This document shows positions 1 through 64,000 of a stretch of 64,000 nucleotides of DNA, piece after piece (positions within the stretch are counted from its first letter, which is position 1; each line of letters opens with the position of its first letter). Made by a program: the position numbers and the translations under genes. The notes beneath the pieces were generated by a model. The model was not told the DNA's origin and did not search any database. It worked only from the letters and a program-made list of their open reading frames with translations. The stretch lies in contig CALRHW010000001.1 in assembly GCA_943359555.1 (NCBI GenBank), forward strand, positions 2,718 to 66,717, written 5' to 3'. This stretch comes from Parcubacteria group bacterium. GTDB lineage: Bacteria; Patescibacteriota; Minisyncoccia; Phycocordibacterales; CALRHW01.

Positions 1-1169
1 TCCAAAATCAAACATTCAAAATGCTTTGGCTCGCGCCCGTTTTTGAAATCATCTTCAGTTAAAACGTGAAGGGAATATTGAAAAACTATGTGTTGATAGG
101 GGTGGTATCCGTCAAAAAAAGGAATCGCGTGCGGATAAGTTTCATAGTCCAAAAAATATAGCGGAAATTGAAGAGAGCTCAGCTCAGCTTTGATTGCATA
201 AATATCCCTAATCGGTTCTTTAGATTTGTGGACAGCAACCTGATTTTGTTTTCTGGGTTTACTTTGTTTTTGTCCTTCTTTCGCTTCTTTTATTTTTGGC
301 AACTGATCTTCACGCACTTTTTCAATATGCAAAATCCCTTCATCCAGCAACTCCTTCAACAATTTTTTACTATTTCCAATTCTATTAATGTCGTGAACGC
401 TGTATTCAGGCACATCTTTGTTGATGTATGAAAAAGCTGTGCAATGTGAACTTCTTCCTCTGTAATAGCAAGGACAAGGATGAGTAGGCATTTCTGCGGG
501 TGACAAAAACTCGTGGGCTTCCTCCATTTCAATTAAAACTCTAGGCATTAAAGTATCTATTGTCTCCGTTTTGTCTTCGGTTACAAAAAGTTGATTTTCT
601 GAAAAATCTAAATCCCCCGCTTTTTTATATTTTTTATTTAAGCGAATTAAATATTTATTATTTACCTTCACACCACACATCTCAAAAACATTTGCTTGAA
701 AAGCTAGGTCGTATTCAAATTGTAATTCTCTGCTAGATGATTTTTTAGGTGCGGATTTTTCAGGTTTTTCATCCTCAATTTCACTTTCCTCACTTTCCTC
801 ACCCGCAGTCGTAGAAGACATTTTTATTTCATACATATCATAAGCGTTTGCGCTAGTATTCCATACCAAAATATCTGTCGCTGCTAAGTATTTTTCTGTC
901 GCAAAAACCGCCTGAAAAATAATTGCTGTTTTTTGTGCAACTAGTTTTTTTGTGAGGTCTTGCGCGCCGTCACTTCTTTTTTCTACGAGATAACCATCTG
1001 GAAACATTCCGCGAGCTATTTCTTCCACTTCATTTCCCATTACTGCAAGCGACTTTTCAAAATCAGAAATTTCAAATTTAGAATACTGCGACGGTTCGTG
1101 GATTTTTACCCACACATTATGAGGACAGTTACGATACAATATAAAATCAGTTTTTGTGAGAGGTTTCAT
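1..1169 (-). CDS. PD-(D/E)xK nuclease-family protein with C-terminal Cys cluster (Cas4/RecB-like, DUF83/DUF2779-like); C-terminus runs off the window start
   Basis: Minus-strand translation from the ATG at 1167-1169 is open to position 1, and the start is preceded by AGAGGAT (SD). The protein begins MKPLTKTDFILYRNCPH... It carries a D-x(n)-E-x-K motif (DILVWNTSANAYDMYEIK), an acidic EESEESEIEDEK repeat, and a Cys cluster HPCPCYYRGRSSHC. Confidence 0.55.
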   Translation of the reverse strand, partial: MKPLTKTDFILYRNCPHNVWVKIHEPSQYSKFEISDFEKSLAVMGNEVEEIARGMFPDGYLVEKRSDGAQDLTKKLVAQKTAIIFQAVFATEKYLAATDILVWNTSANAYDMYEIKMSSTTAGEESEESEIEDEKPEKSAPKKSSSRELQFEYDLAFQANVFEMCGVKVNNKYLIRLNKKYKKAGDLDFSENQLFVTEDKTETIDTLMPRVLIEMEEAHEFLSPAEMPTHPCPCYYRGRSSHCTAFSYINKDVPEYSVHDINRIGNSKKLLKELLDEGILHIEKVREDQLPKIKEAKEGQKQSKPRKQNQVAVHKSKEPIRDIYAIKAELSSLQFPLYFLDYETYPHAIPFFDGYHPYQHIVFQYSLHVLTEDDFKNGREPKHFECLIL

Positions 1170-1294
1170 ATCCTCTTATTTTGTTTGAATTTTTAGAGAA
1201 AGTAAAGCACCGGATTGTTTGAAACAACCGATGCTTCATACTTGGCGAGAAACATACGCCCATTTATAGAATCTTTTCATGTAGGGCACTTTCT

Positions 1295-1549
1295 TTATTG
1301 TCTCTCGAGTTTGAAATTTGCCAACGCTTCGTCAGAAAGCTTGCGATTAATTTCATCACTAATTGCGTAAGCAATGCGATGAACTTCAATCTTGGCTTTT
1401 ATAACTGTACGCTTTTTCAACAACTCCGGAGTCCAATCTTTTAGACCTCCGTAATTCTCAATTGACCGCCTTGCTTCTTCACAAAGATTTACCAGCTCTA
1501 GATTCAGCTGGTACAATCTAGCAAGATGATCTTCACTAGATTTACTCAT
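1295..1549 (-). CDS. hypothetical small helical protein (84 aa)
   Basis: ORF preceded by a strong SD (AAGGAGGTGAAA then ATG). No recognisable motifs. Confidence 0.55.
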   Translation of the reverse strand: MSKSSEDHLARLYQLNLELVNLCEEARRSIENYGGLKDWTPELLKKRTVIKAKIEVHRIAYAISDEINRKLSDEALANFKLERQ

Positions 1550-1647
1550 TTTTCACCTCCTTTCTGTGGTAAAAATGATGCGATTTAAAACATGAACATC
1601 ATGTCTTTTTCTGCCCTTTATACTAACATCTTTAAAATGTAGCGCAA

Positions 1648-1872
1648 CTAGAAAGCTCTTTTTATCTCGTCTTGGTATTTCCGCATTACTTCCATGCTAG
1701 CAGAAGTTTGACTCTTGCCATGTTTCATTAGTTGTTGCACCTCTGCACCGATTTTTTGAAATAAATCTGGGTTTTTTTCAATAATCTCAATCATCCTATC
1801 TTGTTGTGCTTCAGGCACATCTTTCATCTTTGCTCGAAGCATCTTTTTCATGAAATAACTTTTTATAGACAT
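1648..1872 (-). CDS. hypothetical small protein (74 aa)
   Basis: ORF with a weak SD (AAAGAG). Lys/Glu-rich helical sequence. Confidence 0.4.
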   Translation of the reverse strand: MSIKSYFMKKMLRAKMKDVPEAQQDRMIEIIEKNPDLFQKIGAEVQQLMKHGKSQTSASMEVMRKYQDEIKRAF

Positions 1873-1881
1873 GGTAATATT

Positions 1882-2703
1882 TTACTCTTTACTTTTTATA
1901 AATTCAAGTGCACCCCACACACCGCCAAGAGCTCCGAGCTCTGCTTTTTTAATAATCGGCACTTTTGGAAAAATCTTCAAAATATTTTTTAGGTGAAACT
2001 CTACTCTATCCACTGGTATTGCGGGATTTCCCACTATCATTGAACCGCCAAGGACAAGAACATCTGGTGACCAAAGAACTATTGTGTTGTGTAAACCATA
2101 AGCAAGCTGAAGCGATAGCTCCTCCCACACCTGCGGGTCGATAATTTCTTTTGCTTTTTTACCAAAACGTTTTTCAAGTGCAGTGCCAGAAACTGTTTGC
2201 TCTAAAGTGATATTTTCTCCACTCTCAAAAGAGAAAATTTCTTGACCCGGCTCAAAACCCACAGATCTTTTATCTATCGTCCCATCTACCACCCTAGCAC
2301 CACCTACGCCGGTGCTCACAGTAATATATTCCATTATAGAAAAACCTTTTCCCGCCCCGTAGTGTGCCTCACCGAGCGCGACAAGGGCTGCGTCATTTTC
2401 AAGAAAAACAGGGACGCCAAGCATTTTTTCTAGACGGTCTTGAAGTGGCTTGTGACACCAATGCATCAGATTTGGTGAAGACATCACACGAGCGCGCTTC
2501 TCATCAAAAACTCCAGGCACTCCTCCACCCGCACATTTTATATTTCCGATTGCACCTAGATGAGTCGCTGCGTCAAAAATCGCATTTACCCCTTCCTCAA
2601 AATGTTGTGGTGTCGTAAAAACTATTGGCTCGCCGATAGTTTTGCCGTCTTTAGAAAAAGCTACTCGCGTATTTGTTCCTCCAATGTCAAACAATAAGTA
2701 CAT
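1882..2703 (-). CDS. ROK-family sugar kinase (glucokinase-like)
   Basis: N-terminal LLFDIGGTNTRVA phosphate-1 motif. ROK-type glycine-rich core and conserved HWCHKP segment. Confidence 0.8.
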   Translation of the reverse strand: MYLLFDIGGTNTRVAFSKDGKTIGEPIVFTTPQHFEEGVNAIFDAATHLGAIGNIKCAGGGVPGVFDEKRARVMSSPNLMHWCHKPLQDRLEKMLGVPVFLENDAALVALGEAHYGAGKGFSIMEYITVSTGVGGARVVDGTIDKRSVGFEPGQEIFSFESGENITLEQTVSGTALEKRFGKKAKEIIDPQVWEELSLQLAYGLHNTIVLWSPDVLVLGGSMIVGNPAIPVDRVEFHLKNILKIFPKVPIIKKAELGALGGVWGALEFIKSKE

Positions 2704-2718
2704 TTTATGAAATTATTT

Positions 2719-3684
2719 TTATGAAATGAGTTTTTTAAATTCTTCTATCATCGGCACTTTTTGTGCTTCTGTGCCATACATTTGTGAAACGTAAAACGCG
2801 GTCCAATCAGCCAAAAGCAAATTGTTAAAAACATTTTCCCAAAAAGACTCGCCTTTTATTTCAATTGTGGAAGTAGGAAATCCTCGCGCCTCTAGCATCT
2901 CTTTTGTTATTTCCATTCGCTTGGTAATTTTGGGATTATTTAACTCGTCTTTCAAAAAAATAAAATGAAAATTGTCGCTGAGCGTTTTGGTCGTAGGAAT
3001 AACGTCAAAGCCCGTCATTTCATTATGATTAAGCTCGGGAAAAATATTATAAAAAGCAGGAATCTTGCCTGTCTCGTTAAATTTTATTTTCCAATTGTAT
3101 GCGAGAGCAATATTTGAGCGTGAAGAATAAATGATAGGTGTTTTTCCACGTAATTTTTCAGCAAGAGCGCGACCAGCGTCTTCTGTTTTTGAAGGATTTA
3201 GGCGAGAACTAAGTGCACGCAAATCTGTAAGCAAATTTGTATTGCCGGTCATTTTTGCAAGAGCGACAAGAGAAAAACCTAGCGCACTTCTTGGCTGAAT
3301 ACCCACTTCAGGTAATCGGATATACGGTAGATTATTTTTTTTCGCAAAATCTATAAGTGAACCACCGAGAGCGATAACCGCGACTGCGTATTTTTGTGCC
3401 AATGCTTTCTGCGCAAAATCAATAACCTCTTCTGTATTACCAGAATATGAACTTGCAATAAAAAGGCTTTTTGCAAATTTTTTATGAGAAAGAGCAGGCA
3501 AGCCGTAATCACGATGAATATACAGATCCAAGTCTGGATTAAACATTTTTAGAAGCTCGCCCGCGAGATGCGAGCCACCCATTCCACCAAGCACAAAACC
3601 TTCGCTAGATTTTAAATACTCGGCGTTTTGGATTTCTGTATCAAAATTAAACTGCGTCGCAAATGTTTTTATCGCTTCTTCCAT
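2719..3684 (-). CDS. pgi: bifunctional phosphoglucose/phosphomannose isomerase (SIS domain)
   Basis: GGMGGSHLAGELL SIS motif and PGI/PMI-family length. The listed ORF extends to 3732, but the likely start is MEEAIKTF at 3684, since the extension overlaps the gdhA 3' end. Confidence 0.75.
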   Translation of the reverse strand: MEEAIKTFATQFNFDTEIQNAEYLKSSEGFVLGGMGGSHLAGELLKMFNPDLDLYIHRDYGLPALSHKKFAKSLFIASSYSGNTEEVIDFAQKALAQKYAVAVIALGGSLIDFAKKNNLPYIRLPEVGIQPRSALGFSLVALAKMTGNTNLLTDLRALSSRLNPSKTEDAGRALAEKLRGKTPIIYSSRSNIALAYNWKIKFNETGKIPAFYNIFPELNHNEMTGFDVIPTTKTLSDNFHFIFLKDELNNPKITKRMEITKEMLEARGFPTSTIEIKGESFWENVFNNLLLADWTAFYVSQMYGTEAQKVPMIEEFKKLIS

Positions 3685-3703
3685 GGTTTTATTATAGCAA
3701 ATT

Positions 3704-4942
3704 TTAATGTTTAGCTTTACCTGCTTCCTCAATACGCTGTGCCGCCAAAATATATGCCGCGTTTCGCATTGTTGTAGAATATTTTTCTTTTACTGCTAGC
3801 ATATCTTTCCACGCAGAAACCATCAAATCATCTAGTTTTTTGAGCACATCTTCTCTATTCCATTTTTCATTGTTCATATTTTGATACCATTCAAAATAAC
3901 TAGTCGCGACTCCGCCACTATTTGCAAGGATATCTGGAATAACGATGACTCCATTTTTTGCAAAAATTTCATCGGACTCAGGAGTCGTCGGACCGTTTGC
4001 CATTTCTACGATAATTTTTGCAGATATTTGTTCTGCATTTTCTGATGTCAGTACATTTTCAAGTGCAGACGGCACCAAAATATCCACCGAGAGTAAAAGC
4101 AACTCCGCATTTGTGATATTTTTTGTACCAACCAAACCAGAGAGAGTCCCAGTATTTTTTTTGTGAGCGATTGCGAGCGCGAGTTCAATTCCATTTTCAT
4201 TATAAACTCCACCTCTGCTATCAGAGAGAGCCACTACTTTTAAACCTTGTTTTATCATACTCTCTGCAAAATATGTAGCGACATTTCCAAAACCTTGGAT
4301 AGCAACTGTTGCAGAAGCTGAAATCATTCCTGCTTTTAGAGCTTCTCTCACTATCACTCCTCCACCAAAACCTGTGGCTTCTGTTCTTCCTTCACTTCCG
4401 CCATTTGAAATAGCTTTTCCTGTAAATGTTGCGGGTGCTTTTTTTCCTGTGATTTTTTCATACTCATCTAGCATGAAACCCATAATTTTTTCACCAGTGT
4501 TTACATCTGGTGCGGGCACGTCCATTTCAGGTCCAAGCACTGGATACATTTTTTTTATATATCCGCGGGAAATATTTTCAATTTCTTTTTCAGATAAAAT
4601 TTTTGGGTCTACAATCACGCCACCTTTTCCGCCTCCAAACGGCACGTTTACTACCGCACATTTAAAAGTCATCCAAAAACTAAGAGCGCGCACCTCATCT
4701 AAATTTACGTCTGGATGAAAACGTATTCCTCCTTTATATGCTCCGCGTGCGTTATTGTGCTGACTTCTAAAACCTTGAAAAATATGTTGACTTCCGTCAT
4801 CCATAGTTACTGGAATACTCACTTCTATATATCTATCGGGAGTTTTCATTCTCTCTAAAAAATCTTGGTCAAGCTCTGCGATTTTTCCTGCTTTTTCCAA
4901 TTGGTCTATCGCATTTTTAAATGGATTTGTTTGATTTTGCAT
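3704..4942 (-). CDS. gdhA: NAD(P)-glutamate dehydrogenase (Glu/Leu/Phe/Val dehydrogenase family)
   Basis: The FGGGKGG motif sits in VNVPFGGGKGGVIVDPK. Full-length GDH with the characteristic N-terminus MQNQTNPFKNAIDQL. Confidence 0.9.
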   Translation of the reverse strand: MQNQTNPFKNAIDQLEKAGKIAELDQDFLERMKTPDRYIEVSIPVTMDDGSQHIFQGFRSQHNNARGAYKGGIRFHPDVNLDEVRALSFWMTFKCAVVNVPFGGGKGGVIVDPKILSEKEIENISRGYIKKMYPVLGPEMDVPAPDVNTGEKIMGFMLDEYEKITGKKAPATFTGKAISNGGSEGRTEATGFGGGVIVREALKAGMISASATVAIQGFGNVATYFAESMIKQGLKVVALSDSRGGVYNENGIELALAIAHKKNTGTLSGLVGTKNITNAELLLLSVDILVPSALENVLTSENAEQISAKIIVEMANGPTTPESDEIFAKNGVIVIPDILANSGGVATSYFEWYQNMNNEKWNREDVLKKLDDLMVSAWKDMLAVKEKYSTTMRNAAYILAAQRIEEAGKAKH

Positions 4943-4962
4943 TTTGTAAGTATATGTTAAAA

Positions 4963-4987
4963 GCGGGGGTCTTGGTAGACCTCCCGC
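4963..4987 (-). terminator. intrinsic terminator/attenuator hairpin immediately upstream of the gdhA start
   Basis: The minus strand reads GCGGGAGGTC-TACCAA-GACCCCCGC followed by TTTT, then 16 nt to the gdhA ATG. Confidence 0.5.
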
Positions 4988-5383
4988 TATTCATTCAAAC
5001 AACCATCAAATAATTCTACGACGCCGTAGAAACTCCATGAAGGATGAGTGCCTCGGTCTCGAAGTCAGAACTCTTGGCTCAATCATTATAGCTCCATCAA
5101 TAATAGTGCGATGCTTGTTTGAGTAATGCTGTGGTCGCCAGTCTCGACGGGTATCGTCTTGATCTCCATTTCTTTCTCGTGAATTTTGTCTCGTGCCTGA
5201 CATTCGTTTAATCTCCATATTGAGTGCTAGGAACGCCTAGAATAAGGACACCTTATTCAGTAAACAGCTCCATACATAAGCCTACACCTAATAATAAAAA
5301 AATCAACACGTTATCAACGCAACTGTGGATTACTTGGCTCGCATCATTTATTATCTTTTTTCAAGTTTTATGTCCGCGGGAGC

Positions 5384-6637
5384 TTATATTTTTGGAATTA
5401 TTTTTTGATTTGTGATTGGTGTCGTAGTAGAAATTATTTTTTCAGCTTCAACCGCGTTAAATAATCCATTTTTGTAAAGTGTAAACGCTACTCCATATTC
5501 TTTTACTTGAAACTGTGTATCTCCAGAATCAACAAATTTTACCGCTTCATCAAGAGTACTTGAAGCAATGGCAATAGAAGTTGTGGAAACTTCTATGTTT
5601 TTATCTATGCTCTGTTTTACTTTGTCAATTTTAGTGACCGCATCTTTTCTTTTGTCCTGAGCTGTAGCTTTTTTCATTTCATTATCGTCAAGTGTTGGAA
5701 TTTTTGCCTCCACTTCTTCACGCACTTGTGCTGTTGTGTTTATGTTTGCTTCAACAGAATCAAGGAGATTGCTCAGTTCTGTCTGACTATCTAATTTATT
5801 GTCCAACACCTTTTCGTTTGCCGTTTTTTCATCTAAGGGCGTAACTGTTTCTTTTACTAACACTACTTCTTCAATAGCAACGTCTGGTTTTATAAAACTA
5901 TTTGTAGAATCATCTGTTACAGAAATAACCGCCACATCTTTTTGCTCTGTGTCACTTTGAACAGATGCGACAGTGGTTTCGTTTTTCGTGCTGGGGCTAG
6001 GTGTCGCAACTATGACCGTCTTCAAACTTGCAGTCTCCGCTTTTTGCGTTCTATCTACTTTTGCAAGAGAAGCACTGTGTTCTTTTAAAGACTCTTCTAG
6101 ATTTTTACTTACATCTATCGCCATTTTTAAATCATTATTTGCTTCTATTCTAGCGATTTGCTGTTGAACACTTTTTACATGTTTATTAAAATTTTCTTGA
6201 ATTATGTTTTTTGACGTGGTATCAAGCTCGCCCCTTACTGCAAGTTTTTTGGCTTCGTCTAGTCGCTCACCCGCACGTGCAGTATCAAAATATGCTTTTG
6301 ACTGCGCACTAAAAACAAACCAAAAACGCATGTCTTCCGTAGCGAGTTTTATAGAATAAAGAGCATTGTTTGGAAGAGCCGTCTGTGCGAGCAAAGTCGT
6401 TCCTCCGCCGAAAGCGATAACGACAACAAGAGCAAAAGCCACCGCGCGTTGCGAATGAATAAAATATGGAGAAAAAATGGAGAGAAATCTTTGCTGTTGG
6501 GATTTTTGTGGGTGAGATTTTTGCACAGGATTTTCTTTCACATAAAAATCCACATTTTTCCAAATGTTTTGTTTTTCTTCGGTTGAAAGAAGGATTCCTT
6601 TTGCGGATTTTATTATTTTTTTAAATTCGTTATTCAT
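5384..6637 (-). CDS. single-pass membrane protein, putative anti-sigma factor (DUF5667-like by context)
   Basis: Located 17 nt downstream of the ECF sigma gene. It has a cytoplasmic N-terminal ~60 aa, one TM (AVAFALVVVIAFGGGTTLL) and a long coiled-coil/Thr-Ser-rich extracytoplasmic part. Confidence 0.45.
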   Translation of the reverse strand: MNNEFKKIIKSAKGILLSTEEKQNIWKNVDFYVKENPVQKSHPQKSQQQRFLSIFSPYFIHSQRAVAFALVVVIAFGGGTTLLAQTALPNNALYSIKLATEDMRFWFVFSAQSKAYFDTARAGERLDEAKKLAVRGELDTTSKNIIQENFNKHVKSVQQQIARIEANNDLKMAIDVSKNLEESLKEHSASLAKVDRTQKAETASLKTVIVATPSPSTKNETTVASVQSDTEQKDVAVISVTDDSTNSFIKPDVAIEEVVLVKETVTPLDEKTANEKVLDNKLDSQTELSNLLDSVEANINTTAQVREEVEAKIPTLDDNEMKKATAQDKRKDAVTKIDKVKQSIDKNIEVSTTSIAIASSTLDEAVKFVDSGDTQFQVKEYGVAFTLYKNGLFNAVEAEKIISTTTPITNQKIIPKI

Positions 6638-6654
6638 TTCAATTTTGTTTTTTC

Positions 6655-7173
6655 TCAGATGTTTTTCTCGCGGTCATGATATATTTCCTTTAGTTTTTCT
6701 ATCGCCCGATGAATCTTTACTGAAATATTATTTGCGGGTTCATCTAGGATTTCTGCAATTTCTTTAATACTTAATTCCTCCACATATTTCATAAATATTA
6801 GATCACGATACGCTTTTGGAATTTTATCTAAAAGCTTCATCGCTTCGGCGCCGTCTATTTGATTTTCCAAATCCCGTACTGTCGGGGTGTCGTGACTCGT
6901 ATCAAAACCTTCTTCAAAAAGCTCATCAAGCGAAACCGGCTTCTTTTTTCTATAATGATCAATGACGGTGTTGTGGGCTGTTCTATATAAAAAAGCCTTT
7001 ATATTGAGCACTTCTCCGCCCCCTTGAATGTATTGCCAAGTCTTTATAAAAGTGTCCTGAAGCATATCTTTTGCCTCGTCACGGTTTAGAGTCTTGAAAT
7101 AGCAATATCTAAAAAGCGCGTTGGTGTGCTCTTTGTATGCGTCTAAAAATTGTGCTTCTTTTTGATGATCCAT
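6655..7173 (-). CDS. ECF-subfamily RNA polymerase sigma-70 factor
   Basis: Region 2 (LFRYCYF..., FIKTWQYIQ) and region 4 (ELSIKEIAEILDEPANNISVKIHRAIEKLK) are both present. Length 172 aa. Confidence 0.85.
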   Translation of the reverse strand: MDHQKEAQFLDAYKEHTNALFRYCYFKTLNRDEAKDMLQDTFIKTWQYIQGGGEVLNIKAFLYRTAHNTVIDHYRKKKPVSLDELFEEGFDTSHDTPTVRDLENQIDGAEAMKLLDKIPKAYRDLIFMKYVEELSIKEIAEILDEPANNISVKIHRAIEKLKEIYHDREKNI

Positions 7174-7204
7174 AGTTATGACGTGAAAAAAGCCACGGCA
7201 TTAC

Positions 7205-7241
7205 AGGGTATTATACAACATATTCGTAAAAACTCGGCTAT
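7205..7241 (-). promoter_or_regulatory. candidate extended -10 promoter (TTGTATAAT on minus strand) upstream of the ECF sigma gene
   Basis: The reverse complement of 7210-7218 is TTGTATAAT, about 35 nt upstream of the sigma ATG. The -35 is poor. Confidence 0.25.
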
Positions 7242-7275
7242 TTTTTTGGTGGAAATGTAATGAGCGAGATTCCTG

Positions 7276-8226
7276 TTACACCTTAGTCAGAAATTCTTTT
7301 ATATCTTCTGCGGTCTTGAGAGGTAGGGTGATAAAGAAGGTCGTGCCTTTGTGTTCTTCGGATTCAAAGCGAATGGTGCCGTGGTGGGCTTCGATATATT
7401 TCTTGGACATATAGAGGCTAATACCGCTCCCGTTCACGAGCTTATTCCTCGCGTTGCTAGCGCGATAAAATTCTGAAAATATTTTGCTATGCTCACTCTG
7501 TGGAATGCCGATACCTGTATCACTGATCACAATGTTCAAAGTAGTCTCGTCATTATTGACTGTGAGCGAAAAAGACTTGTCCCCCTCCCCCGCATATTGA
7601 ATAGAATTCTCGAGCAGATTCTCTATCACGATGCGTATACGCATAATATCAACTTCCACTTCCTTGCCACTATCAAGGTGAATAGCGCTAGTAAACTGGA
7701 TTCCCTTCCTTTCGTAACCAAAGGTATACTTTTCAACGACTTCTTTAATGACGGCCTCCACCGCGCCGAGCCGCATCTTTTCACGATAAATTGAGAGTTT
7801 CTCTATCTCAAGAAGGCTAACATCAAGTAAATTGACCGAATGCAGCACAGTTTTTTGAGTGGAATATACCACACGGGAGAGTCTATCTTTGTCTTCTTGA
7901 CTAAAAGCAACACCATATTTTTGAAGCACAAAATCAATGACCCAGTTTGTAGAAGTGAGACCTGTGCGCATTTCATGAGCTATAAGAGATACGATTTCAT
8001 TCTTGAGCTTGGTATTGTGCTTGATGAGTTTGATTTTACTATACTCTCGAAAAGCAGCCGAGACAAGCATACCTAAGAGAGAAGCTATAATAAGAAAAAA
8101 AATATCTATCTCGTCATATCCTCTTGAGAGTATCGGTAAGTCAAAAGAGAGGGTGATGTATCCCACGGCAACACCACTGATACCTCCAAGTATATACGAA
8201 ATAATATTCTCAAAATATTCTGACAT
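7276..8226 (-). CDS. sensor histidine kinase (2 TM, HisKA + HATPase_c)
   Basis: The H-box is LIAHEMRTGLTS. The C-terminal region NGSGISLYMSKKYIEAHHGTIRFESEEHKGTTFFITLP matches G1/G2 boxes. Confidence 0.85.
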   Translation of the reverse strand: MSEYFENIISYILGGISGVAVGYITLSFDLPILSRGYDEIDIFFLIIASLLGMLVSAAFREYSKIKLIKHNTKLKNEIVSLIAHEMRTGLTSTNWVIDFVLQKYGVAFSQEDKDRLSRVVYSTQKTVLHSVNLLDVSLLEIEKLSIYREKMRLGAVEAVIKEVVEKYTFGYERKGIQFTSAIHLDSGKEVEVDIMRIRIVIENLLENSIQYAGEGDKSFSLTVNNDETTLNIVISDTGIGIPQSEHSKIFSEFYRASNARNKLVNGSGISLYMSKKYIEAHHGTIRFESEEHKGTTFFITLPLKTAEDIKEFLTKV

Positions 8227-8231
8227 CTAAT

Positions 8232-8909
8232 TTAGATTGTAGCGCTTGGTGCCTCGCGTTGCTTCTTGCGAGCATACATTAGAGTACTAATAATAATGAC
8301 AGGTGCCAGAAAACCAAAAATTGAACTTGTGATCATGGCCCCCGTAATCATGGCACCGTTGGCTATCACGCAACAAGTCACCACGCCCGAACCACCACCC
8401 AAGGCCTTTATCTTTTGCCACCTATTAGCTATGCCGATAGCTTTAAAGATAATGAATCCTCCTACGATGAGACCATTCACCACCAAGTCATACCACAAAG
8501 TAAAGTGCATGAGTTGCATTTCTCGCTCTTTTGTCTGGATGAACCAAATAAAGAGAGCGAGAACCATCATCAATACGACTCGAAACACCGTCTTTCGCGT
8601 TCTCTCGGATAGAGAGCTGAGCGGGAACTTGAGCATGTAAGCAGAACCGATGAATACCGCAAGACCTGCGATATTGCTATAGACCATGTTCATCGTGTGC
8701 ATCTCGAGCCCCATGAAAAACATGCTGATTGCTTGATATATTAAAAACGCAAAAAGCGCGCCGATAAGCTCATTCTTTTCTTGACGCATAGGCTTCCACA
8801 CATACGCCGCGCACAATAGATAAAAAACTCCAGCTGCCATCATCAAAAAAATTTCAAACATCATACCAAACACCATCGGTCCACTAGACTCCATCATCAT
8901 ATGTTCCAT
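8232..8909 (-). CDS. polytopic membrane protein (~6 TM), Met-rich, unknown function
   Basis: Hydrophobic segments throughout and an N-terminus MEHMMMESSGPMVFGMMFEIFLMM. It lies 5 nt upstream of the histidine kinase in the same orientation. Confidence 0.6.
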   Translation of the reverse strand: MEHMMMESSGPMVFGMMFEIFLMMAAGVFYLLCAAYVWKPMRQEKNELIGALFAFLIYQAISMFFMGLEMHTMNMVYSNIAGLAVFIGSAYMLKFPLSSLSERTRKTVFRVVLMMVLALFIWFIQTKEREMQLMHFTLWYDLVVNGLIVGGFIIFKAIGIANRWQKIKALGGGSGVVTCCVIANGAMITGAMITSSIFGFLAPVIIISTLMYARKKQREAPSATI

Positions 8910-9025
8910 ATAAAAATTATGTTAACTAATAAACGTAATAATAAAACTTATTTAAGTTTACCATGTATGTAAAAAACACAATACAATAGCAACAGTGGAT
9001 ATCCACATGCAAAAAGCGTAGATAC

Positions 9026-9457
9026 ATGCTAAAATATAGACAAGATATGAGCGAAAATACACACGTAGATTTTTTTAAAGACAAGAAAGTATTGATCGTT
9101 GAAGACGATGCCTTTTTAGGTGGAATCGTGGCTGAGTCTTTGCATAAAAATAAGGCAACGGTAAATCTAGTCACCTCCGCTGAAAATGCGATAGAATACT
9201 TAAAGAGCACTGTCCCCGATATTGTCGTGCTAGATATATTTTTGCCCGGAATGAATGGGTTCACTTTTCTGGAAGATTTTAGAAAGAATCCTTTGACTGC
9301 TAAAGTGCCTGTCCTTGTGCTTTCCAACTCTGGGCAAGCGGAAGATAGAGAGCGGGTAAAAAATCTAGGCGCAGACTTCATGGCAAAAGCCCTTGTGACG
9401 CCGAATGAAGCGATAGATCATCTGTATCAAATGCTCGTGAAGAGACAAATCCATTGA
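9026..9457 (+). CDS. stand-alone response-regulator receiver (CheY-like)
   Basis: KKVLIVEDD acidic pocket, phospho-acceptor Asp in IVVLDIFLPGMNG, and a conserved T/S and K. An alternative start exists at 9047. Confidence 0.8.
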   Translation: MLKYRQDMSENTHVDFFKDKKVLIVEDDAFLGGIVAESLHKNKATVNLVTSAENAIEYLKSTVPDIVVLDIFLPGMNGFTFLEDFRKNPLTAKVPVLVLSNSGQAEDRERVKNLGADFMAKALVTPNEAIDHLYQMLVKRQIH

Positions 9458-9507
9458 TTCTTTATCCTTAAATTAATTAAATACAAAACCCAGTAGATTC
9501 TCTCATA

Positions 9508-10596
9508 TTAAAAACCTATTTCCTCCAATTTTTTAAGATGCGGTTCAAGATCAGGGTGTTGCGGAATATATTCTCGCTCAATCATTTCTGCAACTCGCAT
9601 ACTTGGATTCTGCTTGTCCTCGTCGTGTTGGCGTTGCCAATCAGCGAGAATATCAGGATATTTTTCTTTTAGAATACCGAGCAAACGAATCATCAACGGC
9701 AAGGAAATTTTATATTTCTCTATCGCTTGAGCTTTTGCCTTTTCTTCATAATCAGGAGCTTTGTAATCAAGCGGTTCAAATTTCCTTGCCGTAAGAGCAG
9801 TTTTCAAACTGATAATGTCTTGAGGAAGTCCATATCTACTACCAGCATTTTTTAGGTGATAATCGAGAACAGAAAATCCTTGTTCTTTATCATACATAAA
9901 ATTGGAGGGCTTTGGGTCAATAACAAGTCCTTTGGCATCAAGTTCTCGAACCGTATCAATAAGTTGAATTATATTTTCGTCAGAATATTCTGGCGCTTCT
10001 TCTGGTGTAAAATTTGTTACATCAGTACCAGACAATAATTCCATAACGACAACGCCGTCCTCAAAGGAATAACTTACAAGTTGTGAAGTATGTGGAATAC
10101 CTTTTGCTCGAATCAACGGCTTTATTTCAAAATTCGCCTGTGTAATACTTCGAGAAAATTTGGCGGCATAAGTTTTCCCATCTACCTCAAGACGAAACGC
10201 AGATCCGTTACTTCCAGAGCCAAGATATTCAGGAAGTTCTTTGAAATTTCCTTGCGCTATTTTTGCTTTTAATTCTACTACTGCTGGTTGAAATTTCTCT
10301 TTATATGTTTTGATATTTTCTTCAATAAAAGAGGTTTCCAGTTTTCTTTCTTGGCGCAAGAAATTGACATAAGATTTTTTATGTTTTTGAATTAGAGAAA
10401 CAAGCTCCTCCGGTAAATCCGGTGGCAAATTGTTTAAGTCCTTTATTTGAGAAAGTTCCGCAGAATATTTTAATATTTGAGCTTGATCTTCGGAAAAGTT
10501 TTCTACACCTTTATCAGCAAAAATTTCCGCTTGCGCCTGCAAGCGTTCCTGTGATTTCTCTTCTGGATTAAATTGTGGTGCGCCTTCAAATTTCAT
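9508..10596 (-). CDS. eukaryotic-like protein kinase-fold protein (atypical Ser/Thr kinase-like)
   Basis: Gly-rich loop LGSGSNGSAF, AAK lysine (YAAKF), catalytic-loop-like IDPKPSNF (compare HRDLKPxN), and VLDY in place of DFG. Confidence 0.5.
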   Translation of the reverse strand: MKFEGAPQFNPEEKSQERLQAQAEIFADKGVENFSEDQAQILKYSAELSQIKDLNNLPPDLPEELVSLIQKHKKSYVNFLRQERKLETSFIEENIKTYKEKFQPAVVELKAKIAQGNFKELPEYLGSGSNGSAFRLEVDGKTYAAKFSRSITQANFEIKPLIRAKGIPHTSQLVSYSFEDGVVVMELLSGTDVTNFTPEEAPEYSDENIIQLIDTVRELDAKGLVIDPKPSNFMYDKEQGFSVLDYHLKNAGSRYGLPQDIISLKTALTARKFEPLDYKAPDYEEKAKAQAIEKYKISLPLMIRLLGILKEKYPDILADWQRQHDEDKQNPSMRVAEMIEREYIPQHPDLEPHLKKLEEIGF

Positions 10597-10627
10597 AAAC
10601 TTTTTCTAATTCCGACAATGTTTCGTT

Positions 10628-10703
10628 TGGTGGACCCTATCGGATTCGAACCGATGACCTCCTCATTGCAAATGAGGCGCTCTACCAACTAAGCTAAGGG
10701 CCC
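10628..10703 (-). tRNA. tRNA-Ala (anticodon TGC), CCA encoded
   Basis: The reverse complement folds as a cloverleaf: GGGCCCT acceptor with the G3:U70 Ala identity pair, anticodon loop TTTGCAA, and T-arm GGTTCGAATCC. Confidence 0.95.
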
Positions 10704-10825
10704 TTTAAAAACAACCGAATTCAATACTAACGCGGTTCATTATATGAAAAAAGCTTTATAAAATCAAGGTGACGTCAAATCAAAAAAGTTTGTAAAAGAG
10801 TAGGTGCGATTTTTAACAAAAGAAA

Positions 10826-10852
10826 AAGTGGCACCATTTTGGATGTCCACTT
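10826..10852 (-). terminator. rho-independent terminator after the 142-aa gene
   Basis: The minus strand reads AAGTGG-(15 nt)-CCACTT followed by TTTTCTTTTGTT. Confidence 0.5.
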
Positions 10853-10868
10853 TAAAGTTAAGTCTCAC

Positions 10869-11297
10869 TTATTTCTGGTAGTCATACCTGTAAGTAAGTC
10901 GCCCATGCGCAACAGTGTTCCTGTTGCCGACCTTCGCTGGAAGAAAATATATCTTTGCATTAAAGTCTGGATACATAACCCCCAAATTTTTGTCGGTGAT
11001 AGGCAACAATGTATCACCATTCAAAACTATAGAACTACCCTTGCGATCAGGTTGAGAACACACATGTTGTGCATCAACAACATACCAAACGGAACATGTT
11101 TTCAGAAGCTCTAAAATGAGCTCAATGTCGGCGTCTTTGGATGCAACCTGCGCCTGATAACGATGAACCTCCTCCTGTAGATTGGCTTTTTTGTAATACA
11201 AAGAAACGAGGCACAAAGCCAAAACCACAAAAATCGATGACGTAATAACAAAGGACAACAAAGACTTACTAAAATACTTAGTTTTCCTAGTTTTCAT
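10869..11297 (-). CDS. hypothetical N-terminally anchored/secreted protein
   Basis: N-terminal Lys-rich segment then TM (LLSFVITSSIFVVLALCLVSL). Confidence 0.45.
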   Translation of the reverse strand: MKTRKTKYFSKSLLSFVITSSIFVVLALCLVSLYYKKANLQEEVHRYQAQVASKDADIELILELLKTCSVWYVVDAQHVCSQPDRKGSSIVLNGDTLLPITDKNLGVMYPDFNAKIYFLPAKVGNRNTVAHGRLTYRYDYQK

Positions 11298-11441
11298 AAT
11301 TCCCTTTTCTGCCCTACGGAAGTGGGCTGTTTGTGAAAGAACTTTTTTTATTTATTGGATATACACACGTATGTCCAGCGTATATACGGTAATAGAATAT
11401 GAGGATAAAGTCAATTTTTTTTATTTTACGATTCTAGTCCC

Positions 11442-12425
11442 CTATTTGTCCCTCATCGCAAGCGTCAGCACGTGATCTAAAAATTCATGAAAATCAATTC
11501 CGCCGACTTTTAGTGATTTTGGTATGAGCGACTCAGATGTAAGTCCTGGCAAGGTATTGGTTTCTAAAATATAAATTCCGTCTGGAGCGACAATAAAATC
11601 ACTCCGTGAATAATGTTTTAATCCGAGAGCTTTGTGTGCGCGAACAGAAAAATCTTGAAGTAACGCTGTTTCTTCTGGCGTAAAATTGCCCGGACATATT
11701 TCCTGTGATTTTCCGCTGTATTTTGCATCGTAATCAAAAAATTTATTTTCTTGTGGTTTTATAATCTCAATCGGCGAAAGCGTATACACTTCACCGCGAG
11801 TCTTTGCACTATCCACTACGCCACAAGTAGCTTCCCTTCCCGCGATAAATTCTTCTACTATTACAGAGTCGGCTAGCTCAAAAGCTTTGTCTACACCTTT
11901 TGTAAAATTATCCCAGTTATCTACGATAGAAACTCCGAGTGATGAACCACCAGTATTTGGTTTTACAACGAGCGGTTTTTTTAAATGAGAAAAAACTCCA
12001 AAAAGCCGTGAGTCGGATTTGTCGTCACGACGAATCACTTCGTGCTTTGCGATTTTTAGGCCTCCTTTTTTAAAAGCTTTTTTTGCAAGGTGCTTGTTCA
12101 TTCCGATCGCAGACGCGAGTGCACCAGAGCCAGTGTAAGGCACATTGAACGTGTCCAGTAGCTGTTGCACTTTTCCATCTTCACCAAAATCGCCATGAAG
12201 TGCGTTGAAAATCACGTCTACCTGCGCGAGAATTTTTTCTGGCGAGCGGGCGATGCCGTCAATGTGCCACACTCCCGCTCGGTCAATAAAAATATCTTTC
12301 GGTAAATATTTTTCTGACGATAAACTTTTCAGCACGTTGCTTCCAGTTTTTAGCGACACTTCGTATTCGCCAGAAGGTCCGCCACGCAGGACACCGACTT
12401 TTATTTTTGATTTTTGAGAGGTCAT
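11442..12425 (-). CDS. ddl: D-alanine--D-alanine ligase
   Basis: KVGVLRGGPSGEYEVSL N-terminus, and the ATP-grasp segments HGDFGEDGKVQQLL and PYTGSG. Confidence 0.9.
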   Translation of the reverse strand: MTSQKSKIKVGVLRGGPSGEYEVSLKTGSNVLKSLSSEKYLPKDIFIDRAGVWHIDGIARSPEKILAQVDVIFNALHGDFGEDGKVQQLLDTFNVPYTGSGALASAIGMNKHLAKKAFKKGGLKIAKHEVIRRDDKSDSRLFGVFSHLKKPLVVKPNTGGSSLGVSIVDNWDNFTKGVDKAFELADSVIVEEFIAGREATCGVVDSAKTRGEVYTLSPIEIIKPQENKFFDYDAKYSGKSQEICPGNFTPEETALLQDFSVRAHKALGLKHYSRSDFIVAPDGIYILETNTLPGLTSESLIPKSLKVGGIDFHEFLDHVLTLAMRDK

Positions 12426-12443
12426 GTGGAGTATTATAACAAA

Positions 12444-12550
12444 CTTTATAAAACATTGTTTGAAAAGACTCGCGCAGGCGCGACGGCGCCGAGCGGAGCA
12501 GAAATCGTAGCAACGATTTACGCGTGCTTTTCAGACGATGTTTTATAAAG
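12444..12550. repeat. intergenic element: 24-bp imperfect inverted repeat arms flanking a GC-rich core that carries a 39-nt motif also found at 38521-38559
   Basis: Left arm CTTTATAAAACATTGTTTGAAAAG (12444-12467). Right arm CTTTTCAGACGATGTTTTATAAAG (12527-12550). Motif copy at 12490-12528. Confidence 0.6.
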
Positions 12551-12554
12551 TTTA

Positions 12555-13841
12555 TTAGCGTATCTTCCTTTGTAGTTTTCTATGAAAACCTATCGCGAAA
12601 CGATGAGATTCGCTGTTCCCGAGTAAAATGGCACGAGAATGTTTTTGGATGATCTGCTTGTCGCCAAGTATCTCGCGAGCTTTGTGTTTATCATCTTTTA
12701 CCACCGAAACAACCTCTATTTTTAGGCTTTTTTTGTTTAAAACTGCATTTGCTACATTGATTTGAGCTTTTGCACCGTCTACGACTATAAGGCTCGGCAA
12801 GGGCCATTCTGCGTGTGTAAGTCGGCGTGACAAAATTTCTTTCAGCGCGGCAACATCATTTATTCCCGGGTTTATTTTTATTTTAAACTTTCTATATTGG
12901 CTTTGTGCTACCTCTCCGTCTTCTATCACGGTCATCACTCCCACGACATTTGTTCCAGCTAAGTGTGCGACGTCGTATGCTTCTATGCGGAAACTTTTTG
13001 TATTTTCTGTGACGCTAGAAATTTCTCCACCAAAAGAACTCATCTCATTTTTATCTGCCGTGCCATGTTTTAAAAGTGCAATATCTTGAATATGATTTAA
13101 AGCAAAAATTGTTCTTTTTACTTCCCCCGCTTTTTCAAATTTTTTCTCGTGCGCGAAACCCTTCATTTGTTTTTCAAGGTTTCGCAAAACTGCACGTTTT
13201 TTTCCTTCAAAAAATAAGCGGAGATTTTTTATTGTTTCACCATATTCTTTTTTTGTCACAGCACCTACGCACACTCCAGAACAAAGTCCTATTTGATAAT
13301 TAAAACAAGCGCGCGGAAGTTTCCCTTTTTTCATTTGCACTTCGCTTGGCGTGCATTTTTTGTCACTGTAAGGAAAAATCTTGCGAATAATCCTCATTGC
13401 CTCTTTAAGCTGTGTCCCGTGCGGAAACGGCCCAAACATAAACTTTATTAGATCTTTAGGGAAAATTGATGAGAGACTTCTACCGCGCACGACTACTATT
13501 TTAGGAAAATCTTCTTTCGTAAAAATTACATAATTAAAACTTTTATTATCTTTTTCTTTTGAATTGTAAGGCGGGTTTAATTTTTTGATTAAATTTGCTT
13601 CAAGAATAAGTGCTTCAAGTACAGAGTCCGTCTGTGTAAAATCCACCTTCTCAAACTCTTGCAACATTTTTAAAATAAGCGGACTTCTGGTATGTGCAAT
13701 GTCCGTAGAAAAATAACTCCGCACTCTATCGCGTAGCGAAGTCGCTTTCCCTACATACAAGACACGACCGCGAGGACCTTTAAAAAAATATACTCCCGGC
13801 GTTTCTGGTAATTTTGATAAAAATTTTTGAGGCGTTTTCAT
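12555..13841 (-). CDS. uvrC: excinuclease ABC subunit C, short form lacking C-terminal (HhH)2
   Basis: GIY-YIG N-terminus GVYFFKGPRGRVLYVGKATSLRDRV. Central UvrB-interacting region and an RNase H-like 5'-incision region. Ends IVVDGAKAQ.... Length 428 aa. Confidence 0.8.
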   Translation of the reverse strand: MKTPQKFLSKLPETPGVYFFKGPRGRVLYVGKATSLRDRVRSYFSTDIAHTRSPLILKMLQEFEKVDFTQTDSVLEALILEANLIKKLNPPYNSKEKDNKSFNYVIFTKEDFPKIVVVRGRSLSSIFPKDLIKFMFGPFPHGTQLKEAMRIIRKIFPYSDKKCTPSEVQMKKGKLPRACFNYQIGLCSGVCVGAVTKKEYGETIKNLRLFFEGKKRAVLRNLEKQMKGFAHEKKFEKAGEVKRTIFALNHIQDIALLKHGTADKNEMSSFGGEISSVTENTKSFRIEAYDVAHLAGTNVVGVMTVIEDGEVAQSQYRKFKIKINPGINDVAALKEILSRRLTHAEWPLPSLIVVDGAKAQINVANAVLNKKSLKIEVVSVVKDDKHKAREILGDKQIIQKHSRAILLGNSESHRFAIGFHRKLQRKIR

Positions 13842-16516
13842 TAACCTTTCTTTAGAGCTTTTTTAAGATACACACCTGTGTGTGATTTTGGATTATTTGC
13901 TATTTCTTCTGGAGTACCTTTTGCTACTATTTGACCACCACCAAGTCCACCGTTTGGACCGATATCTATTACAAAATCAGAGCTTTTCACAATATCAATG
14001 TTGTGTTCAATGACCATCACAGTATTGCCTTTATCCACAAGTCTTTGCAAAATCTCTATGAGTTTTTTCACATCTTCATAATGTAGACCGATGGTTGGCT
14101 CGTCTAAAAGATAAATTGTTTTTTGAATATGAGGGCGATAAAGCTCTGAAGAAATTTTTACACGCTGAGCCTCGCCACCAGAAAGTGTTGTCGCCGACTG
14201 CCCGAGAGCTAAATATCCCAGCCCTACTTCAGACATAGTTTTCAACCGATCGTAAATCGCAGGAATATCTTCAAAAAATTCAAGGGCTTCTTCTACGGTC
14301 ATTTTTAGGATTTCGTAAATATTTTTCTTTTTGTATTTTATTTCAAGCGTTTCTTTTGTAAAACGTTTTCCAAAACAAATATCACACGGCACATAAACTG
14401 TCGGCAAAAAATGCATTTCCACTTCTATTACACCATTTCCCTGACATGTTTCGCATCGCCCACCTTTCACATTGAAAGAAAATCTATTTGCTTTCCAACC
14501 ACGCACACGCGCTTCTGCAGTCTCTGCAAAAAGCTCGCGGATAAAAGTAAATGAGCCAGTATAAGTCGCTGGATTTGAACGTGGAGTGCGACCGATGGCG
14601 CTTTGATCAATAAGTATAGAACGACCTAAATATTCTGTGCCAGAAAAAGAGCCGCAATTATAAACATCTGCGGAACGATAACGTCTATCAAAACGCGCTT
14701 GCAGATTTTTATGCACGATTTCATACATAAAAGTCGATTTTCCTGAACCTGAAACTCCTGTCACTGCGACAAGCACACCTAGCGGTATGTCTATATTTAA
14801 ATTTTTTATATTAAATATTTTTCCTCCACGGATTTTGAGCTCGCCTTTTGGAGAATCGCGACGTTTATCTGGTGTAGCGATAACTTTATCGCCACGCAAA
14901 TAATCAAGCGTCACAGAACCAGAAATATTTTTTTTCGCAGTGAGTAAATCTTCAAGATATCCAGACACTACAATTTCCCCGCCGTGCACTCCCGCACCCG
15001 GACCAATATCCACAATATAATCAGAAGAATAAATAGTGTCTTCATCGTGCTCCACCACAATAATAGTGTTGCCTAAATCGCGTAGATGAAGAAGGGTTTT
15101 TATGAGGCGGTCATTGTCGCGTGGATGCAAACCGATAGTCGGCTCATCAAGCACATAAAGTGCACCGACTAGACCAGACCCAAGCTGAGAAGCTAGACGA
15201 ATACGCTGAGCCTCGCCACCAGAAAGAGTGTGCGCACGGCGACTCAAAGTGAGATATTCAATACCCACATTTATCATAAATTGTAAACGCGCCTCTATTT
15301 CTTTTATCACCACTTTTGAAATATTTTTTTCGCGAGCGGTGAGTTTTACTTTATTGAAAAATTCATTAGCGTCGGCGATTGAAAGTGAGGTAAAATCCAC
15401 GATACTTTTTCCGCCGATAAAAACGTGTAGAGATTCTTCACGAAGTCGTGCGCCGTTACACTTTGGACAAGGTTCTGTACCAAAAAAATGCCGTGTGCCG
15501 AGTCCGTTACATTCTGGACAAGCGCCGTAAGGAGAGTTGAAAGAAAAAAGCCGTGGCTCTATTTCTGGATATGAATAACCATCTTTTGGACAAGCAAATT
15601 TTGAAGACATTAAAAATTCTTCGCGGTCGGTATTTTTTGGGTCTTCTTTTAATGGCTCTTTTTTCGCCATATCTCTAAAGACGATTTTTACTAGACCGTC
15701 GGATTCTTCAAGCGCCTTTTCAAGAGACTCACTAAGGCGTTCAAGTGCGTCTTTTGGATTATCTCTAAAATCCAAAACATTTATTTGATCTACCATTACG
15801 TCAATGTTGTGTTTTTTGGTTTTTGTGAGAATGATTTGGTCGCGAAGTTTTTTACGAACGCCGTCCACAAGCACCTCAGAATATCCTTTGCCGAGTAAAT
15901 CATATAGAAGCTGATAATATTCGCCCTTTCTTCCACGCACCAGCGGAGAAAAAATCTCTGCATAAACAGGAAGACCAAGCTTTTTGTCGCCAGTTTCTTT
16001 GTTTTCTTTTGCAAGCTCGTTTTGTTTCGTCTCAATTTTTTCTAAAATAAAATTTTTTATCTCTTCATTTGAAAGACGCTTGATTTCACTACCACACACG
16101 AGACAGTGTGGCTGACCAATACGAGAATATAAAATTCGCAAATAATCATAGATTTCTGTAATTGTTGCAACAGTAGAGCGCGGATTGGAAGAGCGGGATT
16201 TTTGGTCAATAGAAATTGCAGGTGAAAGTCCGACGATTTCGTCTACGTCTGGCTTTTGCATTTGTCGCAAAAATTGTCGTGCATAAGAAGAGAGCGACTC
16301 CACATATCGTCGCTGACCCTCGGCAAAAATAGTATCAAAAGCGAGCGACGATTTTCCTGAACCAGACAAGCCAGTAAAAACCGTCATTGTGTTGCGCGGG
16401 ATTTCTACCGTAACGTCTTTTAAATTGTGGGTTCGCGCTCCACGCACGATTATCAAATCTTTTTTGTTTTTCTCTTTTGGCTCCATATATAGGTTTATAG
16501 CCCAAGGACAAGCCAC
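13841..16516 (-). CDS. uvrA: excinuclease ABC subunit A
   Basis: Two ABC ATPase modules ([14 protein letters not shown]; [13 protein letters not shown]) and Zn-finger Cys pairs. Overlaps the uvrC start by 1 nt. Confidence 0.95.
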
Positions 16517-16574
16517 TGGGTTACGGGTAAACTATAACAGGTGTGAAGGGTTTTTGAAAGAAAACAAAAAAATA

Positions 16575-16714
16575 AGAAATAAGAAATGACCCTTTAAAAA
16601 ACATTCGCAGACCGAAAAGCATGGTTTTGCCTAAGGCAAATTTTCGGTCGAGGACGAAGAAAACCTTTCGCTGGAAAGGTTTTCTGTTTTTTCAAAGGGT
16701 CATTTCTTATTTCT
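16575..16714. other. ~140-nt composite stem-loop between uvrA start and response-regulator stop: 28/29-nt near-perfect inverted repeat arms enclosing nested GC hairpins
   Basis: Arms AGAAATAAGAAATGACCCTTTAAAAAAC (16575-16602) and GTTTTTTCAAAGGGTCATTTCTTATTTCT (16686-16714). Inner hairpins GACCGAAAA...TTTTCGGTC, TTGCC-TAA-GGCAA and GAAAACCTTT-CGCTGG-AAAGGTTTTC. Confidence 0.6.
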
Positions 16715-17492
16715 ATTTCTTAGTCTCCTCTAAAACCGCCGCGATTTCTTTTACAAGATCATCTAGCACAATAGTAGCCTTTACGAGAAAGCGTGCAGCA
16801 CCGAGCTGTTTACCACGATCAAGCTGACTTTGCTGAGAAAAATTGGAAAGAACAATAACTGGCACATTTTTGAGCCGATCAATGATCTTCATTTTTTCAA
16901 ATACATCAAAACCATTTATGCCTGGGAGCAAAATATCAAGAAGCAAAATGTCTGGTGTTTCTTTTTCTAAAAGTTTTAGTACATCTTCGCCTGTGGGTGC
17001 GTAAAAAAGTTTACAGCCCTGTTTTGAAAGTTTACGAGATATGAGGTCGCTTAAAAATTGATCGTCTTCCACCCACATTATTTTTTTGCCGACGAGAGGT
17101 CCGCCCTCCATACCAGATTTTGTGAGTTTTGAAAGATTGGTTTTTATCTTTAGCATTAAATCGTCCAAACTAAGCTGAGCTTTTACGATATAATCTTTTA
17201 CTCCAAGATCTACTGCACGCTTTATTTCTTCTAAATCACCAGAAGGAGAAACCATAATGAGCGGAATCTTTGTGATAGCAGGATTATCCATTTTGGTCTC
17301 CAAAATTTTGTAACCATCGGCTGTGGTTATTTCCATATCTAAAATAATAAGATCTGGTTTATAAAGAGAAATTTGTTCTATTGCAACTGCGCCGTTATTT
17401 ATAACGAGTGTTTGGTGTCCGTCTTTTTTTATCCTTTGATTTAATACATCTCCAAAAAAGATATCTTGCTCTATGATAAGAATTTTAGACAT
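16713..17492 (-). CDS. response regulator with two tandem receiver domains and no output domain
   Basis: REC1 has DLIILDMEI and REC2 has DILLLDILLPGINGFDV. No DNA-binding domain. Confidence 0.8.
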   Translation of the reverse strand: MSKILIIEQDIFFGDVLNQRIKKDGHQTLVINNGAVAIEQISLYKPDLIILDMEITTADGYKILETKMDNPAITKIPLIMVSPSGDLEEIKRAVDLGVKDYIVKAQLSLDDLMLKIKTNLSKLTKSGMEGGPLVGKKIMWVEDDQFLSDLISRKLSKQGCKLFYAPTGEDVLKLLEKETPDILLLDILLPGINGFDVFEKMKIIDRLKNVPVIVLSNFSQQSQLDRGKQLGAARFLVKATIVLDDLVKEIAAVLEETKK

Positions 17493-17521
17493 TCTGGTAG
17501 TTAAATTATATAACGATTAGA

Positions 17522-18949
17522 TTATCTCTGCAACGGAAGTGTAAAGACAAACTTTGTGTTTTGTCCTTCAACACTTTCAAAAGTAATAGTTCCTCCATGA
17601 CGTTGAACAATAGAACGAACAATAAATAACCCAAGCCCAGAGCCCTCAGGATCTCGTTTCATTGCATTTTCTGCTCTAAAAAAGCGTTTGAAAATGTCAC
17701 CGTGCTGTTCTTTTGGTATTCCTATTCCATCATCCGCGACAGTTATCAGTGCAAAACTACCTTCTGTCTTTATATCAATTGTGATTGATTTTGTAGTATA
17801 TTTGATAGCATTTTCAATAAGATTTTGTAAGACCGCACGCATTTTTTGTGGATCTACAGAAACTTTTGGCATTCCTGCTTGCTCATTTACTTGGAGTCTG
17901 ATTCCTTTTATTTCAATCTGCGTCTTGAACTCTGCAAGAATATTATTTACTAAATCAAGTAAGTTGATTTCAAAAAAAGAAAAACCCAAACCACCAGATT
18001 CTATACGATCTACACCAAGCATATCTTTTATAAGATTGATGATGCGCTCGTTACTTTCATAAGCTTTCATCACGAGTGCTTTTTGTTCACTTGAAAGTGT
18101 GCCGTCATCTTCTTTCAGTAAAATATCCAGTGTCCACTTTATCGCAGAAAGTGGCGTACGAAGCTGATGTGCAACGGTAGAAACGAATTCTGATTTTTCT
18201 TTATCTAGCGCTGTAATTTTTTGATTTTCTTCACGAAGCTCAAGATCACGACGGACAAGTGTGCGTGCATAATCATTGTATTCGTTGTTGAGTAAACGCA
18301 AACGCTCAGATTGAAGTTGCGCTTTACGTTTATCTTCTACGAGCAGGCCTTCTCTGCGTTTAATAAAAGAAGAAAGATATCCAGTGAGAGCTCCTACAAT
18401 AAAATATACGGCTGTAAAAAGAACCGTGGACATCAAGCGCACAATCAGCTCGGCAAAATCAAAAGGGCTTCCATTGTAACCGTAGATTTTTTTCAGATAT
18501 CCAAAATAATCAAGAAAAAGAATACCGTTTACAAAAATAGACGCGATAAAAGCTATCGTAAGTGAACCTAGTACATCAAAAAGTACGATAGATGAGACTA
18601 TTGGAATGAAGAAAAAAATCGGCGCCACACTTTTAACTCCACCAGTTAGATGAAGAATAACAAAAAAGAAAACCAGCTCAGAGAAAATCTGACTCACAGC
18701 AAGACGATTGATAGACGTGGAGTCGTTTTGAAGCTCAATCCTTTTGACTCTCCACCAAAACCATAAATTGACTAAAATAAAAGAAAAAAACAAAAACATC
18801 ATCGTAGTGACGGGGAAATAATTGTTGCCAATAGGATCAAGACGAGATAAAAGTCCCATTACAAAGATAGCGGGAGCATAAAACCAGCGCGCAGTAATGA
18901 GCCACTTGTTTGCTTCAAATTTATTATTATGTATCAGTCTCATTGCCAC
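17522..18949 (-). CDS. sensor histidine kinase with polytopic N-terminal membrane domain
   Basis: About 6 TM, a coiled-coil linker, H-box VSTVAHQLRTPLSAI, N box NLIENAIKYT, and G boxes DDGIGIP and GSGLGLFIV. Confidence 0.85.
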   Translation of the reverse strand: MAMRLIHNNKFEANKWLITARWFYAPAIFVMGLLSRLDPIGNNYFPVTTMMFLFFSFILVNLWFWWRVKRIELQNDSTSINRLAVSQIFSELVFFFVILHLTGGVKSVAPIFFFIPIVSSIVLFDVLGSLTIAFIASIFVNGILFLDYFGYLKKIYGYNGSPFDFAELIVRLMSTVLFTAVYFIVGALTGYLSSFIKRREGLLVEDKRKAQLQSERLRLLNNEYNDYARTLVRRDLELREENQKITALDKEKSEFVSTVAHQLRTPLSAIKWTLDILLKEDDGTLSSEQKALVMKAYESNERIINLIKDMLGVDRIESGGLGFSFFEINLLDLVNNILAEFKTQIEIKGIRLQVNEQAGMPKVSVDPQKMRAVLQNLIENAIKYTTKSITIDIKTEGSFALITVADDGIGIPKEQHGDIFKRFFRAENAMKRDPEGSGLGLFIVRSIVQRHGGTITFESVEGQNTKFVFTLPLQR

Positions 18950-18967
18950 GATAAAAAATTAATTTAA

Positions 18968-20989
18968 TTAGATTATAGCACGCTTTGTGAGTTCTAAAAG
19001 CTCGTCGCGGAGGATTGCGGCTGTTTCAAAATCTAAAACTTTCACAGCGTCATTCATTTGTCGCTCTTTGGCTTTAATGAGTTTTTTGGGGTCTTTTTCA
19101 AATGATTTTTTGTCTAACTCAAGTAGAGTAGCGACGGTTTTTTGATGTTCACTACGAAGCTGTTCGGTAATATCTGCAATTTTTTTGATAATCGTCTTTG
19201 GAGTAATGCCGTGCTTTTTATTGTAAGCGATCTGAATTGCACGCCTACGATTGGTTTCACTGATAGCGTATTCCATTGCTTGCGTAAAAAAATCTGCATA
19301 AAGAACGACTCTGCCGTCTACGTTGCGCGCGGCACGACCTATGATCTGAATCAAAGATGTCTCGCTTCGCAGAAATCCGGCTTTGTCTGCATCTAAAATT
19401 CCTATAAAAGAAACCTCTGGTAAATCTAAACCTTCCCGAAGTAAATTTACCCCAACCAAAACATCAAATTTCCCCCTTCTAAACTCGGTTAAAATTTCTA
19501 TCCGCTCAAGAGTTTTTATGTCGCTGTGAAGATATTGCGCCTTTATTCCCTTTTCTTTTAAATATTCGCTCAAATCTTCCGCCATTTTTTTAGTAAGAGT
19601 TGTGGCAATCGCACGCTGACCTACTTTTATAACTTTTTCTGCATTAGAAATAAAATCAAAAATCTGACCCTTGTATTTTCCTTTTTCTATTATTGGATGC
19701 ACTTCTACTACTGGATCTATAAGTCCTGTGGGACGAATAACTTGCTCCACCACTTTTTTACTATTTTCTTTTTCGTAAACACTCGGTGTTGCTGATGTAA
19801 AAATCATTTGACCGACACGTTCCTCAAATTCATTAAATTGAAGTGGACGATTGTCTTTTGCAGAAGGTAAACGGAAACCGTGCTCCACGAGTGTTTCTTT
19901 TCTTGATCTGTCACCAGCATACATTCCGCGTATCTGCGGAATCGTCACGTGCGATTCATCAATAACAGTCAGAAAATCTGGCGTGCCATCGGCTTTGTGA
20001 GGAAAATATGACAGCAAGGTTTCTGGCGGCTCGCCTTCTGTCTTTCCTGCAAAATGTCTTGAATAATTTTCGATCCCGTTGCAATACCCTATTTCGCGGA
20101 TCATTGCGAGGTCATAAGAAGTGCGACGTTTTAAACGCTCCACTTCTAAAATCTTGCCGTCTTTTTTCAGCTCAGCCAAACGCAAATCAAGCTCTGCTTT
20201 TATCGCATTAAAGGCGCGTTTTATTTGTGGCTCTTCAGTCACGAAATGTTTTGCTGGAAAAAGAAAAAAATTGCCCACTGTTTCTATGATTGTGCGTGAA
20301 ATCGCATCTATTTTTTGAATTAAAGAAATCACCCCGCCATCAAAATCAATTTTATAAATGACTTTTTCAGAAACAGGCATTACTTCTATAGAATTTCCAA
20401 TCGCCCGAAACTGCGCTGGTTTTAAATCTGCAGTCGTTCGTTCAAAATGGATTTCAATAAGTTTTCTCATGAAATCTGCGCGAGAAATTTTTCCGCCGAC
20501 CACTACTTTCATATTTACTTTTTCATATTCCACAGGACTTCCTAAATTGTAAATACAAGATACCGATGCGACGATGATGACATCTTTGCGCGTGAGCAAT
20601 GCCTGAGTAGAGGCGTGACGAAGCCTGTCTATTTCCTCATTTATCATTGCTTCCTTCTCTATATATGTATCCGTCACTGGCATATATGCTTCTGGCTGAT
20701 AATAGTCGTAATAAGAAACAAAATAATGCACAGCATTTTCTGGGAAAAATTCTTTGTATTCTTGAGCAAGCTGGGCGGCAAGCGTTTTATTGTGCGCAAT
20801 CACGAGTGTGGCTTTACCTGTCTGAGCAATAACATTTGCCATTGTAAATGTTTTTCCAGAACCCGTAACACCTAAAAGTGTTTGATTTTTTAGGCCGTCT
20901 TTTACTCCAGCGATGAGTTCGAAAATAGCTTTTGGCTGATCACCCGCTGGTGCAAATTCGCTTTTCAATTTAAATAGTGGTTTTTTCAT
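18968..20989 (-). CDS. uvrB: excinuclease ABC subunit B
   Basis: UvrB N-terminus PAGDQPKAI, Walker A GVTGSGKTF, helicase motifs, and a C-terminal UVR domain (DFETAAILRDEL). The ORF is listed to 21034; the likely start is MKKPLF at 20989, overlapping the tgt stop by 20 nt. Confidence 0.9.
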   Translation of the reverse strand: MKKPLFKLKSEFAPAGDQPKAIFELIAGVKDGLKNQTLLGVTGSGKTFTMANVIAQTGKATLVIAHNKTLAAQLAQEYKEFFPENAVHYFVSYYDYYQPEAYMPVTDTYIEKEAMINEEIDRLRHASTQALLTRKDVIIVASVSCIYNLGSPVEYEKVNMKVVVGGKISRADFMRKLIEIHFERTTADLKPAQFRAIGNSIEVMPVSEKVIYKIDFDGGVISLIQKIDAISRTIIETVGNFFLFPAKHFVTEEPQIKRAFNAIKAELDLRLAELKKDGKILEVERLKRRTSYDLAMIREIGYCNGIENYSRHFAGKTEGEPPETLLSYFPHKADGTPDFLTVIDESHVTIPQIRGMYAGDRSRKETLVEHGFRLPSAKDNRPLQFNEFEERVGQMIFTSATPSVYEKENSKKVVEQVIRPTGLIDPVVEVHPIIEKGKYKGQIFDFISNAEKVIKVGQRAIATTLTKKMAEDLSEYLKEKGIKAQYLHSDIKTLERIEILTEFRRGKFDVLVGVNLLREGLDLPEVSFIGILDADKAGFLRSETSLIQIIGRAARNVDGRVVLYADFFTQAMEYAISETNRRRAIQIAYNKKHGITPKTIIKKIADITEQLRSEHQKTVATLLELDKKSFEKDPKKLIKAKERQMNDAVKVLDFETAAILRDELLELTKRAII

Positions 20990-22190
20990 TGTATTTATCC
21001 AAAAACGCTTTCTTAAACTCTGCAAAACCGCCATCTAAAATCGCAAGTCGCATACTATGCACAAGGTTGATTATAAAATACAAATTGTGAATTGACGAGA
21101 GAGTCCCGGCGAGCATTTCTTTTGCCCTAAAAAGATGTGACAAATAAGCTTTCGTATAATTTTTGCAAGTGTAGCAAGCACACCCTTCGTCAATCGCGGT
21201 AAAATCGTCTACAAATTTTGCATTCATCAAATTTAATTTTCCGATTTTTGTATACAAAGTTCCGTTGCGTGCGGCGCGCGTAGGAGCGACGCAATCAAAA
21301 AGATCTACGCCATTTTCTACTCCCGCAAATAAATCTTCAGGCTCGCCTATTCCGAGCAAGTGACGCGGTTTATCTTCTGGCAAAATTGCATTTACCCACG
21401 CAACAGCAGTCGTCATATCTTCTTTTGCAAATGAACCCCCGATTCCATAACCATCAAAATCCATATCACGCAAAACTTCTGCACTTTCTTTTCGTAAATT
21501 TTCAAAGCGCCCACCTTGCACTATTCCAAAAAGCGCCTGTCGAGACGAATTTTCTTTTGACTTATGATGTGCGAGACTTCTTTTTGCCCAACGATGTGTG
21601 CGGTCTAGAGCCTCACGCTGATAATGTATTGGCTCCATCGGCGACGTACATTCATCAAATGCAAAAATAATATCTGCACCGAGATTGTGTTGAATATCTA
21701 TAGATTTTTCTGGAGTAATGTAATACGAAGTGCCATCTAAATGTGACTTAAAAGTAACACCGTCAGAATCTATCGTCGCAATTTTAGGATTATCTGGATC
21801 ATTGGTGGCTTCAGAAAGTAAAAGTTGAGGGTCTGTTTCTTTTGTAATCTTACTTATATCTTTTCCATAAGCGGCGCCGAGCGAAAATACTTGGAAACCG
21901 CCAGAGTCGGTCATCATAGGTCCTTGCCAATTCATAAAAGAATGCAAACCGCCAGCGCGGGCAACTATTTCATCTCCCGGCTGGAGAAAAAGATGATAAG
22001 TATTTGCAAGCACGACTTGCGCCCCAACACCCGTGAGCATTTCTGGAGTCATTGCTTTTACCGTCGCTTTTGTTCCCACAGCAGCAAACGCAGGCGTTTC
22101 AATAGTGCCGTGCGGAGTTTCTAGAAGCCCCGCTCTTCCGAGAGTGCCGTCTAGTTTTTTTTGAATTGTAAAAGTTATTGGGTTGCTCAA
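20970..22190 (-). CDS. tgt: queuine tRNA-ribosyltransferase
   Basis: N-terminus TPHGTIETPAF, catalytic region, and the Zn site CACYTCKNYTKAYLSHL. Confidence 0.9.
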   Translation of the reverse strand: MSNPITFTIQKKLDGTLGRAGLLETPHGTIETPAFAAVGTKATVKAMTPEMLTGVGAQVVLANTYHLFLQPGDEIVARAGGLHSFMNWQGPMMTDSGGFQVFSLGAAYGKDISKITKETDPQLLLSEATNDPDNPKIATIDSDGVTFKSHLDGTSYYITPEKSIDIQHNLGADIIFAFDECTSPMEPIHYQREALDRTHRWAKRSLAHHKSKENSSRQALFGIVQGGRFENLRKESAEVLRDMDFDGYGIGGSFAKEDMTTAVAWVNAILPEDKPRHLLGIGEPEDLFAGVENGVDLFDCVAPTRAARNGTLYTKIGKLNLMNAKFVDDFTAIDEGCACYTCKNYTKAYLSHLFRAKEMLAGTLSSIHNLYFIINLVHSMRLAILDGGFAEFKKAFLDKYNEKTTI

Positions 22191-22191
22191 C

Positions 22192-22704
22192 TTATTTTAC
22201 TCCCAAAAGCTCAACATCAAATACAAGTGTCGCGTTTTCAGGAATTATTACTGTGCCGTCTGGAGCTTTTATTCCATCTGGACCATAAGCCATATCTGGA
22301 GCAATGATGAGCCGTCGTTTTCCACCCACTTTCATTCCTTCAATTCCTTTATCCCAACCTTTTATCACCATTCCTGCTCCAAGTGTAAATGTAAAAGGTG
22401 CTCTTCCCACAGAACTGTCAAACACCGTGCCGTCTTGAAGCATTCCTGTATAATTTGCAGTGATTGATTTTCCATTTACCGCCATTTCTCCTTCGCCCGC
22501 CAAAGTATCTTGCACAACCAAAGAATTATTTACTCCTGCACCATTTGTGTTTTCGTCTGTCATTATATTTTTATTATTATTTAACTTATCGCTAGGACTC
22601 TTATTAAATGAAAACATGGACATACTACTTGAAGCAAAAAACCAACTAACAATAACTATCGTAAGCACAACTCCCACCCATTGATTTAAAGAAAGTTTCT
22701 TCAT
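22192..22704 (-). CDS. FKBP-type peptidyl-prolyl cis-trans isomerase with N-terminal signal/anchor
   Basis: FKBP domain YTGMLQDGTVFDSS...GAGMVIKGWDKGIEGMKVGGKRRLIIAP. The likely start is MKKLSL at 22704 (the listed ORF extends to 22779). Confidence 0.8.
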   Translation of the reverse strand: MKKLSLNQWVGVVLTIVIVSWFFASSSMSMFSFNKSPSDKLNNNKNIMTDENTNGAGVNNSLVVQDTLAGEGEMAVNGKSITANYTGMLQDGTVFDSSVGRAPFTFTLGAGMVIKGWDKGIEGMKVGGKRRLIIAPDMAYGPDGIKAPDGTVIIPENATLVFDVELLGVK

Positions 22705-22768
22705 TGTGATATAATAAATAATAAATAGTAACAATATTAGTATAATATTTAGTAAACTATATGTAAAC

Positions 22769-23467
22769 ATGAAAGACACATCTCATTTTTCCAAAAAAAC
22801 ACTTCCAGAAAAGCCAATGGCCTTGAGGGATCTGGCAGAATTGGGCGCAGAAAGAGTTGCTCGTATCTCTCAGGAACTAACCTCAGGTTTTAATTTCCTT
22901 ACAAAATACGATAGATCAGTAACTTTTTTTGGTTCAGCGCGTTTTGCTGAAGGACATCCTTATTATGAAAAAGCACGAGGATTGGCGGGAAAAATAGTCC
23001 GCGAGCTGGGATATTCTGTACTCACTGGTGGCGGTCCAGGAATAATGGGTGCTGCAAATCAAGGGGCGTTTGAAGCTGGTGGAAACTCTTTAGGAATCAC
23101 CATCAAATTACCAGCCGAACAAAAAACAAATATTTTTTTGACTGATCATTTGGGTTTATATTACTTCTTTACAAGAAAAGTGTGCTTGTCTTTTTCAGCC
23201 GAAGCTTTCGTTTTTTTTCCGGGCGGGTTTGGAACCCTTGATGAATTTTTTGAGATTATTACACTCGTGCAGACAAAAAAAATAAAAAATGTGCCTATTA
23301 TTTTGGTCGGCGTTGAATACTGGAAGGGGCTAGAGGAGTTTATTATTCGTCATCTTCTAGATATTGGAACCGTGGATAATTCTGACTTAAATCTATATAT
23401 AATGTCAGATGATGAAAATGAGATTTTAGAAATTATAAAAAACGCGCCGATAAGAAACGAAGACTAA
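22769..23467 (+). CDS. LOG-family (TIGR00730) cytokinin-riboside-5'-monophosphate phosphoribohydrolase-like protein
   Basis: GGGPGIMGA and PGGFGTLDE signature motifs. Confidence 0.8.
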   Translation: MKDTSHFSKKTLPEKPMALRDLAELGAERVARISQELTSGFNFLTKYDRSVTFFGSARFAEGHPYYEKARGLAGKIVRELGYSVLTGGGPGIMGAANQGAFEAGGNSLGITIKLPAEQKTNIFLTDHLGLYYFFTRKVCLSFSAEAFVFFPGGFGTLDEFFEIITLVQTKKIKNVPIILVGVEYWKGLEEFIIRHLLDIGTVDNSDLNLYIMSDDENEILEIIKNAPIRNED

Positions 23468-23481
23468 TAGCGCGAAAAAAT

Positions 23482-23823
23482 ATGGAAGAAAACTTAGCAA
23501 AAAAGAAATGTAAGCCATGCGAGGATAAGGCAGGCGCGCTCGCTCACGGCGAACTCACAGATTTAAAAGAAAAAATAAATCAGTGGAACTTGGTTGAGGA
23601 TACACATCTAGAAAAGACTTTAAAATTTAAAGATTTTAGCGAGGCTTTGGTTTTTGTAAACAAAGTTGGAGAAATTGCAGAAAAAGAAAATCATCATCCA
23701 GATATAAAAATCCACAGTTGGAATAAAGTGACTTTAACTCTTTCAACACATTCTATCGGCGGACTTTCTGAAAACGATTTTATTCTTGCCAGCAAAATTG
23801 ATGAACTAAACAGAGTAGACTAA
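23482..23823 (+). CDS. pterin-4a-carbinolamine dehydratase (PCD/DCoH)
   Basis: E-x-HHPD motif (KENHHPDIKI) and ~110 aa length. Confidence 0.75.
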   Translation: MEENLAKKKCKPCEDKAGALAHGELTDLKEKINQWNLVEDTHLEKTLKFKDFSEALVFVNKVGEIAEKENHHPDIKIHSWNKVTLTLSTHSIGGLSENDFILASKIDELNRVD

Positions 23824-23853
23824 TTACGCCATTTAATCTGATATAATATATTT

Positions 23854-24300
23854 ATGATATATGACATTGATGTTGCGATAATAAATTTTCTTCGAAAAAT
23901 AGCGATACCTGTGAGTCGCTTTGCGATTTTTGTGATATTTTTTTGGTTTGGTTTACTAAAAGTTATTGGCTTTAGTCCAGCCGAGGGTTTGGTGGAAAAT
24001 TTATTGCAAACAACAATGCCTTTCATAGAGCCTGCAACGTTTATGATCTATTTTGGACTTTTTGAAATGCTTATTGGAGTAATGTTTATTGTAAAAGGCC
24101 TTGAACGCGAAGTAATTCCCCTACTCGCTTTGCATATGTTTACAACTTTTATGCCTTTATTTCTTCTGCCCTCTATCATGTGGACTCAAGCTTTTGTGCC
24201 GACACTTGAAGGTCAATATATAATTAAAAACCTAGTGATTATTGCGACAGCAATAGGTATCGCGGCGCATTTGCGTCCGATGAAACAGAGAATTAATTAA
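23854..24300 (+). CDS. small 4-TM membrane protein
   Basis: Four hydrophobic helices. Confidence 0.5.
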   Translation: MIYDIDVAIINFLRKIAIPVSRFAIFVIFFWFGLLKVIGFSPAEGLVENLLQTTMPFIEPATFMIYFGLFEMLIGVMFIVKGLEREVIPLLALHMFTTFMPLFLLPSIMWTQAFVPTLEGQYIIKNLVIIATAIGIAAHLRPMKQRIN

Positions 24301-24324
24301 AAACAGGAAAATTATTTAATAAAG

Positions 24325-25569
24325 CTAAGCTTTCGTAATATCTCTAGGAGAAAACATATTCACTGTCCAATCAATAATAATTTTTATTCTGTTTGTCCAA
24401 GAAGCAAAATTGGCAAGGTAAACTGTACGCCACAACCACCACGCAAACACTCCGCTCCAAGTAATTCCGGCTATTTCCCCCACAGCCTTCCATGAGCCGA
24501 GCGAAACAAGACTTCCTTTAGATATATATCTAAATTTACTAAGTTTTTTCTCGTATATAGACGCTGAAATATTTTTTCCTGTGGCTTTTCCTTGTCTTGC
24601 TGCGACCTGTGCGAGCATTGGCAGTGACTTTCCGTCTTTTGTTATAAAAGCTGAAATGTCACCTAGTGCAAAAACGTGTTTAAAATTTTTAACGCGTAAA
24701 AATTCATCTGTAATGATTCTACCCGCTTTATCTTTTTCAACTTCTGGTAAAATTTCTATTGGAATCGGTTTTACTCCAGCAACCCACACAGTATTGAAAA
24801 CATCTACACTTGAACCGTCGGTAAAAGTGATTTTTTCTTTTGAAACATTTGTGACCATTTTATCCAAAAGTACTTTTATCCCTTTTTCGCGTAAAACTTT
24901 TAAAGATTCCTGCCTGATACCCGAGCTAAACATCGACAAAAGTTCTTTTCCACTGTTTATAAGATAAAGTGAAACGTCCCCCGCACAAATGTGCCCTTTA
25001 TAATATTTTCTAAAAGTATCAAAAAAGAAATCAGCCATTTCAGCAGCAAGCTCCACTCCAGTCGGACCTCCACCAATAATAGCAAAACTAAGCATCTTTT
25101 TACGTTCTTCTTCAAATGGAACAGTAGACGCTTCTTCAAAAAGTGAAATAAAATGATTGCGGAGTTTTATTGCATCAGCTAAATCTTTTAGAACAAAAGA
25201 GTTTTCTTGTGCACCAGCGACATCGCAAAAATTGGTCGTCGCGCCAAGCCCAATAACAAGATAATCAAACTCCACTCGCCCTTTATCTGTAAAAACTATT
25301 TTTTTTTCTAAATCTACTTTTCCTACTTCAGCAACTATTAAATCAGCAGGAGTTTTGTAAATAATGTTTCGCACAGATTCCACCACATGTCGCGGACCGA
25401 GGCCCCCAGTCGCCACCTCATGGAGCATTGGCGTAAAAAGAAAATAGTTGGTTTTGTTTATAAAAATAATTTCCACGTCTTTCTCGTGAACTCTTTTAAT
25501 AAGTGAGAGGTAAGTGTTGATACCAGCAAAACCCGCACCCAAAATAACTATTCTCTGTTTCTTCTTCAT
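24325..25569 (-). CDS. ndh: type II NADH dehydrogenase / FAD-dependent pyridine nucleotide-disulfide oxidoreductase
   Basis: N-terminal FAD fold RIVILGAGFAG and a second dinucleotide fold AIIGGGPTGVE. Length 414 aa. Confidence 0.8.
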   Translation of the reverse strand: MKKKQRIVILGAGFAGINTYLSLIKRVHEKDVEIIFINKTNYFLFTPMLHEVATGGLGPRHVVESVRNIIYKTPADLIVAEVGKVDLEKKIVFTDKGRVEFDYLVIGLGATTNFCDVAGAQENSFVLKDLADAIKLRNHFISLFEEASTVPFEEERKKMLSFAIIGGGPTGVELAAEMADFFFDTFRKYYKGHICAGDVSLYLINSGKELLSMFSSGIRQESLKVLREKGIKVLLDKMVTNVSKEKITFTDGSSVDVFNTVWVAGVKPIPIEILPEVEKDKAGRIITDEFLRVKNFKHVFALGDISAFITKDGKSLPMLAQVAARQGKATGKNISASIYEKKLSKFRYISKGSLVSLGSWKAVGEIAGITWSGVFAWWLWRTVYLANFASWTNRIKIIIDWTVNMFSPRDITKA

Positions 25570-25577
25570 AATATAGT

Positions 25578-26018
25578 TTATTGTAACAGAAATTTAAGAA
25601 CGCGGAAGTTTGTGGGATCTATTTCTACTTGTAAGTCTGTCTCGGCGTTTTGAAAGGTAGTGCTTGTGTAAAGAGTAATTGTTTCGCTAAAATGTATGAT
25701 GTCTTTTATAAAACACTCACTCTGAGATAAGCTGTTTCCATCATGCATCGTAATTGTTTCATTGCCTTCATAATTTACGTTTTCAGATATTTTTAGGCGG
25801 GCAATTTCCGTGCATGAAAAAGCAAATCTTTCACTTATTGTTTTTCTTTCGTGATCAAGTATTGCTAATCTTGCATAAAACCCAGCTTTACTTTGATCCA
25901 ACAGACTCATCATAAGCGTCATGGAAATAATAACCGAAGAAACGATTGTTATGTATCCTTTTTGCTTTTTTTCGTTGCGACTATTTGTGTTTTTTTGTAG
26001 TAATTTTATTTTAACCAT
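25578..26018 (-). CDS. possible minor pilin/pseudopilin-like protein (degenerate class III signal)
   Basis: Basic leader ...KKQKG followed by YITIVSSVIISMTLMMSLL. It lacks Phe+1 and Glu+5. Its position in the pilin cluster is the main support. Confidence 0.3.
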   Translation of the reverse strand: MVKIKLLQKNTNSRNEKKQKGYITIVSSVIISMTLMMSLLDQSKAGFYARLAILDHERKTISERFAFSCTEIARLKISENVNYEGNETITMHDGNSLSQSECFIKDIIHFSETITLYTSTTFQNAETDLQVEIDPTNFRVLKFLLQ

Positions 26019-26455
26019 ATTATTTTTTTAAACTTCATATTATTAATTAAAAAACTAAAATAAATACTGTGCATAGCATTTTTCTCTATTACCCGTGTAA
26101 ACTCTAGATTTTCTACAACCACATCAATAGTTGTAAGTGCCTGTGGTATTGATGTGTTTTTATCTGTCACAAGCCAAAGACGACTGTTTTTTAAATAAAT
26201 TTCAAAATTTAAAATGTCGTCTTGAGAAAGATCTTGTGTAAGCGGTGCCATTTTTTGTAAGACAAAATTTCCCTCCACTAGTGCATTTACATATTTGAAA
26301 AACCATTTGTTTCCATCTATTAGCTGAAATGTTGAAACCATAACTCCCGTTAGAAGAAGTGATGAAAGCCCGATATAAATAATTACCTCTATTAGGGTGA
26401 AGCCTTGCGCCCGCGCGTACGCGCGGGCGCCCCCTTTCTTTTTTATATTTTTCAT
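26006..26455 (-). CDS. type IV pilin-like protein (prepilin-type N-terminal methylation motif)
   Basis: AQG|FTLIEVIIYIGLSSLLL shows Gly-1, Phe+1 and Glu+5. Confidence 0.75.
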   Translation of the reverse strand: MKNIKKKGGARAYARAQGFTLIEVIIYIGLSSLLLTGVMVSTFQLIDGNKWFFKYVNALVEGNFVLQKMAPLTQDLSQDDILNFEIYLKNSRLWLVTDKNTSIPQALTTIDVVVENLEFTRVIEKNAMHSIYFSFLINNMKFKKIIWLK

Positions 26456-27966
26456 ATATTTTCTTGAAGAGATTTTATTTCATAAATTTTATTATCCAAC
26501 AACACATCCGAAGAACTGACACCATAAATAACTCCATCTTTTATATCCAGTGCCGACAATTTATGTGCAAATATTGCGGTAGAGATTTTTTTAATATTTT
26601 CTGGAGCAGAAGTGTCTAGAACGAAAAAACCTTTTGTAGAATCAGTGGTCGCGAGAAAAGCAATATTACTACTTACTATTATTTCACTAACACTTGATGC
26701 GGTGCCTGTAAGTGCTAAAAAACTCGTACCTAAAAGCGCAGGTGATGATGGCACAAAAACATCAATCATATAAAACTCCGGATTTGTCACCGTTCCCCTT
26801 TTTCGTCCGAGATAAATAGTGTTTCCTAGCAAATAAATACTAGTCGCATCTTTGTCATTTGGTGAGCTTGTGCCCGCATTAAATGAACCCATTTCAAATA
26901 TTGCAAGAGGGTTTTTTACATCCAACACGATGAGCTCCTTGCTGTTGGCGGAAGTTGCGAGATATGCAATATCATCACGGACAGCAATGCTGTTTATATT
27001 GTGAGTAATTTCTAAAAAACCAATTTCAATAGGATTTGCAGGAGATGCGACATCAAAAATATGAAACTCTGGTCCTGCTGTTTCTTTTGTTCCAATATAA
27101 ACTTTTGAATCAAAATATTTAATACTTCTGCCTTGCGGATAAGAGCCTTCTGAATTTACGAGCACCAAGCTTCTCTTTGCGATTAACGCCGGATTTGCTG
27201 TGTCACGCACATCAATCACCACAAACTGACTCGTAGTGGCGTTTATAACAGCAAAAACATAACCGTCCGCAAAATCAAAAGCAAAAATTCCTGCACCAAC
27301 ATCCAGCTCGGATATTTTTAAATTTGGTGTTTTTAAATCAAATATTGCAAGGTCGGAGTGTGTAATAATAGAACCGTCCGCAACATTCACAGTATCAAGA
27401 ATATCAGCTGAAATAAAAACTGTATCATCTACAACATCAGTGTCGGTGACATTTTTAAGTTCGGCAGAAAGTGAACTGTTTTCATAATTTATCCAATCTT
27501 GTGAAAAAAGTTCTTTGCCACTACACGCTTCGCCACTTTTTTTAACAAAAGCTGGATAAGAAAAAACTTGAGAAAAAAATGTGAAGCGTGGTGTGTTTTC
27601 CTGTAACCACTTTTCATTGACTGACATCTTTTTTATACACGGCGTAATATCAAGGACTTTAATTTTCTCATCGTAAAAATCATCTATTTTATTTTCGGCA
27701 TTAATGATCTGATTAAAATTTATTGACGTCTGGGCTTCGTTATCATTTTCCGAAGACATTATGAAAGTTTTTTCAAATACTTCTTCTGCACGCAATATTG
27801 AACCTAAATATAATTCACCATCTAACACCAGCGATTGTGCACCAAAAGAAACACTCGCCGCCGCAGACAGTGCTAAAGTCACAATTGCAAAAGCAATAAG
27901 TATTTCAAGTGTAGAAAATCCACGCAAAAACTTTGCTCTACTTTTTAATGTTTTGAGTAATTTCAT
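26452..27966 (-). CDS. prepilin-type N-terminal domain fused to LVIVD-repeat beta-propeller (candidate pilus-associated adhesin)
   Basis: LRG|FSTLEILIAFAIVTLAL prepilin motif. Repeated motifs FVVIDVRD, LIVLDVKN, FYMIDVFV and FFVLDTSA are typical of LVIVD propeller blades. Confidence 0.65.
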   Translation of the reverse strand: MKLLKTLKSRAKFLRGFSTLEILIAFAIVTLALSAAASVSFGAQSLVLDGELYLGSILRAEEVFEKTFIMSSENDNEAQTSINFNQIINAENKIDDFYDEKIKVLDITPCIKKMSVNEKWLQENTPRFTFFSQVFSYPAFVKKSGEACSGKELFSQDWINYENSSLSAELKNVTDTDVVDDTVFISADILDTVNVADGSIITHSDLAIFDLKTPNLKISELDVGAGIFAFDFADGYVFAVINATTSQFVVIDVRDTANPALIAKRSLVLVNSEGSYPQGRSIKYFDSKVYIGTKETAGPEFHIFDVASPANPIEIGFLEITHNINSIAVRDDIAYLATSANSKELIVLDVKNPLAIFEMGSFNAGTSSPNDKDATSIYLLGNTIYLGRKRGTVTNPEFYMIDVFVPSSPALLGTSFLALTGTASSVSEIIVSSNIAFLATTDSTKGFFVLDTSAPENIKKISTAIFAHKLSALDIKDGVIYGVSSSDVLLDNKIYEIKSLQENI

Positions 27967-29050
27967 ATATCGGAGTAATCACAGAAATAGCGACAAATCC
28001 CACAATCACACCCATTACAACCATCAATATCGGCTCAAGCGAGCTTCCGAGTTTTTTAATAATTTCATCAATCTCCCGCTCAAAATATTCTGAAATGTAA
28101 GTGGATACTTCTACGAGATTACCTGAAGATTCACCCACAGAGAGCATTTGGCTCACCATAAGTGGAAAAAGTACGGGTTTTGTCGCAAGAAAACGTGACA
28201 TAGGCATTCCTTTTGTGACAAACTCTGAAAGTATTAAATATTCTTTTTTATAAACAGCACCCATACAACTAAAAGAAATATTTTGTAATGCGTCTTTAAG
28301 TGGCACATTACTTTTTAATAAAAGTCCGAGTGTTCTAAATGTTTGCGTAACTTCATAATATTGCAACATTGTTCCAAATAGTGGGATTTTTAGACAAAAT
28401 AATTCAAATTGTATTCTAAACTTCTTATATTTTTTAAAACAGAAAATTGTCGCGAAAATCATAATTATAAACATTATCGCTAGATAGATTCCATACTCCA
28501 CAAGCACTTTATGAAATCCTAAAAGAATTCTTGTACTAAGCGGTAGTTTTGCATTTAAGCTAGAAAAAATCGGTGTGATTTTTGGTAGTATATATAGAGT
28601 AATCATTCCAGTTACGCCAATTGTAGCCACTCCAATACAAAGCGGATAAAATAATGCACCAATTATTTTTTGCCAAAGTAACTGTCTTTTTTTAAGTTCA
28701 ATTGAGACATGTTGTAGATTTGCACAAAGTGTCCCAGTCATTTCTCCAGTTTTGATAATTTGCACAGCGAGATTGTTAAATTTTGGGCTAGAGTGCATCA
28801 AACTCGTAGAAAGAAAATTCCCTTTTAAAACATCTGAAATAATATTGCGAAGCATTTTTTTCTCTTTTTCTTTCCGTGATTGAGCGAGAAGCATTTCTAA
28901 ACTTTGAGTGAGTGAAATCTCTGCGCCAACTAAAAAAGAAAGACGTGAAGTAAAATATGCTTGTTCGCGAAGCGAAAGCTGAGTGCCAAAAAAACCAAAT
29001 CCACCTAGCTTACGAAAGATTTTTTTCATATCAAATATTTTTTTAATCAT
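27938..29050 (-). CDS. pilC: type IV pilus/T2SS platform protein (PilC/GspF family)
   Basis: Two GspF repeats with three TM, and an N-terminal cytoplasmic domain LSLREQAYFTSRLSFLVGAEISL. Confidence 0.8.
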   Translation of the reverse strand: MIKKIFDMKKIFRKLGGFGFFGTQLSLREQAYFTSRLSFLVGAEISLTQSLEMLLAQSRKEKEKKMLRNIISDVLKGNFLSTSLMHSSPKFNNLAVQIIKTGEMTGTLCANLQHVSIELKKRQLLWQKIIGALFYPLCIGVATIGVTGMITLYILPKITPIFSSLNAKLPLSTRILLGFHKVLVEYGIYLAIMFIIMIFATIFCFKKYKKFRIQFELFCLKIPLFGTMLQYYEVTQTFRTLGLLLKSNVPLKDALQNISFSCMGAVYKKEYLILSEFVTKGMPMSRFLATKPVLFPLMVSQMLSVGESSGNLVEVSTYISEYFEREIDEIIKKLGSSLEPILMVVMGVIVGFVAISVITPIYEITQNIKK

Positions 29051-30266
29051 GAAGACATCTAAAAATTTCTTCTATGGTAGTCAGACCCATCTCTACTTTC
29101 CGTAAACCATCTACGACAAGTGACACCATTCCATTATTCATCGCGATATTTTTTATTTGCACCGCAGACAGACGAGCCACTATCGCATCACGAATAAGAT
29201 CATCAACAACGAGTATTTCGTTTACCACAACCCTACCGTTATAACCACTATGCGCACAATTTTCGCAACCAATTCCATAAAAAGCATTTTGTAAATCGTG
29301 ACCGTAAAGATTGTGCAGTGTTTCTTTTTCTGCCATAGACATTGGACGCGCCACCTTACAATGCACGCAAATTTTCCTAACCAAACGTTGGGCAATCACA
29401 AGACGTAAAGTAGACGCGACTAAAAACGGCTCTATTCCCATATCAAGAAAACGTGGAATAGCAGTAGCACAATCCACGGTGTGTAAAGTAGAAAGCAACA
29501 AGTGCCCAGTTAAAGCCGTGTTGATTGCAATCTGAGCGGTTTCATTGTCGCGAATTTCTCCCACCATTATAATGTCTGGATCTTGTCGTAAAATAGAACG
29601 TAGCCCATTTGCAAAAGTGAGACCGACACGTGGCTGTGTTTGAATTTGTTTTATCCCAGCGAGAGCGTATTCAATAGGATCTTCAATAGTGATTATTGAA
29701 TTTTCTTTTCGGTTTAATAGTCTGACGAGTGTATATAGAGTCGTCGTTTTCCCCGAACCTGTCGGACCCGTCATTAGTATCATTCCGTTTTGTCTTTTTA
29801 TTTCGCGCAAAATATTTTCTTCATCACTCGCCAAAAAACCTAGACCAGAAAGTGTATTGTCCCCTAAAGTATTTTTGAGTAAACGCAAAACAACACTTTC
29901 TCCATAATGTGTCGACACAAAAGAAATCCGCACATCAAAAGACGTGTTTTCTAAAGAATAACGAAAACGTCCGTCTTGTGGAGTTTTTTGCTCATCGGTG
30001 CGTAGATTTGAAATAATTTTTAAACGCAAGACAACCTTAGAAAAAATGTTATGAGAAAAAGTAGATATGTCACACAACATTCCATCAACACGAAAACGAA
30101 TTCTTATTGACTCTTCGCTTGGGTGTAAATGAATATCTGAAGCACGCAAAAAAAACGCATCTTCTAAAATTGCATTTACAAAATCAATAACAAAAATGTC
30201 TGGAGCACGAGCGAGCTCACTGGTAATTTTTAGCTCGCGTGCAATTTTTAAATTTTTCACAAACAC
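29043..30266 (-). CDS. pilB: type IV pilus assembly ATPase, PilB/GspE family (short form lacking N1 domain)
   Basis: Walker A LMTGPTGSGKTTT, Asp/His boxes, and tetracysteine CVHC...CENC. Confidence 0.8.
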   Translation of the reverse strand: MFVKNLKIARELKITSELARAPDIFVIDFVNAILEDAFFLRASDIHLHPSEESIRIRFRVDGMLCDISTFSHNIFSKVVLRLKIISNLRTDEQKTPQDGRFRYSLENTSFDVRISFVSTHYGESVVLRLLKNTLGDNTLSGLGFLASDEENILREIKRQNGMILMTGPTGSGKTTTLYTLVRLLNRKENSIITIEDPIEYALAGIKQIQTQPRVGLTFANGLRSILRQDPDIIMVGEIRDNETAQIAINTALTGHLLLSTLHTVDCATAIPRFLDMGIEPFLVASTLRLVIAQRLVRKICVHCKVARPMSMAEKETLHNLYGHDLQNAFYGIGCENCAHSGYNGRVVVNEILVVDDLIRDAIVARLSAVQIKNIAMNNGMVSLVVDGLRKVEMGLTTIEEIFRCLHD

Positions 30267-30301
30267 TCAGATGAGTGTCACAAAGTAGTACAGTTTACTA
30301 A

Positions 30302-30901
30302 TTATATATTCCCGCGAGTTTTTGTGCAATAATCATTCATCACGATTCCCGCAGCGACGGCTACATTGAGTGAACGCACACTCCCAAACTGAGAAATCTC
30401 CACGACATGATGACATTTATTTAAAATTTCTTTAGAAATTCCACCACTCTCTTGACCAAAAATTATTAAAGTCTTTTGTGCAGGATTCCATTTAAAATCT
30501 GTAAGTGGGACAGCACCTGTGTTATTTTCCACCGCAACTACAACATCATATTCTGCAAAAATAGTATCTATATCTTCTGTAAATTTAATGTGTCTGAAAT
30601 ATTCATAAAATTCTGAGCCTACGCTTGCTCTGCGGTCAAAAGTTTTGTGTCCATATAAAATTATTTCACTTGCACCAAATGCGTTTGCACTACGCACGAT
30701 GTTTCCTGCGTTATTGTCATACAAAAGATTCATAATAAGCACGCCATAATTTAACTTTTGCTCGGCAAGATATTTTTTCACTTCTTCGTCAGTAAGCCAT
30801 TTTAAATAATCCGCACGGTTGCGTGGTTTGTTTTGATCATAAGAAAGCGTCTTTGATTTAAATTCAAAAGAGCCAAGTTTTTTAGGATTTTCTTTTTTCA
30901 T
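30302..30901 (-). CDS. SpoU/TrmH-family (SPOUT) RNA 2'-O-methyltransferase
   Basis: SPOUT motifs NAGNIVRSANAFGASEIIL, LIIFGQESGGIS and SLNVAVAAGIVM. Confidence 0.75.
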   Translation of the reverse strand: MKKENPKKLGSFEFKSKTLSYDQNKPRNRADYLKWLTDEEVKKYLAEQKLNYGVLIMNLLYDNNAGNIVRSANAFGASEIILYGHKTFDRRASVGSEFYEYFRHIKFTEDIDTIFAEYDVVVAVENNTGAVPLTDFKWNPAQKTLIIFGQESGGISKEILNKCHHVVEISQFGSVRSLNVAVAAGIVMNDYCTKTRGNI

Positions 30902-30925
30902 AATTAAAAACTAAATTAGAAAAAA

Positions 30926-31459
30926 TCAAAGTTCAGTTTTTACTTCAACATTGTGCTGACTGAAAATTATTTTTCTTACATGCTCTGGGTTTCTGACAGC
31001 TTTCATAGAAAATTCACTGCTATCTTCCGCAGCTGTTTGCACTCTTATATCACCAAAATGAAACATTGTCGCAATCACACCACTCACTTCAATACTTATG
31101 TCTTGAATTTTATCAAAACGAAGATTTGAAACCTCTCTACGAAAAATAGCTTTTTGTTCTACGTCAATAATTCTTTTTTGCGTCACATACCAAACGTCTA
31201 AAAAATATTTGGTCCACTCAATAAAGAAAAAAATCCACAAAAACAAAAGCCATACATAATAAAAAAATTTTAATAAAAATTCGTACTCCGTAAAAATACC
31301 CTGAATTGGCAAAAAATTGTATTTAAAAACAACAAACCTAATTACAATCGGAATAATAACTCCAAGTGCCGTGATAAAGACTATACCTAAAAGTACAAAC
31401 CAGTGTTTGCGCACTTCTAAAATTACTGATTCTCCGTGTTCTAAATCTAGATTAAGCAT
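30926..31459 (-). CDS. membrane protein with bacterial PH (YdbS/YdbT-like, DUF304) domain
   Basis: Two TM followed by a PH-like beta segment. The EHGESVILEVRKHWF N-terminus is typical of bPH_2. Confidence 0.5.
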   Translation of the reverse strand: MLNLDLEHGESVILEVRKHWFVLLGIVFITALGVIIPIVIRFVVFKYNFLPIQGIFTEYEFLLKFFYYVWLLFLWIFFFIEWTKYFLDVWYVTQKRIIDVEQKAIFRREVSNLRFDKIQDISIEVSGVIATMFHFGDIRVQTAAEDSSEFSMKAVRNPEHVRKIIFSQHNVEVKTEL

Positions 31460-31808
31460 GGTTTATAAAAGCTATAATTGAAGAATAAGCGAGCGAAACA
31501 ATTTCAACTGACACAACAAGGTAAACTATTTCTGCGAGTATTACTTTTGGATTATTCCGTCCGTATCTTTCCCAATGGAAAATAAGGACGGAGGAAAAGA
31601 CGGCAAAAAGCACGCAAACAAAGACAAAAACCCACCATATTGTACCACGGTTGACATGTGCGAGTATTACTGGCAAAAAATCTAAACCGATAGGATTGTT
31701 CATCTTGGTGTTATTATACCAACTTTTATCGCCTGAAACAAACCTATCGCGTCGACTATGCACGACGTATGGATTGACTCTTTTAAATTTTCCTGCTTTA
31801 CTAGACAT
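31452..31808 (-). CDS. hypothetical membrane protein
   Basis: Two hydrophobic helices. Overlaps the downstream gene by 8 nt. Confidence 0.4.
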   Translation of the reverse strand: MSSKAGKFKRVNPYVVHSRRDRFVSGDKSWYNNTKMNNPIGLDFLPVILAHVNRGTIWWVFVFVCVLFAVFSSVLIFHWERYGRNNPKVILAEIVYLVVSVEIVSLAYSSIIAFINHA

Positions 31809-31836
31809 TCAACTTAAATTTTAACCTTATAAACAA

Positions 31837-33594
31837 ATGGAAATCCGAAATATCGCAATCATCGCCCACGTGGATCATGGCAAAACGACGCTCACAGACG
31901 CTTTAATGAAGCAAGCAGGTGTCGCTGAGGAAGGAGCTACTATGGACTCAAACGCGCTAGAGCTAGAACGCGGTATTACTATTTATGCAAAAAATACATC
32001 CATTTTTTATAAAGATACAAAAATCAACATTGTGGATACACCAGGTCATAGCGACTTCGGCTCAGAAGTAGAGCGTGTGCTTCGTTCTATAGATACAGTA
32101 CTTCTCGTGGTGGACGCGCAAGAAGGTCCAATGCCTCAGACACGTTTTGTACTTAAAAAATCCCTAGAACTAGGACTAAAACCGATAGTTGTTATAAACA
32201 AAATAGACAAACCTGCGTCTAGATGTAAAGAAGTAGCCGACGAAGTGCTTGAATTATTTTTTGACCTCGGTGCAAATGACGAGCAAATGAATTTCACTAT
32301 CTTGTATGCAATCGGTCGCGAAGGTATAGCAAAAATGAAAATTGAAGATGAATCAAAAGATTTAACTCCCCTTCTTGAAACTATTTTGCGTGAGGTGCCT
32401 CCAGCAAAAAACGACACGAGTGCGCCACTCCGCATGCAAACTTTTAACCTCGGTTATGACAATTTTCTAGGACGTCTTGCTGTGTGCCGTGTGTATGAAG
32501 GAAAAGTAAAAGTGGGCGACCCGCTCATCGTAAAACGTGTAGACGGCACAAGTTATACTGGGAAACTTATTAAAATTTTTACATTTGAGGGCGTGTCAAA
32601 AAAAGAAATTACAGAGGCTGTCGCTGGCGACATTGTGATGATTGCTGGGTTGCCTCAGATTTATATCGGCGAAACTATTTGCGTTTCCGTAGAACAAGAA
32701 GCACTGCCCGCGATTAAAATTGACGAGCCGACAATTTCTCTAAACTTTTTTGTAAATGATTCGCCGTTTGCTGGACGTGAAGGAAAATTTGTAACAGGTC
32801 GCCAAATTCGTGAACGTCTTGAAAAAGAACTAGAAATAAACGTCGGACTGAAAATAAATTTTGATAAAGGCGACAAGTTTGAAGTATATGGACGAGGAGA
32901 GCTCCATATTGCTATTTTGCTAGAAAATATGCGACGCGAAGGTTTTGAACTCCAAGTGTCTCAACCAAACGTAATTTTGAAAGAAGTTGGTGGTGAGACT
33001 CTTGAACCTTTTGAAGAAGTAATTGTAGATGTGCCTGCGGAATCTTCTGGTGCTGTTATCGCACGACTCGGCGAGCGAAAAGGTATTATTACAAATATGA
33101 AAGATGCGCACGGACATCAGAGAATAGTTTTTGAAATACCTACACGCGGACTGCTCGGTTATCGCGGACAATTTGTGATTGATACAAAAGGTGAAGGAAT
33201 TATTTCTAGCAGATTTACAGAATTTAAACCGCACGTTGGAGAAATAAAAAAACAAGCTTATGGTTCTATGGTTTCAATGACTGGTGGAAAGGCGCTTGCG
33301 TTTTCACTTTGGAATTTACAAGAACGTGGCGTGCTTTATATAGCGCCTACTGTAGAAGTATATGAAGGAATGATTATCGGAAATGTTACAAAGGGCGACA
33401 CGATGTTTGTAAATCCTACAAAAGGCAAACAGCTCACAAATATGCGCGCGTCTGGCTCTGACGAAGGAATTTTCCTTGTTCCACCTTTTAAACTTACAAT
33501 AGAACGCGCGATGGAAATAATGGCAGAAGATGATTTTATTGAAATTACTCCGGGAAGCGTGCGACTCCGAAAAAAAGATTGGAAGGAGAAATAG
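31837..33594 (+). CDS. typA: translational GTPase TypA/BipA
   Basis: IAIIAHVDHGKTTLTDAL G1 box, DTPGHSDF, NKID, and a BipA-type C-terminal domain. Length 585 aa. Confidence 0.9.
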   Translation: MEIRNIAIIAHVDHGKTTLTDALMKQAGVAEEGATMDSNALELERGITIYAKNTSIFYKDTKINIVDTPGHSDFGSEVERVLRSIDTVLLVVDAQEGPMPQTRFVLKKSLELGLKPIVVINKIDKPASRCKEVADEVLELFFDLGANDEQMNFTILYAIGREGIAKMKIEDESKDLTPLLETILREVPPAKNDTSAPLRMQTFNLGYDNFLGRLAVCRVYEGKVKVGDPLIVKRVDGTSYTGKLIKIFTFEGVSKKEITEAVAGDIVMIAGLPQIYIGETICVSVEQEALPAIKIDEPTISLNFFVNDSPFAGREGKFVTGRQIRERLEKELEINVGLKINFDKGDKFEVYGRGELHIAILLENMRREGFELQVSQPNVILKEVGGETLEPFEEVIVDVPAESSGAVIARLGERKGIITNMKDAHGHQRIVFEIPTRGLLGYRGQFVIDTKGEGIISSRFTEFKPHVGEIKKQAYGSMVSMTGGKALAFSLWNLQERGVLYIAPTVEVYEGMIIGNVTKGDTMFVNPTKGKQLTNMRASGSDEGIFLVPPFKLTIERAMEIMAEDDFIEITPGSVRLRKKDWKEK

Positions 33595-33625
33595 AAACTA
33601 CGCAAAATAGCTTTTGTTGTACGGG

Positions 33626-34417
33626 CTATCGTAGCGAGTCCCCAACTTTATATTCCCCAACTCTAGTCCGCAATATGCGAAATGCAATCGCGCCTACGCC
33701 AAGCTCTTTCCCAAATGAATCTGCGAGACCTCGCATATATGCACCGCTTGTGACTGTAGCGTGAAATGTAGACAAATAAAATTTCGCCGATTGATTTTGT
33801 GTAGAATGTTTTGTGAAATTTGCAAAAAAAACATTCCATCCAGACGCGATTTCTTCTTGCCGAAAATCTCCTTTAACCGAAAAAATATTTTCCAAAATTT
33901 TCTTTTTTAAATCGCCCGCGGAAATTTCCGACTGCGAAACCAGAGAAATTTCCTTTATCTCTATTTCCTTTTCAGGAATTTCAATCTGATCTATTTTTCC
34001 ATCACGAGCCCATTCAAAAAGTGGACGACCTTTTACAGGTTGCGACGAATACGGCGGATATTTTTGCTTTATTTTGCCTTTATATCTTTCTAATAATTTC
34101 TTTATTTTTTCTTTATCTGGCTCGGCAATCACCTCACCACTCGCTGTAATTTTTCCTAGCACATCATAAGTATCAGTCTCCACACCCCAAAGCACGTCAA
34201 ACTCATATTCTTTTTCTAAACCTAGATATTTCTCGCGGTTTTTATTTTCCTCACCGACAAGCACGAGCATTACACCCTCCGCCACAGGGTCTAAACGCCC
34301 AGCGTAGCTCAGTGTAGCGTCTTTATACTCCAAAGACTCACTACGCAGTCTTTCAATGCGTCCTAGTGGAGTTTCGCCTATTTTTTTATATAAATTTAAA
34401 ATTCCGTCCATATACAT
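33626..34417 (-). CDS. truB: tRNA pseudouridine synthase (TruB-like)
   Basis: Catalytic Asp motif SYAGRLDPVAEGVMLVLVG. Confidence 0.7.
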   Translation of the reverse strand: MYMDGILNLYKKIGETPLGRIERLRSESLEYKDATLSYAGRLDPVAEGVMLVLVGEENKNREKYLGLEKEYEFDVLWGVETDTYDVLGKITASGEVIAEPDKEKIKKLLERYKGKIKQKYPPYSSQPVKGRPLFEWARDGKIDQIEIPEKEIEIKEISLVSQSEISAGDLKKKILENIFSVKGDFRQEEIASGWNVFFANFTKHSTQNQSAKFYLSTFHATVTSGAYMRGLADSFGKELGVGAIAFRILRTRVGEYKVGDSLR

Positions 34418-34468
34418 ATCCTATATTAAAAGTAGCGGAAAATCTCAATTTTAGCTACAATTTAACCT

Positions 34469-35755
34469 ATGAAAAAGATTTCCACAGAATCATACAAAGG
34501 TGTGCGCGACTTTTATCCAGAAGACATGTCCGTGCAAAACTACATATTTGAAAAAATGCACGAGACCGCAAAAAGTTTTGGTTATAGTGAATACAGTGCA
34601 TCTATTTTAGAACCAACCGAGCTTTATCATGCAAAATCTGGAGAGGAGCTTGTGAGCGAGCAAACATATTCTTTTAAAGACCGTGGTGACCGCGATGTCA
34701 CTTTGCGTCCAGAAATGACTCCTACTCTTGCGAGAATGGTGGCTGCTAAAAAGCGCGAGCTTTCATTTCCTTTACGTTGGTATTCTATTCCCAATATTTT
34801 TCGATATGAACAACCTCAACGTGGACGACTTCGTGAACATTGGCAACTCAACGTAGATATTTTTGGTGTGGAAAATAATGAATCTGAAAAAGAGATGATT
34901 TCCGTTGCACACAGATTGCTTAAAAATTTTGGCGCAAAAAACGACGATTTTATAATAAAAATAAACGATCGTAGAATAATGAATGCTTTGTATCAAAAAT
35001 TTGAGCTTACCGCAGAAGACGCTGAACACGTTTCAAAAGCACTTGATAAAAAAAGTAAAAATCCATTTGAGGTTTTCAAAAGTGCACTCAGCGGGATTTT
35101 TAAAAAAGATGCTCATCTAGAAGAATTTTTGGAAGCGATTGAATCAAATCAAAAACTTATAAAAACTCTCGGGGAAGACAATTCACTCGTGAAAAATCTA
35201 ATGGAACTCATAGACGGTCTCGCGTCTGTCGGTGTTACAAATGTACTTTTTGATCCGACGATTGTGCGAGGATTGGATTATTACACTGGAATTGTATTTG
35301 AAATATTTGACACAGACCCAAAAAACAAACGTGCACTTTTTGGTGGTGGACGATATGACGACCTTCTTTCTATTTTTGGAAATGAAAAAGTCTCTGCGGT
35401 GGGTTTTGGTGCGGGAGATGTCACAATAAAAGATTTCCTTGAAACTCACGCACTTTTGCCAGTTTATACATCTACAACCAATCTTTATCTTGGGGTTATT
35501 GACGATGCTTTTTCTACGGCGCAGACTTTTGCCAATTCTCTGCGCACTATCGGTGTAAACGTAGCGGTAGATTACACAGGCAAAAGCGTCGGTGACCAAA
35601 TAAAAAAAGCGACAAACGACCACATTCCTTTTATCGCAATTATCGGAAAGAAAGAAGTGGAAAGTAAAAAGTTGAAAATAAAAAATCTTGCTACCCGCGA
35701 GGAAGTTGAGTTTGGTTTTGAAGGAATAGAAAAAATAGCCAAGATTATTTTGTAA
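34469..35755 (+). CDS. hisS: histidine--tRNA ligase
   Basis: Class II motifs, KGVRDFYPED, GGGRYDDL, and a C-terminal anticodon-binding domain. Confidence 0.9.
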   Translation: MKKISTESYKGVRDFYPEDMSVQNYIFEKMHETAKSFGYSEYSASILEPTELYHAKSGEELVSEQTYSFKDRGDRDVTLRPEMTPTLARMVAAKKRELSFPLRWYSIPNIFRYEQPQRGRLREHWQLNVDIFGVENNESEKEMISVAHRLLKNFGAKNDDFIIKINDRRIMNALYQKFELTAEDAEHVSKALDKKSKNPFEVFKSALSGIFKKDAHLEEFLEAIESNQKLIKTLGEDNSLVKNLMELIDGLASVGVTNVLFDPTIVRGLDYYTGIVFEIFDTDPKNKRALFGGGRYDDLLSIFGNEKVSAVGFGAGDVTIKDFLETHALLPVYTSTTNLYLGVIDDAFSTAQTFANSLRTIGVNVAVDYTGKSVGDQIKKATNDHIPFIAIIGKKEVESKKLKIKNLATREEVEFGFEGIEKIAKIIL

Positions 35756-35783
35756 GTATCCAAAAACCGTTAAATATATTTGT

Positions 35784-36362
35784 ATGAGAAAAATTGTATT
35801 TGATATTGAAACAAGTAATATTTTTTCAGACGTTGGTAAAAACGACCCGACACTTTTGGATATTTCTGTTGTGGGTATTTACGATTCTGAAACAGACTCT
35901 TATACTACTTTTGAACAAAAAGAACTCGGCAAGCTTTGGCCGATTTTAGAAAAAACAGATTTACTCATCGGTTTTAATTCCGAGCATTTTGACTTACCTC
36001 TTTTAAATAAATATTACCAAGGCGATCTCGGGAAAATCCGCCACGTAGACATTTTAAAAGAAATCAGAAACTCTTTTGGACGAAGAATGAAACTGGATCA
36101 GATAGCCGAGGGCACACTCGGCGTCAGAAAATCGGGACACGGACTGGAAGCCACGGTGTGGTGGGCAAAAGGCGAATATGAAAAAGTAAAAAAATACTGT
36201 CTGGACGATGTAAAAATCACAAAAGACATTTACGAATACGCCCTAAAAAACAACGCGCTAAAATTTAAAGAAGGAAACACTATTATAGATATAAAATTAG
36301 ACACTTCCAACTGGGAGAAAAAAGACGGCGGTGATGCGATGACGTTTACGTTGCCGTTTTAG
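35784..36362 (+). CDS. DEDD-family 3'-5' exonuclease (DnaQ/RNase D-like fold)
   Basis: Exo I FDIETSN, Exo II FNSEHFDLPLL, and Exo III YCLDDVKITKDIYEY. Confidence 0.6.
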   Translation: MRKIVFDIETSNIFSDVGKNDPTLLDISVVGIYDSETDSYTTFEQKELGKLWPILEKTDLLIGFNSEHFDLPLLNKYYQGDLGKIRHVDILKEIRNSFGRRMKLDQIAEGTLGVRKSGHGLEATVWWAKGEYEKVKKYCLDDVKITKDIYEYALKNNALKFKEGNTIIDIKLDTSNWEKKDGGDAMTFTLPF

Positions 36363-36374
36363 ATTATACAAAAT

Positions 36375-37139
36375 TTAAAGAAACAATAACACAACCACCG
36401 CAAGCAAAACCCTATAAACAATAAATACATTAAGCGTGTGATTTCGTAAATATTTAATTAAAAAATGAATAGAGGCGAGACCGACGACAAACGCTGCGAG
36501 TGAGCCGACAATAAGCGAAGCATCTATTGAGCCAGTTGAGCCGAGATCAAAAAGTTTTTTTAAACCAGAGCCTAAAAGAATCGGCACTGACAGTAGGAAG
36601 CTAAAACGCACTACTTCTTCCCTTTTCATACCTGTAAGTAGACCACCAGAAATAGTGCTACCTGAGCGTGACATTCCTGGAATTAAGGCGAGCATCTGAA
36701 AACAGCCTACTAAAAATCCCCGTGTCACAGAAAGCTCTTTCGGAAAATCCTGTTTTTTTGCGCCATATTTTTCTGCAATAAAAAATAAAACACTTCCCGC
36801 AATAAGCGCCCAAGCGACAGTGTGAGCGTTTCTAAAAACAGAGTCTATTTTTTGCTCAAAAATAAATCCTAAAATAACTGCGGGTATTGTGCCGACCACA
36901 ATCGCCCAAATTAAAATTTTATTTTTTACATCACGCACACGCACGATAGTGATCAAGTCTTTCCAAAAATAAACAATGACAGCAAGAGTCGTTGCGAGCT
37001 GAAGCACTGCATCAAAAGAAAGCGAACCCACTGTTTTAAAACCTAAAACTTCTCTGATCAAAACAAGGTGTCCAGACGAGGATATAGGTAAAAACTCAGT
37101 GATTCCTTGTATTGCACCTAAAATAATCGCTTGTATCAT
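36375..37139 (-). CDS. uppP: undecaprenyl-diphosphate phosphatase
   Basis: GITEFLPISSSGHL motif and polytopic membrane topology. Confidence 0.9.
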   Translation of the reverse strand: MIQAIILGAIQGITEFLPISSSGHLVLIREVLGFKTVGSLSFDAVLQLATTLAVIVYFWKDLITIVRVRDVKNKILIWAIVVGTIPAVILGFIFEQKIDSVFRNAHTVAWALIAGSVLFFIAEKYGAKKQDFPKELSVTRGFLVGCFQMLALIPGMSRSGSTISGGLLTGMKREEVVRFSFLLSVPILLGSGLKKLFDLGSTGSIDASLIVGSLAAFVVGLASIHFLIKYLRNHTLNVFIVYRVLLAVVVLLFL

Positions 37140-37190
37140 AGTGTTAATTATATGATATAATAAAAATAATTAACAATAAAATGTAATAAT

Positions 37191-37985
37191 ATGGAGAAAA
37201 GTTTACTTACAATTCCGCTTGCAATAATCATCGCTGGAGCTATCATTGCTGGAGCTTTAGTTTATAGTAATAAAAATAAAAGTGTTGCGACAATCACAGA
37301 CCTAACACCAAAAAAAGAAGCTGTCGATATAAAAATAAGGCCTATTGATATGTCTGACCACATCCTTGGAAATCCAGACTCAAAGGTTTTACTAGTGGAA
37401 TATTCAGACACACAGTGTCCTTTTTGTAAAACTTTCCATGTAACTTTAAACAAACTTGCTTCAGAATATGGAAAAGATGGAAATTTTACTTGGGTTTATC
37501 GACATTTTCCTTTAGATGCACTTCATAAAAAAGCTAGGAATGAAGCAGGGGCTCTGGAATGTGCAGCTGACCTTGGTGGCAATAGTAAGTTTTGGGAATA
37601 TACAAATAAACTTTACGAAACTACAAAATCAAATGATAATCTTGACCCAGCGGAACTTCCAAAAATCGCCGCTGCAGTAGGATTGGATGTAAAAGCTTTC
37701 AACACCTGTTTAGCTAGTGGTAAATTTGCAGGAGCGGTAGACGAGGACGCAAAAGAAGCACAAAAAAATGGCGGAACTGGAACACCTTATAGTATGTTTG
37801 TTTTAAAATCAGATCCAAGTAAAGAGCTGAGAGATTTTTTAGAGTCTAATAATGCTCAAATAATGAAATCCTATCCGGGCTCCGATGATTTTATAGGAAT
37901 ATCAAAAGATAATAGGAAAATATTTGTGAGTGGTGCAATGCCTTACGAAATGATGAAAGCGATCGTGGATTTGATTTTGAAATAA
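37191..37985 (+). CDS. DsbA-family thiol:disulfide oxidoreductase with N-terminal TM anchor
   Basis: CPFC active site in a thioredoxin fold. Confidence 0.8.
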   Translation: MEKSLLTIPLAIIIAGAIIAGALVYSNKNKSVATITDLTPKKEAVDIKIRPIDMSDHILGNPDSKVLLVEYSDTQCPFCKTFHVTLNKLASEYGKDGNFTWVYRHFPLDALHKKARNEAGALECAADLGGNSKFWEYTNKLYETTKSNDNLDPAELPKIAAAVGLDVKAFNTCLASGKFAGAVDEDAKEAQKNGGTGTPYSMFVLKSDPSKELRDFLESNNAQIMKSYPGSDDFIGISKDNRKIFVSGAMPYEMMKAIVDLILK

Positions 37986-38028
37986 TAGACACTGGTCGCA
38001 CACTCGCGGAAAAATAAAAAATCCCCCC

Positions 38029-38064
38029 GACCCTGCCAAATGAAAATAAATTTGGCGAAGGGTC
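38029..38064. terminator. bulged hairpin, terminator-like on minus strand (T-run follows on minus)
   Basis: GACCCTGCCAAAT...ATTTGGCGAAGGGTC. The minus strand is followed by GGGGGGATTTTTTATTTTT. Confidence 0.45.
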
Positions 38065-38065
38065 A

Positions 38066-38575
38066 GAGGGATAAAGAGCCAAAGGCTCAAACTAATTTGC
38101 AAGTGTCAGTTGCGGGACAACAACACGATGACGAAATCCGGCGCACCAGATATGACCAAAACCCAATTTGTGGGCGGAGACCCTAAGACGGCTGTAGCCG
38201 TCGAAGAAGACAGACGCAACGAAGTATTCGCCTCTAACCTTGTAAAGGAAGAAAGTTGCGTCTCCGTCTGTACGGAGCCACTTTCTCTGGTGTCGCGCAA
38301 ACTCTATGATCTGACTCTGTTCCAAGCACAGGCTATCAAGGTTAGAACGAGCGCCAGTGAAAATCTGATAAAAGTTTCCATCCCTGACCAGTTCATAAAC
38401 CTCGATGTTCGTAGGACCACTTGGCTTGCTTTTGATATCACTTCCATAACTAAGGAAGTGATAGTCGATATAACTAGTGAAGACATCTTTCGCTTCTGCG
38501 ATAGCACTCTTCCCGTCTGTCGAGCGGAGCAGAAATCGTAGCAACGATAGACGCGTGCTCTGAAAACACAACTTA
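38066..38575. other. GC-rich anomalous island; candidate structured ncRNA or horizontally acquired small gene
   Basis: Its base composition is visibly GC-richer than the flanks and it has many GC-stem hairpins. Both strands are open but only from TTG, and there is no SD. The 39-nt motif sits at its right edge. Confidence 0.4.
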
Positions 38576-38591
38576 TTTATTTTTTTGTTGC

Positions 38592-39818
38592 CTAGTAATT
38601 CCTCAAACGATCAATATTCTCATGCTGTCGTATCTTTTCATGCGCCTTTGCTTCAATCTGCCTAATACGCTCACGAGTCACCCCAAACTCTTTTCCTACT
38701 TCTTCAAGAGTATGAGTAATACCGTCTACAAGTCCGTGTCGCATTTCCAATATCCTACGCTCTTTTGGAGGAAGGTCATTTAAAATTTCTTTTACTTGAT
38801 CAGAAATTATTCGTCGTGAAGAATCTTGGTCGGGCGAAAGTATCTTGTCATCAGGAATAAAATCCCCGAGAGTTGATTTACCGTCGTCACCATCGTCGCC
38901 GACAGGACTTTCAAGAGATACAGTACTCTGATCAATCTTCTCAATATTATAAATTTTGTCCACGTCCAAATTCATTTCCATCGCAACTTCTTCTGGTAAA
39001 GGATCTCGTCCTAGGTCTTGAGAAAGTCGGCGCACCACTTGCTTGTATTTTGCAATCGTTTCCACCATGTGCACTGGCACACGAATAGTACGCGACTGAT
39101 CAGCGAGTGCGCGAGTAATAGCTTGACGAATCCACCAAGTGGCATAAGTAGAAAACTTATATCCTTTTGTCCAATCAAATTTATCTACAGCTTTAAATAA
39201 TCCGAGATTTCCTTCCTGAATTAAATCAAGAAGTGTCAAGTCTGGACTTCTTCCAACATATTTTTTGGCAATTGAAACTACAAGGCGTAGGTTGGACCGA
39301 GCGAGCAGATTTTTCGCTTCGTCATCTCCTTTCTCAATTCTCTTTGCGAGTTCTTTTTCTGTCGCACCAGAAATGAGAGGATATTGACCTATTTCTTTTA
39401 AATACATTTGGATAGAATCGTATGGAGAACCCTCACCTTTATTGTAAGTATATTTTTTAACTGCAGGATCATCAGCGGGGTCTTTTGAATCAAGAAGTCC
39501 TCCTCCCTCAAGAATATCTATTCCTGCTACAGAAAGCTGAGAATATAGCTCTTCTAAAAAAAGAATATTATCTTCAATAGTTGGAAATTCCTTTAGAATT
39601 TCATCATAAGTAATGAAACCTCGCTCTTTACCTTTAGCGAGAAGTTGTTTTACGCCATGGTCAGATTTTTGAGATTTTTTTGCTGATACTCTAGATTTGG
39701 GTTTTTTTGCGGTGGCAGATTTTTTGGTTTTTGCTGAAGCCGACTTTTTGCCAGACATAGTTTTTTTCACTTTTTTCACAGCTTGCTTTTTATTTTTTGT
39801 TTTTTTATTTTTTTTCAT
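38592..39818 (-). CDS. rpoD: RNA polymerase primary sigma factor
   Basis: Regions 1.2-4 are present ([16 protein letters not shown]; [14 protein letters not shown]). Lys-rich basic N-terminus. Confidence 0.9.
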
Positions 39819-39837
39819 ATTTGTATTTTTATTTAAA

Positions 39838-41589
39838 TTATTGTTTTTTTGGTAAAGCTGTTATTTTTTTTGATAATTCTTGGCAAACTTCTAGCAATTT
39901 TTTTACCTTTTCTACGTTTTTGTTTTTTTCCGCAACTCCAAGCTCGGTCATCACTTTTGTAAACTCTTCTTTCAAACGTTCTTCTTGCAGATTCATAAAA
40001 AGTTCGTCTATTTCTGCTGTGAGTGTTTCGCTGTTGTTATAATACGATTCTATCTCAAAAATCAGCTCGCTTTTTGTGGGTTCAAGCTCGGCGAGTAGTT
40101 TTGAGACTGACTCTTCGCCCACTATGTCTTTTAGTTTTTGTAAAAGTTCGGCGGATTTTATGTGAGGACTAGACACACTTTCTTGCCACATTTTTATTCC
40201 GAGTATCTTTTTTTCAATTGAATTTTTACGAAAAGATGGATCGGCTTGCCTGGAATTCGAAACCTCTCGTTTAATATCATTATTTTGGGGTAATTTCTCT
40301 AGGTCTTCCCAAATTATTGCTTCTTTGATATATATCTTTTTTTTGTTTGCTAAATCATCAGCTAATTTTCTAGTATATGTTGACTGTTCGATTTTAGACC
40401 GCACCAATGCAATCCGTGGAAGTATCTTCTCTTTAATCTGTTGTCTAATTTCATTTTCACTCATATTTTGTTCAAACAAACGATCTATACAGAAATAAAT
40501 GTATTCTCTTGATTCCGTTAATATTTTTTTCCAAATATCTAAATCATTTTTTATAAGCTCTGCAGGATCAGTGCCTTTTGGTAAAATAGCAACTTTTACT
40601 TCCATACCTAATGAAATGGCCATCTGTGCACCTTTATCTGCAGCAGATAAACCAGCTGAATCTCCATCAAAAACAATTTTTATATTATTTGAAAGACGTC
40701 CCAGCTTACCAAGATGCTCGGCAGTAAAAGCTGTGCCAGAAGAAGCGATAGTGTTGCCAAACCCAGCTTGATGTGCCATTACGAGATCCATTTGCCCCTC
40801 TACGAGCACACAGTAATCTTTCCGACGGATATCTACTTTTGCTTTGTGTAAGCCGTAAAGTGTCTGTGATTTGTTGAAAAGAATTGTTTCTGGGGTGTTT
40901 AAATATTTTGGTGACTTGCCGTCATCTACAAGAATTCTTCCTGAAAACGCAATCACTTTCCCCGCGACATCAAAGATAGGAAAAACTATTCGTCCGCGAA
41001 ATACGTCATAATATTCGCCCGGACGTTTGTCGCTTTTTTTGATCAAGCCCACACGTTCAAGCTCTGGTTTTGTAAAACCTTTTCCCAGCAGAAAATCGTG
41101 TAGCTCTTGCCACGCATTCGGCGCGTAACCAATTGACCATTCTTTTATACTTTCTTCTGTGAGTCCGCGTCCGAGTAAATAATTTTTTGCATCAGCATTT
41201 TCAGAAAATTTTTTCTGAAAAAAGAAAGTTGCCTGCGCAAGCACAGAATACAAACGATCTTTTTCACTTCGCTCGGCGACATTTTCGTGTCCAAGCTCTA
41301 CTCCAGCACGTAAAGCTAGATTTTTCAAAGCACCACGAAAATCTAGTCCTTCAAACTCCTGAACAAAAGTAAAAATATCGCCTTTTGCACCACAACCAAA
41401 ACAATAATAAGTGCCTCTATCTGGTGAAATGAAAAACGACGGAGTTTTTTCATTATGAAACGGACACTTTCCCTTAAAATTTCCGCCAGCTTTTTCAAGT
41501 TTAATATACGAAGCGACAATGTCGGCGATATCAAGCTTTTCTTTTATTTGATCTACAGAGGATGACATAAATTTTTTCAAACTAGCCAA
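39838..41589 (-). CDS. dnaG: DNA primase
   Basis: Zn ribbon [11 protein letters not shown]...[23 protein letters not shown], and DnaG RNA polymerase core. Confidence 0.9.
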
Positions 41590-41620
41590 CCCGAAACACG
41601 ATTATCGCACGGGGTTCGCA

Positions 41621-44600
41621 CTACTCACTCTGTATTTTTTCAATCATCTTTTGCTTTGGACTTCCTACAAAACCTGTTCCAGCAGGAATCAAGCGGCCGA
41701 TAATAACATTTTCTTTTAGACCAATGAGCTTGTCTGTGTTTCCTCTGATAGCGCCGTTGATAAGTACTTTTGTGGTGTGTTGGAATGAAGCGGCTGAAAG
41801 GAAACTCTTTCGTGAAAGTGACACTTCTGTAATACCCATCACGACAGGTTCTGATTTTGCTTCCTCCAAGCCAGCTGTGCGGGCGATTTTATTTTCAGCT
41901 GAAAACTCTGAAGCTTCTACCACATCGCCCACAGAAAGTCCCGTGCTTCCTTTTTCTTTTATCTTGCGTCGTCCAAACATTTGTCGCACGATGACTTCAA
42001 TGTGTTTTCTAGAAACAGCTTCTCCTTGAAGTTCGTAGAGTTTATTAATTTCACGAATGATATAGTTTTCTGCTTTTTCTTTTCCAGCGTATTTGAAGAG
42101 CTCGTCTATGTCTGCAGAACCGTCGGTAAACATTTCGCCTTTCACCACCCTGTCGCCTACTTTTACCATAATCATACGCTGAATACTCACTGGGTATTCT
42201 ATTTCACCCTTTGTTTTTAATTTTGATTTGTCAGAAATTTCAGGAAGCACTACAATCTTTTTGTCTGCGCCAGTGTTTTCTACTTTTACCACAACGCCAT
42301 CTACATGACTTATGACAGCAGGATTTTTTGGTTTTCGTTTTTCAAAAACTTCTTCCACGCGAGGAAGACCTTGAGTAATATCTCCACCGACAGACGCTGT
42401 ACCTCCAGCGTGAAATGTACGCATTGTCAGCTGTGTTCCCGGCTCACCGATAGCTTGTGCCGCGACAGTTCCCACTGCTTCACCAAGGTCAATGATTTTA
42501 TGTTTTCCGAGATCTGCTCCGTAACATTTTACACAAACGCCAGTCGGAGTTTTACAAATAAGTGGTGAACGCACGACAACTTCTTGTATTCCTTCTTTGT
42601 CTATAATGAGCGCGTTTTCTTTTGTAAGAAAATCACCTTTTGTGAAAAGCACTTTTCCGCTCGCGTTTACTACGTCTTCAGCGAGGAAACGTCCTTTGCA
42701 ATTGCGAGAAAGTGGGATTTCAATTCCTGATGCATTATCTTTATTAAGCTTGATGCCTTCTTTGGAACCACAATCTTCTTCGGTAATGATAGCGTCTTGA
42801 GCGACATCAAAAAGTCTACGAGTAAGGTACCCTGCTTTTGCAGTGTTGAGCGCTGTGTCAGTAAGACCTTTTCTAGAACCGTGAGTTGTGATGAAATATT
42901 CAAGTGGACTTAGACCCTCTTTACTACAAGAAATGATTGGAAATTCAATAGTGTTTCCAGCGGTATTTTGAATAAGACCTTTCATTCCCACCATTTGAGT
43001 AATATTACCGACAGAACCTCTCGCTCCAGAATTTATCATATCGTATACAGAACCGTGTTTTTCTAAAGTTCCGGGAATAAGTTTTTCAATTTCATTTTTT
43101 GCTCCGTGCCAAATTTCAATATTTTTTCGCAGTCTTTCTTCTTCAGAAATAAAACCAGAATTATATTGATCCACTATTTGATCTGATTTAGCTTTTGCGG
43201 CACTTATTACAGCGTTTTTTCCTTCAGGCACAAGCACGTCATCAATTCCCCATGTTACGCCAGAATATGTGGCATACTCAAAACCAAAAGCCTTTATGTT
43301 GTCCATAATAGGAGGAATATTTTCAATTCCGTATTTTTCAATGAGATCGTCAATGAGCACGCCCATTTTTTTACGATCAATTTCAGTGTTGATGTAAGGA
43401 TAATCAGCAGGCAAAACACTGTTGAAAAGTAGGCGACCAATAGATGACTCAAAAATCTTTCCCTCAAATGCTTTGTATTTTATTTCTTCTGTTGGCAATA
43501 CTTTTATTTTTGCTCTAAAACCAGCACCGTCGTAACTGAAAGCTCGGATAGCACTTGTGGGACTTTCAAAATGTTTTCCTTCACCGTTTTCTCCATCAAT
43601 AATCTTGGTCATCCAATAACATCCAAGCACAATATCCAGCTTGTCAATAGAAGCAACAAGGTTTCCACTTCCTGGTTTTAGAATATTTTTATCAGAAGCC
43701 ATTATGTCGCGAGCTTCTGCCTGCGCTTCAATAGAAAGCGGAACGTGCACCGCCATCTGATCGCCGTCAAAGTCGGCGTTGAACGCTGTACATACAAGTG
43801 GGTGCACTTTTATCGCGTTTCCTTCAATCAAAATTGGTTTGAAAGCCTGAATACCGAGACGATGCAAAGTAGGGGCACGATTTAGAAGAACATATTTATC
43901 TTTTATCACTTCTTCAAGAATAGCCCAGACTTCTGCAATACCGTCTTCAATGAGTCGGCTTGCTCCGCGAATGTTGTATGCGAGTTCGTGCTTTATAAGC
44001 TCTGAAATTATAAATGGTTTAAAAAGTTCAAGAGCCATGTGTTTTGGAAGACCGCATTGATTTAGCTTTAATTCAGGACCAACGACGATCACAGAACGTC
44101 CAGAATAATCCACACGTTTCCCGAGAAGATTTGCTCGGAAAAGACCTCGCTTGCCTTTTAGATTGTCGGCGAGAGATTTTAGCGGACGACGCTGTGACTG
44201 ATTTACAGCTGAAGAAGGCGAGTTGCCGTGACGAATAGAATTATCAATCAGAGAATCCACTGCCTCTTGCAAGATTCTTTTCTCGTTTCGCAAAATAACT
44301 TCTGGCGCACCGATTTCTTTGAGTTTTTTGAGACGATTGTTTCGGTTGATAACGCGTCTGTAAAGATCGTTTACATCAGATGTAGCATAACGCCCACCAT
44401 CAAGCGGAACCATCGGCCTTAGCGCTGGTGGAATAACAGGAATACGAGTCATAAACATCCACTCTGGTCGCACGCCAGTTTTTATCATTGAACGCACAAG
44501 AGAAAGGCGTTTGTTTAGTTTTTCTATTTCAATAGCGCCCGCCGTTTCGTGACTTTTTACAAGAGCGCTTTCAAGAGCTGGAAGGTCAATACTTTTGAAA

Positions 44601-45292
44601 ATTTTGTAAATTGCCTCCGCACCAATTCCCGCCTCAAAAAGCGTTCCGTATTTTACAGAAAAATTGTGATACTCTACTTCATCAAGCACGCGTCCTTTCT
44701 GCACACTTTCAATGTCTTTTTTTGCAGTGACGAGCATTTCTTTTATCGCTTCTTTTGTCTTGTCGTCTTGAACAGATTTTATTTTTGACTTAAATTCAGA
44801 ATCCAAATCTTTAAGAATGTGAAGTCGCTCTGGTTCAGAAACATTTGTAATGATGTATCCAGCAAAATAAATAACTTTTTCCAAATCTGAAGTAGGAATA
44901 CCTAAAATCATACTGATACGAGATGGCATACTTCGCAAAAACCAAATGTGTGAAACTGGTGTCGCAAGCTCTATGTGTCCCATTCTTTCACGACGCACGA
45001 TAGAACGCGTGATTTCTACTCCACATTTTTCACAGACCACTCCTTTGTAACGAATTCCGCGATATTTTCCACAGTAACATTCATAATCCTTATCTGGACC
45101 AAAAATCTTTTCATCAAAAAGACCGCTTCGCTCACTACGCTGTGTTCGGTAATTGATAGTTTCTGGTTTTGTAACTTCGCCAAAAGACCACTCTTTTATT
45201 TTTTCTGGAGACGCAAGCTTTAAAGTGATCATATCAAAATCTACTTGTGGATAACGCATATTTTTATTTTTTACTGTATATTTTGTATTCAT
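41621..45292 (-). CDS. rpoC: DNA-directed RNA polymerase subunit beta'
   Basis: Zn-binding CYCGKYRG...CEKCGVE and NADFDGD catalytic motif. Length 1223 aa. Confidence 0.95.
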
Positions 45293-45319
45293 ATTTTTGT
45301 TTTATTTGGTGGAGTAATT

Positions 45320-48300
45320 TTATTCGTCTGAGTCTTCTTCTGCTTGCGACCTTTTTGGCACTTTTAGATCAATATCAAGTCCGATTCCACGAAGATTATT
45401 AAGAAGCACATTAAATGAAGCTGGCGTATTTGGCTCGCCGATTCTTTCACCTTTTACTATTGCATCAAATGCAGCTGAACGTCCGATAATATCATCAGAT
45501 TTTATTGTAAGCATTTCTCGTAAAGTATAAGCCGCGCCGTGACCGAGTAGAGCCCACACTTCCATTTCTCCAAATCTCTGTCCTCCACCTTGTGCCTTTC
45601 CTCCGAGCGGTTGCTGAGTAATGAGAGAGTAAGGTCCGATAGAACGCATGTGAATTTTGTCTTCTACCATGTGATGGAGTTTCATTATGTACATATAACC
45701 CACGGCGATTTCTTGGTTGAAAGCCACACCTGTGCGTCCGTCAAAGAGTTTCATTTTGCCGTTTTCACTAAAGCCTGCTTTTTTCAATTCTTCTTTTACT
45801 TCTTTACCAGTCGCGCCTGTAAATGGAGGAATAATAGCTTGGTAGTTGAGAGTATGCGCCGCAAGTCCTAGGTGCAATTCCAAAATCTGTCCGAGATTCA
45901 TACGTGATGGCACACCAAGCGGTGTCAAAATAATATCTATCGGAGTACCGTCTGCCATATACGGCATATCTTCTTCTGGAAGAATTCTTGAAATAACTCC
46001 CTTGTTTCCGTGTCGTCCAGCGAGCTTGTCACCGACTGATACTGTACGGAGTTGTGCGACTTCAATATGAATTCTTTTTATAATTCCGCTCTCTAGCTTG
46101 TCGCCTTTTTCACGAGAGAAAACTTGCACATTTATAATACGTCCACGCTTTCCTCCTTCCATTCTTTTTGATGTATCTTTTACATCGCGAGCTTTTTCAC
46201 CGAAAAGTGAACGAAGTAGTCGCTCTTCTGGAGTAAGTTGAGTTTCGCCTTTTGGAGTAATTTTTCCTACAAGAATATCACCAGAACGCACCTCTGCTCC
46301 TACGCGTATGATTCCGTCTTCTGCGAGATTTTTGAGTTTTCCTTCACCGACGTTTGGGATGTCGCATGTGGTCACTTCTGGTCCGAGTTTTGTATCACGC
46401 ACGTTTACGACAAACTCTTCAATATGAATTGAGCTAAATTTACTTTCTTTTACAAGTCTTTCTGACACGATAATCGCGTCTTCATAATTTGATCCAGACC
46501 ATGACATAAAGGCGACTAAAATATTTTGTCCAAGTGCCATTTGTCCGCGATCACTTGATGAATTGTCTACTATCACCTGCCCTTTTTTCACTTTATCGCC
46601 GACATTTACCGCTGGTCGCTGATAGAAAGCAGTGAAGCCGTTTGTTCGTGAAAAGTTTACGAGTTTGTATTCACGCACCTTTCCTTTTTCATTTTTGATA
46701 ATGATTTTTTTTGCGTCTGAATGGGTGACTGTTCCCGCTTCGCCTGCGATAAGGAGTCGTCCTGTGTCCATTACTGCTCGGTCTTCAATACCTGTTGCTA
46801 CGAGTGGTGCTTCAGGAACGATACAAGGAGTGGCTTGTTTTTGCATATTTGATCCCATGAGTGCGCGATTGGCATCGTCGTGGTTTAAAAATGGAATCAT
46901 TGAGGTTGCGACAGAAAAGGCCTGATTGGTTGCAACATCTATAAAATCCACCTGATCTTTTGGTACAAGTCCTGGTTTTCCTTTTATGCGCACTTCTACA
47001 TCTTCTTCTATTATTTTTCCGCTCTCGTCAGTCGTCGTTGCGGCGTGAGCGATTTTGTAAAGTTCTTCTTCAAGAGCATTCATATAAATAATCTCGTCAG
47101 TCACTTTTCCATTTTTTACTTTTGCGTAAGGAGTTTCAATCATTCCGAACTCATTTATACGAGCATAAAGCGCAAGACGTAAAATAAGACCGATGTTTGG
47201 ACCTTCAGGTGTGTGGATAGGACAAAGTCTGCCGTAATGAGACGTATGCACGTCGCGTACTTCAAAACCCGCGCGTGAACGATTGAGTCCTCCCGGCCCG
47301 AGAGCTGAAAGAGTTCGTAAATGTTCTAGTTCTTCTAGAGCATTTGTCTGTTGCATAAATTGTGAAAGTTGATTTGTTGTGAAAAATTCTTTGATGCGGG
47401 CTTGAAGCGGTTTTGGACTGATAAATTGAACAGGAAGTGTCACATCAGTATCTACTGTAGACATTCTGTTTTGAATATTTCGTTTTATTTGCGCCATACC
47501 CATTCGGATTTTTTGCTGAAAAAGCTCGCCTACATATCGCACACGACGTGAACCGAGATGATCAATGTCGTCTTCGTGCGCATCTTCTGTATTGTTTAAG
47601 GTTACGATATTTGAAACGATAGTTTTCATATCGTCCAAAGAAATAGTCTTTTGTGCGCGAGCTTTTTCATCAATAGGTTTTCCAAATCGCTGATTGAATC
47701 TAAAACGTCCCACTGGAGAAAGGTCGTATCGGTCTTTACTGAAAATAGAGAGGACAAATTCTTTTGCGTTTTCTACCGCAGCTAGATCGCCGTCACGAAG
47801 CTTTTTGTAGATCTCTACATAAGATTCGTCTAGAGTTTTTGCATGGTCTTTTGCAAGCGACTTTTCAAGGTAAGTTTTTGCAAATTCATTATCTTTACAA
47901 AGCGACAAAATATCCTTATCTGTAGTCGCGCCAAGGACACGAAGAAGAGATGTGATTGGGAATTTTCGTTTTTTATCCACGCGCACATAAAGCACGTTTT
48001 CCGCATCAGTTTCAATTTCAATCCAAGCACCACGCGATGGAATGATTTTTGCACCGAAAAGTATGCGTCCTTTTACCTCTTGAGATGTAAAGAAAACTCC
48101 GAAAGAACGTGCAAGCTGAGGCACGATAACACGTTCAATTCCAGAAACGATAAAAGTACCGTGAGCGGTCATAAGTGGAAAATCTGCTAGGAAAATTTCC
48201 TGCTCTTTTGCAGTTTTTAAAATATGATTTGTGAGTTTTACTTTTACTTTGAGCGGAGCTTCGTAAGACATCTTGTTGTCTTTTGCATAATATTCGTCGT

Positions 48301-48562
48301 ATTTTGGGGCGCTCAATTCAAAGCCAGTAAAATCTAGCTGAAACTTTTTTTCTGAATAATCTTTTATTGAAGAAAATTCATCAAAAATTTCTTTGAGTCC
48401 TTTTTCAATAAGCCAAGTAAATGAAGTCATTTGTGACTCCACAAGATTTGGCATTGGTGCAAGTGGCTTTTTAAAACGACCGAAAAACTTTTTCTCTCGG
48501 GGTGTATGTGCCCCGGTATTTATTTGTGGTGTCATATAAATGAAAAAATGGCGGAAAGCCAA
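45320..48562 (-). CDS. rpoB: DNA-directed RNA polymerase subunit beta
   Basis: Conserved beta-subunit segments throughout. A TTG start at 48562 is preceded by AGAGGTG; an alternative ATG lies at 48535. Confidence 0.95.
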   Translation of the reverse strand: MAFRHFFIYMTPQINTGAHTPREKKFFGRFKKPLAPMPNLVESQMTSFTWLIEKGLKEIFDEFSSIKDYSEKKFQLDFTGFELSAPKYDEYYAKDNKMSYEAPLKVKVKLTNHILKTAKEQEIFLADFPLMTAHGTFIVSGIERVIVPQLARSFGVFFTSQEVKGRILFGAKIIPSRGAWIEIETDAENVLYVRVDKKRKFPITSLLRVLGATTDKDILSLCKDNEFAKTYLEKSLAKDHAKTLDESYVEIYKKLRDGDLAAVENAKEFVLSIFSKDRYDLSPVGRFRFNQRFGKPIDEKARAQKTISLDDMKTIVSNIVTLNNTEDAHEDDIDHLGSRRVRYVGELFQQKIRMGMAQIKRNIQNRMSTVDTDVTLPVQFISPKPLQARIKEFFTTNQLSQFMQQTNALEELEHLRTLSALGPGGLNRSRAGFEVRDVHTSHYGRLCPIHTPEGPNIGLILRLALYARINEFGMIETPYAKVKNGKVTDEIIYMNALEEELYKIAHAATTTDESGKIIEEDVEVRIKGKPGLVPKDQVDFIDVATNQAFSVATSMIPFLNHDDANRALMGSNMQKQATPCIVPEAPLVATGIEDRAVMDTGRLLIAGEAGTVTHSDAKKIIIKNEKGKVREYKLVNFSRTNGFTAFYQRPAVNVGDKVKKGQVIVDNSSSDRGQMALGQNILVAFMSWSGSNYEDAIIVSERLVKESKFSSIHIEEFVVNVRDTKLGPEVTTCDIPNVGEGKLKNLAEDGIIRVGAEVRSGDILVGKITPKGETQLTPEERLLRSLFGEKARDVKDTSKRMEGGKRGRIINVQVFSREKGDKLESGIIKRIHIEVAQLRTVSVGDKLAGRHGNKGVISRILPEEDMPYMADGTPIDIILTPLGVPSRMNLGQILELHLGLAAHTLNYQAIIPPFTGATGKEVKEELKKAGFSENGKMKLFDGRTGVAFNQEIAVGYMYIMKLHHMVEDKIHMRSIGPYSLITQQPLGGKAQGGGQRFGEMEVWALLGHGAAYTLREMLTIKSDDIIGRSAAFDAIVKGERIGEPNTPASFNVLLNNLRGIGLDIDLKVPKRSQAEEDSDE

Positions 48563-48735
48563 AAACCACCTCTTGTAAAGGTGTCTTTATAATTGGGTTA
48601 CTAATTTATCTATTGTATGTAGGCAAGGTGTGCGAAATACAACTACTAAACTTTGCACCTACGGTCGTAACTCAATCTATGCAATTAGGAATAGTATAGA
48701 TGTGGGGTAGTTTTTTGTCAACAACATCTAGACAG

Positions 48736-48828
48736 AAAAAGAGCCTTTGAACTGTGCACATAAATTTCTGCTGAAATTTTGTTATGCTCGCGCCAAGCGC
48801 TCCGCAACACAGTTCAAAGGCTCTTTTT
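48736..48828. terminator. 21-bp perfect inverted repeat enclosing a 51-nt GC-containing loop between trmD and rpoB; T-runs on both strands
   Basis: AAAAAGAGCCTTTGAACTGTG ... CACAGTTCAAAGGCTCTTTTT, with the inner hairpin GCGCCAAGCGC. Confidence 0.6.
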
Positions 48829-48943
48829 CTTTCTATCTTGCTGTCGTCAGCAAAAAACACCAATTGCCCCCGCCTGCGCGAGTTATTTCTCAATATGTTT
48901 TTATTGGGCCATTTACTTCCTTTTTTATAAACCTATCTTATCA

Positions 48944-49630
48944 TTATTTTTTCCTCCCCTTTCTCCATTCCTCTATTTTTGCGTGATTGCCTGAAAGGAG
49001 AATTTTTGGGACGTGATATTTTTTGTTTTTGAAAGTAAAAACTTCTGGGCGGGTGTAAACGTCTGGGCTTGCAATGCGGGATTCTTCAAGCGACTGAGCA
49101 GAGCCGAGAACGCCTTTTACTTGTCGCGCGATGCAGTCTATCAAAATCATCGCGGGCAATTCCCCACCCGTAAGCACAAATGGTCCGACAGACACATCTT
49201 CCATTTTAAAAATCTTTTTGATGCGCGCATCTATGCCTTCATAGCGACCAGAGACGATGATGATGTTTTTATATTTTTTCGCGGATGATTTTGCGTAATC
49301 ATTTGTGAATTGTTTTCCGCTCGGCGACAAGAAAATGATTTTCGTGGATTTTGTAGGATTTTTTGCGCCCGCGCCATCACTAGCCCTACCCGTAGAGCTT
49401 TTTGAAATTGCTTTCGCTATCGCTTTCACCACAGGTAATGCTTGAATAACCATTCCCGGACCTCCGCCGTATGGTTTTTGATCTATGCGTCGCCATTTGT
49501 CTTCACTAAAGTCGCGCGGGTTGTAAAATTTGATGCGGATTTTTTTGTCTTCAATCGCGCGCTTAATAATAGACTCGCCTAGATACGAGCTGAAAGCGTC
49601 CTCAAATAATGTGATGATGTGAAATGTCAT
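48944..49630 (-). CDS. trmD: tRNA (guanine37-N1)-methyltransferase
   Basis: MTFHIITLFEDAF N-terminus. SPOUT knot motifs GGGPGMV and GRYEGIDARI. Confidence 0.9.
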   Translation of the reverse strand: MTFHIITLFEDAFSSYLGESIIKRAIEDKKIRIKFYNPRDFSEDKWRRIDQKPYGGGPGMVIQALPVVKAIAKAISKSSTGRASDGAGAKNPTKSTKIIFLSPSGKQFTNDYAKSSAKKYKNIIIVSGRYEGIDARIKKIFKMEDVSVGPFVLTGGELPAMILIDCIARQVKGVLGSAQSLEESRIASPDVYTRPEVFTFKNKKYHVPKILLSGNHAKIEEWRKGRKK

Positions 49631-49668
49631 GTGCTTATTAAACCACTAAATTAATAAAAAACAAGCTA

Positions 49669-49772
49669 AAAAGTAAAAGACCTAAAAAGGGGGTCGCGAG
49701 CACGACGGTGCGAGCGTTTCAGGATTTTTGAAGCTTAAAAAATCCGTACCCTTTTTAAGGTCTTTTACTTTT
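49669..49772. other. 22/24-bp inverted repeat arms enclosing a GC-rich core between the KH-protein gene and trmD
   Basis: AAAAGTAAAAGACCTAAAAAGG ... CCTTTTTAAGGTCTTTTACTTTT. The core GGTCGCGAGCACGACGGTGCGAGCG resembles the core of the 12444-12550 element. Inner hairpin GGATTTTT-GAAGCTT-AAAAATCC. Confidence 0.55.
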
Positions 49773-49784
49773 GTGCAGTATTTA

Positions 49785-50096
49785 TTAAATCTTCAAATCC
49801 TCCATCGCCTCGTCCACTGTCTTTGAAGCTTTTAGTTCACTTCTCATTCCACCTTCTGGCTCGTTGATTTTGAGATTTACTCTAGCGTTGTTTTTCATTC
49901 CCACAACTCGGAGCAAAGTTCGGATCGCCTTTGCTGTATTGCCTTCTCGGCCAATTATTTTTCCCATGTCTGCAGAGTTTACATCAAGACTCATAAGCAC
50001 GCCCATTTCGTCTACTGTTCTTTTAATCTTTACATCGTTTGGATTATCTACCAAAGCTTTGACTACGTATTCTAAAAACTGTGCGTCTTGTTCCAT
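49785..50096 (-). CDS. KH-domain RNA-binding protein (YlqC/UPF0109-like)
   Basis: KH GXXG loop IGREGNTAKAIRTLL. The likely start is MEQDAQ at 50096 (the listed ORF extends to 50204). Confidence 0.7.
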   Translation of the reverse strand: MEQDAQFLEYVVKALVDNPNDVKIKRTVDEMGVLMSLDVNSADMGKIIGREGNTAKAIRTLLRVVGMKNNARVNLKINEPEGGMRSELKASKTVDEAMEDLKI

Positions 50097-50253
50097 ATTT
50101 AAATTTACTAAACTGATCTGATAATAAGAATTACTTTCGTGCAGTGTGCGACTTTTTACTGCTTGTTTAATTTTATAATATTTAAAAACATAGTCAACGC
50201 ACAATAAATGTAAAACAAAAACACCCTTTCGGGCGGTTTTTTGTTTTTTAAAT

Positions 50254-50793
50254 TTAAACTTGTGGAGCTTCAGCTGGAGTTTCTGCTTTTACTTCTGGTT
50301 CAGGAGTGGAAGTAGGAACAACTTCAGGAGCTGGTGTTGCTTCAGGAGTCACTTCAGCAACTGGAGCTGGAGCAACGACTTCGGGAGCACTCGCTTCCGC
50401 AGATGCAGGTGCAGGTGCGACGGTTGCCTCCGTAGCCACAGCTGGCACAACAGTCGCCTCAGCGGTCGCAATCGGCGCAACGCTTGCAACAGGCACCTCA
50501 CTTACCTCTTTTGCGATTGGTTTTTTCTTTGGCAAAACGTTTACTTTTTTTCCTTCAATAATTTTTCTCGAAACGAGTAAATTGTGAACTGTTCCAGAAA
50601 GTTGCGCACCCACAGACATCCAGTGCTTTATTCTATCGTTTTTAAACTCCGCTTTTTCGCCACGACGAGAATCGTACGCACCTAAAGTCTCTAAAGTTTT
50701 TCCACTTTTTGGACCATTTTTAGAATCAGATAAAACAAGCCGAAATGTCGGTTCGTGCTTTCTGCCTACTCTTTGTAATCTAATTTTTAACAT
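50254..50793 (-). CDS. rpsP: 30S ribosomal protein S16 with ~115-aa Ala/Pro/Glu/Val-rich C-terminal extension
   Basis: MLKIRLQRVGRKHEPTFRLV is a canonical bS16 N-terminus. The low-complexity tail is APEVVAPAPVAEVTPEATPAPEVV... Confidence 0.85.
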   Translation of the reverse strand: MLKIRLQRVGRKHEPTFRLVLSDSKNGPKSGKTLETLGAYDSRRGEKAEFKNDRIKHWMSVGAQLSGTVHNLLVSRKIIEGKKVNVLPKKKPIAKEVSEVPVASVAPIATAEATVVPAVATEATVAPAPASAEASAPEVVAPAPVAEVTPEATPAPEVVPTSTPEPEVKAETPAEAPQV

Positions 50794-50873
50794 GGCGATT
50801 ATCTTAACAGAAGCGATTGATTTGGTCAAACGCCATTTGGTCAAAACGCGCGCTTCTGATATAGTTTTTACAA

Positions 50874-52829
50874 ATGCCAAAAAAGGTTTCCGGTCATATC
50901 AAAATTACTTCAAAGGTCATCGGGTATCTGCCAGTAGACGGCGTGCTAGAAGATATTGAAATACAAACAAGCGGATTAAAAACAGCGCTCAACGACGACG
51001 AGGTGGAAGTCGCGCTTCTTCCCATTGTAAAAGGTATTCGCCAGCAAGGTGAGGTAATGAAAATAATAAAACGCGCACGAATGGAGTTTGTGGGAACGAT
51101 AGAAAAAGTGGATGTGGAAAAAGTAGGGGGCGATTTTTTCCTCGTACCAGACGATAAAAAGTTTTATCGCGATATTTTGGTGCCTGCTTCTAGTGCTCTC
51201 AACGCACAAGACGGCGACAAAGCTTTCGTCCACATTACAGAATGGAAAGATATGGAAAGTCGGCCTCGTGGCGAAGTGCTTCGTGTGCTTGGAAAAAAGG
51301 GGGTGCACGATGTGGAAATGCAATCCATCGTTTTAGAAAAAGGTTTTGATACTGACTTTTTGCCTGAAGTAGAGGAAGATGCAAAAAAAGCTGCGACCAC
51401 GGCACGCGAAAATTTTGCGCAAGAAATTGCACGCCGAAAAGATTTTCGTGACACGACTACTTTTACTATTGATCCTGTGGACGCAAAAGATTTTGATGAT
51501 GCTATATCTTTTAAAGAACTCGCGGATGACGACTACGAAATAGGGGTGCATATTGCAGATGTGTCGCATTTCGTAACTGAAGGCACTGTACTTGACAAGG
51601 AAGCGCGCAAACGTGGCTTTTCTGTGTATCTCGTAGACCGCACAATTCCTATGCTTCCAGAAGAGCTTTCAAATGACATGTGTAGTTTAAATCCACACGA
51701 AGATAAGCTGGCTTTTTCAGCGGTTTTTGTAATGAGTAAAGATGGCAAAGTTAAAGAAAAGTGGTTTGGAAAAACTGTCATCAATTCAAACAAAAGATTT
51801 ACTTATGAAAATGCTATGGAGAGTATAAATACTGTGAAAGACGGTGTGAGTGGAACAGGCGAATTTTCAAAAGAGTTAAATATTTTAAATAAAATCGCAA
51901 AAATTTATCAAGAAGAAAGACGGATAAACGGCGCGATAGATTTTGAGACGGATGAAGTACGTTTTCAACTTGACGCTGATGGTGTGCCGATAAGTGTTTA
52001 CAGAAAAGAGCGTCTTGATACTCACAAACTCGTAGAAGAATTTATGCTTCTCGCCAATCGCGAAGTAGCTGAAGTGGTTTTTAAAGTAAATGAAAAAAGT
52101 AAAGACGGCCGAGCGTTTATTTACCGTATTCACCCTGAACCAAACGTAGAAAAAATAGAAAACTTGTCTATATTTTTAAAAGCTCTGGGTTTTGAGCTCA
52201 AGAGCAAAAACGGCAACGTAACTTCAAAAGACATAAATGCGATGTTACAAAAAATAGCTGGCTCGCCCGCAGAATCTTTAATTAAAACTGCAACTATTCG
52301 CTCAATGGCAAAAGCTATTTATTCTACAAAAAATGTTGGGCACTTTGGTTTGGGTTTTGAATTTTACACACATTTCACTTCCCCAATTCGTCGTTATCCA
52401 GATCTTATCGTGCACAGACTTTTGCAACGTCAGCTTGTCGGAGGAAAGGTAGCGCAAGATGAATTCGTAAAATATGAAAAAATTTCTATGGACGCGAGTG
52501 AAAAAGAAATTTCTGCTGCAGAAGCCGAACGTGCATCAATAAAATACAAGCAAGTAGAATATATGAGCAAACGAGTTGGTCAAGAATTTGAGGGCACGAT
52601 TTCTGGAGTTACAGAATGGGGTATTTATGTAGAAGAGGTTACTTCAAAAAGTGAAGGAATGATAAAACTCCGTGATATGAAAGATGATATGTATGAGCTT
52701 GATGAAAAAAATTACGCTATTATCGGCGTACGTACTGGTAAAAAATATTCTCTTGGTGATAAAATAAAATTTAAGGTGATGAGTGCGGATTTAAATAAAA
52801 AAATACTGGATTTTGCACTTGTTCAGTAA
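50874..52829 (+). CDS. rnr: ribonuclease R / RNase II-family 3'-5' exoribonuclease
   Basis: RNB catalytic domain (TIDPVDAKDFDDAIS; GVHIADVSHFV), N-terminal cold-shock-like domain and C-terminal S1 domain. Confidence 0.85.
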   Translation: MPKKVSGHIKITSKVIGYLPVDGVLEDIEIQTSGLKTALNDDEVEVALLPIVKGIRQQGEVMKIIKRARMEFVGTIEKVDVEKVGGDFFLVPDDKKFYRDILVPASSALNAQDGDKAFVHITEWKDMESRPRGEVLRVLGKKGVHDVEMQSIVLEKGFDTDFLPEVEEDAKKAATTARENFAQEIARRKDFRDTTTFTIDPVDAKDFDDAISFKELADDDYEIGVHIADVSHFVTEGTVLDKEARKRGFSVYLVDRTIPMLPEELSNDMCSLNPHEDKLAFSAVFVMSKDGKVKEKWFGKTVINSNKRFTYENAMESINTVKDGVSGTGEFSKELNILNKIAKIYQEERRINGAIDFETDEVRFQLDADGVPISVYRKERLDTHKLVEEFMLLANREVAEVVFKVNEKSKDGRAFIYRIHPEPNVEKIENLSIFLKALGFELKSKNGNVTSKDINAMLQKIAGSPAESLIKTATIRSMAKAIYSTKNVGHFGLGFEFYTHFTSPIRRYPDLIVHRLLQRQLVGGKVAQDEFVKYEKISMDASEKEISAAEAERASIKYKQVEYMSKRVGQEFEGTISGVTEWGIYVEEVTSKSEGMIKLRDMKDDMYELDEKNYAIIGVRTGKKYSLGDKIKFKVMSADLNKKILDFALVQ

Positions 52830-52836
52830 AAAATCT

Positions 52837-52899
52837 TTATAATAGGCTCGGAACGAGTTAGCGAAGCGCTTTAGAGAAGAGCCTATTATAACGATTTTT
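52837..52899 (+). terminator. long-stem terminator after rnr (13-bp AT-rich stem, 29-nt loop with a GC mini-hairpin, then TTTTT)
   Basis: TTATAATAGGCTC ... GAGCCTATTATAA followed by CGATTTTTAGG. Confidence 0.55.
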
Positions 52900-53000
52900 A
52901 GGACTTTATCTTTTCTTTGGGAAGTTTTTATCGTGTAGTTGGTAAAATAATTGTCCGCCAGAAATGGTGGGTGTATAATTATTAATAATAAAAAAACTAT

Positions 53001-53372
53001 ATGAGCAAAATAATTGAGAAACAAATAAAAAGTTTGGACGATAAGTTTGAAAAGAAGTTTGATAACTTGGATAAAAAGGTTAATTTGCTAGATAATAAAG
53101 TAGATGGTTTGGATAAAAAAGTTGATGGTTTGGATAAGAAAATTGACGGTGTTGATAAAAAAGTAGACAGACTAGAAAACAGGTTTGACAATTTTGTGGT
53201 GATGGTAAAAGAGGGTTTTGAAAAAATGGAAGAACGGTTTGATAATATGGATAAAAAATTTGAATATAGATTTGATAAGCTGGAAATGTACACACTAGGA
53301 AACACAAAAAGAATAGAAATTCTTGAAGACAAAATGGTTGTTGTTACCAAAAAAATTGGCTTAAAAATATAA
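53001..53372 (+). CDS. small coiled-coil protein with five tandem heptad (LDKKVDG) repeats
   Basis: 21-bp DNA tandem repeats at 53067-53171. Lys/Asp/Glu-rich, no TM. Confidence 0.55.
   Translation: MSKIIEKQIKSLDDKFEKKFDNLDKKVNLLDNKVDGLDKKVDGLDKKIDGVDKKVDRLENRFDNFVVMVKEGFEKMEERFDNMDKKFEYRFDKLEMYTLGNTKRIEILEDKMVVVTKKIGLKI
53067..53171 (+). repeat. 5 x 21-bp tandem repeat (coding)
   Basis: ttggataaaaaggttaatttg / ctagataataaagtagatggt / ttggataaaaaagttgatggt / ttggataagaaaattgacggt / gttgataaaaaagtagacaga. Confidence 0.8.
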
Positions 53373-53436
53373 CAAAAAAACTAATAAAAAACACTTGTAA
53401 AAAAACTTACTATCTTCGTATGTTATGTCTAGCTTC

Positions 53437-55788
53437 TTATTTCGCAACGACCACAGCTTCCTCAAACTCAATAGAAAGTAATTTTGAAATTCCGCCTGAA
53501 CCCATAGTTACTCCGTAAAGAATCCCCGCACGGGACATCGTCTCTCTGTTGTGTGTAATTAAAATAAGTTGAGAATATTTTGATAAATTCTCTATCATAT
53601 CTCCATATTTTCTTGAATTGGCTTCGTCCAACGCAGCGTCAGTTTCGTCCAAAATAATAAAAGGAGGCGGGTTTACCTGAGATACCGCAAAAAGAAGTGC
53701 GATAGAAGTAAGCGCTCGCTCACCACCAGAAAGCATCACAAGACCTTTGATTTTTTTGCGAGGCAGACTTACGGCAATATCCAAACCTTCAAGCTCCTCT
53801 TCCTCTTCTCTTATCTGTCCGTCTTCCATTTCAAGCACGGCAGATAAATCTGTATCACTATCGTCGCGAGAGTCGCGAGCGCGGTTTTTCTTTTTTTCTT
53901 TCACGACAAGAAGTGACGCATTTCCGCCACCAAACATAAGAGAGAAAAATTCCTGAAACTGAACGTTGATTTTTTCCACACCGTTTTTAAATTCTGTCGT
54001 AAGTTTTTCATCAAGTTCTGTGATGAGAATCTTTAGTGATTCGGCTGATTTTTGTAAATCTCCGAGCTCGCGTTCCAAAAATGAATCGCGCTCACTCACC
54101 TCTTTAAATTCTTTCATTATTTCGTCGCTTCCTCCACCACCAGCGTCCTCTATGCGAATTTTAATTTTTTCTATCACACGACGACGGTCTTCTTGGACTG
54201 TGCGTGGTTCTTTTTTGTTTGAGACTGTGGAGTTTGTGTCGGCGTTTTCGCTCGCGTTTTCGTCCGAGCCAGTAGTTGAACCCGAGCCCGCAGGCGCGAG
54301 GGTGTGCGACGCAAAATCAAGCACTGCTCGCCCCACAAGTACGAGAGCTTCGCCAAGCTCGCGCTTAAAATTTTCCTCTTCTAGTTTTACTTTATCTTCC
54401 GCATTTTTTACATTTGCGAGCGCCACAATGACCTCATTTTGTCGCGTCATCAAACTAAACATCGCTCGTTCCGCTTCTCTATTTGTATCTTTTTCTCGCT
54501 CAATTTCCGCGCGGAGTGCGTTGTATTCAGTCTGAAAAGCTACCTCTTCTTTTTCAAACGAGACCACTTTTACCTCCACATTTTTTTTCTGTAGAAAAAG
54601 CTCAGCTAAATATTCTTCAGACTCTCTTATAAGCGCGTCATTTCCACCTGAGCGATTTTTCGCCACAAAACTCACAACAATCTTTTTCACATTTTCAAAA
54701 AGTTTTTTTAATGCACCAATATCGCTCAAACCCTCCGCACTTTCAGCGCTTCGGACAACTTCATCTACAAAACCTTCAACTTCTTTCAAACTCACCATTT
54801 TCCCCTCTTCTGTCTGCGAGATTTCTTTTTGTTTTTTTATAATACGTTCCTCTGAAGACACTTCACCTTCTATTCTGCCGAGGTCGCGCATTAAAAAATC
54901 TTTTTCTCCACGCACACCGCGGATTTTTTCTTCAAGCTCTATAAGCTCTATACTTTTTTTATCTTTTCCCGTTGAGCCCTCCAAGATTTTCTTTGCACTT
55001 ACTAGCTCGTCTTCAAGCTTTTGTAATTCTTTTTGCAAAGGCGCGCGTTCCGCCACATTACTAGCATGAGTAAATTTTATATAATCATCTTCACGCTTCA
55101 AATATTCTAAATAAAGCCCTAAAAGCTCATCTTTCATCTGCAAAGTTTTTTCCACTTTCTCCATCTGCTTTTTGAGAAATCGTAAATGTGGAGCAACTTC
55201 TTTTCGTAAAGACTCCACAGATGCAATATTATCCTGAGTTTTTCCGAGCTTGCGTTCACTTTCTTGACGTTTGTATTGATATATCTTTAAACCAAGTGCG
55301 TCTTCAATCATCGCGCGACGATCCTTTAAATTTGCATTCAAAATTTTATCAGCTTCACCTTGAGAAATAATATGATGACCAGACGAGCCGATGTGTGCAC
55401 CAGAAAGAAGCTCAATAATATCTTTGAGACGCGCTTGACTACCATTTATAAAATACTCGTTTACAGAATCGCGATGTACGACACGCTCTAGAGAAACTTC
55501 ATCAAAATCAATATTTAGAAATCTTTTTCTATTATCAAAAATTACTTTTACAGAAGCGCGATTGGAACGACCTGTATCTACGCTGCCGTTAAAAATCAAA
55601 TCTTCACCTTTTTTTCCGCGCAAGGATTTTATAGATTGTTCGCCAAGCACAAAACGAAACGCCTCGGCGATGTTTGATTTTCCAGAACCGTTTGGACCAA
55701 CGATAGCAGAAATAGCGGAAGTGAACTCTAAATTACTTTTTTTTGCAAACGACTTAAAGCCGTTGATTTCAAGACCTTTCAAATACAT
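53437..55788 (-). CDS. smc: SMC-family chromosome-segregation ATPase, short form (783 aa) with Gly/Ser-rich linker in place of a canonical hinge
   Basis: N-terminal head GPNGSGKSN, and C-terminal signature LSGGERALTSIALLFA with Walker B ILDETDAALD. Mid-protein there is a low-complexity APAGSGSTTGSDENASENADTNS ... EDAGGGGSDE segment. Confidence 0.75.
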   Translation of the reverse strand: MYLKGLEINGFKSFAKKSNLEFTSAISAIVGPNGSGKSNIAEAFRFVLGEQSIKSLRGKKGEDLIFNGSVDTGRSNRASVKVIFDNRKRFLNIDFDEVSLERVVHRDSVNEYFINGSQARLKDIIELLSGAHIGSSGHHIISQGEADKILNANLKDRRAMIEDALGLKIYQYKRQESERKLGKTQDNIASVESLRKEVAPHLRFLKKQMEKVEKTLQMKDELLGLYLEYLKREDDYIKFTHASNVAERAPLQKELQKLEDELVSAKKILEGSTGKDKKSIELIELEEKIRGVRGEKDFLMRDLGRIEGEVSSEERIIKKQKEISQTEEGKMVSLKEVEGFVDEVVRSAESAEGLSDIGALKKLFENVKKIVVSFVAKNRSGGNDALIRESEEYLAELFLQKKNVEVKVVSFEKEEVAFQTEYNALRAEIEREKDTNREAERAMFSLMTRQNEVIVALANVKNAEDKVKLEEENFKRELGEALVLVGRAVLDFASHTLAPAGSGSTTGSDENASENADTNSTVSNKKEPRTVQEDRRRVIEKIKIRIEDAGGGGSDEIMKEFKEVSERDSFLERELGDLQKSAESLKILITELDEKLTTEFKNGVEKINVQFQEFFSLMFGGGNASLLVVKEKKKNRARDSRDDSDTDLSAVLEMEDGQIREEEEELEGLDIAVSLPRKKIKGLVMLSGGERALTSIALLFAVSQVNPPPFIILDETDAALDEANSRKYGDMIENLSKYSQLILITHNRETMSRAGILYGVTMGSGGISKLLSIEFEEAVVVAK

Positions 55789-55856
55789 AGATGCTTAAGA
55801 TTAACATTATTTTAAGCCATATAAAATACTTGACTTCTAGCTGTCTTTGTATTCAT

Positions 55857-56549
55857 TTACCACCCCTTTTTTTCAAGTCCTTTTCTTGCCGCCTCTTGTT
55901 CTGCGTCTTGTTTTGATTCACCTTCGCCAGAAGCTACGAGATTTTTACCGAGATATACGCCCACGGTAAATCTTTTATCATGGTCTGGTCCAGTTTCTTT
56001 TGTTGTTTTATAGGCAGGGGTAGTGCTTTCCCTTTCCTGCGCTTTTTCTTGAAATAAACTTTTTGAATCTATCCAAGTGCCTTTTGAAATAATGTCCCCG
56101 ATAAGTGGCGAAATATTTTTGTAAATGAATTCTTTTACAACCTCATATCCTTGGTCTACATAAATAGCGCCGATTATTGCTTCAAGTGTGTTTGCTAAAA
56201 TATATTGTCGTGCGCGACCAGTATCTTTCATTTCTCCGCGAGATAAAAGTAAAAAGTCATTTACAAAAAGAGACGTCGCCACGCGCGCGCAAGTCGTCGC
56301 GTTTACAAGTGCACTGCGGAAGCTCGTCATCTGACCTTCATTTGATCCAGGGTATTCTTTGTATAAATAATCTGTAATTACAAGCTCCAGCACCGCATCA
56401 CCTAAAAATTCCAAGCGTTCGTTGTGTTCAAGTCCAGAGTCTTTGTTTTCATTTATATATGAACGATGAACAAACGCTTGTTTCAGTAGCGTTTTGTCGC
56501 GGAATTTTAATCCAGCTTTTTCTTCAAATTTTGAGAAGTTTATGTTCAT
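55857..56549 (-). CDS. rnc: ribonuclease III
   Basis: ERLEFLGDAVL signature and a C-terminal dsRBD. Confidence 0.9.
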   Translation of the reverse strand: MNINFSKFEEKAGLKFRDKTLLKQAFVHRSYINENKDSGLEHNERLEFLGDAVLELVITDYLYKEYPGSNEGQMTSFRSALVNATTCARVATSLFVNDFLLLSRGEMKDTGRARQYILANTLEAIIGAIYVDQGYEVVKEFIYKNISPLIGDIISKGTWIDSKSLFQEKAQERESTTPAYKTTKETGPDHDKRFTVGVYLGKNLVASGEGESKQDAEQEAARKGLEKKGW

Positions 56550-57457
56550 TTCGCGTCTTTGGTGTCCCCAAGTAGTATGTTTATAGCCTTGGTTATAGTC
56601 GGCAGAATATCATTATAAAAATTAAGGTCAAGTATGTCGGCAAGTTTAAACCAACGCACATCATCTAGTCCACCGCTTTCTTTTAATTTTATTTCTTCAA
56701 ATTTTGACTCGGCAAGGTAGTAATGCACCTGCTTTTTTATCTTCCCTTTCTCTGGATCAAAAGCGATATATGCATTATTACCGAGTTCTTCTTTTACATT
56801 TATATTGAGTCCGAGCTCGTCTTTTATAACACGTTTTATTCCAGCTATATCTTCTTCTCCTTCTTCAAAATGACCCTTTGAAAGTGTCCAATGTCCGAAA
56901 ACATCGTGCACAAGAGCGAGATAAATGTCATCGCCATCTTTTCCAAAAACGACAGCTCCTCCGAGTTTTTCTATCGGCGCTTGGTCATCTGGAATGTCTG
57001 GATGACGCTTTCTTTTTGAAGTCTCGTCTTTACCCGGCTCGCCCATTTCTTTATATACCGCACCGAGGACGCCGTTTACAAACTTTCCACTCGTATCCCC
57101 ACCAAAAGTCTTTGCAAGCTCAATTGCCTCGTTTATAGCCACTTTTGGGGGCACTTCTTTTCTGTCAGCAAAAAGAAGCTCGTAAAGTCCAATGCGCAAA
57201 ATGTTGCGGTCAATAATAGAAATTTTATCAATTGGCCAATCTGGCGCAGCTTTTTCTATAATCACGTCCAAATCCTTTTTCTTTGCAACGACATTCTTCA
57301 TCAAGTTTTCCATGAATGCCAAATCACCCGTTCCAGTAGCAAACTCTGAAGCGTTGCGTTCAAAAATATCCATAGCCTCCTTAGCACTTTTTTTATTGAA
57401 ATCCCATTCAAAAAGTGATTGTGTGACTATTGATCTTGATAAATGCCTGTTTGCCAT
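56546..57457 (-). CDS. nusB: NusB-like antitermination domain fused to a C-terminal Nudix hydrolase domain
   Basis: NusB core (AINEAIELAKTFGGDTSGKFVNGVLGAV), then a Nudix box GHFEEGEEDIAGIKRVIKDELGL. Confidence 0.7.
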   Translation of the reverse strand: MANRHLSRSIVTQSLFEWDFNKKSAKEAMDIFERNASEFATGTGDLAFMENLMKNVVAKKKDLDVIIEKAAPDWPIDKISIIDRNILRIGLYELLFADRKEVPPKVAINEAIELAKTFGGDTSGKFVNGVLGAVYKEMGEPGKDETSKRKRHPDIPDDQAPIEKLGGAVVFGKDGDDIYLALVHDVFGHWTLSKGHFEEGEEDIAGIKRVIKDELGLNINVKEELGNNAYIAFDPEKGKIKKQVHYYLAESKFEEIKLKESGGLDDVRWFKLADILDLNFYNDILPTITKAINILLGDTKDAK

Positions 57458-57559
57458 TATTTTTTTGTTTTAAGAACTTTTGAAACTCGCACCGCACTTT
57501 TTTCACATTAACTTCACTTTCTTAAACTTTCTGCCCATCTCCTACTCACCTCCGCACTT

Positions 57560-57781
57560 TTACTTTTTCCCCGCTTTCTCTTTAGCTTTTTGCCGTTTAG
57601 TGATTTTAGCCATCGTATCCACTACTACTTTGTCTTTATAAGTACCACATTTTGCACATACTCTATGACTCATTTTTGGAGCGTTGCATTTTGGACACTT
57701 GGAAAGAGACCTCATCTTTAGTGCGTGATGAGAACGTCTGTTGCCCGTATGAGCCCGTGTGTGTCGCATTCTTACAACCAT
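57560..57781 (-). CDS. rpmF: 50S ribosomal protein L32
   Basis: N-terminus MVVRMRHTRAHTGNRRSHHALK, and Zn ribbon CPKC...CAKCG. Confidence 0.8.
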   Translation of the reverse strand: MVVRMRHTRAHTGNRRSHHALKMRSLSKCPKCNAPKMSHRVCAKCGTYKDKVVVDTMAKITKRQKAKEKAGKK

Positions 57782-57832
57782 ATATTGAAGATTATATACA
57801 ATTATAAAAAAAAGACAATGTCTACTAGGTCT

Positions 57833-58459
57833 CTAACTGCGTGCAAAAAACTTTTTCAAAAAACTTCTACGGTGGATATCGCACATTCCGAGCATGCGGA
57901 TTTTTTTCAAATGCTCGAACGTTCCGTATCCCTTATGCTCTTCAAAACCATAGCCGACGTATTTTTCGGCATATTTTTCCATTTTCGCGTCGCGATGTTG
58001 CTTGGCAATAACTGAAGCTAGACTTATCACTGCAATCTTTTCATCACCGCGAATAATCGTCCGTTGTTTTTTATATTCAGGTGGTGCGTGTAAACCGCCG
58101 TCTAGAAAAACCATACACTCTTTGGGGTTTATTTTTAGACGATTGAGCGCTCGCAGGATAGCGAGCGCGATTGCCTTATTTATTCCAATTTTATCAATCA
58201 CAGACGAACTCACAGACGCGATGGAATAATTTAATTTTTGAGAGCTATTTTTACGGACACCGCTCGCAGACCGTCCGAGCTTTTTTACCTTTCCAGCCCA
58301 CTCTCTGCGTTTTTGTGCGGAAAGTTTTTTTGAGTCGCGGATGCCCGCAAAAAAAGACATGTCAAAAAATTTATTTATACACACCGCGCCCACAGATACT
58401 GGGCCAGCAAGCGGTCCACGCCCCACTTCGTCAATACCAACAATATATCGATATTTCAT
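57833..58459 (-). CDS. rnhB: ribonuclease HII
   Basis: IVGIDEVGRGPLAGPV catalytic motif. Confidence 0.9.
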   Translation of the reverse strand: MKYRYIVGIDEVGRGPLAGPVSVGAVCINKFFDMSFFAGIRDSKKLSAQKRREWAGKVKKLGRSASGVRKNSSQKLNYSIASVSSSVIDKIGINKAIALAILRALNRLKINPKECMVFLDGGLHAPPEYKKQRTIIRGDEKIAVISLASVIAKQHRDAKMEKYAEKYVGYGFEEHKGYGTFEHLKKIRMLGMCDIHRRSFLKKFFARS

Positions 58460-58498
58460 CTCTATTTTGCTATAATTCTATCATAATTCCCCTAAAAA

Positions 58499-61400
58499 AT
58501 GAGTAAATTTATCCATCTTCACACACACAGCCATTACAGCCTTCTAAACGCTTTACCGAAAATTGACGAGCTAGTAGAGGCCGCTAAAAAAAACGGAATG
58601 GATGCGCTCGCACTTACCGACAACAGCAATCTTTACGGAGTGATTTCTTTTTATAAAGAATGCAAAGAAGCAGGAATAAAACCAATTATCGGTGTAGATG
58701 CGTATCTTGCGGTGCGCTCAAGAAATGATAAACAAACAGGAATAGACAATTCTCGTTTTCGGCTAGTTTTGCTGGCAAAAGACACATCGGGTTATAAAAA
58801 TTTAATTCAACTCGTCACAAAAGCATATCTCGAAGGATTCTATTACAAGCCGAGAGTAGATAAAGAACTTTTGGAACTTCACCGCGAAGGACTGGTGTGT
58901 ATTTCGCCATCATTTTCTGGCGATATTGCTGTTGCGCTCAAAAATCGCGACACAGATAAAGCTCGCGAGCTCATAAATTGGTATAAAAAAATATATGGAC
59001 TTGATAACTTCTTTATAGAAATATCACATCACCCAGAAATACTCGGACACGAAGAAAAAATGACGGCACTCGTGGCGCTCGCTAGAGAAACCAACACACA
59101 AATAGTGGCTACTCACGACGTTTATTATATCCATGAAAAAGACAGGCTCGCTCGCAAGACTTTGATGTCAATCCAGACAAACAGTGATTTCAGTGAAAGA
59201 ATTTTAGATGACTCGCAGGAAGATTTTTCTTTTATCAGCGAAAAACAGGCGTTAAAATATTTCAAAAACTTACCAGACGCGATTGAAAACACGCGCAAAA
59301 TTGCAGACATGTGCAATCTGGAGCTTGAACTTGGTAAATGGGTTTTTCCAAATTTTATCGTAGAAAATGGACTTTCACACGACGAAGAATTAAAAAGAAT
59401 TGCTTACGAAGGTTTTGCGATTCGTAAAATGGAAAGAACACCTGAAGCTATCGCGCGTCTTGAATACGAGCTCGGGGTTATAAAAGACAAAGGTTACGCG
59501 CCGTATTTTCTTGTAGTAGAAGATTTGCTTCAGTTTGCACATAAAAATAAAATCTTGACGACGATTAGAGGTTCGGTGGCTGGTTCACTTACGACATATC
59601 TAGCGCGTATCACAAACGTAGATCCGCTCGCATACAAACTGCCATTTGAAAGATTTTTAAATCCAGAACGCCCAAGTCCGCCCGATATTGATATGGATTA
59701 TGCTGACAACCGTCGTGACGAAGTAATAGAATATGCAAAACAAAAATACGGTGCAGACAAGGTAGCACAAATAGGTACTTTTGGTACGATGGCGGCTCGT
59801 GGCTCTGTGCGTGATGTTACGCGTGCACTCAATCTTGGCTACGGCGTTGGTGACAAAATCGCAAAACTCATTCCGATGGGCGCGCAGGGTTTTCCGATGA
59901 CAATAGACCGCGCGTTAAAAGAAACTCCCGAGCTCAAGGAAATGTATAAAACCGAAAAAGACGTTACGGAAATCATAGACATGGCAAAAAAAATTGAGGG
60001 CGCGGCGCGACATATTTCCGTGCACGCGGCTGGAGTTGTTATTTCCCCTACTCCTCTAATAGAATTTACTCCACTACAATATGACACAAAAGGAGAAAAC
60101 AAAATCATCACTCAATACGACATGTATTCTATTGAAGAAGCAGGTCTACTTAAATTTGATTTTCTTGGAATTAAAAATCTTTCAATACTCGCGGATGCGG
60201 TGGAGCTAGTAAAAACAATTGAAGAAAAAGATATAGACATTGAAAATATTCCACTAGACGACGCAAAAACTTTTGCCATGCTTGCACGCGGAGCAACTGT
60301 CGGCCTTTTTCAGCTAAACGGCGAAGCGATGACAAAGTTTCTCAAAGACCTAAAACCGACAAACATAAACGACATCAATGTAATGATTGCTCTTTATCGT
60401 CCTGGACCGATGCGCAACATTCCCGACTACATAGACAGAAAGCACGGCAAAAAACCCATCACCTATTTGCATCCAAAAATGGAAAGTTACTTGAAAGAAT
60501 CATACGGAATTTTGGTTTACCAAGAAGACATTATGTTTACAGCACTTGAGCTCGCGGGCTACACATGGAAAACCGTGGACAAGATTCGTAAAGCGATTGG
60601 AAAAAAAATCCCGAAAGAAATGGAGGAACAGCACAAAGTTTTCGTGGAGGGTTGCGCCAAGTTTTCAAATATTCCGCCAGAAAAAGCAGAGAAAATTTGG
60701 GATTTGTTTGATCCTTTCAAGGGTTATGGTTTCAACAAGGCACACGCCGCGAGCTATGGAAAAGTTTCATACCAGACCGCTTATATGAAAGCCAACTTTC
60801 CTGCGATATATATGTCTGCGGTGCTCACCGCAGAATCTGGTGATGTGGAAAAAATTGCAGAAATTATTGCCGAATGCAAACGTATGGACATTCCCGTCCT
60901 CGCACCAAATATAAATGAAAGTTTTGGAGGTTTTGCTGTGATAAGCAATCGTGGCGGAATAGGTAAAGGTTTTACAGAAGGTCCAGACAAGATCCGCTTT
61001 GGACTTTACACAATTAAAAATTTTGGCGAAGGTATCGGTGCTTATATTATAGCTGAACGTAAACGTGGCGGAAAATTTAAAACACTGGCAGATTTTCTAG
61101 ATAGAATAAAAGATAAAAATCTAAATAAAAAATCTCTTGAAGCAATTATAAAAACAGGTGCGATGGACGAGCTCGGTGAACGCGGAGCAATGCTTGTAAA
61201 CCTTGAAAATATTTTGACTTATAATAAAGAAAAAAATAAAACTGGAGAAAATCAAGATTCTCTTTTTGGACTGATGGTAGACACCTCTACTATTCCTACA
61301 CTAAAACTAGAGCCCGCTCCACCCGCGACAAATGTAGACATGCTCACTTGGGAAAAAGAATTGCTGGGCCTATACATTTCTGGTCATCCATTAGATAAAT

Positions 61401-61708
61401 ATCAAGAAAAGCTAGCCGGCAAAAATACTAATATCAAAAAAATCCGCGAGGAAGCGAAAGAAGGTGTGGAAGTGGTTGTGGGCGGAATAGTAGAAGAAAT
61501 GCGAAATGTCGTCACAAAAAAGGGCGACTCAATGATTTTTCTCAAATTGAGCGACCTTTCTGGAAGTATAGAGTGCGTGATATTCCCGCGAGTTCTTCAA
61601 GAATTTAAAGATTTTTTTGTACTTGAAAAATGCATCGCAATAAAAGGCAAAATCTCATTACGAAACGGAAGTGTGAGTATCATCACGGAGAAAGCGAAGG
61701 AACTTTAA
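58499..61708 (+). CDS. dnaE: DNA polymerase III alpha subunit (short, 1069 aa)
   Basis: PHP domain HLHTHSHYSLLNA. Polymerase core with GFNKAHAASYG, and a C-terminal OB fold. Confidence 0.9.
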   Translation: MSKFIHLHTHSHYSLLNALPKIDELVEAAKKNGMDALALTDNSNLYGVISFYKECKEAGIKPIIGVDAYLAVRSRNDKQTGIDNSRFRLVLLAKDTSGYKNLIQLVTKAYLEGFYYKPRVDKELLELHREGLVCISPSFSGDIAVALKNRDTDKARELINWYKKIYGLDNFFIEISHHPEILGHEEKMTALVALARETNTQIVATHDVYYIHEKDRLARKTLMSIQTNSDFSERILDDSQEDFSFISEKQALKYFKNLPDAIENTRKIADMCNLELELGKWVFPNFIVENGLSHDEELKRIAYEGFAIRKMERTPEAIARLEYELGVIKDKGYAPYFLVVEDLLQFAHKNKILTTIRGSVAGSLTTYLARITNVDPLAYKLPFERFLNPERPSPPDIDMDYADNRRDEVIEYAKQKYGADKVAQIGTFGTMAARGSVRDVTRALNLGYGVGDKIAKLIPMGAQGFPMTIDRALKETPELKEMYKTEKDVTEIIDMAKKIEGAARHISVHAAGVVISPTPLIEFTPLQYDTKGENKIITQYDMYSIEEAGLLKFDFLGIKNLSILADAVELVKTIEEKDIDIENIPLDDAKTFAMLARGATVGLFQLNGEAMTKFLKDLKPTNINDINVMIALYRPGPMRNIPDYIDRKHGKKPITYLHPKMESYLKESYGILVYQEDIMFTALELAGYTWKTVDKIRKAIGKKIPKEMEEQHKVFVEGCAKFSNIPPEKAEKIWDLFDPFKGYGFNKAHAASYGKVSYQTAYMKANFPAIYMSAVLTAESGDVEKIAEIIAECKRMDIPVLAPNINESFGGFAVISNRGGIGKGFTEGPDKIRFGLYTIKNFGEGIGAYIIAERKRGGKFKTLADFLDRIKDKNLNKKSLEAIIKTGAMDELGERGAMLVNLENILTYNKEKNKTGENQDSLFGLMVDTSTIPTLKLEPAPPATNVDMLTWEKELLGLYISGHPLDKYQEKLAGKNTNIKKIREEAKEGVEVVVGGIVEEMRNVVTKKGDSMIFLKLSDLSGSIECVIFPRVLQEFKDFFVLEKCIAIKGKISLRNGSVSIITEKAKEL

Positions 61709-61730
61709 ATAGTTATCTTAGTAAATAACA

Positions 61731-61759
61731 AAAAACCACTCCTTTCGGAGTGGTTTTTT
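61731..61759. terminator. bidirectional rho-independent terminator
   Basis: AAAAACCACTCC-TTTC-GGAGTGGTTTTT, with A/T runs on both sides, between convergent dnaE and the 279-aa gene. Confidence 0.7.
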
Positions 61760-61761
61760 GT

Positions 61762-62601
61762 TTACAGCTTTTCAACCTGCTGTGGAGATAAATCTGTAGG
61801 AAATACTACTTTTTTTTTGGGTTGTGGTGGTGTTGGTGTTGGTGCAATCAGTGGTGCGCTTGTTGGTGGTATCATTTCTTTAGGAATATAACCTGGTTTT
61901 TGCGGACGAGTCATTTCTGGAGAAATATTGAAAGGGAATTTAAATGGCCCTAGCTTTGGCTTTGTGTCGGGAGGTATTGGCTTCATTATGGGGAAATATG
62001 GTGCTAGGTAAGCCGGCATAGGTTTTGAATCACAATAAGTCACTAGCATTCCTCCCATACCGTCACTTTCAAGACAGATATCTCTTGCACCACTCCACTC
62101 GCTACTTGTGCAAGAATATTTTAAAACTGGTCCACTAATAAGAGTGCATTGCAAATATCTAGAAGAACTCCACCAATTACTACCTGATATTCGCAGAACG
62201 TATGGATTTGGATTATTAGGAAGATTACTTGGTTTACGACTAATTACAATTTTAATACAAGCAACAATAGGAATTCCTAATATTGATTCACCTGTTGGAA
62301 AACAGAGCTCCACATTTAATGTTTGACCACTCTCAAGTGTCTTAAAACAGGCAGTCGCACCATTAGGTAATGGGTACTCAACCCCTGGTAAACAGGGTGT
62401 AATTGGTACTTCTGGCGATAGTGTCGGTGCGCTTGTTGGCGGTACTGCTGATTTAAAAATACCCGTCAACAAAGAAGCCATCTGTTGATTTTCAAAAGAA
62501 GAACTGGGTGTCATAGATATTATTTTGTATGTTTGTATACAAGATAATACAAATATTCCAGCGAGCAATGCAAAACCTATCAATACATGTTTCTTCTCCA
62601 T
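61762..62601 (-). CDS. secreted/anchored Cys- and Pro-rich protein of unknown function
   Basis: N-terminal TM/signal VLIGFALLAGIFVL. About 10 Cys in the mature part and a Pro-rich C-terminus. Confidence 0.5.
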   Translation of the reverse strand: MEKKHVLIGFALLAGIFVLSCIQTYKIISMTPSSSFENQQMASLLTGIFKSAVPPTSAPTLSPEVPITPCLPGVEYPLPNGATACFKTLESGQTLNVELCFPTGESILGIPIVACIKIVISRKPSNLPNNPNPYVLRISGSNWWSSSRYLQCTLISGPVLKYSCTSSEWSGARDICLESDGMGGMLVTYCDSKPMPAYLAPYFPIMKPIPPDTKPKLGPFKFPFNISPEMTRPQKPGYIPKEMIPPTSAPLIAPTPTPPQPKKKVVFPTDLSPQQVEKL

Positions 62602-62770
62602 TTTAGATAAAAGTCAAATTTTATTAATAATTTAAAACTACTATCAATTCTACCCCCCCTTTTCATAAAAAACAAAGTGTTTGATTCATATAAGTGGGGA
62701 TAAACCTTCTATCTAGGTTTCAAGATGGATTTAACCTTGAAATAAGCCTAAAAATTGCTATTATCTATAC

Positions 62771-64000
62771 ATGAACGATTTAGAACAAAAAAGACATTCA
62801 CTCGCCCACTTACTTGCTGGAGCGATTTTAAAACTTTATCCGGAAGCAAAAAATACAATCGGTCCAGCTATAGAAAGTGGTTTTTATTACGATTTTGAAT
62901 TCCCTGAGCCTGTTTCCGAAAAAGATTTTCCTCGCATTGAGAAAGAAATGAAAAAAATGCTGAAAACTTGGAAAAAGTTTGAGGCGCAAGTCGTGAGTGC
63001 TGATGATGCCAAAAAACATTTCGCGGGAAATCCATACAAGCTAGAGCTCATTGACGAAATTTCCGAGAAGGGCGAAAAAATAACTCTCTACACTTCTGGC
63101 GATTTTACTGATTTGTGTCGCGGAGGACACAGTGAAAATCCTGCAGAAGAAATTGCAGGCGATTCATTTAAACTAGACCGAGTCGCTGGTGCATATTGGC
63201 GTGGTGATGAAAAAAATAAAATGCTCACTCGTATATACGGCTTGGCATTTGATACAAAAGAAGAATTGGACGCACACATTATCCGATACGAAGAAGCAAA
63301 AAAACGCGACCACAAAAAAATCGGAAAGGAGATGGGGCTTTTTGTTTTTTCAGAACTCGTCGGTGCAGGCCTTCCACTTTGGACACCAAAAGGTACTATG
63401 GTGCGTGAGCTTCTAAATGATTTTGTGTGGGAACTTCGTCGTGCGCATGGTTATCAAAAGGTTACTATTCCTCATATCACAAAAAAGGCTTTATACGAAA
63501 CTTCTGGACACTGGAGTAAATACAGCGAGGATTTATTTAAAATAAATACACGAGAAGGTCATGAATATGCGATGAAGCCGATGAACTGTCCGCATCACAC
63601 ACAGATTTTTGCAAGCGCGGGAAAAAGCTATCGTGATATGCCCCAGAGATATTGTGAGACGACGATGGTTTACCGCGACGAACAATCTGGGGAACTCTCT
63701 GGTTTATCGCGCGTACTTTCAATTACCCAAGACGATGCGCATATTTTTTGTAGGAAAAATCAAATTGAAAATGAAATTTTTGGAGTGTGGGATATTGTAG
63801 ATAAATTTTATGGAGCTTTTGGTTTTAAAGATATGAAAATCCGTATTTCAAAACATGATCCAAAAAGTTTTGAAAAATATTTAGGAACGCCAGAAATTTG
63901 GGCTCTCGTGGAAAAAACCCTGACATCACTCGTAGAAAAACGCGGAATAAAAGATTGGGTTGATGGCGTGGGTGAAGCTGCGCTTTATGGACCAAAAATT
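62771..64000 (+). CDS. thrS: threonine--tRNA ligase, 5' part (runs off window end); begins at the editing (N2) domain with no TGS domain
   Basis: The frame is open from the ATG at 62771 to the window end. HSLAHLLA editing-site His pair and class II core (MKPMNCPHHTQIF, RDEQSG). Confidence 0.85.
   Translation, partial: MNDLEQKRHSLAHLLAGAILKLYPEAKNTIGPAIESGFYYDFEFPEPVSEKDFPRIEKEMKKMLKTWKKFEAQVVSADDAKKHFAGNPYKLELIDEISEKGEKITLYTSGDFTDLCRGGHSENPAEEIAGDSFKLDRVAGAYWRGDEKNKMLTRIYGLAFDTKEELDAHIIRYEEAKKRDHKKIGKEMGLFVFSELVGAGLPLWTPKGTMVRELLNDFVWELRRAHGYQKVTIPHITKKALYETSGHWSKYSEDLFKINTREGHEYAMKPMNCPHHTQIFASAGKSYRDMPQRYCETTMVYRDEQSGELSGLSRVLSITQDDAHIFCRKNQIENEIFGVWDIVDKFYGAFGFKDMKIRISKHDPKSFEKYLGTPEIWALVEKTLTSLVEKRGIKDWVDGVGEAALYGPKI

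Follow-up and report, generated by a model that had tools for sequence, protein, structure and literature searches.

The 441 nt that separate a DUF5667 gene from gdhA raise the question of whether this spacer is a regulatory leader of gdhA or a genetic element in its own right. Patescibacteria (CPR) genomes are small and known mostly from metagenomes, and the contents of their long intergenic gaps are therefore rarely examined. The spacer lies in the 64,000-nt stretch of DNA analysed here (the window), where an ECF-type sigma gene, the DUF5667 gene, the gap and gdhA follow one another on the minus strand, and it reaches from the stop of the DUF5667 reading frame to the gdhA ATG. A first-pass annotation had described an unusually long spacer with stable hairpins and a terminator just before gdhA, and had taken this layout for that of a transcription-attenuation leader, a candidate riboswitch, attenuator or non-coding RNA. 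The description holds. The spacer is the longest of the 51 gaps between the 52 crude gene calls in the window (the runners-up measure 408 and 375 nt), all named hairpins are present on its minus strand, and the strong terminator hairpin is followed by a run of T's, exactly 16 nt and the ATG. The 375-nt gap holds an uncalled bL32 gene (57560-57781).

The region is functional, with a real conserved RNA structure and a genuine intrinsic terminator; its reading as a riboswitch or attenuator leader of gdhA is not borne out. We consider it likely that the spacer is a transcription unit complete in itself and not an attenuator of gdhA. As to what the unit does, the comparisons described below lead us to favour, with some reserve, a gene for a small protein whose 5' UTR forms a cis-acting structure. 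The spacer would then most likely be an independent, unannotated, monocistronic small gene restricted to one lineage. The features on which this view is based are collected in the table.

Table. Features of the DUF5667-gdhA spacer and its flanking genes, in window coordinates
Feature	Position	Strand	Details
ECF-type sigma gene	7173-6655	-	
DUF5667 gene	6637-5384	-	
Spacer	5383-4943	-	441 nt
Sigma70-like promoter	5306-5279	-	-35 TTGATT (5306-5301), 16-nt spacer, -10 TAGGCT (5284-5279)
Conserved 5'-UTR structure	5271-5230	-	P1 around P2; covariation and minimum-energy folds
P1 helix	5271-5267 with 5234-5230	-	GGAGC with GTTCC; encloses P2
P2 hairpin	5258-5251 with 5247-5240	-	GAATAAGG with CCTTATTC, loop TGT; 8/8 pairs covary
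Window-only hairpin	5240-5227	-	CTAGG-CGTT-CCTAG; species-specific, competes with conserved P1
SD-like GGAG	5216-5213	-	9 nt before ATG 5203
Small ORF	5203-5006	-	65 codons plus stop, MSGTRQNSRERNGDQDDTRRDWRPQHYSNKHRTIIDGAIMIEPRVLTSRPRHSSFMEFLRRRRII; frame kept open in relatives
Hairpin H3	5030-5015	-	TCTACG-GCGT-CGTAGA; between ORF body and terminator, overlaps last codons in window
Intrinsic terminator	4987-4959	-	GCGGGAGGTC-TACCAA-GACCCCCGC (4987-4963) plus TTTT (4962-4959); -18 kcal/mol, conserved position
gdhA start	4954-4940	-	-10 TATACT (4954-4949), 6 nt (4948-4943), ATG (4942-4940); conserved layout
gdhA	4942-3704	-	

The spacer is richer in G+C than its surroundings (0.44-0.46 versus 0.32-0.40). 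Folding of the whole 441 nt is no better than that of shuffled sequences (z = -1.28), so single-sequence folding alone is insufficient to justify the finding. The decisive support is comparative: in relatives, compensatory changes preserve the pairing of both the first hairpin and the terminator.

A GdhA protein identical to that of the window is encoded on contigs of the metagenome-assembled genome GCA_943354415.1 and of several metagenome assemblies, and its nearest named relatives are from Patescibacteria annotated as Paceibacterota, Saccharibacteria or Doudnabacteria. Ten distinct relatives with GdhA proteins 73-87% identical to that of the window (loci L086-L094, L175 and L176; DUF5667-gdhA gap 318-658 nt) have the same gene order, sigma, DUF5667, unit, gdhA, PGI, ROK. 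In each of the 10, the promoter, P1/P2, the GGAG-ATG start, the ORF, H3 and the terminator follow one another in the same sequence. The unit adjoins gdhA in nine of them; in L094 it stays beside the DUF5667 gene, and between it and gdhA come a DUF4383 gene on the opposite strand and a terminator of the bidirectional type. In relatives with GdhA at most 71% identical the unit is absent, the sequence in front of gdhA shows no similarity at the nucleotide level, and a different gene usually abuts gdhA. Conservation of the leader, proposed at the outset as a check on its function, is thus found in the 10 syntenic relatives and missing upstream of the gdhA genes of the more distant ones.

Wider searches agree with this narrow distribution. 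Searching the gdhA loci of 80 GTDB representatives with the spacer (blastn and nhmmer) returned same-species copies only, and a covariance model of the promoter and 5' structure, R1, found no members outside the syntenic clade when run on 126 loci and the window; one weak match at window positions 62537-62617 (E = 5.7) was judged to be due to chance. No second copy of the unit, nor a target for it, is evident in the window. Among viral contigs, a 15-mer from the 5' element gave more than 120 chance matches, none accompanied by the downstream half of the element, and an 18-mer from H3 gave no match. The unit is restricted to a narrow clade of uncultivated Patescibacteria.

These distributions bear on one alternative, namely that the spacer is a decaying remnant or neutral sequence in which the hairpins are fortuitous and the terminator merely ends the sigma/DUF5667 operon. 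The unremarkable fold of the whole region, the narrow distribution and the fast evolution of the ORF body would all suit such a sequence. A neutral spacer is hardly expected to keep all its signals in order down to 73% GdhA identity, or to maintain its helices by compensatory changes, and we regard this explanation as highly improbable.

The terminator consists of a GC-rich stem of 9-10 bp followed by UUUU, and thereby has the form of an intrinsic (Rho-independent) terminator. Its U-tract is short (four in the window, three in L086), and a simple terminator scan missed the hairpin because it is followed by only four T's; the same scan did pick up H3. In the relatives the terminators occupy the same place, with longer stems, U-rich tails, compensatory changes and predicted energies of -21 to -31 kcal/mol. 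A hairpin at the position of H3 is likewise present in all relatives with differing sequences, for example CTGGTCG-TGGGGAA-CGACTAG, CTGATTG-AGGAGAA-CAATCAG, TCCGAG-TTTAA-CTCGGA and GGTGAGTC-TCT-GACTCACC. H3 and the terminator are kept as structure rather than as sequence.

If the spacer were an attenuation leader, translation of the small frame or binding of a ligand to the 5' structure would decide whether this terminator forms. The layout has much in common with the trp, his and thr leaders and with the glutamine/glnA riboswitch, in that a short ORF rich in particular codons, hairpins and a terminator stand upstream of a gene of amino-acid metabolism. The terminator is strong and directly precedes gdhA, the unit adjoins gdhA in most relatives, and the short ORF has stretches of consecutive Arg or His codons (window, RRRR; L087 and L090, HHHH) that stop 18-60 nt short of the terminator. 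Attenuation, however, requires an alternative to the terminator, and neither the alignment fold nor a search of the upstream 140 nt in four sequences revealed a conserved pairing that competes with it. In these four sequences the best competing duplexes of the terminator 5' arm are interrupted, lie at non-equivalent positions and are weaker, at -9 to -17 kcal/mol; the terminators themselves range from -18 to -31 kcal/mol. The unit also differs from attenuator and riboswitch leaders in lacking an Rfam match, and in being unlinked to gdhA outside the narrow clade and separated from it in L094. Classical leader peptides are shorter than the 36-65 codons of the unit's ORF, which moreover has conserved residues; what is conserved is amino-acid sequence, not merely runs of codons.

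The start of gdhA argues in the same direction. In the window and in L086, L087, L088, L090, L093, L175 and L176, exactly 6 nt separate a TATAAT or TATACT hexamer from the gdhA ATG, and there is no SD sequence; in L094 the -10 box is located about 26 nt upstream of the ATG. It appears from this arrangement that gdhA is transcribed from its own promoter, which abuts the ATG, as a leaderless mRNA, again unlike the genes behind attenuators and riboswitches. Leaderless initiation appears to be normal in this genome, because in about 10 of the 52 window genes the start codon is preceded, at a distance of 5-8 nt, by a -10-like hexamer, and none of the 52 (all of at least 100 aa) has an SD-like 4-mer 4-14 nt upstream. 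A search of the literature found nothing on SD or leaderless usage in Patescibacteria. RNA reading through from the unit would have the gdhA ATG in its interior, where no ribosome-binding signal is evident. Given the gdhA -10 box, the absence of a rival pairing, the separation in L094 and the limit of the clade, the simplest role for the terminator is to end a small transcript and to insulate the gdhA promoter immediately behind it. We consider it very unlikely that the unit is a transcription-attenuation leader of gdhA, as had been proposed. More generally, a terminator just before a gene should not be taken too readily for attenuation where leaderless promoters are common.

A sigma70-like promoter of the small unit lies towards the other end of the spacer. 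The pattern TTGnnT-16/17-TAnnnT is kept at a constant distance from P1 in 10 of 10 distinct relatives. Transcription of the small unit is predicted to start near position 5272, directly before P1. The covariance model R1, of which the promoter forms part, scores 84 bits against the window at 5224-5306.

The RNA following the promoter is organized as a short helix, P1, that encloses a hairpin, P2. In the relatives P1 has the form GGARC...GYTYC and begins about 7 nt past the -10 box; P2 is 8-9 bp long and is capped by GGA-NYGU-UCC. The strands that join the two helices are conserved in sequence (TGTTTACT and TAGGC in the window; UGUGUUUGA and UGUC across the relatives). In the model-based alignment A8 both sides of every pair in P2 change, pairing cells amount to 94% overall compared with 39-51% in slid controls, and the covariation score is reached by none of 500 shuffles. 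Variation in P1 is confined to G-U intermediates in this alignment. In L092, which is misaligned at P1 in A8, inspection by eye gives the helix GGAGC/GCUUC, in which a G-C pair replaces the A-U pair of the others. P1 and P2 together form the minimum-energy fold in all eight sequences folded singly (z -1.4 to -5.3), and the 45-nt 5' element of the window has z = -4.16, with none of 200 shuffles as stable. The conservation of the joining strands and of the top of P2 suggests that they are recognized specifically, as a generic hairpin would not be, and the binding partner may possibly be the basic product of the unit itself. By eye, the 5' joint can pair with the 5' end of gdhA over only about 5 nt.

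The position of the unit downstream of an ECF-type sigma gene raises the possibility that this sigma factor controls it. A conserved TGTAAT-N16-CGTC promoter abuts the ATG of the sigma gene itself. Within the window this motif is found there and nowhere else, and a loose version of it, which yields mostly noise, retrieves only the sigma site in L087, L088, L090, L091, L093, L094 and L176. An ECF-type motif is neither present nor conserved in the small unit, and we discarded the unit as a target of the sigma factor. The GGAAC...CGTTC pair of motifs was also considered as an ECF promoter. The two parts are about 31 nt apart, and their spacing varies (L088 and L092) while their base pairing is kept, which therefore fits an RNA structure and not a promoter.

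Comparison with known RNA families gave no assignment. The proposed Rfam check of the spacer yields no family match in 4500-5900 even at E <= 10, where the best matches are eukaryotic lncRNA and snoRNA noise far below the gathering scores. At the gathering threshold, Rfam 15 identifies a single tRNA in the whole window and nothing in the unit of eight relatives. SRP, 6S, tmRNA, RNase P, the glutamine/glnA riboswitch and other riboswitches were considered and set aside, as none has a covariance-model match in Rfam 15. ARAGORN detects no tmRNA. The SRP, tmRNA and RNase P leads of the first-pass annotation, which had itself seen no convincing match, are accordingly unsupported. The 5'-UTR motif is new and has no counterpart in Rfam.

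Downstream of P1 and P2 lies the small ORF, which is absent from all gene-caller output. The first-pass annotation had noted an Arg-rich frame of 70 codons (5218-5006) and dismissed it for want of an SD sequence and for its odd composition. The frame exists, and a second in-frame ATG at 5203 is preceded by GGAG, 9 nt upstream. Sequences of this kind (GGAG, GGGAG, AGGAG or GAGGA) stand 4-12 nt before the ATG of the small ORF in 8 of 9 lineages, and they are noteworthy because SD-like sequences are otherwise rare in the window. The Arg-rich frame is probably the main point of the locus.

Several lines of evidence suggest that the frame is probably translated. In eight sequences the frame set by the equivalent ATG is free of stops over 408 codons; the two alternative frames contain 14 and 19. 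Its length is 36-65 codons across the relatives, and 131 in L088 and L089. In a core group (L087, L090, L093, L175 and L176) the first ~26 codons align without gaps, and differences between them show the pattern of a coding sequence: synonymous codons make up 29% of those that differ in the ORF frame and 9-10% in the other frames, an amino-acid identity of 48% in frame drops to 27-28% out of frame, and codons vary most at their third position. Switches between the Ser codons AGC and TCA and between the Arg codons AGG and CGC are seen in this group. The core peptides find each other by tblastn with E-values of 2e-6 to 2e-3 (L087-L175, 2e-6; L093-L175, 3e-5). All products of 36-65 aa are strongly hydrophilic and have a pI of 10.6-12 (the 131-aa product of L088 has a pI of 9.8), and the alignment fold contains no conserved helices within the ORF. 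The predicted product is very basic and hydrophilic, probably disordered, and is presumably made.

The substitutions in the five core relatives are of the coding type, and the constraint on the ORF seems to extend over part of the family only. The peptides of the window, L086 and L092 give no significant tblastn match to the core group. They share with it their position and two short motifs, M-[SA]-[RG]-[ST]-x-[RQK]-N-x-R at the N-terminus and [WL]-[KR]-P-x-H-[HY] further on. Between the window and L086, whose GdhA proteins are 87% identical, the 5' UTR and the terminator are ~88-90% identical, whereas the ORF body is unalignable and has indels that are not multiples of three. The strongly conserved parts of the unit are therefore RNA or DNA signals and not protein.

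It is this contrast that gives weight to a different explanation, in which the unit produces a ~310-nt non-coding or dual-function RNA with a functional 5' domain, a body that is a fast-evolving spacer and a frame that is incidental or secondary. P1/P2 with its conserved single-stranded joints might, for example, serve to bind a protein or to base-pair. The ORF body is far less conserved than the 5' domain, the promoter and the terminator; the region is a GC-rich island in AT-rich genomes, and the ORFs of the five core relatives have a GC3 of 0.67-0.79, compared with 0.22-0.37 in the neighbouring genes including gdhA; in L088 and L089 the same 5' element precedes an unrelated ORF; and GGA or GGAAC recurs in the H3 loops and in P1. 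No protein homologue was found in any of the collections searched: the small peptide has no match in Pfam, NCBIfam or the PDB, 1.84 billion protein representatives yielded one low-complexity match and no homologue, and profile A7 found no homologue among 5.8 billion protein clusters. An RNA without a coding function would not, however, explain why the frame stays open in all lineages despite the turnover of its sequence, why substitutions in the core group are synonymous in this frame specifically, why a GGAG sits at SD distance in nearly every lineage, or why every product of 36-65 aa is strongly basic and hydrophilic. The body, furthermore, has no conserved helices, and a second copy or a target is not evident in the window. 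We therefore regard a non-coding or dual-function RNA as rather unlikely, but as a serious rival.

Small RNAs that also encode a small protein are known, such as SgrS/SgrT, RNAIII/hld and SR1/SR1P. Like them, the unit would be transcribed from its own promoter to its own terminator, giving an RNA of ~300 nt that combines a conserved structured domain with a short ORF. It differs from them in that the structure lies 5' of the ORF and in that coding constraint is seen in part of the family only.

Returning to the small-protein gene that we favour, we propose the following sequence of events. The housekeeping-type promoter (~5306-5279) would start a transcript of ~310 nt near 5272, the first ~45 nt of which would fold as the two-helix element, P1 around P2. 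About 20-35 nt further on, GGAG and the ATG at 5203 would open a frame of 65 aa (36-64 aa in most relatives). H3 and the strong intrinsic terminator (4987-4959) would then end the transcript. The terminator would shield gdhA, which would be transcribed from its own -10 box as a leaderless mRNA. For P1/P2, our preferred guess is a cis-acting element on the small mRNA, either a 5'-terminal stabiliser or an operator. As a stabiliser it would protect the small mRNA; as an operator it would be bound by the basic product or by another factor, which would set the level of translation from one of the few SD-led starts in this genome. Stem-loops that stabilise bacterial mRNAs at the 5' terminus are known from the ompA and aprE leaders. 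The helix of the unit resembles these in starting a few nucleotides from the predicted 5' end, and differs from them in that the joining strands and the top of P2 are conserved in sequence.

We speculate further that the product might be a new small basic protein associated with the ribosome or with nucleic acids, which would limit its own synthesis through P1/P2 and one of the rare SD-led starts; this idea is drawn from analogy, and we give it little credence at present. The likeness of the peptide to two ribosomal or ribosome-associated proteins was tested and rejected. For E. coli Sra (motif GDKSS.V) the hhalign probability is below 1%. For bL32 (motif RR.H..L) it is also below 1%, with the bL32 of the window itself among the sequences compared. 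Similarity to bS21 was not found for the small peptide either.

The closest documented logic is that of rpsU, which encodes bS21. In the SD-blind bacterium Flavobacterium johnsoniae, rpsU is the one gene with a strong SD sequence and is autoregulated (PMC9976891, PMC13000453). The unit resembles this system in being a candidate gene for a small, very basic protein with an SD-like GGAG and a conserved 5'-UTR structure, in a genome whose larger genes have no SD sequence and are in many cases apparently leaderless. We see in this an analogy and not membership of the same family: the peptide has no similarity to bS21, bL32, Sra, Pfam, NCBIfam or PDB entries, and in contrast to rpsU the unit is not the sole SD-led gene, as an 84-aa ORF at 1295-1549 has such a start as well. 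If autoregulation by the basic protein were true, it would parallel the bS21/rpsU logic of Flavobacteria with an unrelated protein and a new RNA motif.

On this proposal the spacer hides a complete small gene that is missing from gene callers and family databases, and it holds a clearly covarying 5'-UTR RNA structure that is missing from Rfam. Should the peptide prove ribosome-associated or autoregulatory, the reduced translation apparatus of this group would gain a further component; an RNA regulator would be among the very few candidates described for CPR bacteria. The locus also illustrates an apparent organization of signals, in which many genes have a -10 box abutting the ATG and no SD sequence, and a few small genes have SD-like starts. 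The start of the 84-aa ORF has a perfect AAAGGAGGTG and is conserved in relatives.

Translation-start signals in the window suggest that leaderless or Shine-Dalgarno (SD)-independent initiation is widespread in this organism. None of the 52 ORFs of at least 100 aa carries an SD-like 4-mer at 4-14 nt before its start, and in 10 of the 52 a TATAAT-like hexamer lies 5-8 nt before the start. In contrast to the remaining genome, an 84-aa ORF is preceded by a perfect SD sequence (AAAGGAGGTG), which is conserved in its relatives of 86-99 aa (L087:6098, L090:6418, L093:5793, L175:6026 and L092:6387). Neither this ORF nor its relatives belong to a Pfam family.

The motif TGTAAT-N16-CGTC, an ECF-type promoter, occurs once in the 64-kb window, at the sigma gene, and is strongly conserved 5' of the sigma genes in the window and in the syntenic relatives' loci (L086-L094, L175 and L176). 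The ATG of the sigma gene lies ~8 nt past the end of this promoter, an arrangement of the leaderless, autoregulatory type. A sigma70-like sequence (TGTATAAT or TGTATTAT) overlaps the ECF-type promoter, just upstream.

Positions of the features discussed (L094, a syntenic locus; the unit, the probable small gene in the spacer between the DUF5667 gene and gdhA)
Feature	Position	Strand	Remarks
ECF-type promoter, TGTAAT-N16-CGTC	window 7180-7205	-	upstream of sigma gene 6655-7173
Small ORF, 84 aa	window 1295-1549	-	perfect SD AAAGGAGGTG 4 nt before ATG
DUF4383 gene	L094:2440-2832	-	opposite strand, between unit and gdhA
bL32 (ribosomal protein) gene, 73-aa ORF	window 57560-57781	-	PF01783, E = 7e-16
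RNA polymerase beta-subunit gene	window 45320-48535		identified by eye from its translation
Gap, 408 nt	window 48536-48943		between beta-subunit and tRNA (m1G) methyltransferase genes
tRNA (m1G) methyltransferase gene	window 48944-49630		borders 408-nt gap

Two other long gaps were considered in the window. An apparent gap of 375 nt is occupied by the bL32 ORF; in the 408-nt gap, the only ORFs are short and unconvincing, and no Rfam family matches at the gathering threshold.

Model R1, the covariance model of the unit's promoter and its conserved 5'-UTR structure (P1/P2), has a weak second match at 62537-62617 on the minus strand (15.9 bits, E = 5.7). It lies across the start of a gene (61762-62601), and is probably due only to the promoter-like half of the model.

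In L094, the DUF4383 gene that separates the unit from gdhA is accompanied by a bidirectional terminator (AAAACCCCCCAAATGGGGGGTTTT), and the -10 box of gdhA lies ~26 nt upstream of the ATG instead of 6 nt. In L088 (2356-2855) and L089 (1458-1957), the promoter and P1/P2 element are followed by a 131-aa ORF, which has no family and no evident likeness to the small basic peptides encoded by the unit in most lineages. GC3 is 0.75 in this ORF of L088 (2460-2855) and 0.67-0.79 in the small ORFs of L087, L090, L093, L175 and L176; the loci with these GC3-rich ORFs have a GC content of ~35-42%, and GC3 of their gdhA genes is 0.22-0.37.

Follow-up and report, generated by a model that had tools for sequence, protein, structure and literature searches.

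RIO kinases (A. fulgidus Rio2, 1TQI/1ZAR, and Rio1, 1ZP9; human RIOK1, 4OTP) are core ribosome-biogenesis factors of archaea and eukaryotes and have a winged helix as their N-terminal domain. UbiB/ABC1 proteins (PF03109; COQ8, E. coli UbiB) carry a KxGQ motif in their N-terminal extension and an Ala-rich instead of a Gly-rich loop. Hanks-type bacterial kinases, e.g., PknB (1MRU), PknE and YabT, possess the Gly of the DFG motif, a substrate lobe of helices alphaF-I and a sensor/TM part. A catalytic loop of the form D-x-K-x-x-N is of the Ser/Thr-kinase type, and exchange of the beta3 Lys for Arg inactivates classical kinases. The aminoglycoside and macrolide phosphotransferases are stand-alone soluble protein-kinase-like (PKL) enzymes of ~300-360 aa with helical C-terminal subdomains, and they spread as single genes. 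NleH1 (4LRJ) and OspG (4Q5H) are minimal effector kinases. To our knowledge, almost no signalling enzymes of the CPR/Patescibacteria have been characterised. The kinase family described here comes from these ultra-small bacteria, and one of its members is encoded in the window, i.e., the whole stretch of 64,000 nucleotides that was analysed. The features of this gene are listed below, with conservation counted in 254 relatives (120 of the close clade and 134 distant representatives).

9508..10596, minus strand: kinase-like ORF of 362 aa, read as a stand-alone atypical PKL enzyme of an unclassified family
10252..10563, minus strand: N-terminal all-helical domain (aa 12-115), specific to the kinase family
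10513..10557, minus strand: N-terminal motif K14-x5-Q20-A-Q22-x-E24-x3-D28 (KSQERLQAQAEIFAD), invariant in alignment A1
10195..10224, minus strand: Gly-rich ATP-binding loop LGSGSNGSAF, a GxGxxG with the family-specific Asn130 (G128 in 248/254 relatives, N130 in 117/120 close ones)
10156..10170, minus strand: beta3 strand YAAKF with Lys146, the VAIK equivalent (Lys in 120/120 close relatives)
10120..10143, minus strand: alphaC helix motif TQANFEIK with Glu157 (Q153, N155, E157 and K159 invariant in A1)
9898..9927, minus strand: catalytic loop LVIDPKPSNF with Asp227, Lys229 and Asn232 (D-x-K-x-x-N), lacking the His and Arg of HRD
9853..9870, minus strand: metal-binding segment VLDYHL with Asp245, the Asp of DFG (in 254/254 relatives)
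9520..9828, minus strand: C-terminal helical region (aa 257-359), standing in for the usual substrate-binding subdomains of protein kinases

The first-pass annotation of this locus described a divergent protein of kinase fold, with a helical N-terminal region, a C-terminal extension and neither a transmembrane segment nor a signal, and the kinase landmarks and the fold bear it out, both extensions being helical. The predicted model is bilobal, with a five-stranded N-lobe, an alphaC helix (151-163) and a helical C-lobe. The core (~aa 118-250) is a minimal kinase. In the model the next helix (257) begins just ~10 residues after D245, with no activation loop between them, and structure searches align just ~140-220 of the 362 residues. 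The N-terminal domain has predicted helices at 16-29, 36-48, 63-82 and 89-114 and is shared by the close clade and roughly half the distant relatives. Counting just the close relatives with a residue at a given motif position (116-117), 113-117 keep it. Codons within the motif vary synonymously, so it is the peptide and not a local RNA hairpin that is under selection. A terminator-like hairpin at 10545-10528, over the LQAQAE codons, was dismissed as incidental, as synonymous changes abolish it in relatives. Searching the PDB with the N-terminal domain alone gave no credible homolog; the sole match, 6h9l_A (E = 0.0013), reflects a biased coiled-coil repeat and not homology. The C-terminal region has predicted helices at 257-269, 283-312, 314-328 and 351-359. 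The protein has no TM segment, signal, sensor, PASTA or FHA module. Several relatives are fused to extra domains (P0160 at 1052 aa, P0157, P0121 and P0126) that have no match in Pfam, and the C-terminus of P0160 may resemble an ADP-ribosyltransferase.

G128, K146, E157, D227, N232 and D245 are all invariant in A1. Across the 254 relatives, position 227 is Asp in 251 and Glu in three, and N232 is kept in every one. K229 is kept in 117/120 close and 85/134 distant relatives and is thus not universal among the latter. The beta3 residue of the distant representatives is Lys in 71 and Arg in 58, the latter suggesting that some of the wider family may function in another way. The ORF is under purifying selection (pN/pS 0.09-0.23). 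The two residues singled out in the first-pass annotation, the catalytic Asp and the beta3 Lys, are thus kept among orthologs, the Lys within the close clade. Judged by these residues, the 362-aa protein is apparently an active kinase-fold enzyme.

In our reading, the protein represents a new family of the kinase-like superfamily. It passes no Pfam or NCBIfam threshold, and the family is described in no curated library. A literature search found no description of it, and a 2026 preprint that reports 15 new oral-microbiome PKL families mentions neither Saccharibacteria nor Patescibacteria in the part of its text covered here. No non-kinase family claimed the protein in the profile and structure comparisons. 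Sub-threshold Pfam matches among 27 members (ABC1 in 24, FTA2 in 21, Pkinase in 10 and APH in 3) lie in the same register, and a search of the PDB with the family profile matched JNK1 (E = 0.004). The first-pass annotation had offered a Hanks-type kinase as one option. This is unsupported because the family falls below the Pfam Pkinase threshold and lacks HRD, APE and an activation loop. The query itself had no match to Pkinase (PF00069) at E<=1, and the best relative reached E = 7.3e-5, below the 31.7-bit cut-off (P0238, for example, scores 19.9 bits). In place of the Hanks-type motifs it reads V-I-D and L-D-Y-H, and its C-terminal part is a different helical bundle. Unlike PknB, PknE and YabT, it has no DFG Gly, no alphaF-I substrate lobe and no sensor/TM. 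The catalytic loop, D227-P-K229-P-S-N232, does have the D-x-K-x-x-N form.

The RIO option of the same annotation, and UbiB and APH with it, fared no better, with absent or sub-threshold matches. The best structural match is Rio2, and Rio1 and RIOK1 also rank high, but identity to the query is just 14-16%. The Pfam RIO1 model (PF01163) gave no match, and the RIO-type loop motifs are absent; the corresponding loops of the query are GSGSNGSAF, IDPKPSN and LDYH. Its N-terminal helical domain differs from the winged helix, and it is a patchy bacterial accessory gene, whereas the RIO kinases are core factors. UbiB/ABC1 gives the best Pfam similarity (best E = 2.5e-6 among 27 members), and precomputed annotation assigns a PF03109 flag to a few relatives. 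The two have in common a D-P-x-P-x-N catalytic loop and a helical N-terminal extension with an invariant Lys and Gln. The match of the query to ABC1, however, is 15.3 bits against a threshold of 22.9, over profile positions 142-211 of 244. Its Gly-rich loop is G-S-G-S-N-G, and its N-terminal motif is K-x5-Q-A-Q-x-E, not KxGQ. UbiB membership was rejected, with hhalign of A1 against E. coli UbiB giving 1.6% probability. NleH1 and OspG are also among the structural matches. The query has no sequence relationship to them, no secretion signal, no type III context and other flanking domains. A search of a viral structure library returned ordinary viral kinases.

In the window and in all same-species strains, the kinase gene adjoins genes for a CheY-like receiver, a histidine kinase and an ECF sigma/DUF5667 pair, and it had been assigned to a regulatory island at 5384-10596. 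That island is unsupported, since no neighbour family recurs across ~60 related loci. Neighbour clustering at 31 loci found no shared neighbour family and no conserved operon partner. Besides the same-species contigs, a receiver occurs in the flanks just at L022 (~4 kb off), L027 and L036, the last with a receiver/HK pair ~2 kb off. The kinase gene is convergent with the receiver gene and is not co-transcribed with it. The receiver had also been called an orphan, which it is not; a histidine-kinase gene (7276-8226) lies ~120 bp away in a divergently transcribed operon. As far as gene context indicates, the kinase does not work together with the receiver, histidine kinase or ECF sigma factor encoded next to it. 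Some relatives adjoin reverse transcriptase, Macro, Fic, XRE or Y1-transposase genes, and the contexts of many others are plain housekeeping genes.

The tRNA-Ala named as a neighbour in the first-pass annotation, by comparison, proved to be the meaningful part of the context:

10628..10703, minus strand: tRNA-Ala(tgc), 31 nt upstream of the kinase gene (ARAGORN; Rfam 73.8 bits)
10739..10767, minus strand: best sigma70-like match, TTGATT-17-TATAAT (10 of 12, a consensus match only), ~35 nt upstream of tRNA-Ala

A tRNA lies directly upstream (within 330 nt) on the same strand at 13/22 distinct close-clade loci vs. 1/31 distant ones, the significance of this proximity being relative to a gene-neighbour null. 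Eight tRNA species occur among the upstream tRNAs of the close-clade loci. Some of the tRNA-Ser linkages are inherited and not independent, as L002, L006 and L036 have RecG upstream in common. The sole strong promoter-like site near the kinase gene is the one upstream of the tRNA, which we infer to be a candidate promoter of a tRNA-kinase transcript. No terminator-like site was found between tRNA-Ala and the kinase ATG, and the two genes are likely co-transcribed. At L038 and L054, the kinase gene follows co-directional genes with gaps of 8-10 nt.

Nucleotide similarity between loci stops within ~10 nt of the ORF ends (300 pairwise comparisons). It continues past them just in redundant copies, in the shared tRNA of L039/L036 and in a 50-nt extension of L038 vs. 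the L006 group. The ORF of L038 matches at 92% identity, starting 3 nt ahead of the ATG and ending 8 nt past the stop codon, with no similarity elsewhere. In GC content the ORFs (33-38%) depart from their hosts, the flanks having 30-52%. Near-clonal same-species strains have 0-13 differences per 4000 nt in the flanks vs. 36-41 per 1089 nt in the ORF (P = 3e-60). Strains that are otherwise identical thus carry kinase alleles ~4% apart, of which two or three at least occur in the near-clonal background, and the allele changes while the surrounding island stays identical. For the closest alleles, movement within a lineage and transfer between lineages are not separable from a 64-kb window of the genome. 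Several assemblies break inside the kinase gene. Apart from the kinase gene, strains vary nearby in the C-terminal half of the DUF5667 protein.

Exact repeats bracket the ORF at L009 (23 nt, including the 3′ end of tRNA-Leu), L061 (16 nt) and L004 (15 nt), and bracketing repeats of >=13 nt were found at 0/105 control ORFs. The junction at L009 without its insert gives the following predicted empty site:

L009, predicted empty site: GAGTTCGATTCTCTCCTCCGGCACATATATTTTATA

The window locus has no att-like repeat. A repeat of the tRNA 3′ end was seen at L009 only and at none of the 12 other tRNA-linked loci. Among the same-species strains no empty site was found at the locus of the window, every strain being occupied. 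The ORF is accompanied by no integrase, recombinase or conserved terminal sequence, and the 300 locus pairs compared have no conserved non-coding sequence past the stop codon. Taken from the extent of similarity and the gene order, the kinase gene seems to pass from genome to genome as an ORF on its own, in most cases directly behind a tRNA gene.

The family comprises ~500 clusters at 50% identity and is patchily distributed (22 matches in 185,579 species representatives). Identity to the Magasanikbacteria ortholog is 60% for the kinase vs. 55% for UvrA and 36% for UvrC. By this comparison, the kinase is at least as conserved as UvrA, though patchily distributed. A check for an archaeal (DPANN) distribution found no archaeal markers among the neighbours of L023 and L024, so that the archaeal labels of these loci are putative. 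With regard to phage origin, there was no PHROG family and no relative in IMG/VR. PADLOC gave weak matches to the defence kinases PD-T4-6 and mad6 in two relatives and none for the window protein.

We consider it probable, with moderate confidence, that this is an unclassified family of active-type kinases with a protein or peptide hydroxyl as substrate, encoded by an ORF-sized accessory gene that is exchanged horizontally. Lacking the HRD Arg and an activation loop, the kinase would need no activating phosphorylation. The N-terminal domain and the C-terminal helical bundle would replace the usual substrate-docking lobe, and the N-terminal domain (K..QAQ.E...D) presumably forms a substrate or regulatory site together with the bundle. 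As the D-x-K-x-x-N loop is of the Ser/Thr type, the preferred substrate would be a protein or peptide hydroxyl in trans, a substrate class read from one catalytic-loop residue. The accessory gene would move horizontally among CPR genomes as a unit that is essentially the size of the ORF. The unit would have no promoter of its own. It typically lies behind a tRNA (here tRNA-Ala) or close behind a co-directional gene, whose promoter probably drives it.

The hydroxyl in question may instead belong to a small molecule. The enzyme would then phosphorylate an antibiotic, a xenobiotic or a metabolite in the manner of the aminoglycoside/macrolide phosphotransferases, with the terminal domains forming a ligand pocket, and a single self-sufficient resistance or salvage determinant would be spreading. 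We regard this as possible but doubtful. It agrees with a stand-alone gene without a conserved partner, with horizontal exchange of an ORF-sized unit, a GC content at odds with that of the host and a patchy occurrence, and with helical extra domains in place of an activation loop or peptide-docking lobe. The weak Pfam APH matches (3/27 members) point the same way; the window protein has neither an APH/choline-kinase-like (PF01636) profile match nor the HxDxxxxN motif. An ATPase or conformational switch like RIO, Bud32 or UbiB, in which ATP hydrolysis or autophosphorylation gates binding to the ribosome, the tRNA machinery or a similar macromolecular partner, would suit the high rank of Rio2, Rio1 and RIOK1, the Pfam similarity to ABC1/UbiB and the minimal core without an activation loop. 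Conservation equal to or above that of UvrA would also suit interaction with a conserved partner, and linkage to tRNA genes could hint at a translation-related role. The missing RIO1 match and RIO-type loops and the hhalign result for UbiB argue against it, however. A patchy, exchanged accessory gene is unlike a core ribosome or tRNA factor, and eight kinds of tRNA are more readily explained by position than by function. Such a switch is decidedly unlikely.

The presence of several alleles in a near-clonal background and the assembly breaks at the gene would be expected if the kinase served in conflict or defence as a single gene, be it as an effector or in abortive infection against phages, with frequency-dependent selection maintaining the polymorphism. 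The strain-variable half of the DUF5667 protein, the reverse transcriptase, Macro, Fic, XRE and Y1-transposase genes near some relatives, the PADLOC matches of two members and the structural matches to NleH1 and OspG are compatible with this as well. However, those PADLOC matches amount to generic kinase similarity, there is no phage association, and the substitutions are under purifying and not diversifying selection. With many contexts made up of housekeeping genes, we think a defence role unlikely. A Hanks-type Ser/Thr kinase of a local regulatory island, cross-talking with the receiver, the histidine kinase and the ECF sigma factor, accounts for the shared neighbourhood of the same-species strains and for the receiver/HK pair near L036. 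Beyond the species that neighbourhood is not conserved, and within it the allele varies while the island does not. With its convergent orientation, its score below the Pkinase threshold and its lack of an activation loop, sensor, TM, PASTA and FHA, the gene is very improbable as an island kinase. The pseudokinase proposed in the first-pass annotation from the DFG-to-LDY change would be a scaffold that binds without phosphate transfer. The protein is atypical in lacking HRD and the DFG Gly, and the beta3 Arg of 58/134 distant representatives could be read in that way. But K146, E157, D227, N232, D245 and the GxGxxG are invariant in the window protein and the close clade. Such retention is not expected without catalysis, and a scaffold of this kind is improbable in the extreme.

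Returning to the active, horizontally exchanged kinase, a well-defined and catalytically intact family with its own N-terminal motif and no Pfam/NCBIfam model joins the PKL superfamily. The behaviour of the gene is the more unusual part: it is conserved yet patchy, and similarity ends at the start and stop codons. If only selection for expression is at work, the family shows how promoterless acquired genes become established. A dedicated mechanism, if there is one, would give these tiny-genome organisms, which have few recognised mobile elements, a new way to exchange genes, and tRNA 3′ flanks would be a handle for finding other such cargo. In a form of the latter that we regard as possible but doubtful, the ORF itself would be a new kind of minimal mobile unit of CPR bacteria, a promoterless cassette of ~1.1 kb that begins and ends with the coding sequence and inserts 3′ of tRNA genes, with the kinase as cargo or agent. 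Such a cassette would insert foremost at tRNA-Ser and tRNA-Leu (class II) and be read from tRNA promoters, and whole alleles would be swapped between strains. The kinase fold would then be undescribed cargo, or possibly its own agent, in a conflict or tRNA-linked process. The unit differs from genomic islands and integron cassettes in having no integrase and, judged by where similarity stops, no attC-like or other conserved non-coding end, and in its size of just ~1.1 kb. It resembles an integron cassette as a single ORF that apparently relies on an external promoter, and it resembles tRNA-targeting genomic islands in its position 3′ of a tRNA, in the window as elsewhere in the close clade, and in the bracketing repeat at L009.

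The kinase gene and its neighbours are arranged as follows.

5384-6637, minus strand: DUF5667 protein ORF
6655-7173: ECF sigma factor, which follows the membrane protein/histidine kinase operon and precedes the DUF5667 protein
7276-8226, minus strand: histidine kinase of 316 aa, with HATPase_c and a visible H-box (SLIAHEMRTG)
8232-8909, minus strand: multi-pass membrane protein of 225 aa, in an operon with the histidine kinase
9026-9457, plus strand: CheY-like receiver gene, converging on the 3′ end of the kinase gene
9508-10596, minus strand: kinase ORF, ATG start, 362 aa
10628-10703, minus strand (that of the kinase ORF): tRNA-Ala(tgc), 31 nt upstream of the kinase ATG

The five kinase motifs quoted in the first-pass annotation are all present in the order claimed, and each was assigned its window coordinates. 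With a pI of 5.2 the protein is acidic; it is also hydrophilic and, as previously described, has no TM segment or signal peptide, because its 19-residue hydropathy maximum is just 1.09. No paralog was found in the window. Within the ORF, a perfect 7-bp hairpin plus T-run coincides with the RLQAQA codons (10528-10545, minus strand) and was scored as terminator-like. It is not kept in relatives and is probably incidental.

Single-sequence matches of the protein are all sub-threshold (Pfam ABC1, E = 0.011; NCBIfam PrkT, 0.0019; PDB DAPK3, 0.14) and concordant in register. Clustering at 90% gave 166 relatives, from Vogelbacteria, Peregrinibacteria and other Patescibacteria, all named "hypothetical protein" save one "predicted Ser/Thr protein kinase"; clustering at 50% left 502 representatives. 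Twenty-seven diverse members align colinearly from end to end (alignment A1; mean column identity 56%), and the AlphaFold2 model built from this alignment is confident (pLDDT 90.5, pTM 0.86). The model contains these elements.

aa 16-114: N-terminal helices
aa 124-148: N-lobe strands
aa 151-163: alphaC
aa 182-186: hinge strand
aa 206-221: C-lobe helix
aa 224-248: catalytic and metal-binding strands
aa 257-359: C-terminal helices

The register-consistent matches, the colinear alignment and the confident model bear out the divergent kinase fold first proposed. The match is real and chance is ruled out.

The first-pass annotation also considered a pseudokinase, on account of a DFG to LDY change, and pointed to loss of the catalytic Asp in orthologs as evidence against a kinase. 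Against the A1 profile, 254 members of the family show no such loss: residue 227 is Asp in 251 of them and Glu in the other 3. N232 and D245 are retained in 254/254 and G128 in 248/254. K146 is retained in all 120 members of the close clade, which also conserves alphaC E157 and K229 of the D-x-K-x-x-N loop. Because D245 is invariant, the "LDY" segment retains the metal-binding Asp and is without just the Phe-Gly of DFG. With K146, D227, N232 and D245 all in place, the window protein is, judged by its residues, no pseudokinase. Of the 134 distant representatives, 58 have Arg in place of the beta3 Lys (e.g., P0206, P0254, and P0261, ..YAVRL..), so a portion of the wider family may differ in behaviour. 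These members still keep D227, N232 and D245; they may be inactive or handle nucleotides in another way. Some look derived from high-GC organisms, and the wider family is thus not confined to CPR.

The kinase gene had also been assigned to a regulatory island (5384-10596), which would make it a signalling partner of the genes beside it. The island genes (receiver, 225-aa membrane protein, histidine kinase, ECF sigma factor and DUF5667 protein) are as described, except that the receiver is not an orphan: the histidine kinase sits in an operon transcribed divergently from it across a 116 bp gap, and the two are likely a cognate two-component pair. The gene contexts of the kinase relatives are wholly different from one another. 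All-against-all neighbour clustering of 31 loci found no family besides the kinase itself shared by more than three, and the island is common to same-species contigs only. The placement next to the island is coincidental. In the window uvrA-uvrC (11442-16516) lies on the same strand 2-6 kb upstream of the kinase gene, and in a Magasanikbacteria MAG (loci L014/L055/L056; L014 6779-10678) on the same strand 0.7 kb downstream; this proximity could be a weak synteny remnant, or chance at ~4% by rough estimate. On an Altimarinota chromosome (OZ246423.1; L001/L018, 1476-8735), a relative has a reverse-transcriptase gene on either side (RVT_1, 666 and 442 aa); an HTH gene is found to one side, and to the other are a 407-aa Macro-domain protein and a 1461-aa protein. 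Such surroundings resemble a retroelement or defence region.

Similarity between the kinase loci ends where the ORF does. Over the kinase ORF the window has 82-92% nucleotide identity to six relatives (L006, L009, L010, L038, L052, L054), beginning 3-14 nt before the ATG and ending ~8 nt or less from the stop codon. Among 300 within-clade locus pairs, similarity extended >50 nt past the ORF only in redundant copies, with one shared tRNA, and in one 50-nt case. Close-clade ORFs have a GC content of 33-38% in host flanks of 30-52% (37% vs 52% in L002, 38% vs 49% in L039). Near-clonal strains differ at 0-13 positions per 4000 nt of flank, and in four contigs at 36-41 of the 1089 nt of the ORF, where 0.58 differences would be expected at the background rate (P = 3e−60); two other contigs carry the window allele. 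The alleles are under purifying selection, their differences being largely synonymous (pN/pS 0.23; 0.09 for L038). The L038 allele has several of these differences too, pointing to mosaic alleles. Five or six of 12 same-species contigs end inside or at the kinase gene, as expected where alleles coexist. A second strain-variable hot spot covers the C-terminal half of the DUF5667 protein (5384-5900), with 116 nucleotide differences in ~400 nt from same-species contig L033 (protein 85% identical); the 3 kb separating it from the kinase are nearly identical to L033. Diversifying selection on a surface-exposed, anti-sigma-like region could account for it.

Repeats bracket the ORF at some loci. In L009 an exact 23-nt repeat spans the 3′-terminal 17 nt of tRNA-Leu, the tetranucleotide CATA and the A and T of the start codon; its second copy lies 6 nt past the stop, and the unit measures 1116 bp. 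Shorter repeats are found in L061 (16 nt), L004/L005 (15 nt) and L059/L015 (12 nt); those of at least 13 nt occur at 3/38 kinase loci vs 0/105 neighbouring control ORFs (p = 0.018). We found no att-like repeat at the window locus, no empty site among same-species strains, and no integrase or conserved end accompanying the ORF. Identity to the Magasanikbacteria ortholog is 60% for the kinase, 55% for UvrA and 36% for UvrC; in genomes that share other proteins at 38-47% identity, the kinase is 73-80% identical. A motif-based scan detected it in 22/185,579 species representatives, an undercount because the scan demands an exact motif match. From these comparisons the gene appears to be exchanged as an ORF-sized unit; for the closest alleles, within-lineage relocation and between-lineage transfer are alike compatible with the 64 kb of genome. 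Kinases from L023 (labelled Pacearchaeota) and L024 (Methanosarcinales) share 89% identity with each other, and 39% and 37% with the query. Their contexts are unrelated, and the genes nearby (HIT, metallophosphoesterase, peptidase U32, DUF1861) give no confirmation that the contigs are archaeal.

The gene is preferentially found downstream of tRNA genes. With redundant copies merged, a same-strand tRNA lies ≤330 nt upstream at 13/22 close-clade loci (≥66% identity to the query) vs 1/31 distant loci (Fisher p = 6.5e−6). The tRNAs belong to eight species: Ser-gct, Ser-gga, Ser-cga, Ser-tga, Leu-caa, Ala-tgc, Asn-gtt and Arg-ccg. Part of the tRNA-Ser linkage is inherited, because L002, L006, and L036 have RecG upstream in common. 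Counting one event per tRNA species is therefore more conservative and gives P ≤ 4e−4 under a generous gene-neighbour null. The sole strong promoter-like site at the window locus (10/12 matches) is ~35 nt upstream of tRNA-Ala, the scan found no terminator-like site between the tRNA and the kinase ATG, and in L038 and L054, with no adjacent tRNA, the ORF begins 8-10 nt behind a co-directional gene. Together these suggest that the kinase gene lacks its own promoter, and it would be transcribed from that of the tRNA. L006 and L007 encode one and the same kinase (P0007). Their sequences match at 100% from position 5674 on, a point within the last four bases of tRNA-Ser(gct) (5590-5677), and are unrelated before it: the tRNA and copper/redox genes lie there in L006, whereas L007 lacks the tRNA and has LysM, a 1062-aa protein and Amidase_2 (phage-lysis-like). 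At this locus as well, the tRNA 3′ end forms a recombination or assembly junction. ARAGORN calls of tRNA-Ser(act), an unusual anticodon, beside a genuine tRNA-Ser(gct) just upstream of the kinase (L036 5689-5776, minus; L039 1316-1405, plus) may be degenerate copies or relics of earlier recombination.

What raises interest in the gene is at least UvrA-level conservation yet patchy distribution, homology bounded by the ORF, dimorphism in clonal backgrounds and a marked tendency to sit 3′ of tRNA genes. We consider it unlikely that the gene stands for a novel kind of minimal cassette linked to tRNAs.

The enzyme would bind ATP and Mg and transfer phosphate, presumably with no need of activating phosphorylation, because it is without the HRD Arg and an activation loop. 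D-x-K-x-x-N loops are typical of kinases acting on protein or peptide hydroxyls, and such a hydroxyl is the probable substrate; the N-terminal motif and C-terminal bundle may form a substrate or regulatory site. The alternatives are a small-molecule kinase, a RIO/UbiB-like ATPase switch, and a defence or conflict kinase, with a signalling partner of the adjacent island and a pseudokinase the least likely. When the 27 members were scanned individually against Pfam, APH matched 3, and choline kinase, Kdo and RIO1 none. ABC1 matched 24 (best E = 2.5e−6); the window protein's own ABC1 match is limited to the hinge-to-DFG portion (profile positions 142-211 of 244). FTA2 matched 21 and Pkinase 10 (best 7.3e−5). 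The gene has no conserved partners. We favor a protein or peptide kinase.

No curated Pfam or NCBIfam model claims the protein above threshold. UbiB membership was rejected, profile-to-sequence comparison with genuine E. coli UbiB giving 1.6% probability. A profile search of PDB sequences returned JNK and DAPK3 (E ~0.004-0.01). The protein is without the HRD His and Arg, DFG Gly, APE, activation loop and alphaF-I lobe. Characteristic of it are a canonical GxGxxG loop carrying a family-specific Asn130, the alphaC motif TQxNFExK, the catalytic loop I-D-P-K-P-S-N-F, G-F-S-x-L-D-[YF]-H, and an N-terminal helix with the invariant K14-x5-Q20-A-Q22-x-E24-x3-D28. The codons of this last motif vary synonymously, showing that the peptide is under selection and the RNA hairpin formed there in the window is not. 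Kinase modules also occur in the fusions P0121 (607 aa), P0126 (722 aa), P0145 (542 aa), P0157 (598 aa) and P0160 (1052 aa), whose large extra regions have no Pfam match. The C-terminal half of P0121 has a second Gly-rich-loop-like stretch (GQGGSKIAF), and the C-terminal YRG...SASWS stretches of P0160 may resemble ADP-ribosyltransferase motifs.

A 2026 preprint describes 15 new PKL families from the oral microbiome, with no mention of Saccharibacteria/Patescibacteria in the portions searched. New PKL families are still regularly reported, so the fold assignment alone is of modest interest. We conclude that the kinase represents a new family within the PKL superfamily that belongs to none of RIO, the minimal protein kinases, ABC1 or Pkinase. 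RIO and the minimal protein kinases are its nearest relatives by structure, whereas ABC1 and Pkinase are nearest by catalytic-loop sequence.

Follow-up and report, generated by a model that had tools for sequence, protein, structure and literature searches.

A hairpin repeat family with a conserved branched core at putative terminator sites in a clade of Patescibacteria

The DNA analysed here, called the window, is a 64-kb stretch (64,000 nucleotides) of a Parcubacteria group bacterium. It carries two 39-mers, at positions 12490-12528 and 38521-38559 and both on the plus strand, that are identical except for two neighbouring bases (TT versus AG; 37 of 39 positions matched). An initial reading of the window made from its letters alone (the sequence-only reading) had judged this match to be beyond chance, and we agree, since the chance expectation for such a pair is 0 and none of 100 dinucleotide-preserving shuffles of the window contained one with at most three mismatches. 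A search of the whole window for long inverted repeats with arms 30-90 nt apart, a covariance model and a comparison of trmD-rpoB spacers placed the two 39-mers among the following features.

12437-12557, plus strand: complete type A element (copy 1), an inverted repeat with a covariance-model match at 12454-12541 (104.7 bits)
12437-12467, 12468-12526 and 12527-12557, plus strand: 5' arm, 59-nt core and 3' arm of copy 1
12477-12490 and 12502-12519, plus strand: core hairpins P2 (GGCGC-GACG-GCGCC) and P3 of copy 1
12490-12528, plus strand: 39-mer of copy 1, columns 37-75 of the covariance model
38092-38520, minus strand: 5'-truncated hypothetical-protein gene (the 'GC island'), homologous to residues 29-170 of protein P0001
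38521-38585, plus strand: half of a type A element (copy 2), 3' of rpoD (38592-39818, minus strand), covariance-model match at 38473-38557
48729-48835, minus strand: diverged member, an inverted repeat with a covariance-model match at 48740-48823 (49.2 bits, E 2e-9)
48871-48905, minus strand: remnant of an older type A element, recognised by comparison of trmD-rpoB spacers
49669-49772, plus strand: type B element, covariance-model match at 49678-49764 (27.5 bits, E 7e-4)

Copy 1 lies between uvrC (12555-13841, minus strand) and ddl (11442-12425, minus strand), with its motif strand antisense to both. It forms a 121-nt hairpin with a predicted folding energy of -58.8 kcal/mol (z -8.5), and both of its strands fold far below shuffled sequences (z about -8). 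Within this hairpin the 39-mer begins with the final base of P2, runs through the junction, P3 and the 3' junction, and ends two bases into the arm. The internal hairpin that the sequence-only reading had pointed out in the 39-mer is real and corresponds to helix P3 of the element (AAATCGT-AGCA-ACGATTT). The inverted arms reported around copy 1 are likewise present, but they measure 31 nt rather than 24 and are 90% complementary. The suggestion that the 39-mer might be the conserved end of a miniature mobile element came close as to the kind of object; the 39-mer is, however, the 3' two-thirds of a 59-nt central core and not an element end.

Three further traces of the family lie near trmD. 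The diverged member at 48729-48835 is situated between trmD and the rpoB promoter with its motif sense to the flanking genes, and has 28-bp arms, a 51-nt core (48757-48807) and the P3 sequence AAATTTC-AGCA-GAAATTT. Next to it, the remnant at 48871-48905 consists of a 5' arm and the first 13 core bases (AATAAAAACATATTGAGAAATA-ACTCGCGCAGGCG), is broken inside P2, and is homologous to an intact type A element at the same trmD-rpoB site in locus L051. The type B element is found between a KH-domain gene (49785-50204, minus strand) and trmD (48944-49630, minus strand), with 24-bp arms and a 56-nt core at 49693-49748 (TCGCGA-GCAC-GACG-GTGC-GAGCG-TTTCAG-P3-CGTA); the segment 49693-49716 had been noted as a weaker relative of the motif, and its place in a diverged, model-matched member bears this out. 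Both independent type A truncations in the window (at 38521 and 48871) break inside the 14-nt P2, after model columns 36 and 27, respectively; with n = 2, P2 could be a fragile or cleaved site.

Copy 2 had been described as an intact intergenic motif abutting a GC island. This description does not hold: copy 2 is a half-element left by a 344-bp deletion and fused to a truncated gene, and the 'GC island' is that 5'-truncated minus-strand protein gene. Core columns 37-73 (38521-38557) and the 3' arm (38558-38585) are intact, whereas the 5' arm and core columns 15-36 are deleted. The truncated gene belongs to a conserved Patescibacteria family of hypothetical proteins with 14 homologues of 170-242 aa, the best of which is 98% identical; a Pfam domain search of the 38092-38520 protein returned none. 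Members of this family (P0001-P0014) share an invariant C-terminal RVVVPQL, and an intact copy lies at 6001-6513 of locus L001. The window frame departs from the 98%-identical P0001 exactly at the 39-mer boundary, at TDGKSAIAE. In loci L001-L005, which come from the same population, a complete element with its own 28-bp arms and the same core stands directly after the rpoD stop codon and is followed by a 230-nt spacer and then by the intact 170-aa gene. Compared to L001, the window is without 344 bp (L001 positions 5741-6084), with a 2-nt microhomology at the junction, and the deletion took the motif-strand 5' part of the core, the adjoining arm, the spacer and the first 28 codons, as well as the promoter of the truncated gene. 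Similarity to copy 1 ends at 38521 because this position is the deletion junction rather than the end of an element.

The junction between CTGCTCCGCTCG and ACAGACGGG is common to the window and to L066 and L067, which are independent assemblies, and the rpoD 3' site has the full allele in ten loci, which come from samples and bins that overlap and among which is the sister species L047. Taken together, these two observations show that the deletion is a real and recent population polymorphism, with the full element as the ancestral state. The junction of locus L070 (1440-1460) reads CCGCTCGGCAGACGGG instead of CCGCTCGACAGACGGG, either through a later point change or through a second independent deletion shifted by one base. 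The truncated gene now stands without a promoter 20 nt behind rpoD, and the putative terminator hairpin between them is destroyed. On the plus strand, an ORF at 38110-38541, antisense to the truncated gene, ends in RAEQKS-stop and has a codon score no better than that of the minus-strand ORF. Gene callers annotated this 143-aa ORF in L066 and L067 (2778-3209), but it is likely a spurious call, since homologues exist for the minus strand only. The earlier view that the constraint acts on nucleic acid and not on a peptide is borne out. A tie between the element and the P0001-P0014 neighbour family was considered and dropped, as the element at the 3' end of rpoD in L044 has a different neighbour.

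The full element is a hairpin of ~100-120 nt in which a 59-nt GC-rich core sits on an A/T-rich stem of 24-31 bp. The core folds as a three-way junction, and the sequence of the stem (P1) differs from locus to locus, its 5' arm being A-rich and its 3' arm T-rich. P2 (GGCGC-GACG-GCGCC) rests on a tandem G.A internal loop, and P3 comprises 7 bp closed by the loop AGCA. The type A core reads AC-UCGC-GCA-(GGCGC GACG GCGCC)-GA-GCGG-A-GC-AG-(7-bp P3, loop AGCA)-AC-GC-GU-G, and the type B core GGGGG-UCGC-GA-(GCRC GACG GYGC)-GA-GCG-UUUCAG-(9-10 bp P3)-CGUA-CCC. In a gapless alignment of 19 type A copies, pairing is found in 94.9% of the alignment cells, compared with 34-45% when the partners are slid. 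Nineteen pairs vary on both sides (13 of 16 in P1, 5 of 7 in P3 and one in P2), and none of 500 shuffles equalled the observed covariation values. In P2, compensatory variants change GGCGC/GCGCC to GGCCC/GGGCC and GCGC/GCGC to GCAC/GTGC. Covariation thus strongly supports the stems. The tandem G.A loop lies between the base helix and the upper part of P2, as 5'-GA/3'-AG in type B and as GCA/GA in type A, and a second conserved GA/GA loop occurs in one arm subfamily (..TTGAGAAAAG / CTTTTCGAGAC..).

Arms are not wholly specific to their loci. The inner 9-19 bp are common to subfamilies and to recent duplicates (L028 and L034; L050 and L051), and within the inner 9-14 bp two subfamilies can be told apart, TTTGAAAAG and TTGAGAAAAG; each locus has outer arms of its own. 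In most type A copies the order is A5-N5-TTTGAAAAG-core-CTTTTCAAA-N5-T5. A picture in which the core alone had been inserted into existing hairpins with wholly locus-specific arms was softened on account of these shared inner arms.

The two strands of the element are not equivalent. When the arms were compared without gaps in a strand-neutral manner, the motif strand had 16 G.T mismatches and only 2 A.C mismatches, the latter being wobbles on the other strand. The motif strand also folds better than its complement in 25 of 27 copies, and the G.A loops would be pyrimidine mismatches on the complementary strand. On these three grounds we conclude that it is one strand of the element that folds, whether as RNA or as single-stranded DNA. 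At sites between tandem genes the motif strand is antisense to the genes in 11 of the 17 cases tallied and sense in 6, indicating that the strand asymmetry cannot simply reflect the folding of mRNA 3' ends. Along a 562-kb contig (JAXLZT), six copies are oriented + - + - - +; a replichore-dependent orientation was rejected, this order not being replichore-like.

The sequence-only reading had proposed a search of related genomes and a covariance model. The search brought ~30 further copies, in Patescibacteria metagenome-assembled genomes (MAGs), and the model (R1) recovers four copies in the window and 35 across the window and related loci, in at least eight MAGs. A degenerate pattern derived from the stretch common to copy 1 and a third copy was also run against one genome per species (185,579 species). 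It gave 37 loci, 26 in Patescibacteria MAGs labelled Paceibacterota, Parcubacteria or 'Saccharibacteria' (seven of them on the JAXLZT contig) and 11 elsewhere. All 26 Patescibacteria matches fold into the same long A/T-rich hairpin, whereas the other 11, in GC-rich genomes, have no hairpin context and were discarded as chance. A scan of JGI metagenomes added four copies, and there was no match among IMG/VR viral contigs, phage records or plasmid records. Rfam models run over the whole window found one tRNA and nothing else at gathering score; for 12380-12620 at E up to 10 they returned Trp_leader_2, GlsR25 and sR32, each far below its gathering score. To our knowledge the core also has no consistent match, by eye, to the cores of hammerhead, twister, pistol, hatchet or HDV ribozymes or to the stretch of 4.5S/SRP RNA that contains GACGCGUG. 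A literature search on repeats, hairpins, terminators and structured RNA in Patescibacteria, CPR and Parcubacteria found no description of the element. We conclude that the repeat family is real, apparently undescribed, and belongs to a clade of Patescibacteria (Paceibacteria/Parcubacteria-type MAGs), and we are highly confident of the family, its structure and the deletion origin of copy 2. In locus L061 an identical core connects the left arm of the L059 element with the right arm and flank of the L058 element, which reflects either recombination among dispersed copies or a chimeric assembly at the repeat. Another contig, L069, has its end within a core.

Every copy is intergenic. The usual distance from a stop codon is -10 to +46 nt, and convergent genes flank at least eight of the copies. 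The outer arms have a marked composition (A 314 versus T 132 in the 5' arm; T 328 versus A 120 in the 3' arm) which, being symmetric, applies to both strands. In type A copies a run of at least four T follows an inner stem of ~13-24 bp; in type B arms clear T-tracts are mostly absent. With their A/T tracts and their position just past the stop codon, type A elements resemble intrinsic terminators, but an AT-rich stem of 24-31 bp with a branched apex of 56-59 nt is unlike the short GC stem (about 5-10 bp) of the latter. The spacer between rpsP and the KH-domain gene allows the two to be compared: the window, L049, L050 and L051/L016 have a plain bidirectional terminator there (for example AAAAAACAAAAAACCGCCC-GAAA-GGGTGTTTTTGTTTT), and in L052 a family member with similar outer A/T tracts replaces it. 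Promoter-like sites of the next gene lie directly beyond the elements, such as TTGACA-17-TATACT for rpoB at 48721-48693. The elements therefore appear, from position and composition, to occupy terminator positions with terminator-like flanks. Beside the L052 element (8640-8830) there is an extra half copy, made of the last 6 core bases and a second 3' arm in the opposite orientation, which suggests the footprint of an inversion or a template switch.

Comparison of orthologous sites separates the core from its arms. At the 3' end of rpoD, L001 and L044 (CAYTVX) are 45% identical at four-fold degenerate sites, which are saturated, and 28% identical in the arms; the core is 90% identical, or 98% without P3, and the changes in P3 are compensatory. 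Sites also turn over. At the KH-trmD site, the window and L049 carry type B and L050 carries a decaying type A copy with several substitutions, although L050 and L049 are 91% identical at four-fold sites. Compared with L051/L016, the whole of this L050 copy is inverted together with its arms, which share 90% identity with the L051/L016 arms. At the trmD-rpoB site, where L051 has its intact element, the window has the remnant next to the diverged copy. In L045 (808-1935, CAYTVX) an extra 375-aa gene lies between trmD and the rpoB promoter, and no element is found there. Within single genomes, the arms of L028 and L034, two loci of one genome, are equal but for one base, and core variants are common to several copies in CAYOUG. 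No target-site duplication is recognisable at L028/L034 or between filled and plain rpsP-KH sites, where the ends of the element cannot be placed exactly. Among the window ORFs no transposase, recombinase or reverse transcriptase domain was found, and the core-pattern matches are all complete short elements with no autonomous parent among them. The centre-outward gradient of conservation, the shared variants, the free orientation and the replacement at the same site fit a repeat that is copied between terminator-like hairpins. The same pattern also fits selection or homogenisation that keeps the core intact, and selection at the level of the host explains the conservation at orthologous sites over saturating divergence no less well than selfish spread does.

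Among known systems, the SPRITE repeat of Streptococcus pneumoniae appears to be the closest described analogue. SPRITE, a terminator-like repeat, has an 18-bp duplex, a U-rich tract and AAAA/TTTT termini; it occurs preferentially between convergent genes and near the 3' ends of coding sequences, has no known transposase or target duplication, and has been proposed to be co-opted as a terminator (PMC3049150). Both families have tens of interspersed copies with an unusually long duplex followed by a T/U-rich tract, A-run and T-run termini, a preference for coding-sequence 3' ends and convergent genes, no identifiable transposase or clear target-site duplication, and a proposed terminator role. 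They differ in that the sequences are unrelated and come from different phyla, and SPRITE is AT-rich throughout. The present element, in contrast, conserves a GC-rich three-way-junction core of 59 nt while the duplex sequence is largely free, and it has at least two core types plus an unrelated second core family of the same design.

Other classes agree in part. Correia elements of Neisseria undergo RNase III cleavage at the inverted repeats and can switch orientation in place (PMC10969869), and an in-place inversion of the whole element is also seen here at one site (L050 versus L051). Like Correia elements and MITEs, the present elements are non-autonomous palindromic intergenic repeats of ~100-200 bp that would form hairpins in transcripts (PMC10969869), and like MITEs they are multicopy, shorter than 300 bp, and present or absent between relatives. 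MITEs, however, are defined by target-site duplications and by terminal inverted repeats that are conserved; in the present family conservation is lowest at the termini, no inverted repeats there are common to all copies, no duplication is seen, and there is no known parent IS. A further parallel is found in mitochondria, whose mobile GC clusters and hairpin elements are also short GC-rich hairpin modules in AT-rich intergenic DNA of small genomes, polymorphic for presence in populations and encoding no enzyme (PMC4478555, PMC2800124), but they are organellar, unrelated in sequence and not placed at the apex of long terminator-like stems.

REP sequences at gene ends stabilise upstream mRNA. 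REPs and REPINs share with the present element the intergenic hairpin form, vertical persistence, one active strand and frequent location at gene ends. A REPIN consists of two conserved REP arms around a variable spacer and is mobilised by a RAYT (PMC3116915, PMC3337134); the element has the reverse layout, a conserved centre with variable arms, and no RAYT (Y1/HUH) gene was found among the window ORFs. Integron attC sites were rejected, since they have R''/R' boxes (RYYYAAC / GTTRRRY) around a variable centre and stand in cassette arrays beside intI, whereas the element has variable ends and a conserved centre; in addition, it lies next to housekeeping genes, and no integrase turned up in the window. 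PATEs derived from IS200/IS605, which come with TnpA and have two similar subterminal hairpins but no inverted termini, were rejected as well: the element has long inverted arms, its P2 and P3 are dissimilar and P3 is free to vary, and the window contains no Y1 transposase. As assignment to MITEs, REPINs, attC sites, PATEs and Rfam families fails, we place the family among small interspersed terminator-like repeats, as a new variant.

A second repeat of the same design is present in the window. The 27-nt centre (GAACGAGTTAGCGAAGCGCTTTAGAGA) of a hairpin at 52829-52899, directly after the RNase R gene, recurs in L043, L044, L015 and L049 between different A-tract and T-tract arms, indicating that these genomes repeatedly combine a conserved cap with a variable terminator-like stem. 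Another hairpin, at 16568-16721 between a response-regulator gene and uvrA, has 34-nt inverted arms and an 86-nt structured centre (about -70 kcal/mol) and, among the sequences compared, is matched only at the orthologous site of the same population (L006-L011). Unrelated to the element, a type IV pilus / type II secretion-like cluster typical of Patescibacteria extends over 25578-30266, with a PilB-like ATPase, a PilC-like platform protein and a prepilin with an N-methylation motif.

The reading that we favour, with a probability of roughly 0.55 for the full statement, is that the family is a SPRITE/MITE-like repeat embedded in terminators, combining an elaborated terminator role with spread. 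The hairpin and its flanking T-tract would act in RNA as a bidirectional intrinsic terminator and a protector of 3' ends, the element replacing the short GC stem-loop of ordinary terminators. Core and inner arms would have spread among terminator sites as a non-autonomous element, either through some transposase or through gene conversion or template switching between palindromic terminators with A/T tracts in common, and the latter processes could copy the core in either orientation. The near-complete conservation of the unpaired junction bases exceeds what a terminator or a stability element needs, and these near-invariant bases suggest recognition by a trans-acting factor. More speculatively, the conserved caps (type A, type B and the unrelated 27-nt core) may represent a new class of structured RNA or ssDNA modules on Patescibacteria terminator hairpins, serving either as a recognition platform for a 3'-end-binding, processing or catalytic activity, or as replicators that spread by orientation-independent gene conversion without a transposase; we regard this extension as rather unlikely.

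Some of the same evidence could be read as the mark of a small RNA or RNP, in which RNase III would cut P1 and release a three-way-junction RNA of ~60-80 nt that acts in trans or is bound by a protein. Between genomes the junction, the loop bases and P2 hardly vary, whereas in the stems only the pairing is kept, the strand-specific wobbles and tandem G.A loops are typical of RNA motifs, duplexes of 24-31 bp suffice for RNase III, whose gene rnc is present in the same genomes (55857-56549 in the window, by synteny), and RNase III cuts Correia elements at the inverted repeats (PMC10969869). We nevertheless consider this unlikely, because the motif strand runs antisense to the two flanking genes at 11 of the 17 tandem sites and has no conserved promoter before it, single copies decay or vanish without obvious replacement, Rfam has no match, and the unrelated core of the same design would call for a second such RNA. 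If the motif strand instead folded as single-stranded DNA during replication, repair or uptake, it might be recognised by an HUH/Y1 transposase (as in REP/RAYT or IS200/IS605), a recombinase or a primase/primosome, and P2 would be the recognition or cleavage hairpin. This would account for a single folding strand whose orientation is independent of transcription, for the P2 breakpoints of both independent truncations in the window (columns 27 and 36) and for the variants common to copies of one genome. Two breakpoints are too few to define a hotspot, however, and palindromes stimulate deletions anyway; no HUH, Y1, recombinase or RT domain was found among the window ORFs, the + - + - - + order along the 562-kb contig is not replichore-like, and the conserved part is the centre, unlike the arms of REPINs. 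A role of this kind is accordingly quite doubtful.

A three-way junction with invariant junction bases also resembles an aptamer, and terminator-embedded aptamers are known, such as the HMP-PP riboswitch (PMC6478431). As a host cis-regulatory RNA, the element would be an attenuator or riboswitch-like aptamer within a terminator that controls the downstream gene; yet at least eight copies lie between convergent genes with nothing downstream to control, the neighbours are functionally unrelated (uvrC, ddl, rpoD, trmD, rpoB, SMC, rpsP) and the orientation is mixed, which makes such control very improbable. Finally, a functionless recent local duplication, or the C-terminal coding end of two genes, can be practically dismissed. 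Both 39-mers do read RAEQKS-stop on the plus strand, and the 143-aa ORF is annotated in L066 and L067, but the frame at copy 1 is in no gene, the real gene at copy 2 is on the other strand, and similarity runs beyond the stop codon. The sequence-only reading had favoured a local duplication should only two copies exist; with four copies and a remnant in the window, about 35 copies in at least eight MAGs and ~30 of these in related genomes, that scenario is excluded.

For practical work, the cores are of consequence since they break metagenome assemblies (L069 ends in one and L061 looks chimeric), seed deletions that remove neighbour genes and provoke spurious ORF calls. The genomes of Patescibacteria are tiny and streamlined, with few known repeats or non-coding RNAs, which makes a 59-nt centre that stays ~98% identical (P3 excluded) across saturated synonymous divergence a strong candidate for a structured nucleic acid with a function. 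Its layout, a conserved centre with free arms, inverts that of classical REP, REPIN and MITE elements and makes the family suitable for testing how short repeats propagate and are maintained when no transposase is evident, and under our preferred reading of a terminator-embedded repeat the family could mark how Patescibacteria end and protect their transcripts.

What the first reader, a model, noticed from the sequence alone, without database searches (positions are those of the whole stretch)
16575..16714. 140-nt composite stem-loop (28/29-nt arms, nested GC hairpins) between uvrA and the dual-receiver regulator
The arms AGAAATAAGAAATGACCCTTTAAAAAAC and its reverse complement (one bulged G) would form a ~28-bp stem that begins exactly at the regulator stop codon. 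Inside are three further hairpins: GACCGAAAA/TTTTCGGTC enclosing TTGCC-TAA-GGCAA, and GAAAACCTTT-CGCTGG-AAAGGTTTTC. This is far more structure than a terminator needs and could be a small structured RNA, a processing or stability element, or a miniature inverted-repeat element. It is the largest member of a recurring class in this window (AT-rich long stem plus GC-rich cap).
Basis: seen in the sequence. Interest (0 to 1): 0.55.

Follow-up and report, generated by a model that had tools for sequence, protein, structure and literature searches.

The report
Palindromic repeat element capping a gene end
The 140-nt stem-loop between the response regulator and uvrA is real, and it is one copy of an undescribed family of hairpin-shaped repeat elements in ultra-small Patescibacteria that share a conserved branched cap but carry stems that differ at every locus.

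Summary
Arms 16575-16602 and 16686-14 pair with one bulge and enclose two hairpins. The fold is -76 kcal/mol, z = -10.5, and the stem starts inside the regulator's TAG stop.

The organism is a Patescibacterium (Paceibacteria). The element is not a one-off. A covariance model built only from six other hairpins finds it at 28 bits, E = 1.4e-5 in 1 Mb.

All members share one plan:
- a long AT-rich stem;
- an AT-rich hairpin, P2;
- a junction ..CUCG, then a GC-rich hairpin P3, then CUSCG.

Five full copies and one truncated copy lie in this 64-kb window.

The same cap types occur at unrelated loci, and one orthologous spacer holds different caps in sister species. Two strains lack 137 nt of this element. 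Caps occur in both orientations, G-U pairs are almost absent, and no Rfam family matches.

The repeated unit is the cap plus about 10-14 bp of inner stem. The outer stem is locus-specific, which is the reverse of a classical MITE.

Best reading: a non-autonomous palindromic repeat that now sits between the stop codon and the uvrA promoter, followed by a U-tract, and probably acts as a terminator or 3'-end hairpin. The mobility mechanism and the RNA function are inferred, not shown.

The parts
16686..16714 (-). 5' arm of the long stem P1 (in the - strand transcript): AGAAATAAGAAATGACCCTTTGAAAAAAC. Its first two bases are the AG of the regulator's TAG stop (16715-16713).
   Evidence: This arm is retained in the deletion strains L006 and L009.
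16658..16685 (-). P2: AT-rich hairpin AGAAAACCUUUC-CAGC-GAAAGGUUUUCU. It is the first branch of the three-way junction.
   Evidence: (I7, 12/12 complementary). It aligns to P2 of model R1.
16604..16658 (-). P3: basal helix UUCG/CGAA, internal loop (UCCUC / UG), then GACCGAAAA/UUUUCGGUC carrying an extra apical hairpin UUUGCC-UUA-GGCAAA. It holds the family's conserved junction letters CUCG (rc of + 16649-16652) and CUGCG (rc of + 16606-16610).
   Evidence: (I21). R1 aligns CCUCGACCG...CGGUCUGCG to the consensus CUCGGCCg...cGGCCUGCG.
16575..16602 (-). 3' arm of P1: GUUUUUUAAAGGGUCAUUUCUUAUUUCU. Position 16596 is polymorphic: A in the window and L001, G in six other assemblies. That makes G-U versus G-C in the - strand RNA.
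16560..16574 (-). U-rich tract directly after the stem (UAUUUUUUUGUUUUC). The T-rich tail continuing to CAAAAAC is shared with L011; T-rich stretches also follow the stop codon in L012-L014, but their homology did not reach significance.
16531..16558 (-). uvrA promoter-like site TTCAAA-16 nt-TGTTATAGT (extended -10). The extended -10 (CTGTTATAGT / CTGTTATGAT) recurs in L006, L012 and L013 and is altered in L011 and L014.
16556..16692 (.). The 137-nt segment absent from strains L006 and L009 (cap, 3' arm and U-tract). It is bounded by the near-identical direct repeats CTTTGAAAAA and CTTTCAAAAA (- strand), so the end points are ambiguous by about 5 nt.
12437..12557 (-). Family member A1 (uvrC-ddl spacer). 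The stem starts with the uvrC TAA stop, and the 3' arm runs into the ddl -10 box.
   Evidence: 81.5 bits; A1 was in the R1 training set
48729..48835 (+). Family member E1 (trmD-rpoB spacer). The cap is antisense to the flanking genes.
   Evidence: (41 bits, held out of R1)
49669..49772 (-). Hairpin C1 of the same class (KH-trmD spacer). It has the same P2 / UC-loop / P3 plan by eye, but models R1 and R2 do not detect it.
52829..52899 (+). Hairpin B1 of the same class (directly after the RNase R stop). It has a short cap without P2. The same cap sits in the RR-uvrA spacer of L012.
38478..38565 (-). N1: truncated A-type cap (GCACGCGTCTATCGTTGCTACGATTTCTGCTCCGCTCG, then unrelated sequence) just after the rpoD stop. 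A decayed copy.
   Evidence: (E = 0.06)

Best explanation
The stem-loop is one copy (here called D1) of a family of small, non-coding palindromic repeat elements found in a lineage of Patescibacteria (Paceibacteria).

Each element has:
- a conserved cap of about 55-90 nt that folds as a three-way junction: AT-rich hairpin P2, linker ..CUCG, GC-rich hairpin P3, then CUSCG;
- about 10-14 bp of its own inner stem;
- a further 10-25 bp of AT-rich stem that is specific to each locus.

The caps spread or are exchanged between loci by transposition or gene conversion. The enzyme responsible is unknown. The outer stem is most likely built locally, by inverted duplication of the flanking spacer (replication template switch or fold-back priming), or is inherited from an older element into whose apex a new cap went. 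Copies are later inverted, truncated or deleted.

In these genomes intergenic spacers are usually under 50 nt. The only tolerated insertion place is therefore between a stop codon and the next promoter, which is why the stem abuts the regulator's TAG.

Once in place, D1 is transcribed as the 3' end of the kinase-regulator message. Its very stable hairpin followed by UAUUUUUUUG probably terminates or pauses transcription and protects the 3' end. This would insulate the two-component genes from uvrA, which has its own promoter 10 nt further on. The roughly 30-bp perfect duplex is also a plausible RNase III substrate.

Shown: the structure, family membership, recurrence of caps at non-homologous loci, turnover at orthologous loci, the strain polymorphism, both orientations, and the locus-specific outer stems.

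Inferred: the mobility mechanism, the origin of the outer stem, and the terminator or RNase III function.
For: Structure.

Family membership without circularity. Model R1 was built from six other elements (A1-A3, G1, F1, F2). In a 0.99-Mb search it scores D1 at 28 bits, E = 1.4e-5, and the held-out E1 and E2 at 41-42 bits.

Covariation. Across 13 members, 93% of cells are paired against 59% or less when partners are slid, and 15 of 20 pairs show changes on both sides.

Recurrence of caps at unrelated loci:
- The cap of window 12437-12557 differs at only two or three positions from the cap in the RR-uvrA spacer of L011 (compared by eye).
- A-type copies occur after five different genes in five species.

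Turnover. The RR-uvrA spacer holds D, A, B, C or nothing in sister species. The KH-trmD spacer holds C in the window and A in L151 and L152.

Polymorphism. A 137-nt deletion with linked SNPs appears in two independent assemblies.

Decay and nesting. N1 is truncated, and I1 sits inside an older copy.

The repeated unit is the cap plus the inner arms. The two L152 copies have near-identical caps and inner arms (TGAGAAAAG / CTTTTCGAG) but unrelated outer arms.

DNA-level behaviour:
- Only 2 of 240 pair cells are single-sided changes of the G-C to G-U kind.
- In the single-base mismatches listed (tallied by hand), A-C is at least as common as G-U.
- Caps are sense in 11 cases and antisense in 5.
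- The whole hairpin is inverted between L151 and L152.

Outer stem from the flank. The 3' arm of B1 matches the element-free spacer of L151 (p < 0.0005) and the 5' arm does not. The 5' arm is A-rich and the 3' arm T-rich in the gene direction in most copies (about 13 of the 24 measured; the F, J, I, K and C3 copies are mixed), including copies whose cap is antisense.

Placement. Gaps in the window are mostly under 50 nt, and several of the large ones hold elements. The U-tract and promoter follow D1. An RNase III gene is present in the genome.

The mechanisms invoked are documented elsewhere: PMC8794818, PMC13100816, PMC8604942 and PMC10622511 (abstracts).
Against: - No second D-type cap was found. 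There were no hits in about 1.9 Mb of fetched sequence, none in the metagenome scan with a 20-mer, none in viral contigs, and none in phages or plasmids. D1's membership therefore rests on architecture and the model score, not on a near-identical copy.
- No target-site duplication and no transposase, integrase or HUH gene was seen in the window or near other copies.
- Direction of change is unresolved. The 'empty' sites could be one-arm-retaining deletions like L006 rather than pre-insertion states. Two of five arm-versus-empty-site tests were not significant.
- The stem base next to the U-tract is AU-rich, which is atypical for an efficient intrinsic terminator, and the simple terminator scan did not call it.
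- No transcript data are available.
Confidence: 0.6

Rival explanations
1. The conserved cap is a DNA-level recognition site, comparable to REP/BIME elements. In this reading it is bound or cut as a hairpin or cruciform by a host or selfish protein (a RAYT-like HUH enzyme, gyrase/IHF-type architectural proteins, a recombinase, or a DNA-uptake receptor). The long palindrome serves to extrude it. Any RNA effect would be incidental.
For: Watson-Crick-only pairing with almost no G-U. Both orientations occur, and the whole hairpin is inverted between orthologous sites. A GC-rich imperfect hairpin with invariant flanking letters (CUCG / CUSCG) sits in a 38% GC genome. Copies lie in housekeeping regions at about one per 10 kb.
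Against: No candidate binding or mobilising protein was identified. Copy number per genome is unknown. The elements sit almost always just after stop codons, which fits transcript-level tolerance or function at least as well. This rival overlaps with the best explanation, since a mobilising enzyme would recognise the cap.
Confidence: 0.15
2. The cap is a small structured RNA gene or cis-regulatory RNA present in several paralogous copies. The long stem would be a leader-trailer processing helix cut by RNase III, as around rRNAs.
For: A conserved three-way junction with strong covariation in P2 and P3 and conserved junction letters. tRNA genes in related contigs (L114 4599-4713, L115 1227-1327) are flanked by 21-28-nt inverted repeats that extend the acceptor stem. 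RNase III is encoded in the genome. The window's SNP at 16596 keeps pairing as G-U in the sense RNA.
Against: About a third of independent copies are antisense to the surrounding genes, and orthologous copies are inverted. There is no room for a promoter, because the stem begins in the stop codon. G-U pairs are nearly absent, and A-C mismatches in the sense strand are at least as common. Truncated and deleted copies exist. No Rfam family matches.
Confidence: 0.1
3. It is an ordinary, if oversized, intrinsic terminator that evolved in place. The similarity between loci would reflect convergent selection for stable GC-capped hairpins.
For: It sits directly after a stop codon, is followed by a U-tract, and precedes the next promoter. 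Other members occupy the same kind of position.
Against: Convergence cannot produce caps of about 58 nt that differ at only two or three positions between non-homologous loci of different species. It also cannot explain why orthologous A1 and A3 differ more than paralogous A1 and A2. Relatives manage with 76-90-nt spacers that lack any such hairpin, and two strains have lost it.
Confidence: 0.07
4. The hairpin is purely a product of replication template switching (inverted duplication of local sequence), with no mobile or exchanged component.
For: Long, perfect or near-perfect locus-specific arms, for example 37/37 in L015 and 22/22 in L012. The 3' arm of B1 is homologous to a native spacer. 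The mechanism is documented (PMC8794818, PMC13100816).
Against: It explains the arms but not the caps, which are shared between unrelated loci and species.
Confidence: 0.05

Closest known systems
Correia/NEMIS elements of Neisseria and ERIC/IRU elements of enterobacteria (palindromic MITE-like repeats; from my own knowledge)
   Same: About 100-150 bp, non-coding and intergenic. They are transcribed with neighbouring genes as long hairpins, show presence/absence polymorphism between strains, and affect termination, promoter activity and RNase III-dependent mRNA processing.
   Different: In those families the terminal inverted repeats are the conserved part, and insertions carry TA target duplications. 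Here the apical cap and only about 10-14 bp of inner stem are conserved, the outer stem differs at every locus, and no target duplication is seen.
REP / BIME / REPIN elements mobilised by RAYT transposases (from my own knowledge)
   Same: GC-rich imperfect hairpins in intergenic regions just after genes, in both orientations, acting at DNA level and also stabilising upstream mRNA. REPINs form long hairpins.
   Different: A REPIN hairpin is made of two inverted REP copies, so the arms are the conserved part. Here a single asymmetric cap (P2 + P3) sits at the apex. No RAYT gene was seen and the conserved GTAG-type 5' motif is absent. Copy number appears lower.
Inverted-repeat creation and expansion by replication template switching (PMC8794818, PMC13100816, PMC8604942)
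   Same: It produces perfect stems in one step, lengthens and homogenises arms, and can invert the spacer. This matches the locus-specific perfect arms and the inverted caps.
   Different: It is a mutational process, not an element. It does not explain a cap shared between loci.
Integron attC sites (from my own knowledge)
   Same: Imperfect palindromes of 57-141 bp that start at the stop codon of the preceding gene, are recognised by structure, and may carry a branched variable terminal structure.
   Different: attC conserves the base of the stem (R boxes, GTTRRRY) and varies the apex, which is the opposite of what is seen here. There is no integrase and no cassette array, and the neighbours are core housekeeping genes.

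Membership tests
MITE (miniature inverted-repeat transposable element) | Terminal inverted repeats conserved between copies | tested here: not met
   The outer arms are unrelated between copies with the same cap, even within one genome: L011 A2 versus A3 and L152 A5 versus A6. Only about 10-14 bp of inner arm is shared. The one exception is L098, where J1 and I1 share about 24 nt.
MITE (miniature inverted-repeat transposable element) | Target-site duplication (direct repeat) flanking the element | tested here: not met
   The flanks of D1, A1 and the others show no consistent direct repeat. The sequences next to the repeated unit are inverted, not direct, repeats. The CTTTGAAAAA/CTTTCAAAAA repeat at D1 bounds the deletion, not the hairpin.
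MITE (miniature inverted-repeat transposable element) | Multiple copies at non-homologous sites, with presence/absence polymorphism | tested here: met
   Met at family level: at least 17 loci with E < 0.01 in about 1 Mb, 6 more in four further loci, and turnover at orthologous spacers. Not met for the D-type cap itself, which was found only at this locus.
MITE (miniature inverted-repeat transposable element) | A related autonomous element with the same ends that encodes a transposase | not testable with these tools
   Complete genomes were not available. No transposase is present in the 64-kb window or in the loci examined.
REP/REPIN-RAYT system | Short imperfect palindrome with a conserved 5' tetranucleotide, in high copy number, plus a RAYT (Y1 HUH) gene flanked by REPs | tested here: inconclusive
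   A GC-rich imperfect hairpin (P3) with conserved flanking CUCG / CUSCG is present. No RAYT was seen in the sequence available, and the element architecture (a single asymmetric cap) differs.
Intrinsic (Rho-independent) terminator | A stable hairpin immediately followed by a U-tract on the transcribed strand, downstream of a gene | tested here: inconclusive
   A stable hairpin (-76 kcal/mol) is followed by UAUUUUUUUG directly after the regulator gene. However, the stem base is AU-rich, the stem is 3-4 times the usual length and branched, and the consensus scan did not call it. No transcript ends are available.
Any curated RNA family (Rfam 15) | Score at or above the family's gathering threshold | tested here: not met
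   Only a tRNA passes in the whole window. The permissive scans give only generic long-hairpin plant miRNA precursor models far below threshold.
Integron attC site | Conserved R''/R' core sites (RYYYAAC / GTTRRRY) at the stem base, and an integron integrase with a cassette array nearby | tested here: not met
   No GTTRRRY is visible at the base of the arms (read by eye). The neighbours are uvrB, a kinase, the regulator, uvrA, uvrC and ddl.
The new hairpin family defined here (models R1 and R2) | P1 stem, AT-rich P2, linker ending CUCG, GC-rich P3 with a UC / USC internal loop, then CUSCG | tested here: met
   D1 scores 28 bits (E = 1.4e-5) with R1, which was built without it. All four helices and both junction motifs align.

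The most novel reading that the evidence does not exclude
These are 'self-stemming' mobile caps. A conserved branched cassette of about 55-90 nt moves or is copied between loci, possibly into the apex of existing palindromes. Each new site then manufactures its own long stem by inverted duplication of the adjacent spacer. The result is a repeat family whose conserved part is the loop and whose 'terminal inverted repeats' are made from the target. Such a mode of propagation would be the reverse of all described MITE/REP families. It would also be a steady source of new terminator-like hairpins in extremely compact Patescibacteria genomes.
Probability: 0.3. Interest if true: 0.75.

Novelty: new variant of a known kind. 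Interest (0 to 1): 0.5.

Why it matters
Patescibacteria genomes are among the most compact known; in this window the spacers are mostly under 50 nt. Yet this lineage tolerates 70-150-nt palindromic elements at roughly one per 10 kb, inside core housekeeping clusters (uvrABC, rpoBC, trmD, rnr, rpoD).

If the elements act as terminators or processing sites, they are a mobile supply of operon boundaries. That would bear on how transcription units are organised in organisms for which almost no transcript-level data exist.

The pattern of a conserved cap with a locus-specific stem is not what transposase-driven MITEs produce. It may point to a propagation route based on hairpin-tip repair, gene conversion or template switching. 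With complete genomes and population metagenomes this becomes directly testable.

On the practical side, the hairpins coincide with contig breaks and length polymorphisms in MAGs. The model built here offers a way to annotate them.

Tried and rejected
- **Rfam.** The gathering scan of the whole window and E-value scans of four elements found no family, only sub-threshold plant miRNA hairpin models.
The arm occurs only at this locus. A 16-nt exact match inside the NusB/NUDIX gene (56868-56883) has a BLAST E of about 0.05 and no extended similarity, so I treat it as chance.
- **D-cap 18- and 20-mers.** No hits in viral or metagenome collections. An A-cap 16-mer in viral contigs hit only random sites in GC-rich phages.
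- **Phage and plasmid BLAST of D1.** No match.
- **Search for a mobilising gene.** Pfam on 26 window proteins, the precomputed Pfam labels for the rest, and the genes between the two inverted copies in L026 showed no transposase, integrase, HUH enzyme or reverse transcriptase.
- **L006/L009 as the pre-insertion site.** Rejected as the simplest reading. The T-rich tail they lack is shared by the window and the outgroup L011, and the break lies between near-identical direct repeats. It is more likely a secondary deletion.
- **Selection on the sense RNA.** I looked for an excess of G-U over A-C mismatches in the arms and found none.
- **Literature.** No paper in the library links palindromic repeats or MITEs with Patescibacteria. 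A search for the Correia/RNase III papers returned nothing useful, so those comparisons rest on my own knowledge.
- **Alignment problems.** MAFFT alignments of all cap types were structurally inconsistent. Only A4 was usable. C- and B-type caps are not detected by R1 or R2, so their membership rests on inspection.
Full report
**1. The observation**

The sequence is as described.
- The arms are 16575-16602 and 16686-16714. They are complementary except for one extra base.
- They enclose GACCGAAAA/TTTTCGGTC (16610-16618 / 16641-16649), which carries an apical TTTGCC-TAA-GGCAAA.
- They also enclose AGAAAACCTTTC/GAAAGGTTTTCT (16658-16669 / 16674-16685).

Folding 16560-16730 gives -75.8 kcal/mol on the - strand (z = -10.5) and -67.9 kcal/mol on the + strand (z = -10.3). 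None of 200 shuffles came close.

All neighbouring genes are on the - strand, in this order:
- uvrB, 18968-21034
- a histidine kinase, 17522-18949
- a response regulator with two receiver domains, 16713-17492
- the hairpin
- uvrA, 13841-16486
- uvrC, 12555-13841
- ddl, 11442-12425

The relevant transcript is therefore the - strand. The stem begins with the AG of the regulator's TAG. It is followed by UAUUUUUUUGUUUUC (16574-16560) and then by a promoter-like site, TTCAAA-16-TGTTATAGT (16558-16531), for uvrA.

**2. Not unique in the window, and not in Rfam**

A scan for inverted repeats lists four more long intergenic hairpins of the same build: 12437-12557, 48729-48835, 49669-49772 and 52829-52899. 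The arms share no sequence.

Rfam gives only one tRNA in the whole window. For the hairpins it gives nothing above sub-threshold matches to generic long plant miRNA precursors.

**3. Organism and relatives**

The regulator protein recovers the same locus from ten assemblies of the same species. These are lake metagenomes and MAGs, including GCA_943354535.1.

A scan of GTDB genomes places the species in the Patescibacteria (Parcubacteria/Paceibacteria). The nearest representative has 88% regulator identity (L011, Baikal-deep-G202). Metagenome contigs added more distant relatives. trmD homologues gave four further loci.

**4. Strain polymorphism**

Two independent assemblies, L006 (ENA) and L009 (Logan), have a regulator-uvrA spacer of 89 nt instead of 226 nt. 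The missing 137 nt (window 16556-16692) comprise the cap, the 3' arm and the U-tract. The 5' arm remains. The break lies between CTTTGAAAAA and CTTTCAAAAA.

The T-rich tail that these strains lack is shared by the window and by L011. I therefore read this as a secondary deletion, not an empty target site.

**5. The same spacer in sister species**

Between the regulator stop and the uvrA promoter, each species carries something different:
- L011 carries a long hairpin whose cap differs at only two or three positions from the cap of window 12437-12557 (compared by eye).
- L012 carries the cap of window 52829-52899.
- L014 carries the cap of window 49669-49772.
- L016 and L091 carry a fifth type.
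- L013, L015, L090 and others carry no hairpin.

The window and L011 share the outermost part of the stem and the T-tail but differ in everything inside.

The same pattern recurs elsewhere:
- The KH-trmD spacer has a C-type cap in the window and L149, but an A-type cap in L151 and L152. The outer stems of the three look related by inspection.
- The trmD-rpoB spacer has E1 in the window, while L151 keeps similar outer arms around unrelated contents.
- The orthologous uvrC-ddl elements of the window and L011 keep their arms, but hairpin P2 has been exchanged wholesale: AAATCGT/ACGATTT against AAAAATC/GATTTTT.

**6. Common architecture and a test of membership**

Folding twelve elements shows one plan:
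- a long AT-rich stem, P1;
- then an AT-rich hairpin, P2;
- then a linker ending CUCG;
- then a GC-rich hairpin, P3, with a small internal loop (UC opposite U-S-C);
- then CUSCG, returning into P1.

I built covariance model R1 from six elements only (A1, A2, A3, G1, F1, F2), leaving out the focal element and the E type. Searched against 0.99 Mb, it recovered:
- the held-out E2 and E1 at 42 and 41 bits;
- the focal element (16594-16694, - strand) at 28 bits, E = 1.4e-5;
- new members in L098, L114 and L119;
- at E = 0.06, a truncated A-type cap after rpoD in the window (38478-38565).

Model R2, built from the 13 hits, found at least 17 distinct loci with E < 0.01, and six more in the four trmD loci.

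On the 13-member alignment, 93% of pair cells are standard pairs, against 59% or less when partners are slid. Fifteen of 20 pairs show changes on both sides. That alignment was fitted to the model, which favours the structure. The held-out scores are the less biased evidence. C- and B-type caps are not detected by these models, so their inclusion rests on inspection.

**7. RNA element or DNA element?**

Several observations point to the DNA level.
- Only 2 of 240 pair cells are single-sided changes of the G-C to G-U kind.
- In the single-base mismatches of the long arms, tallied by hand, A-C in the sense strand is at least as common as G-U.
- Relative to the upstream gene, caps are sense in 11 independent cases and antisense in 5.
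- At the KH-trmD site the whole hairpin, including the asymmetric mismatches of its arms, is inverted between L151 and L152.
- Truncated (N1), nested (I1 inside an older copy) and deleted (L006) copies exist.

These features fit a selfish or DNA-level repeat. They argue against a strand-specific RNA gene.

The single SNP in D1 (16596, A or G) happens to keep a G-U pair in the sense RNA, but one site proves nothing.

**8. What is the repeated unit?**

L152 carries two A-type copies 0.8 kb apart. Their caps are almost identical and their inner arms are identical, including the asymmetry (TGAGAAAAG / CTTTTCGAG). Their outer arms are unrelated. In L011 the two A-type copies likewise have different arms. 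In L098 two copies share about 24 nt of arm. The inner-arm motif TTTGAAAA/TTTTCAAA is shared by A1, A3, J1, I1 and the focal D1.

So the unit that recurs is the cap plus roughly 10-14 bp of stem. The remaining 10-25 bp is local. This is the reverse of a MITE. No target-site duplication is visible: the sequences that flank the unit are inverted, not direct, repeats.

**9. Where does the outer stem come from?**

- In the direction of the surrounding genes, the 5' arm is A-rich and the 3' arm T-rich in about 13 of the 24 copies measured. These include copies whose cap is antisense. The F, J, I, K and C3 copies are mixed.
- The 3' arm of B1 aligns with the element-free rnr spacer of L151 (p < 0.0005 against shuffles), while the 5' arm does not.
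- The 3' arm of E1 matches L151's native sequence upstream of the rpoB -35. The A1 test reaches p = 0.0015, but part of its score comes from the ddl -10 box, which lies outside the arm.
- The tests for B2 and C2 were not significant.

This is what is expected if the 5' arm is an inverted copy of the native T-rich spacer. Replication template switching or fold-back priming would make such a copy. Both are known to create, lengthen and homogenise inverted repeats and to invert their spacers (abstracts of PMC8794818, PMC13100816, PMC8604942 and PMC10622511).

Two alternatives remain open:
- insertion of the unit into the apex of an older palindrome, supported by the shared outer arms with different insides and by the nested copy in L098;
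- one-arm-retaining deletions that mimic empty sites, as in L006.

Long cap-less palindromes are rare in the window. Only one ordinary terminator was found, at 61727-61762. That weakens, but does not exclude, the pre-existing-palindrome idea.

**10. Why there, and what does it do?**

Intergenic gaps in the window are mostly under 50 nt. Five of the gaps above 120 nt (129, 154, 171, 196 and 381 nt) hold elements. Downstream promoters sit within a few bases of the elements. An insertion is therefore tolerated only between a stop codon and the next -35, which explains why the stem starts at the stop codon.

For D1, three things make a terminator, an insulator or a 3'-exonuclease barrier the most likely present-day effect:
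- an extremely stable hairpin at the end of the kinase-regulator message;
- a U-tract immediately after it;
- a separate promoter for uvrA.

The roughly 30-bp perfect duplex is also a plausible substrate for the RNase III encoded in this genome. This part is inference. The stem base is AU-rich, the simple scan did not call a terminator, and no transcript data exist.

**11. What was not found**

- No second D-type cap.
- No transposase or similar gene.
- No paper in the library describing palindromic repeats in Patescibacteria.

**12. Verdict**

The hairpin is real and far beyond chance. It belongs to a repeat family that appears to be undescribed: conserved branched cap, locus-specific stem. 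The family behaves like a mobile or gene-converting DNA element and has probably been co-opted, or is at least tolerated, as a gene-end hairpin.

It is a new variant of a known kind (palindromic intergenic repeats). The unusual, testable feature is how its stems arise.

Noticed in passing
window ~16500-16522 (- strand), between the uvrA promoter and the ATG at 16486-16484: A short 5'-leader hairpin (ACCCAGUGGCUUGUCCUUGGGCU) occupies the same position in relatives with compensating sequence changes: CCCCAUGGCUUGUCCGUGGGG in L012-L014, CCCCCUAGUCUUUGACUGGGGGG in L015, and CCCCUUGGACCCGUCCGAGGGG in L017. It may be a conserved leader element of uvrA.
   Followed up: partly
window 12555-21034 (- strand): A histidine kinase and a double-receiver response regulator sit inside the uvrB / uvrA-uvrC cluster. 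The regulator-to-uvrA adjacency is kept in many relatives. This hints at two-component control of nucleotide excision repair in this lineage.
   Followed up: no
window 38478-38565 (- strand), just after the rpoD stop at 38592: A truncated A-type cap (its 5' half up to CUCG, then unrelated sequence). This is a decayed sixth copy of the family in the window.
   Followed up: partly
L114 4599-4713 and L115 1227-1327: A tRNA gene is flanked by 21-28-nt inverted repeats that extend the acceptor stem. This suggests long leader-trailer helices around tRNAs in some Paceibacteria. The window's own tRNA (10631-10703) shows no such stem.
   Followed up: partly
window 56868-56883 (+), inside the NusB/NUDIX gene: A 16-nt exact match (AAATGACCCTTTGAAA) to the arm of the focal hairpin. 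BLAST E is about 0.05 and there is no extended similarity, so it is probably chance.
   Followed up: yes
L098 4552-4801: A cluster of elements: I1 (4612-4682) lies inside the remains of an older copy, whose 5' half is visible at about 4566-4592. A further copy in the opposite orientation lies at 4730-4801. This looks like an insertion hot spot or nested insertions.
   Followed up: partly
L026 12190-12310 and 15380-15484: Two copies of a more distant cap type with similar arms lie in opposite orientation, each after a stop codon. They bracket a gene for an 848-aa protein with a weak Peptidase_S74 match. No transposase lies between them.
   Followed up: yes
window 12426-12436 and relatives: The ddl start codon lies only about 7 nt after a TGnTATAAT box (TGTTATAATACTCCACATG). 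The same arrangement occurs in L012 and L014, which suggests near-leaderless mRNAs.
   Followed up: no
L006/L149 versus the window: The GROS21 lineage has a regulator identical to the window's but a trmD only 93% identical. This may reflect recent recombination of the uvr region between diverged lineages.
   Followed up: no
window 61727-61762: An ordinary bidirectional terminator-like hairpin (AACAAAAAACCACTCC / GGAGTGGTTTTTTGTT, loop of 4) lies between convergent genes. It is the only long cap-less palindrome found in the window.
   Followed up: no
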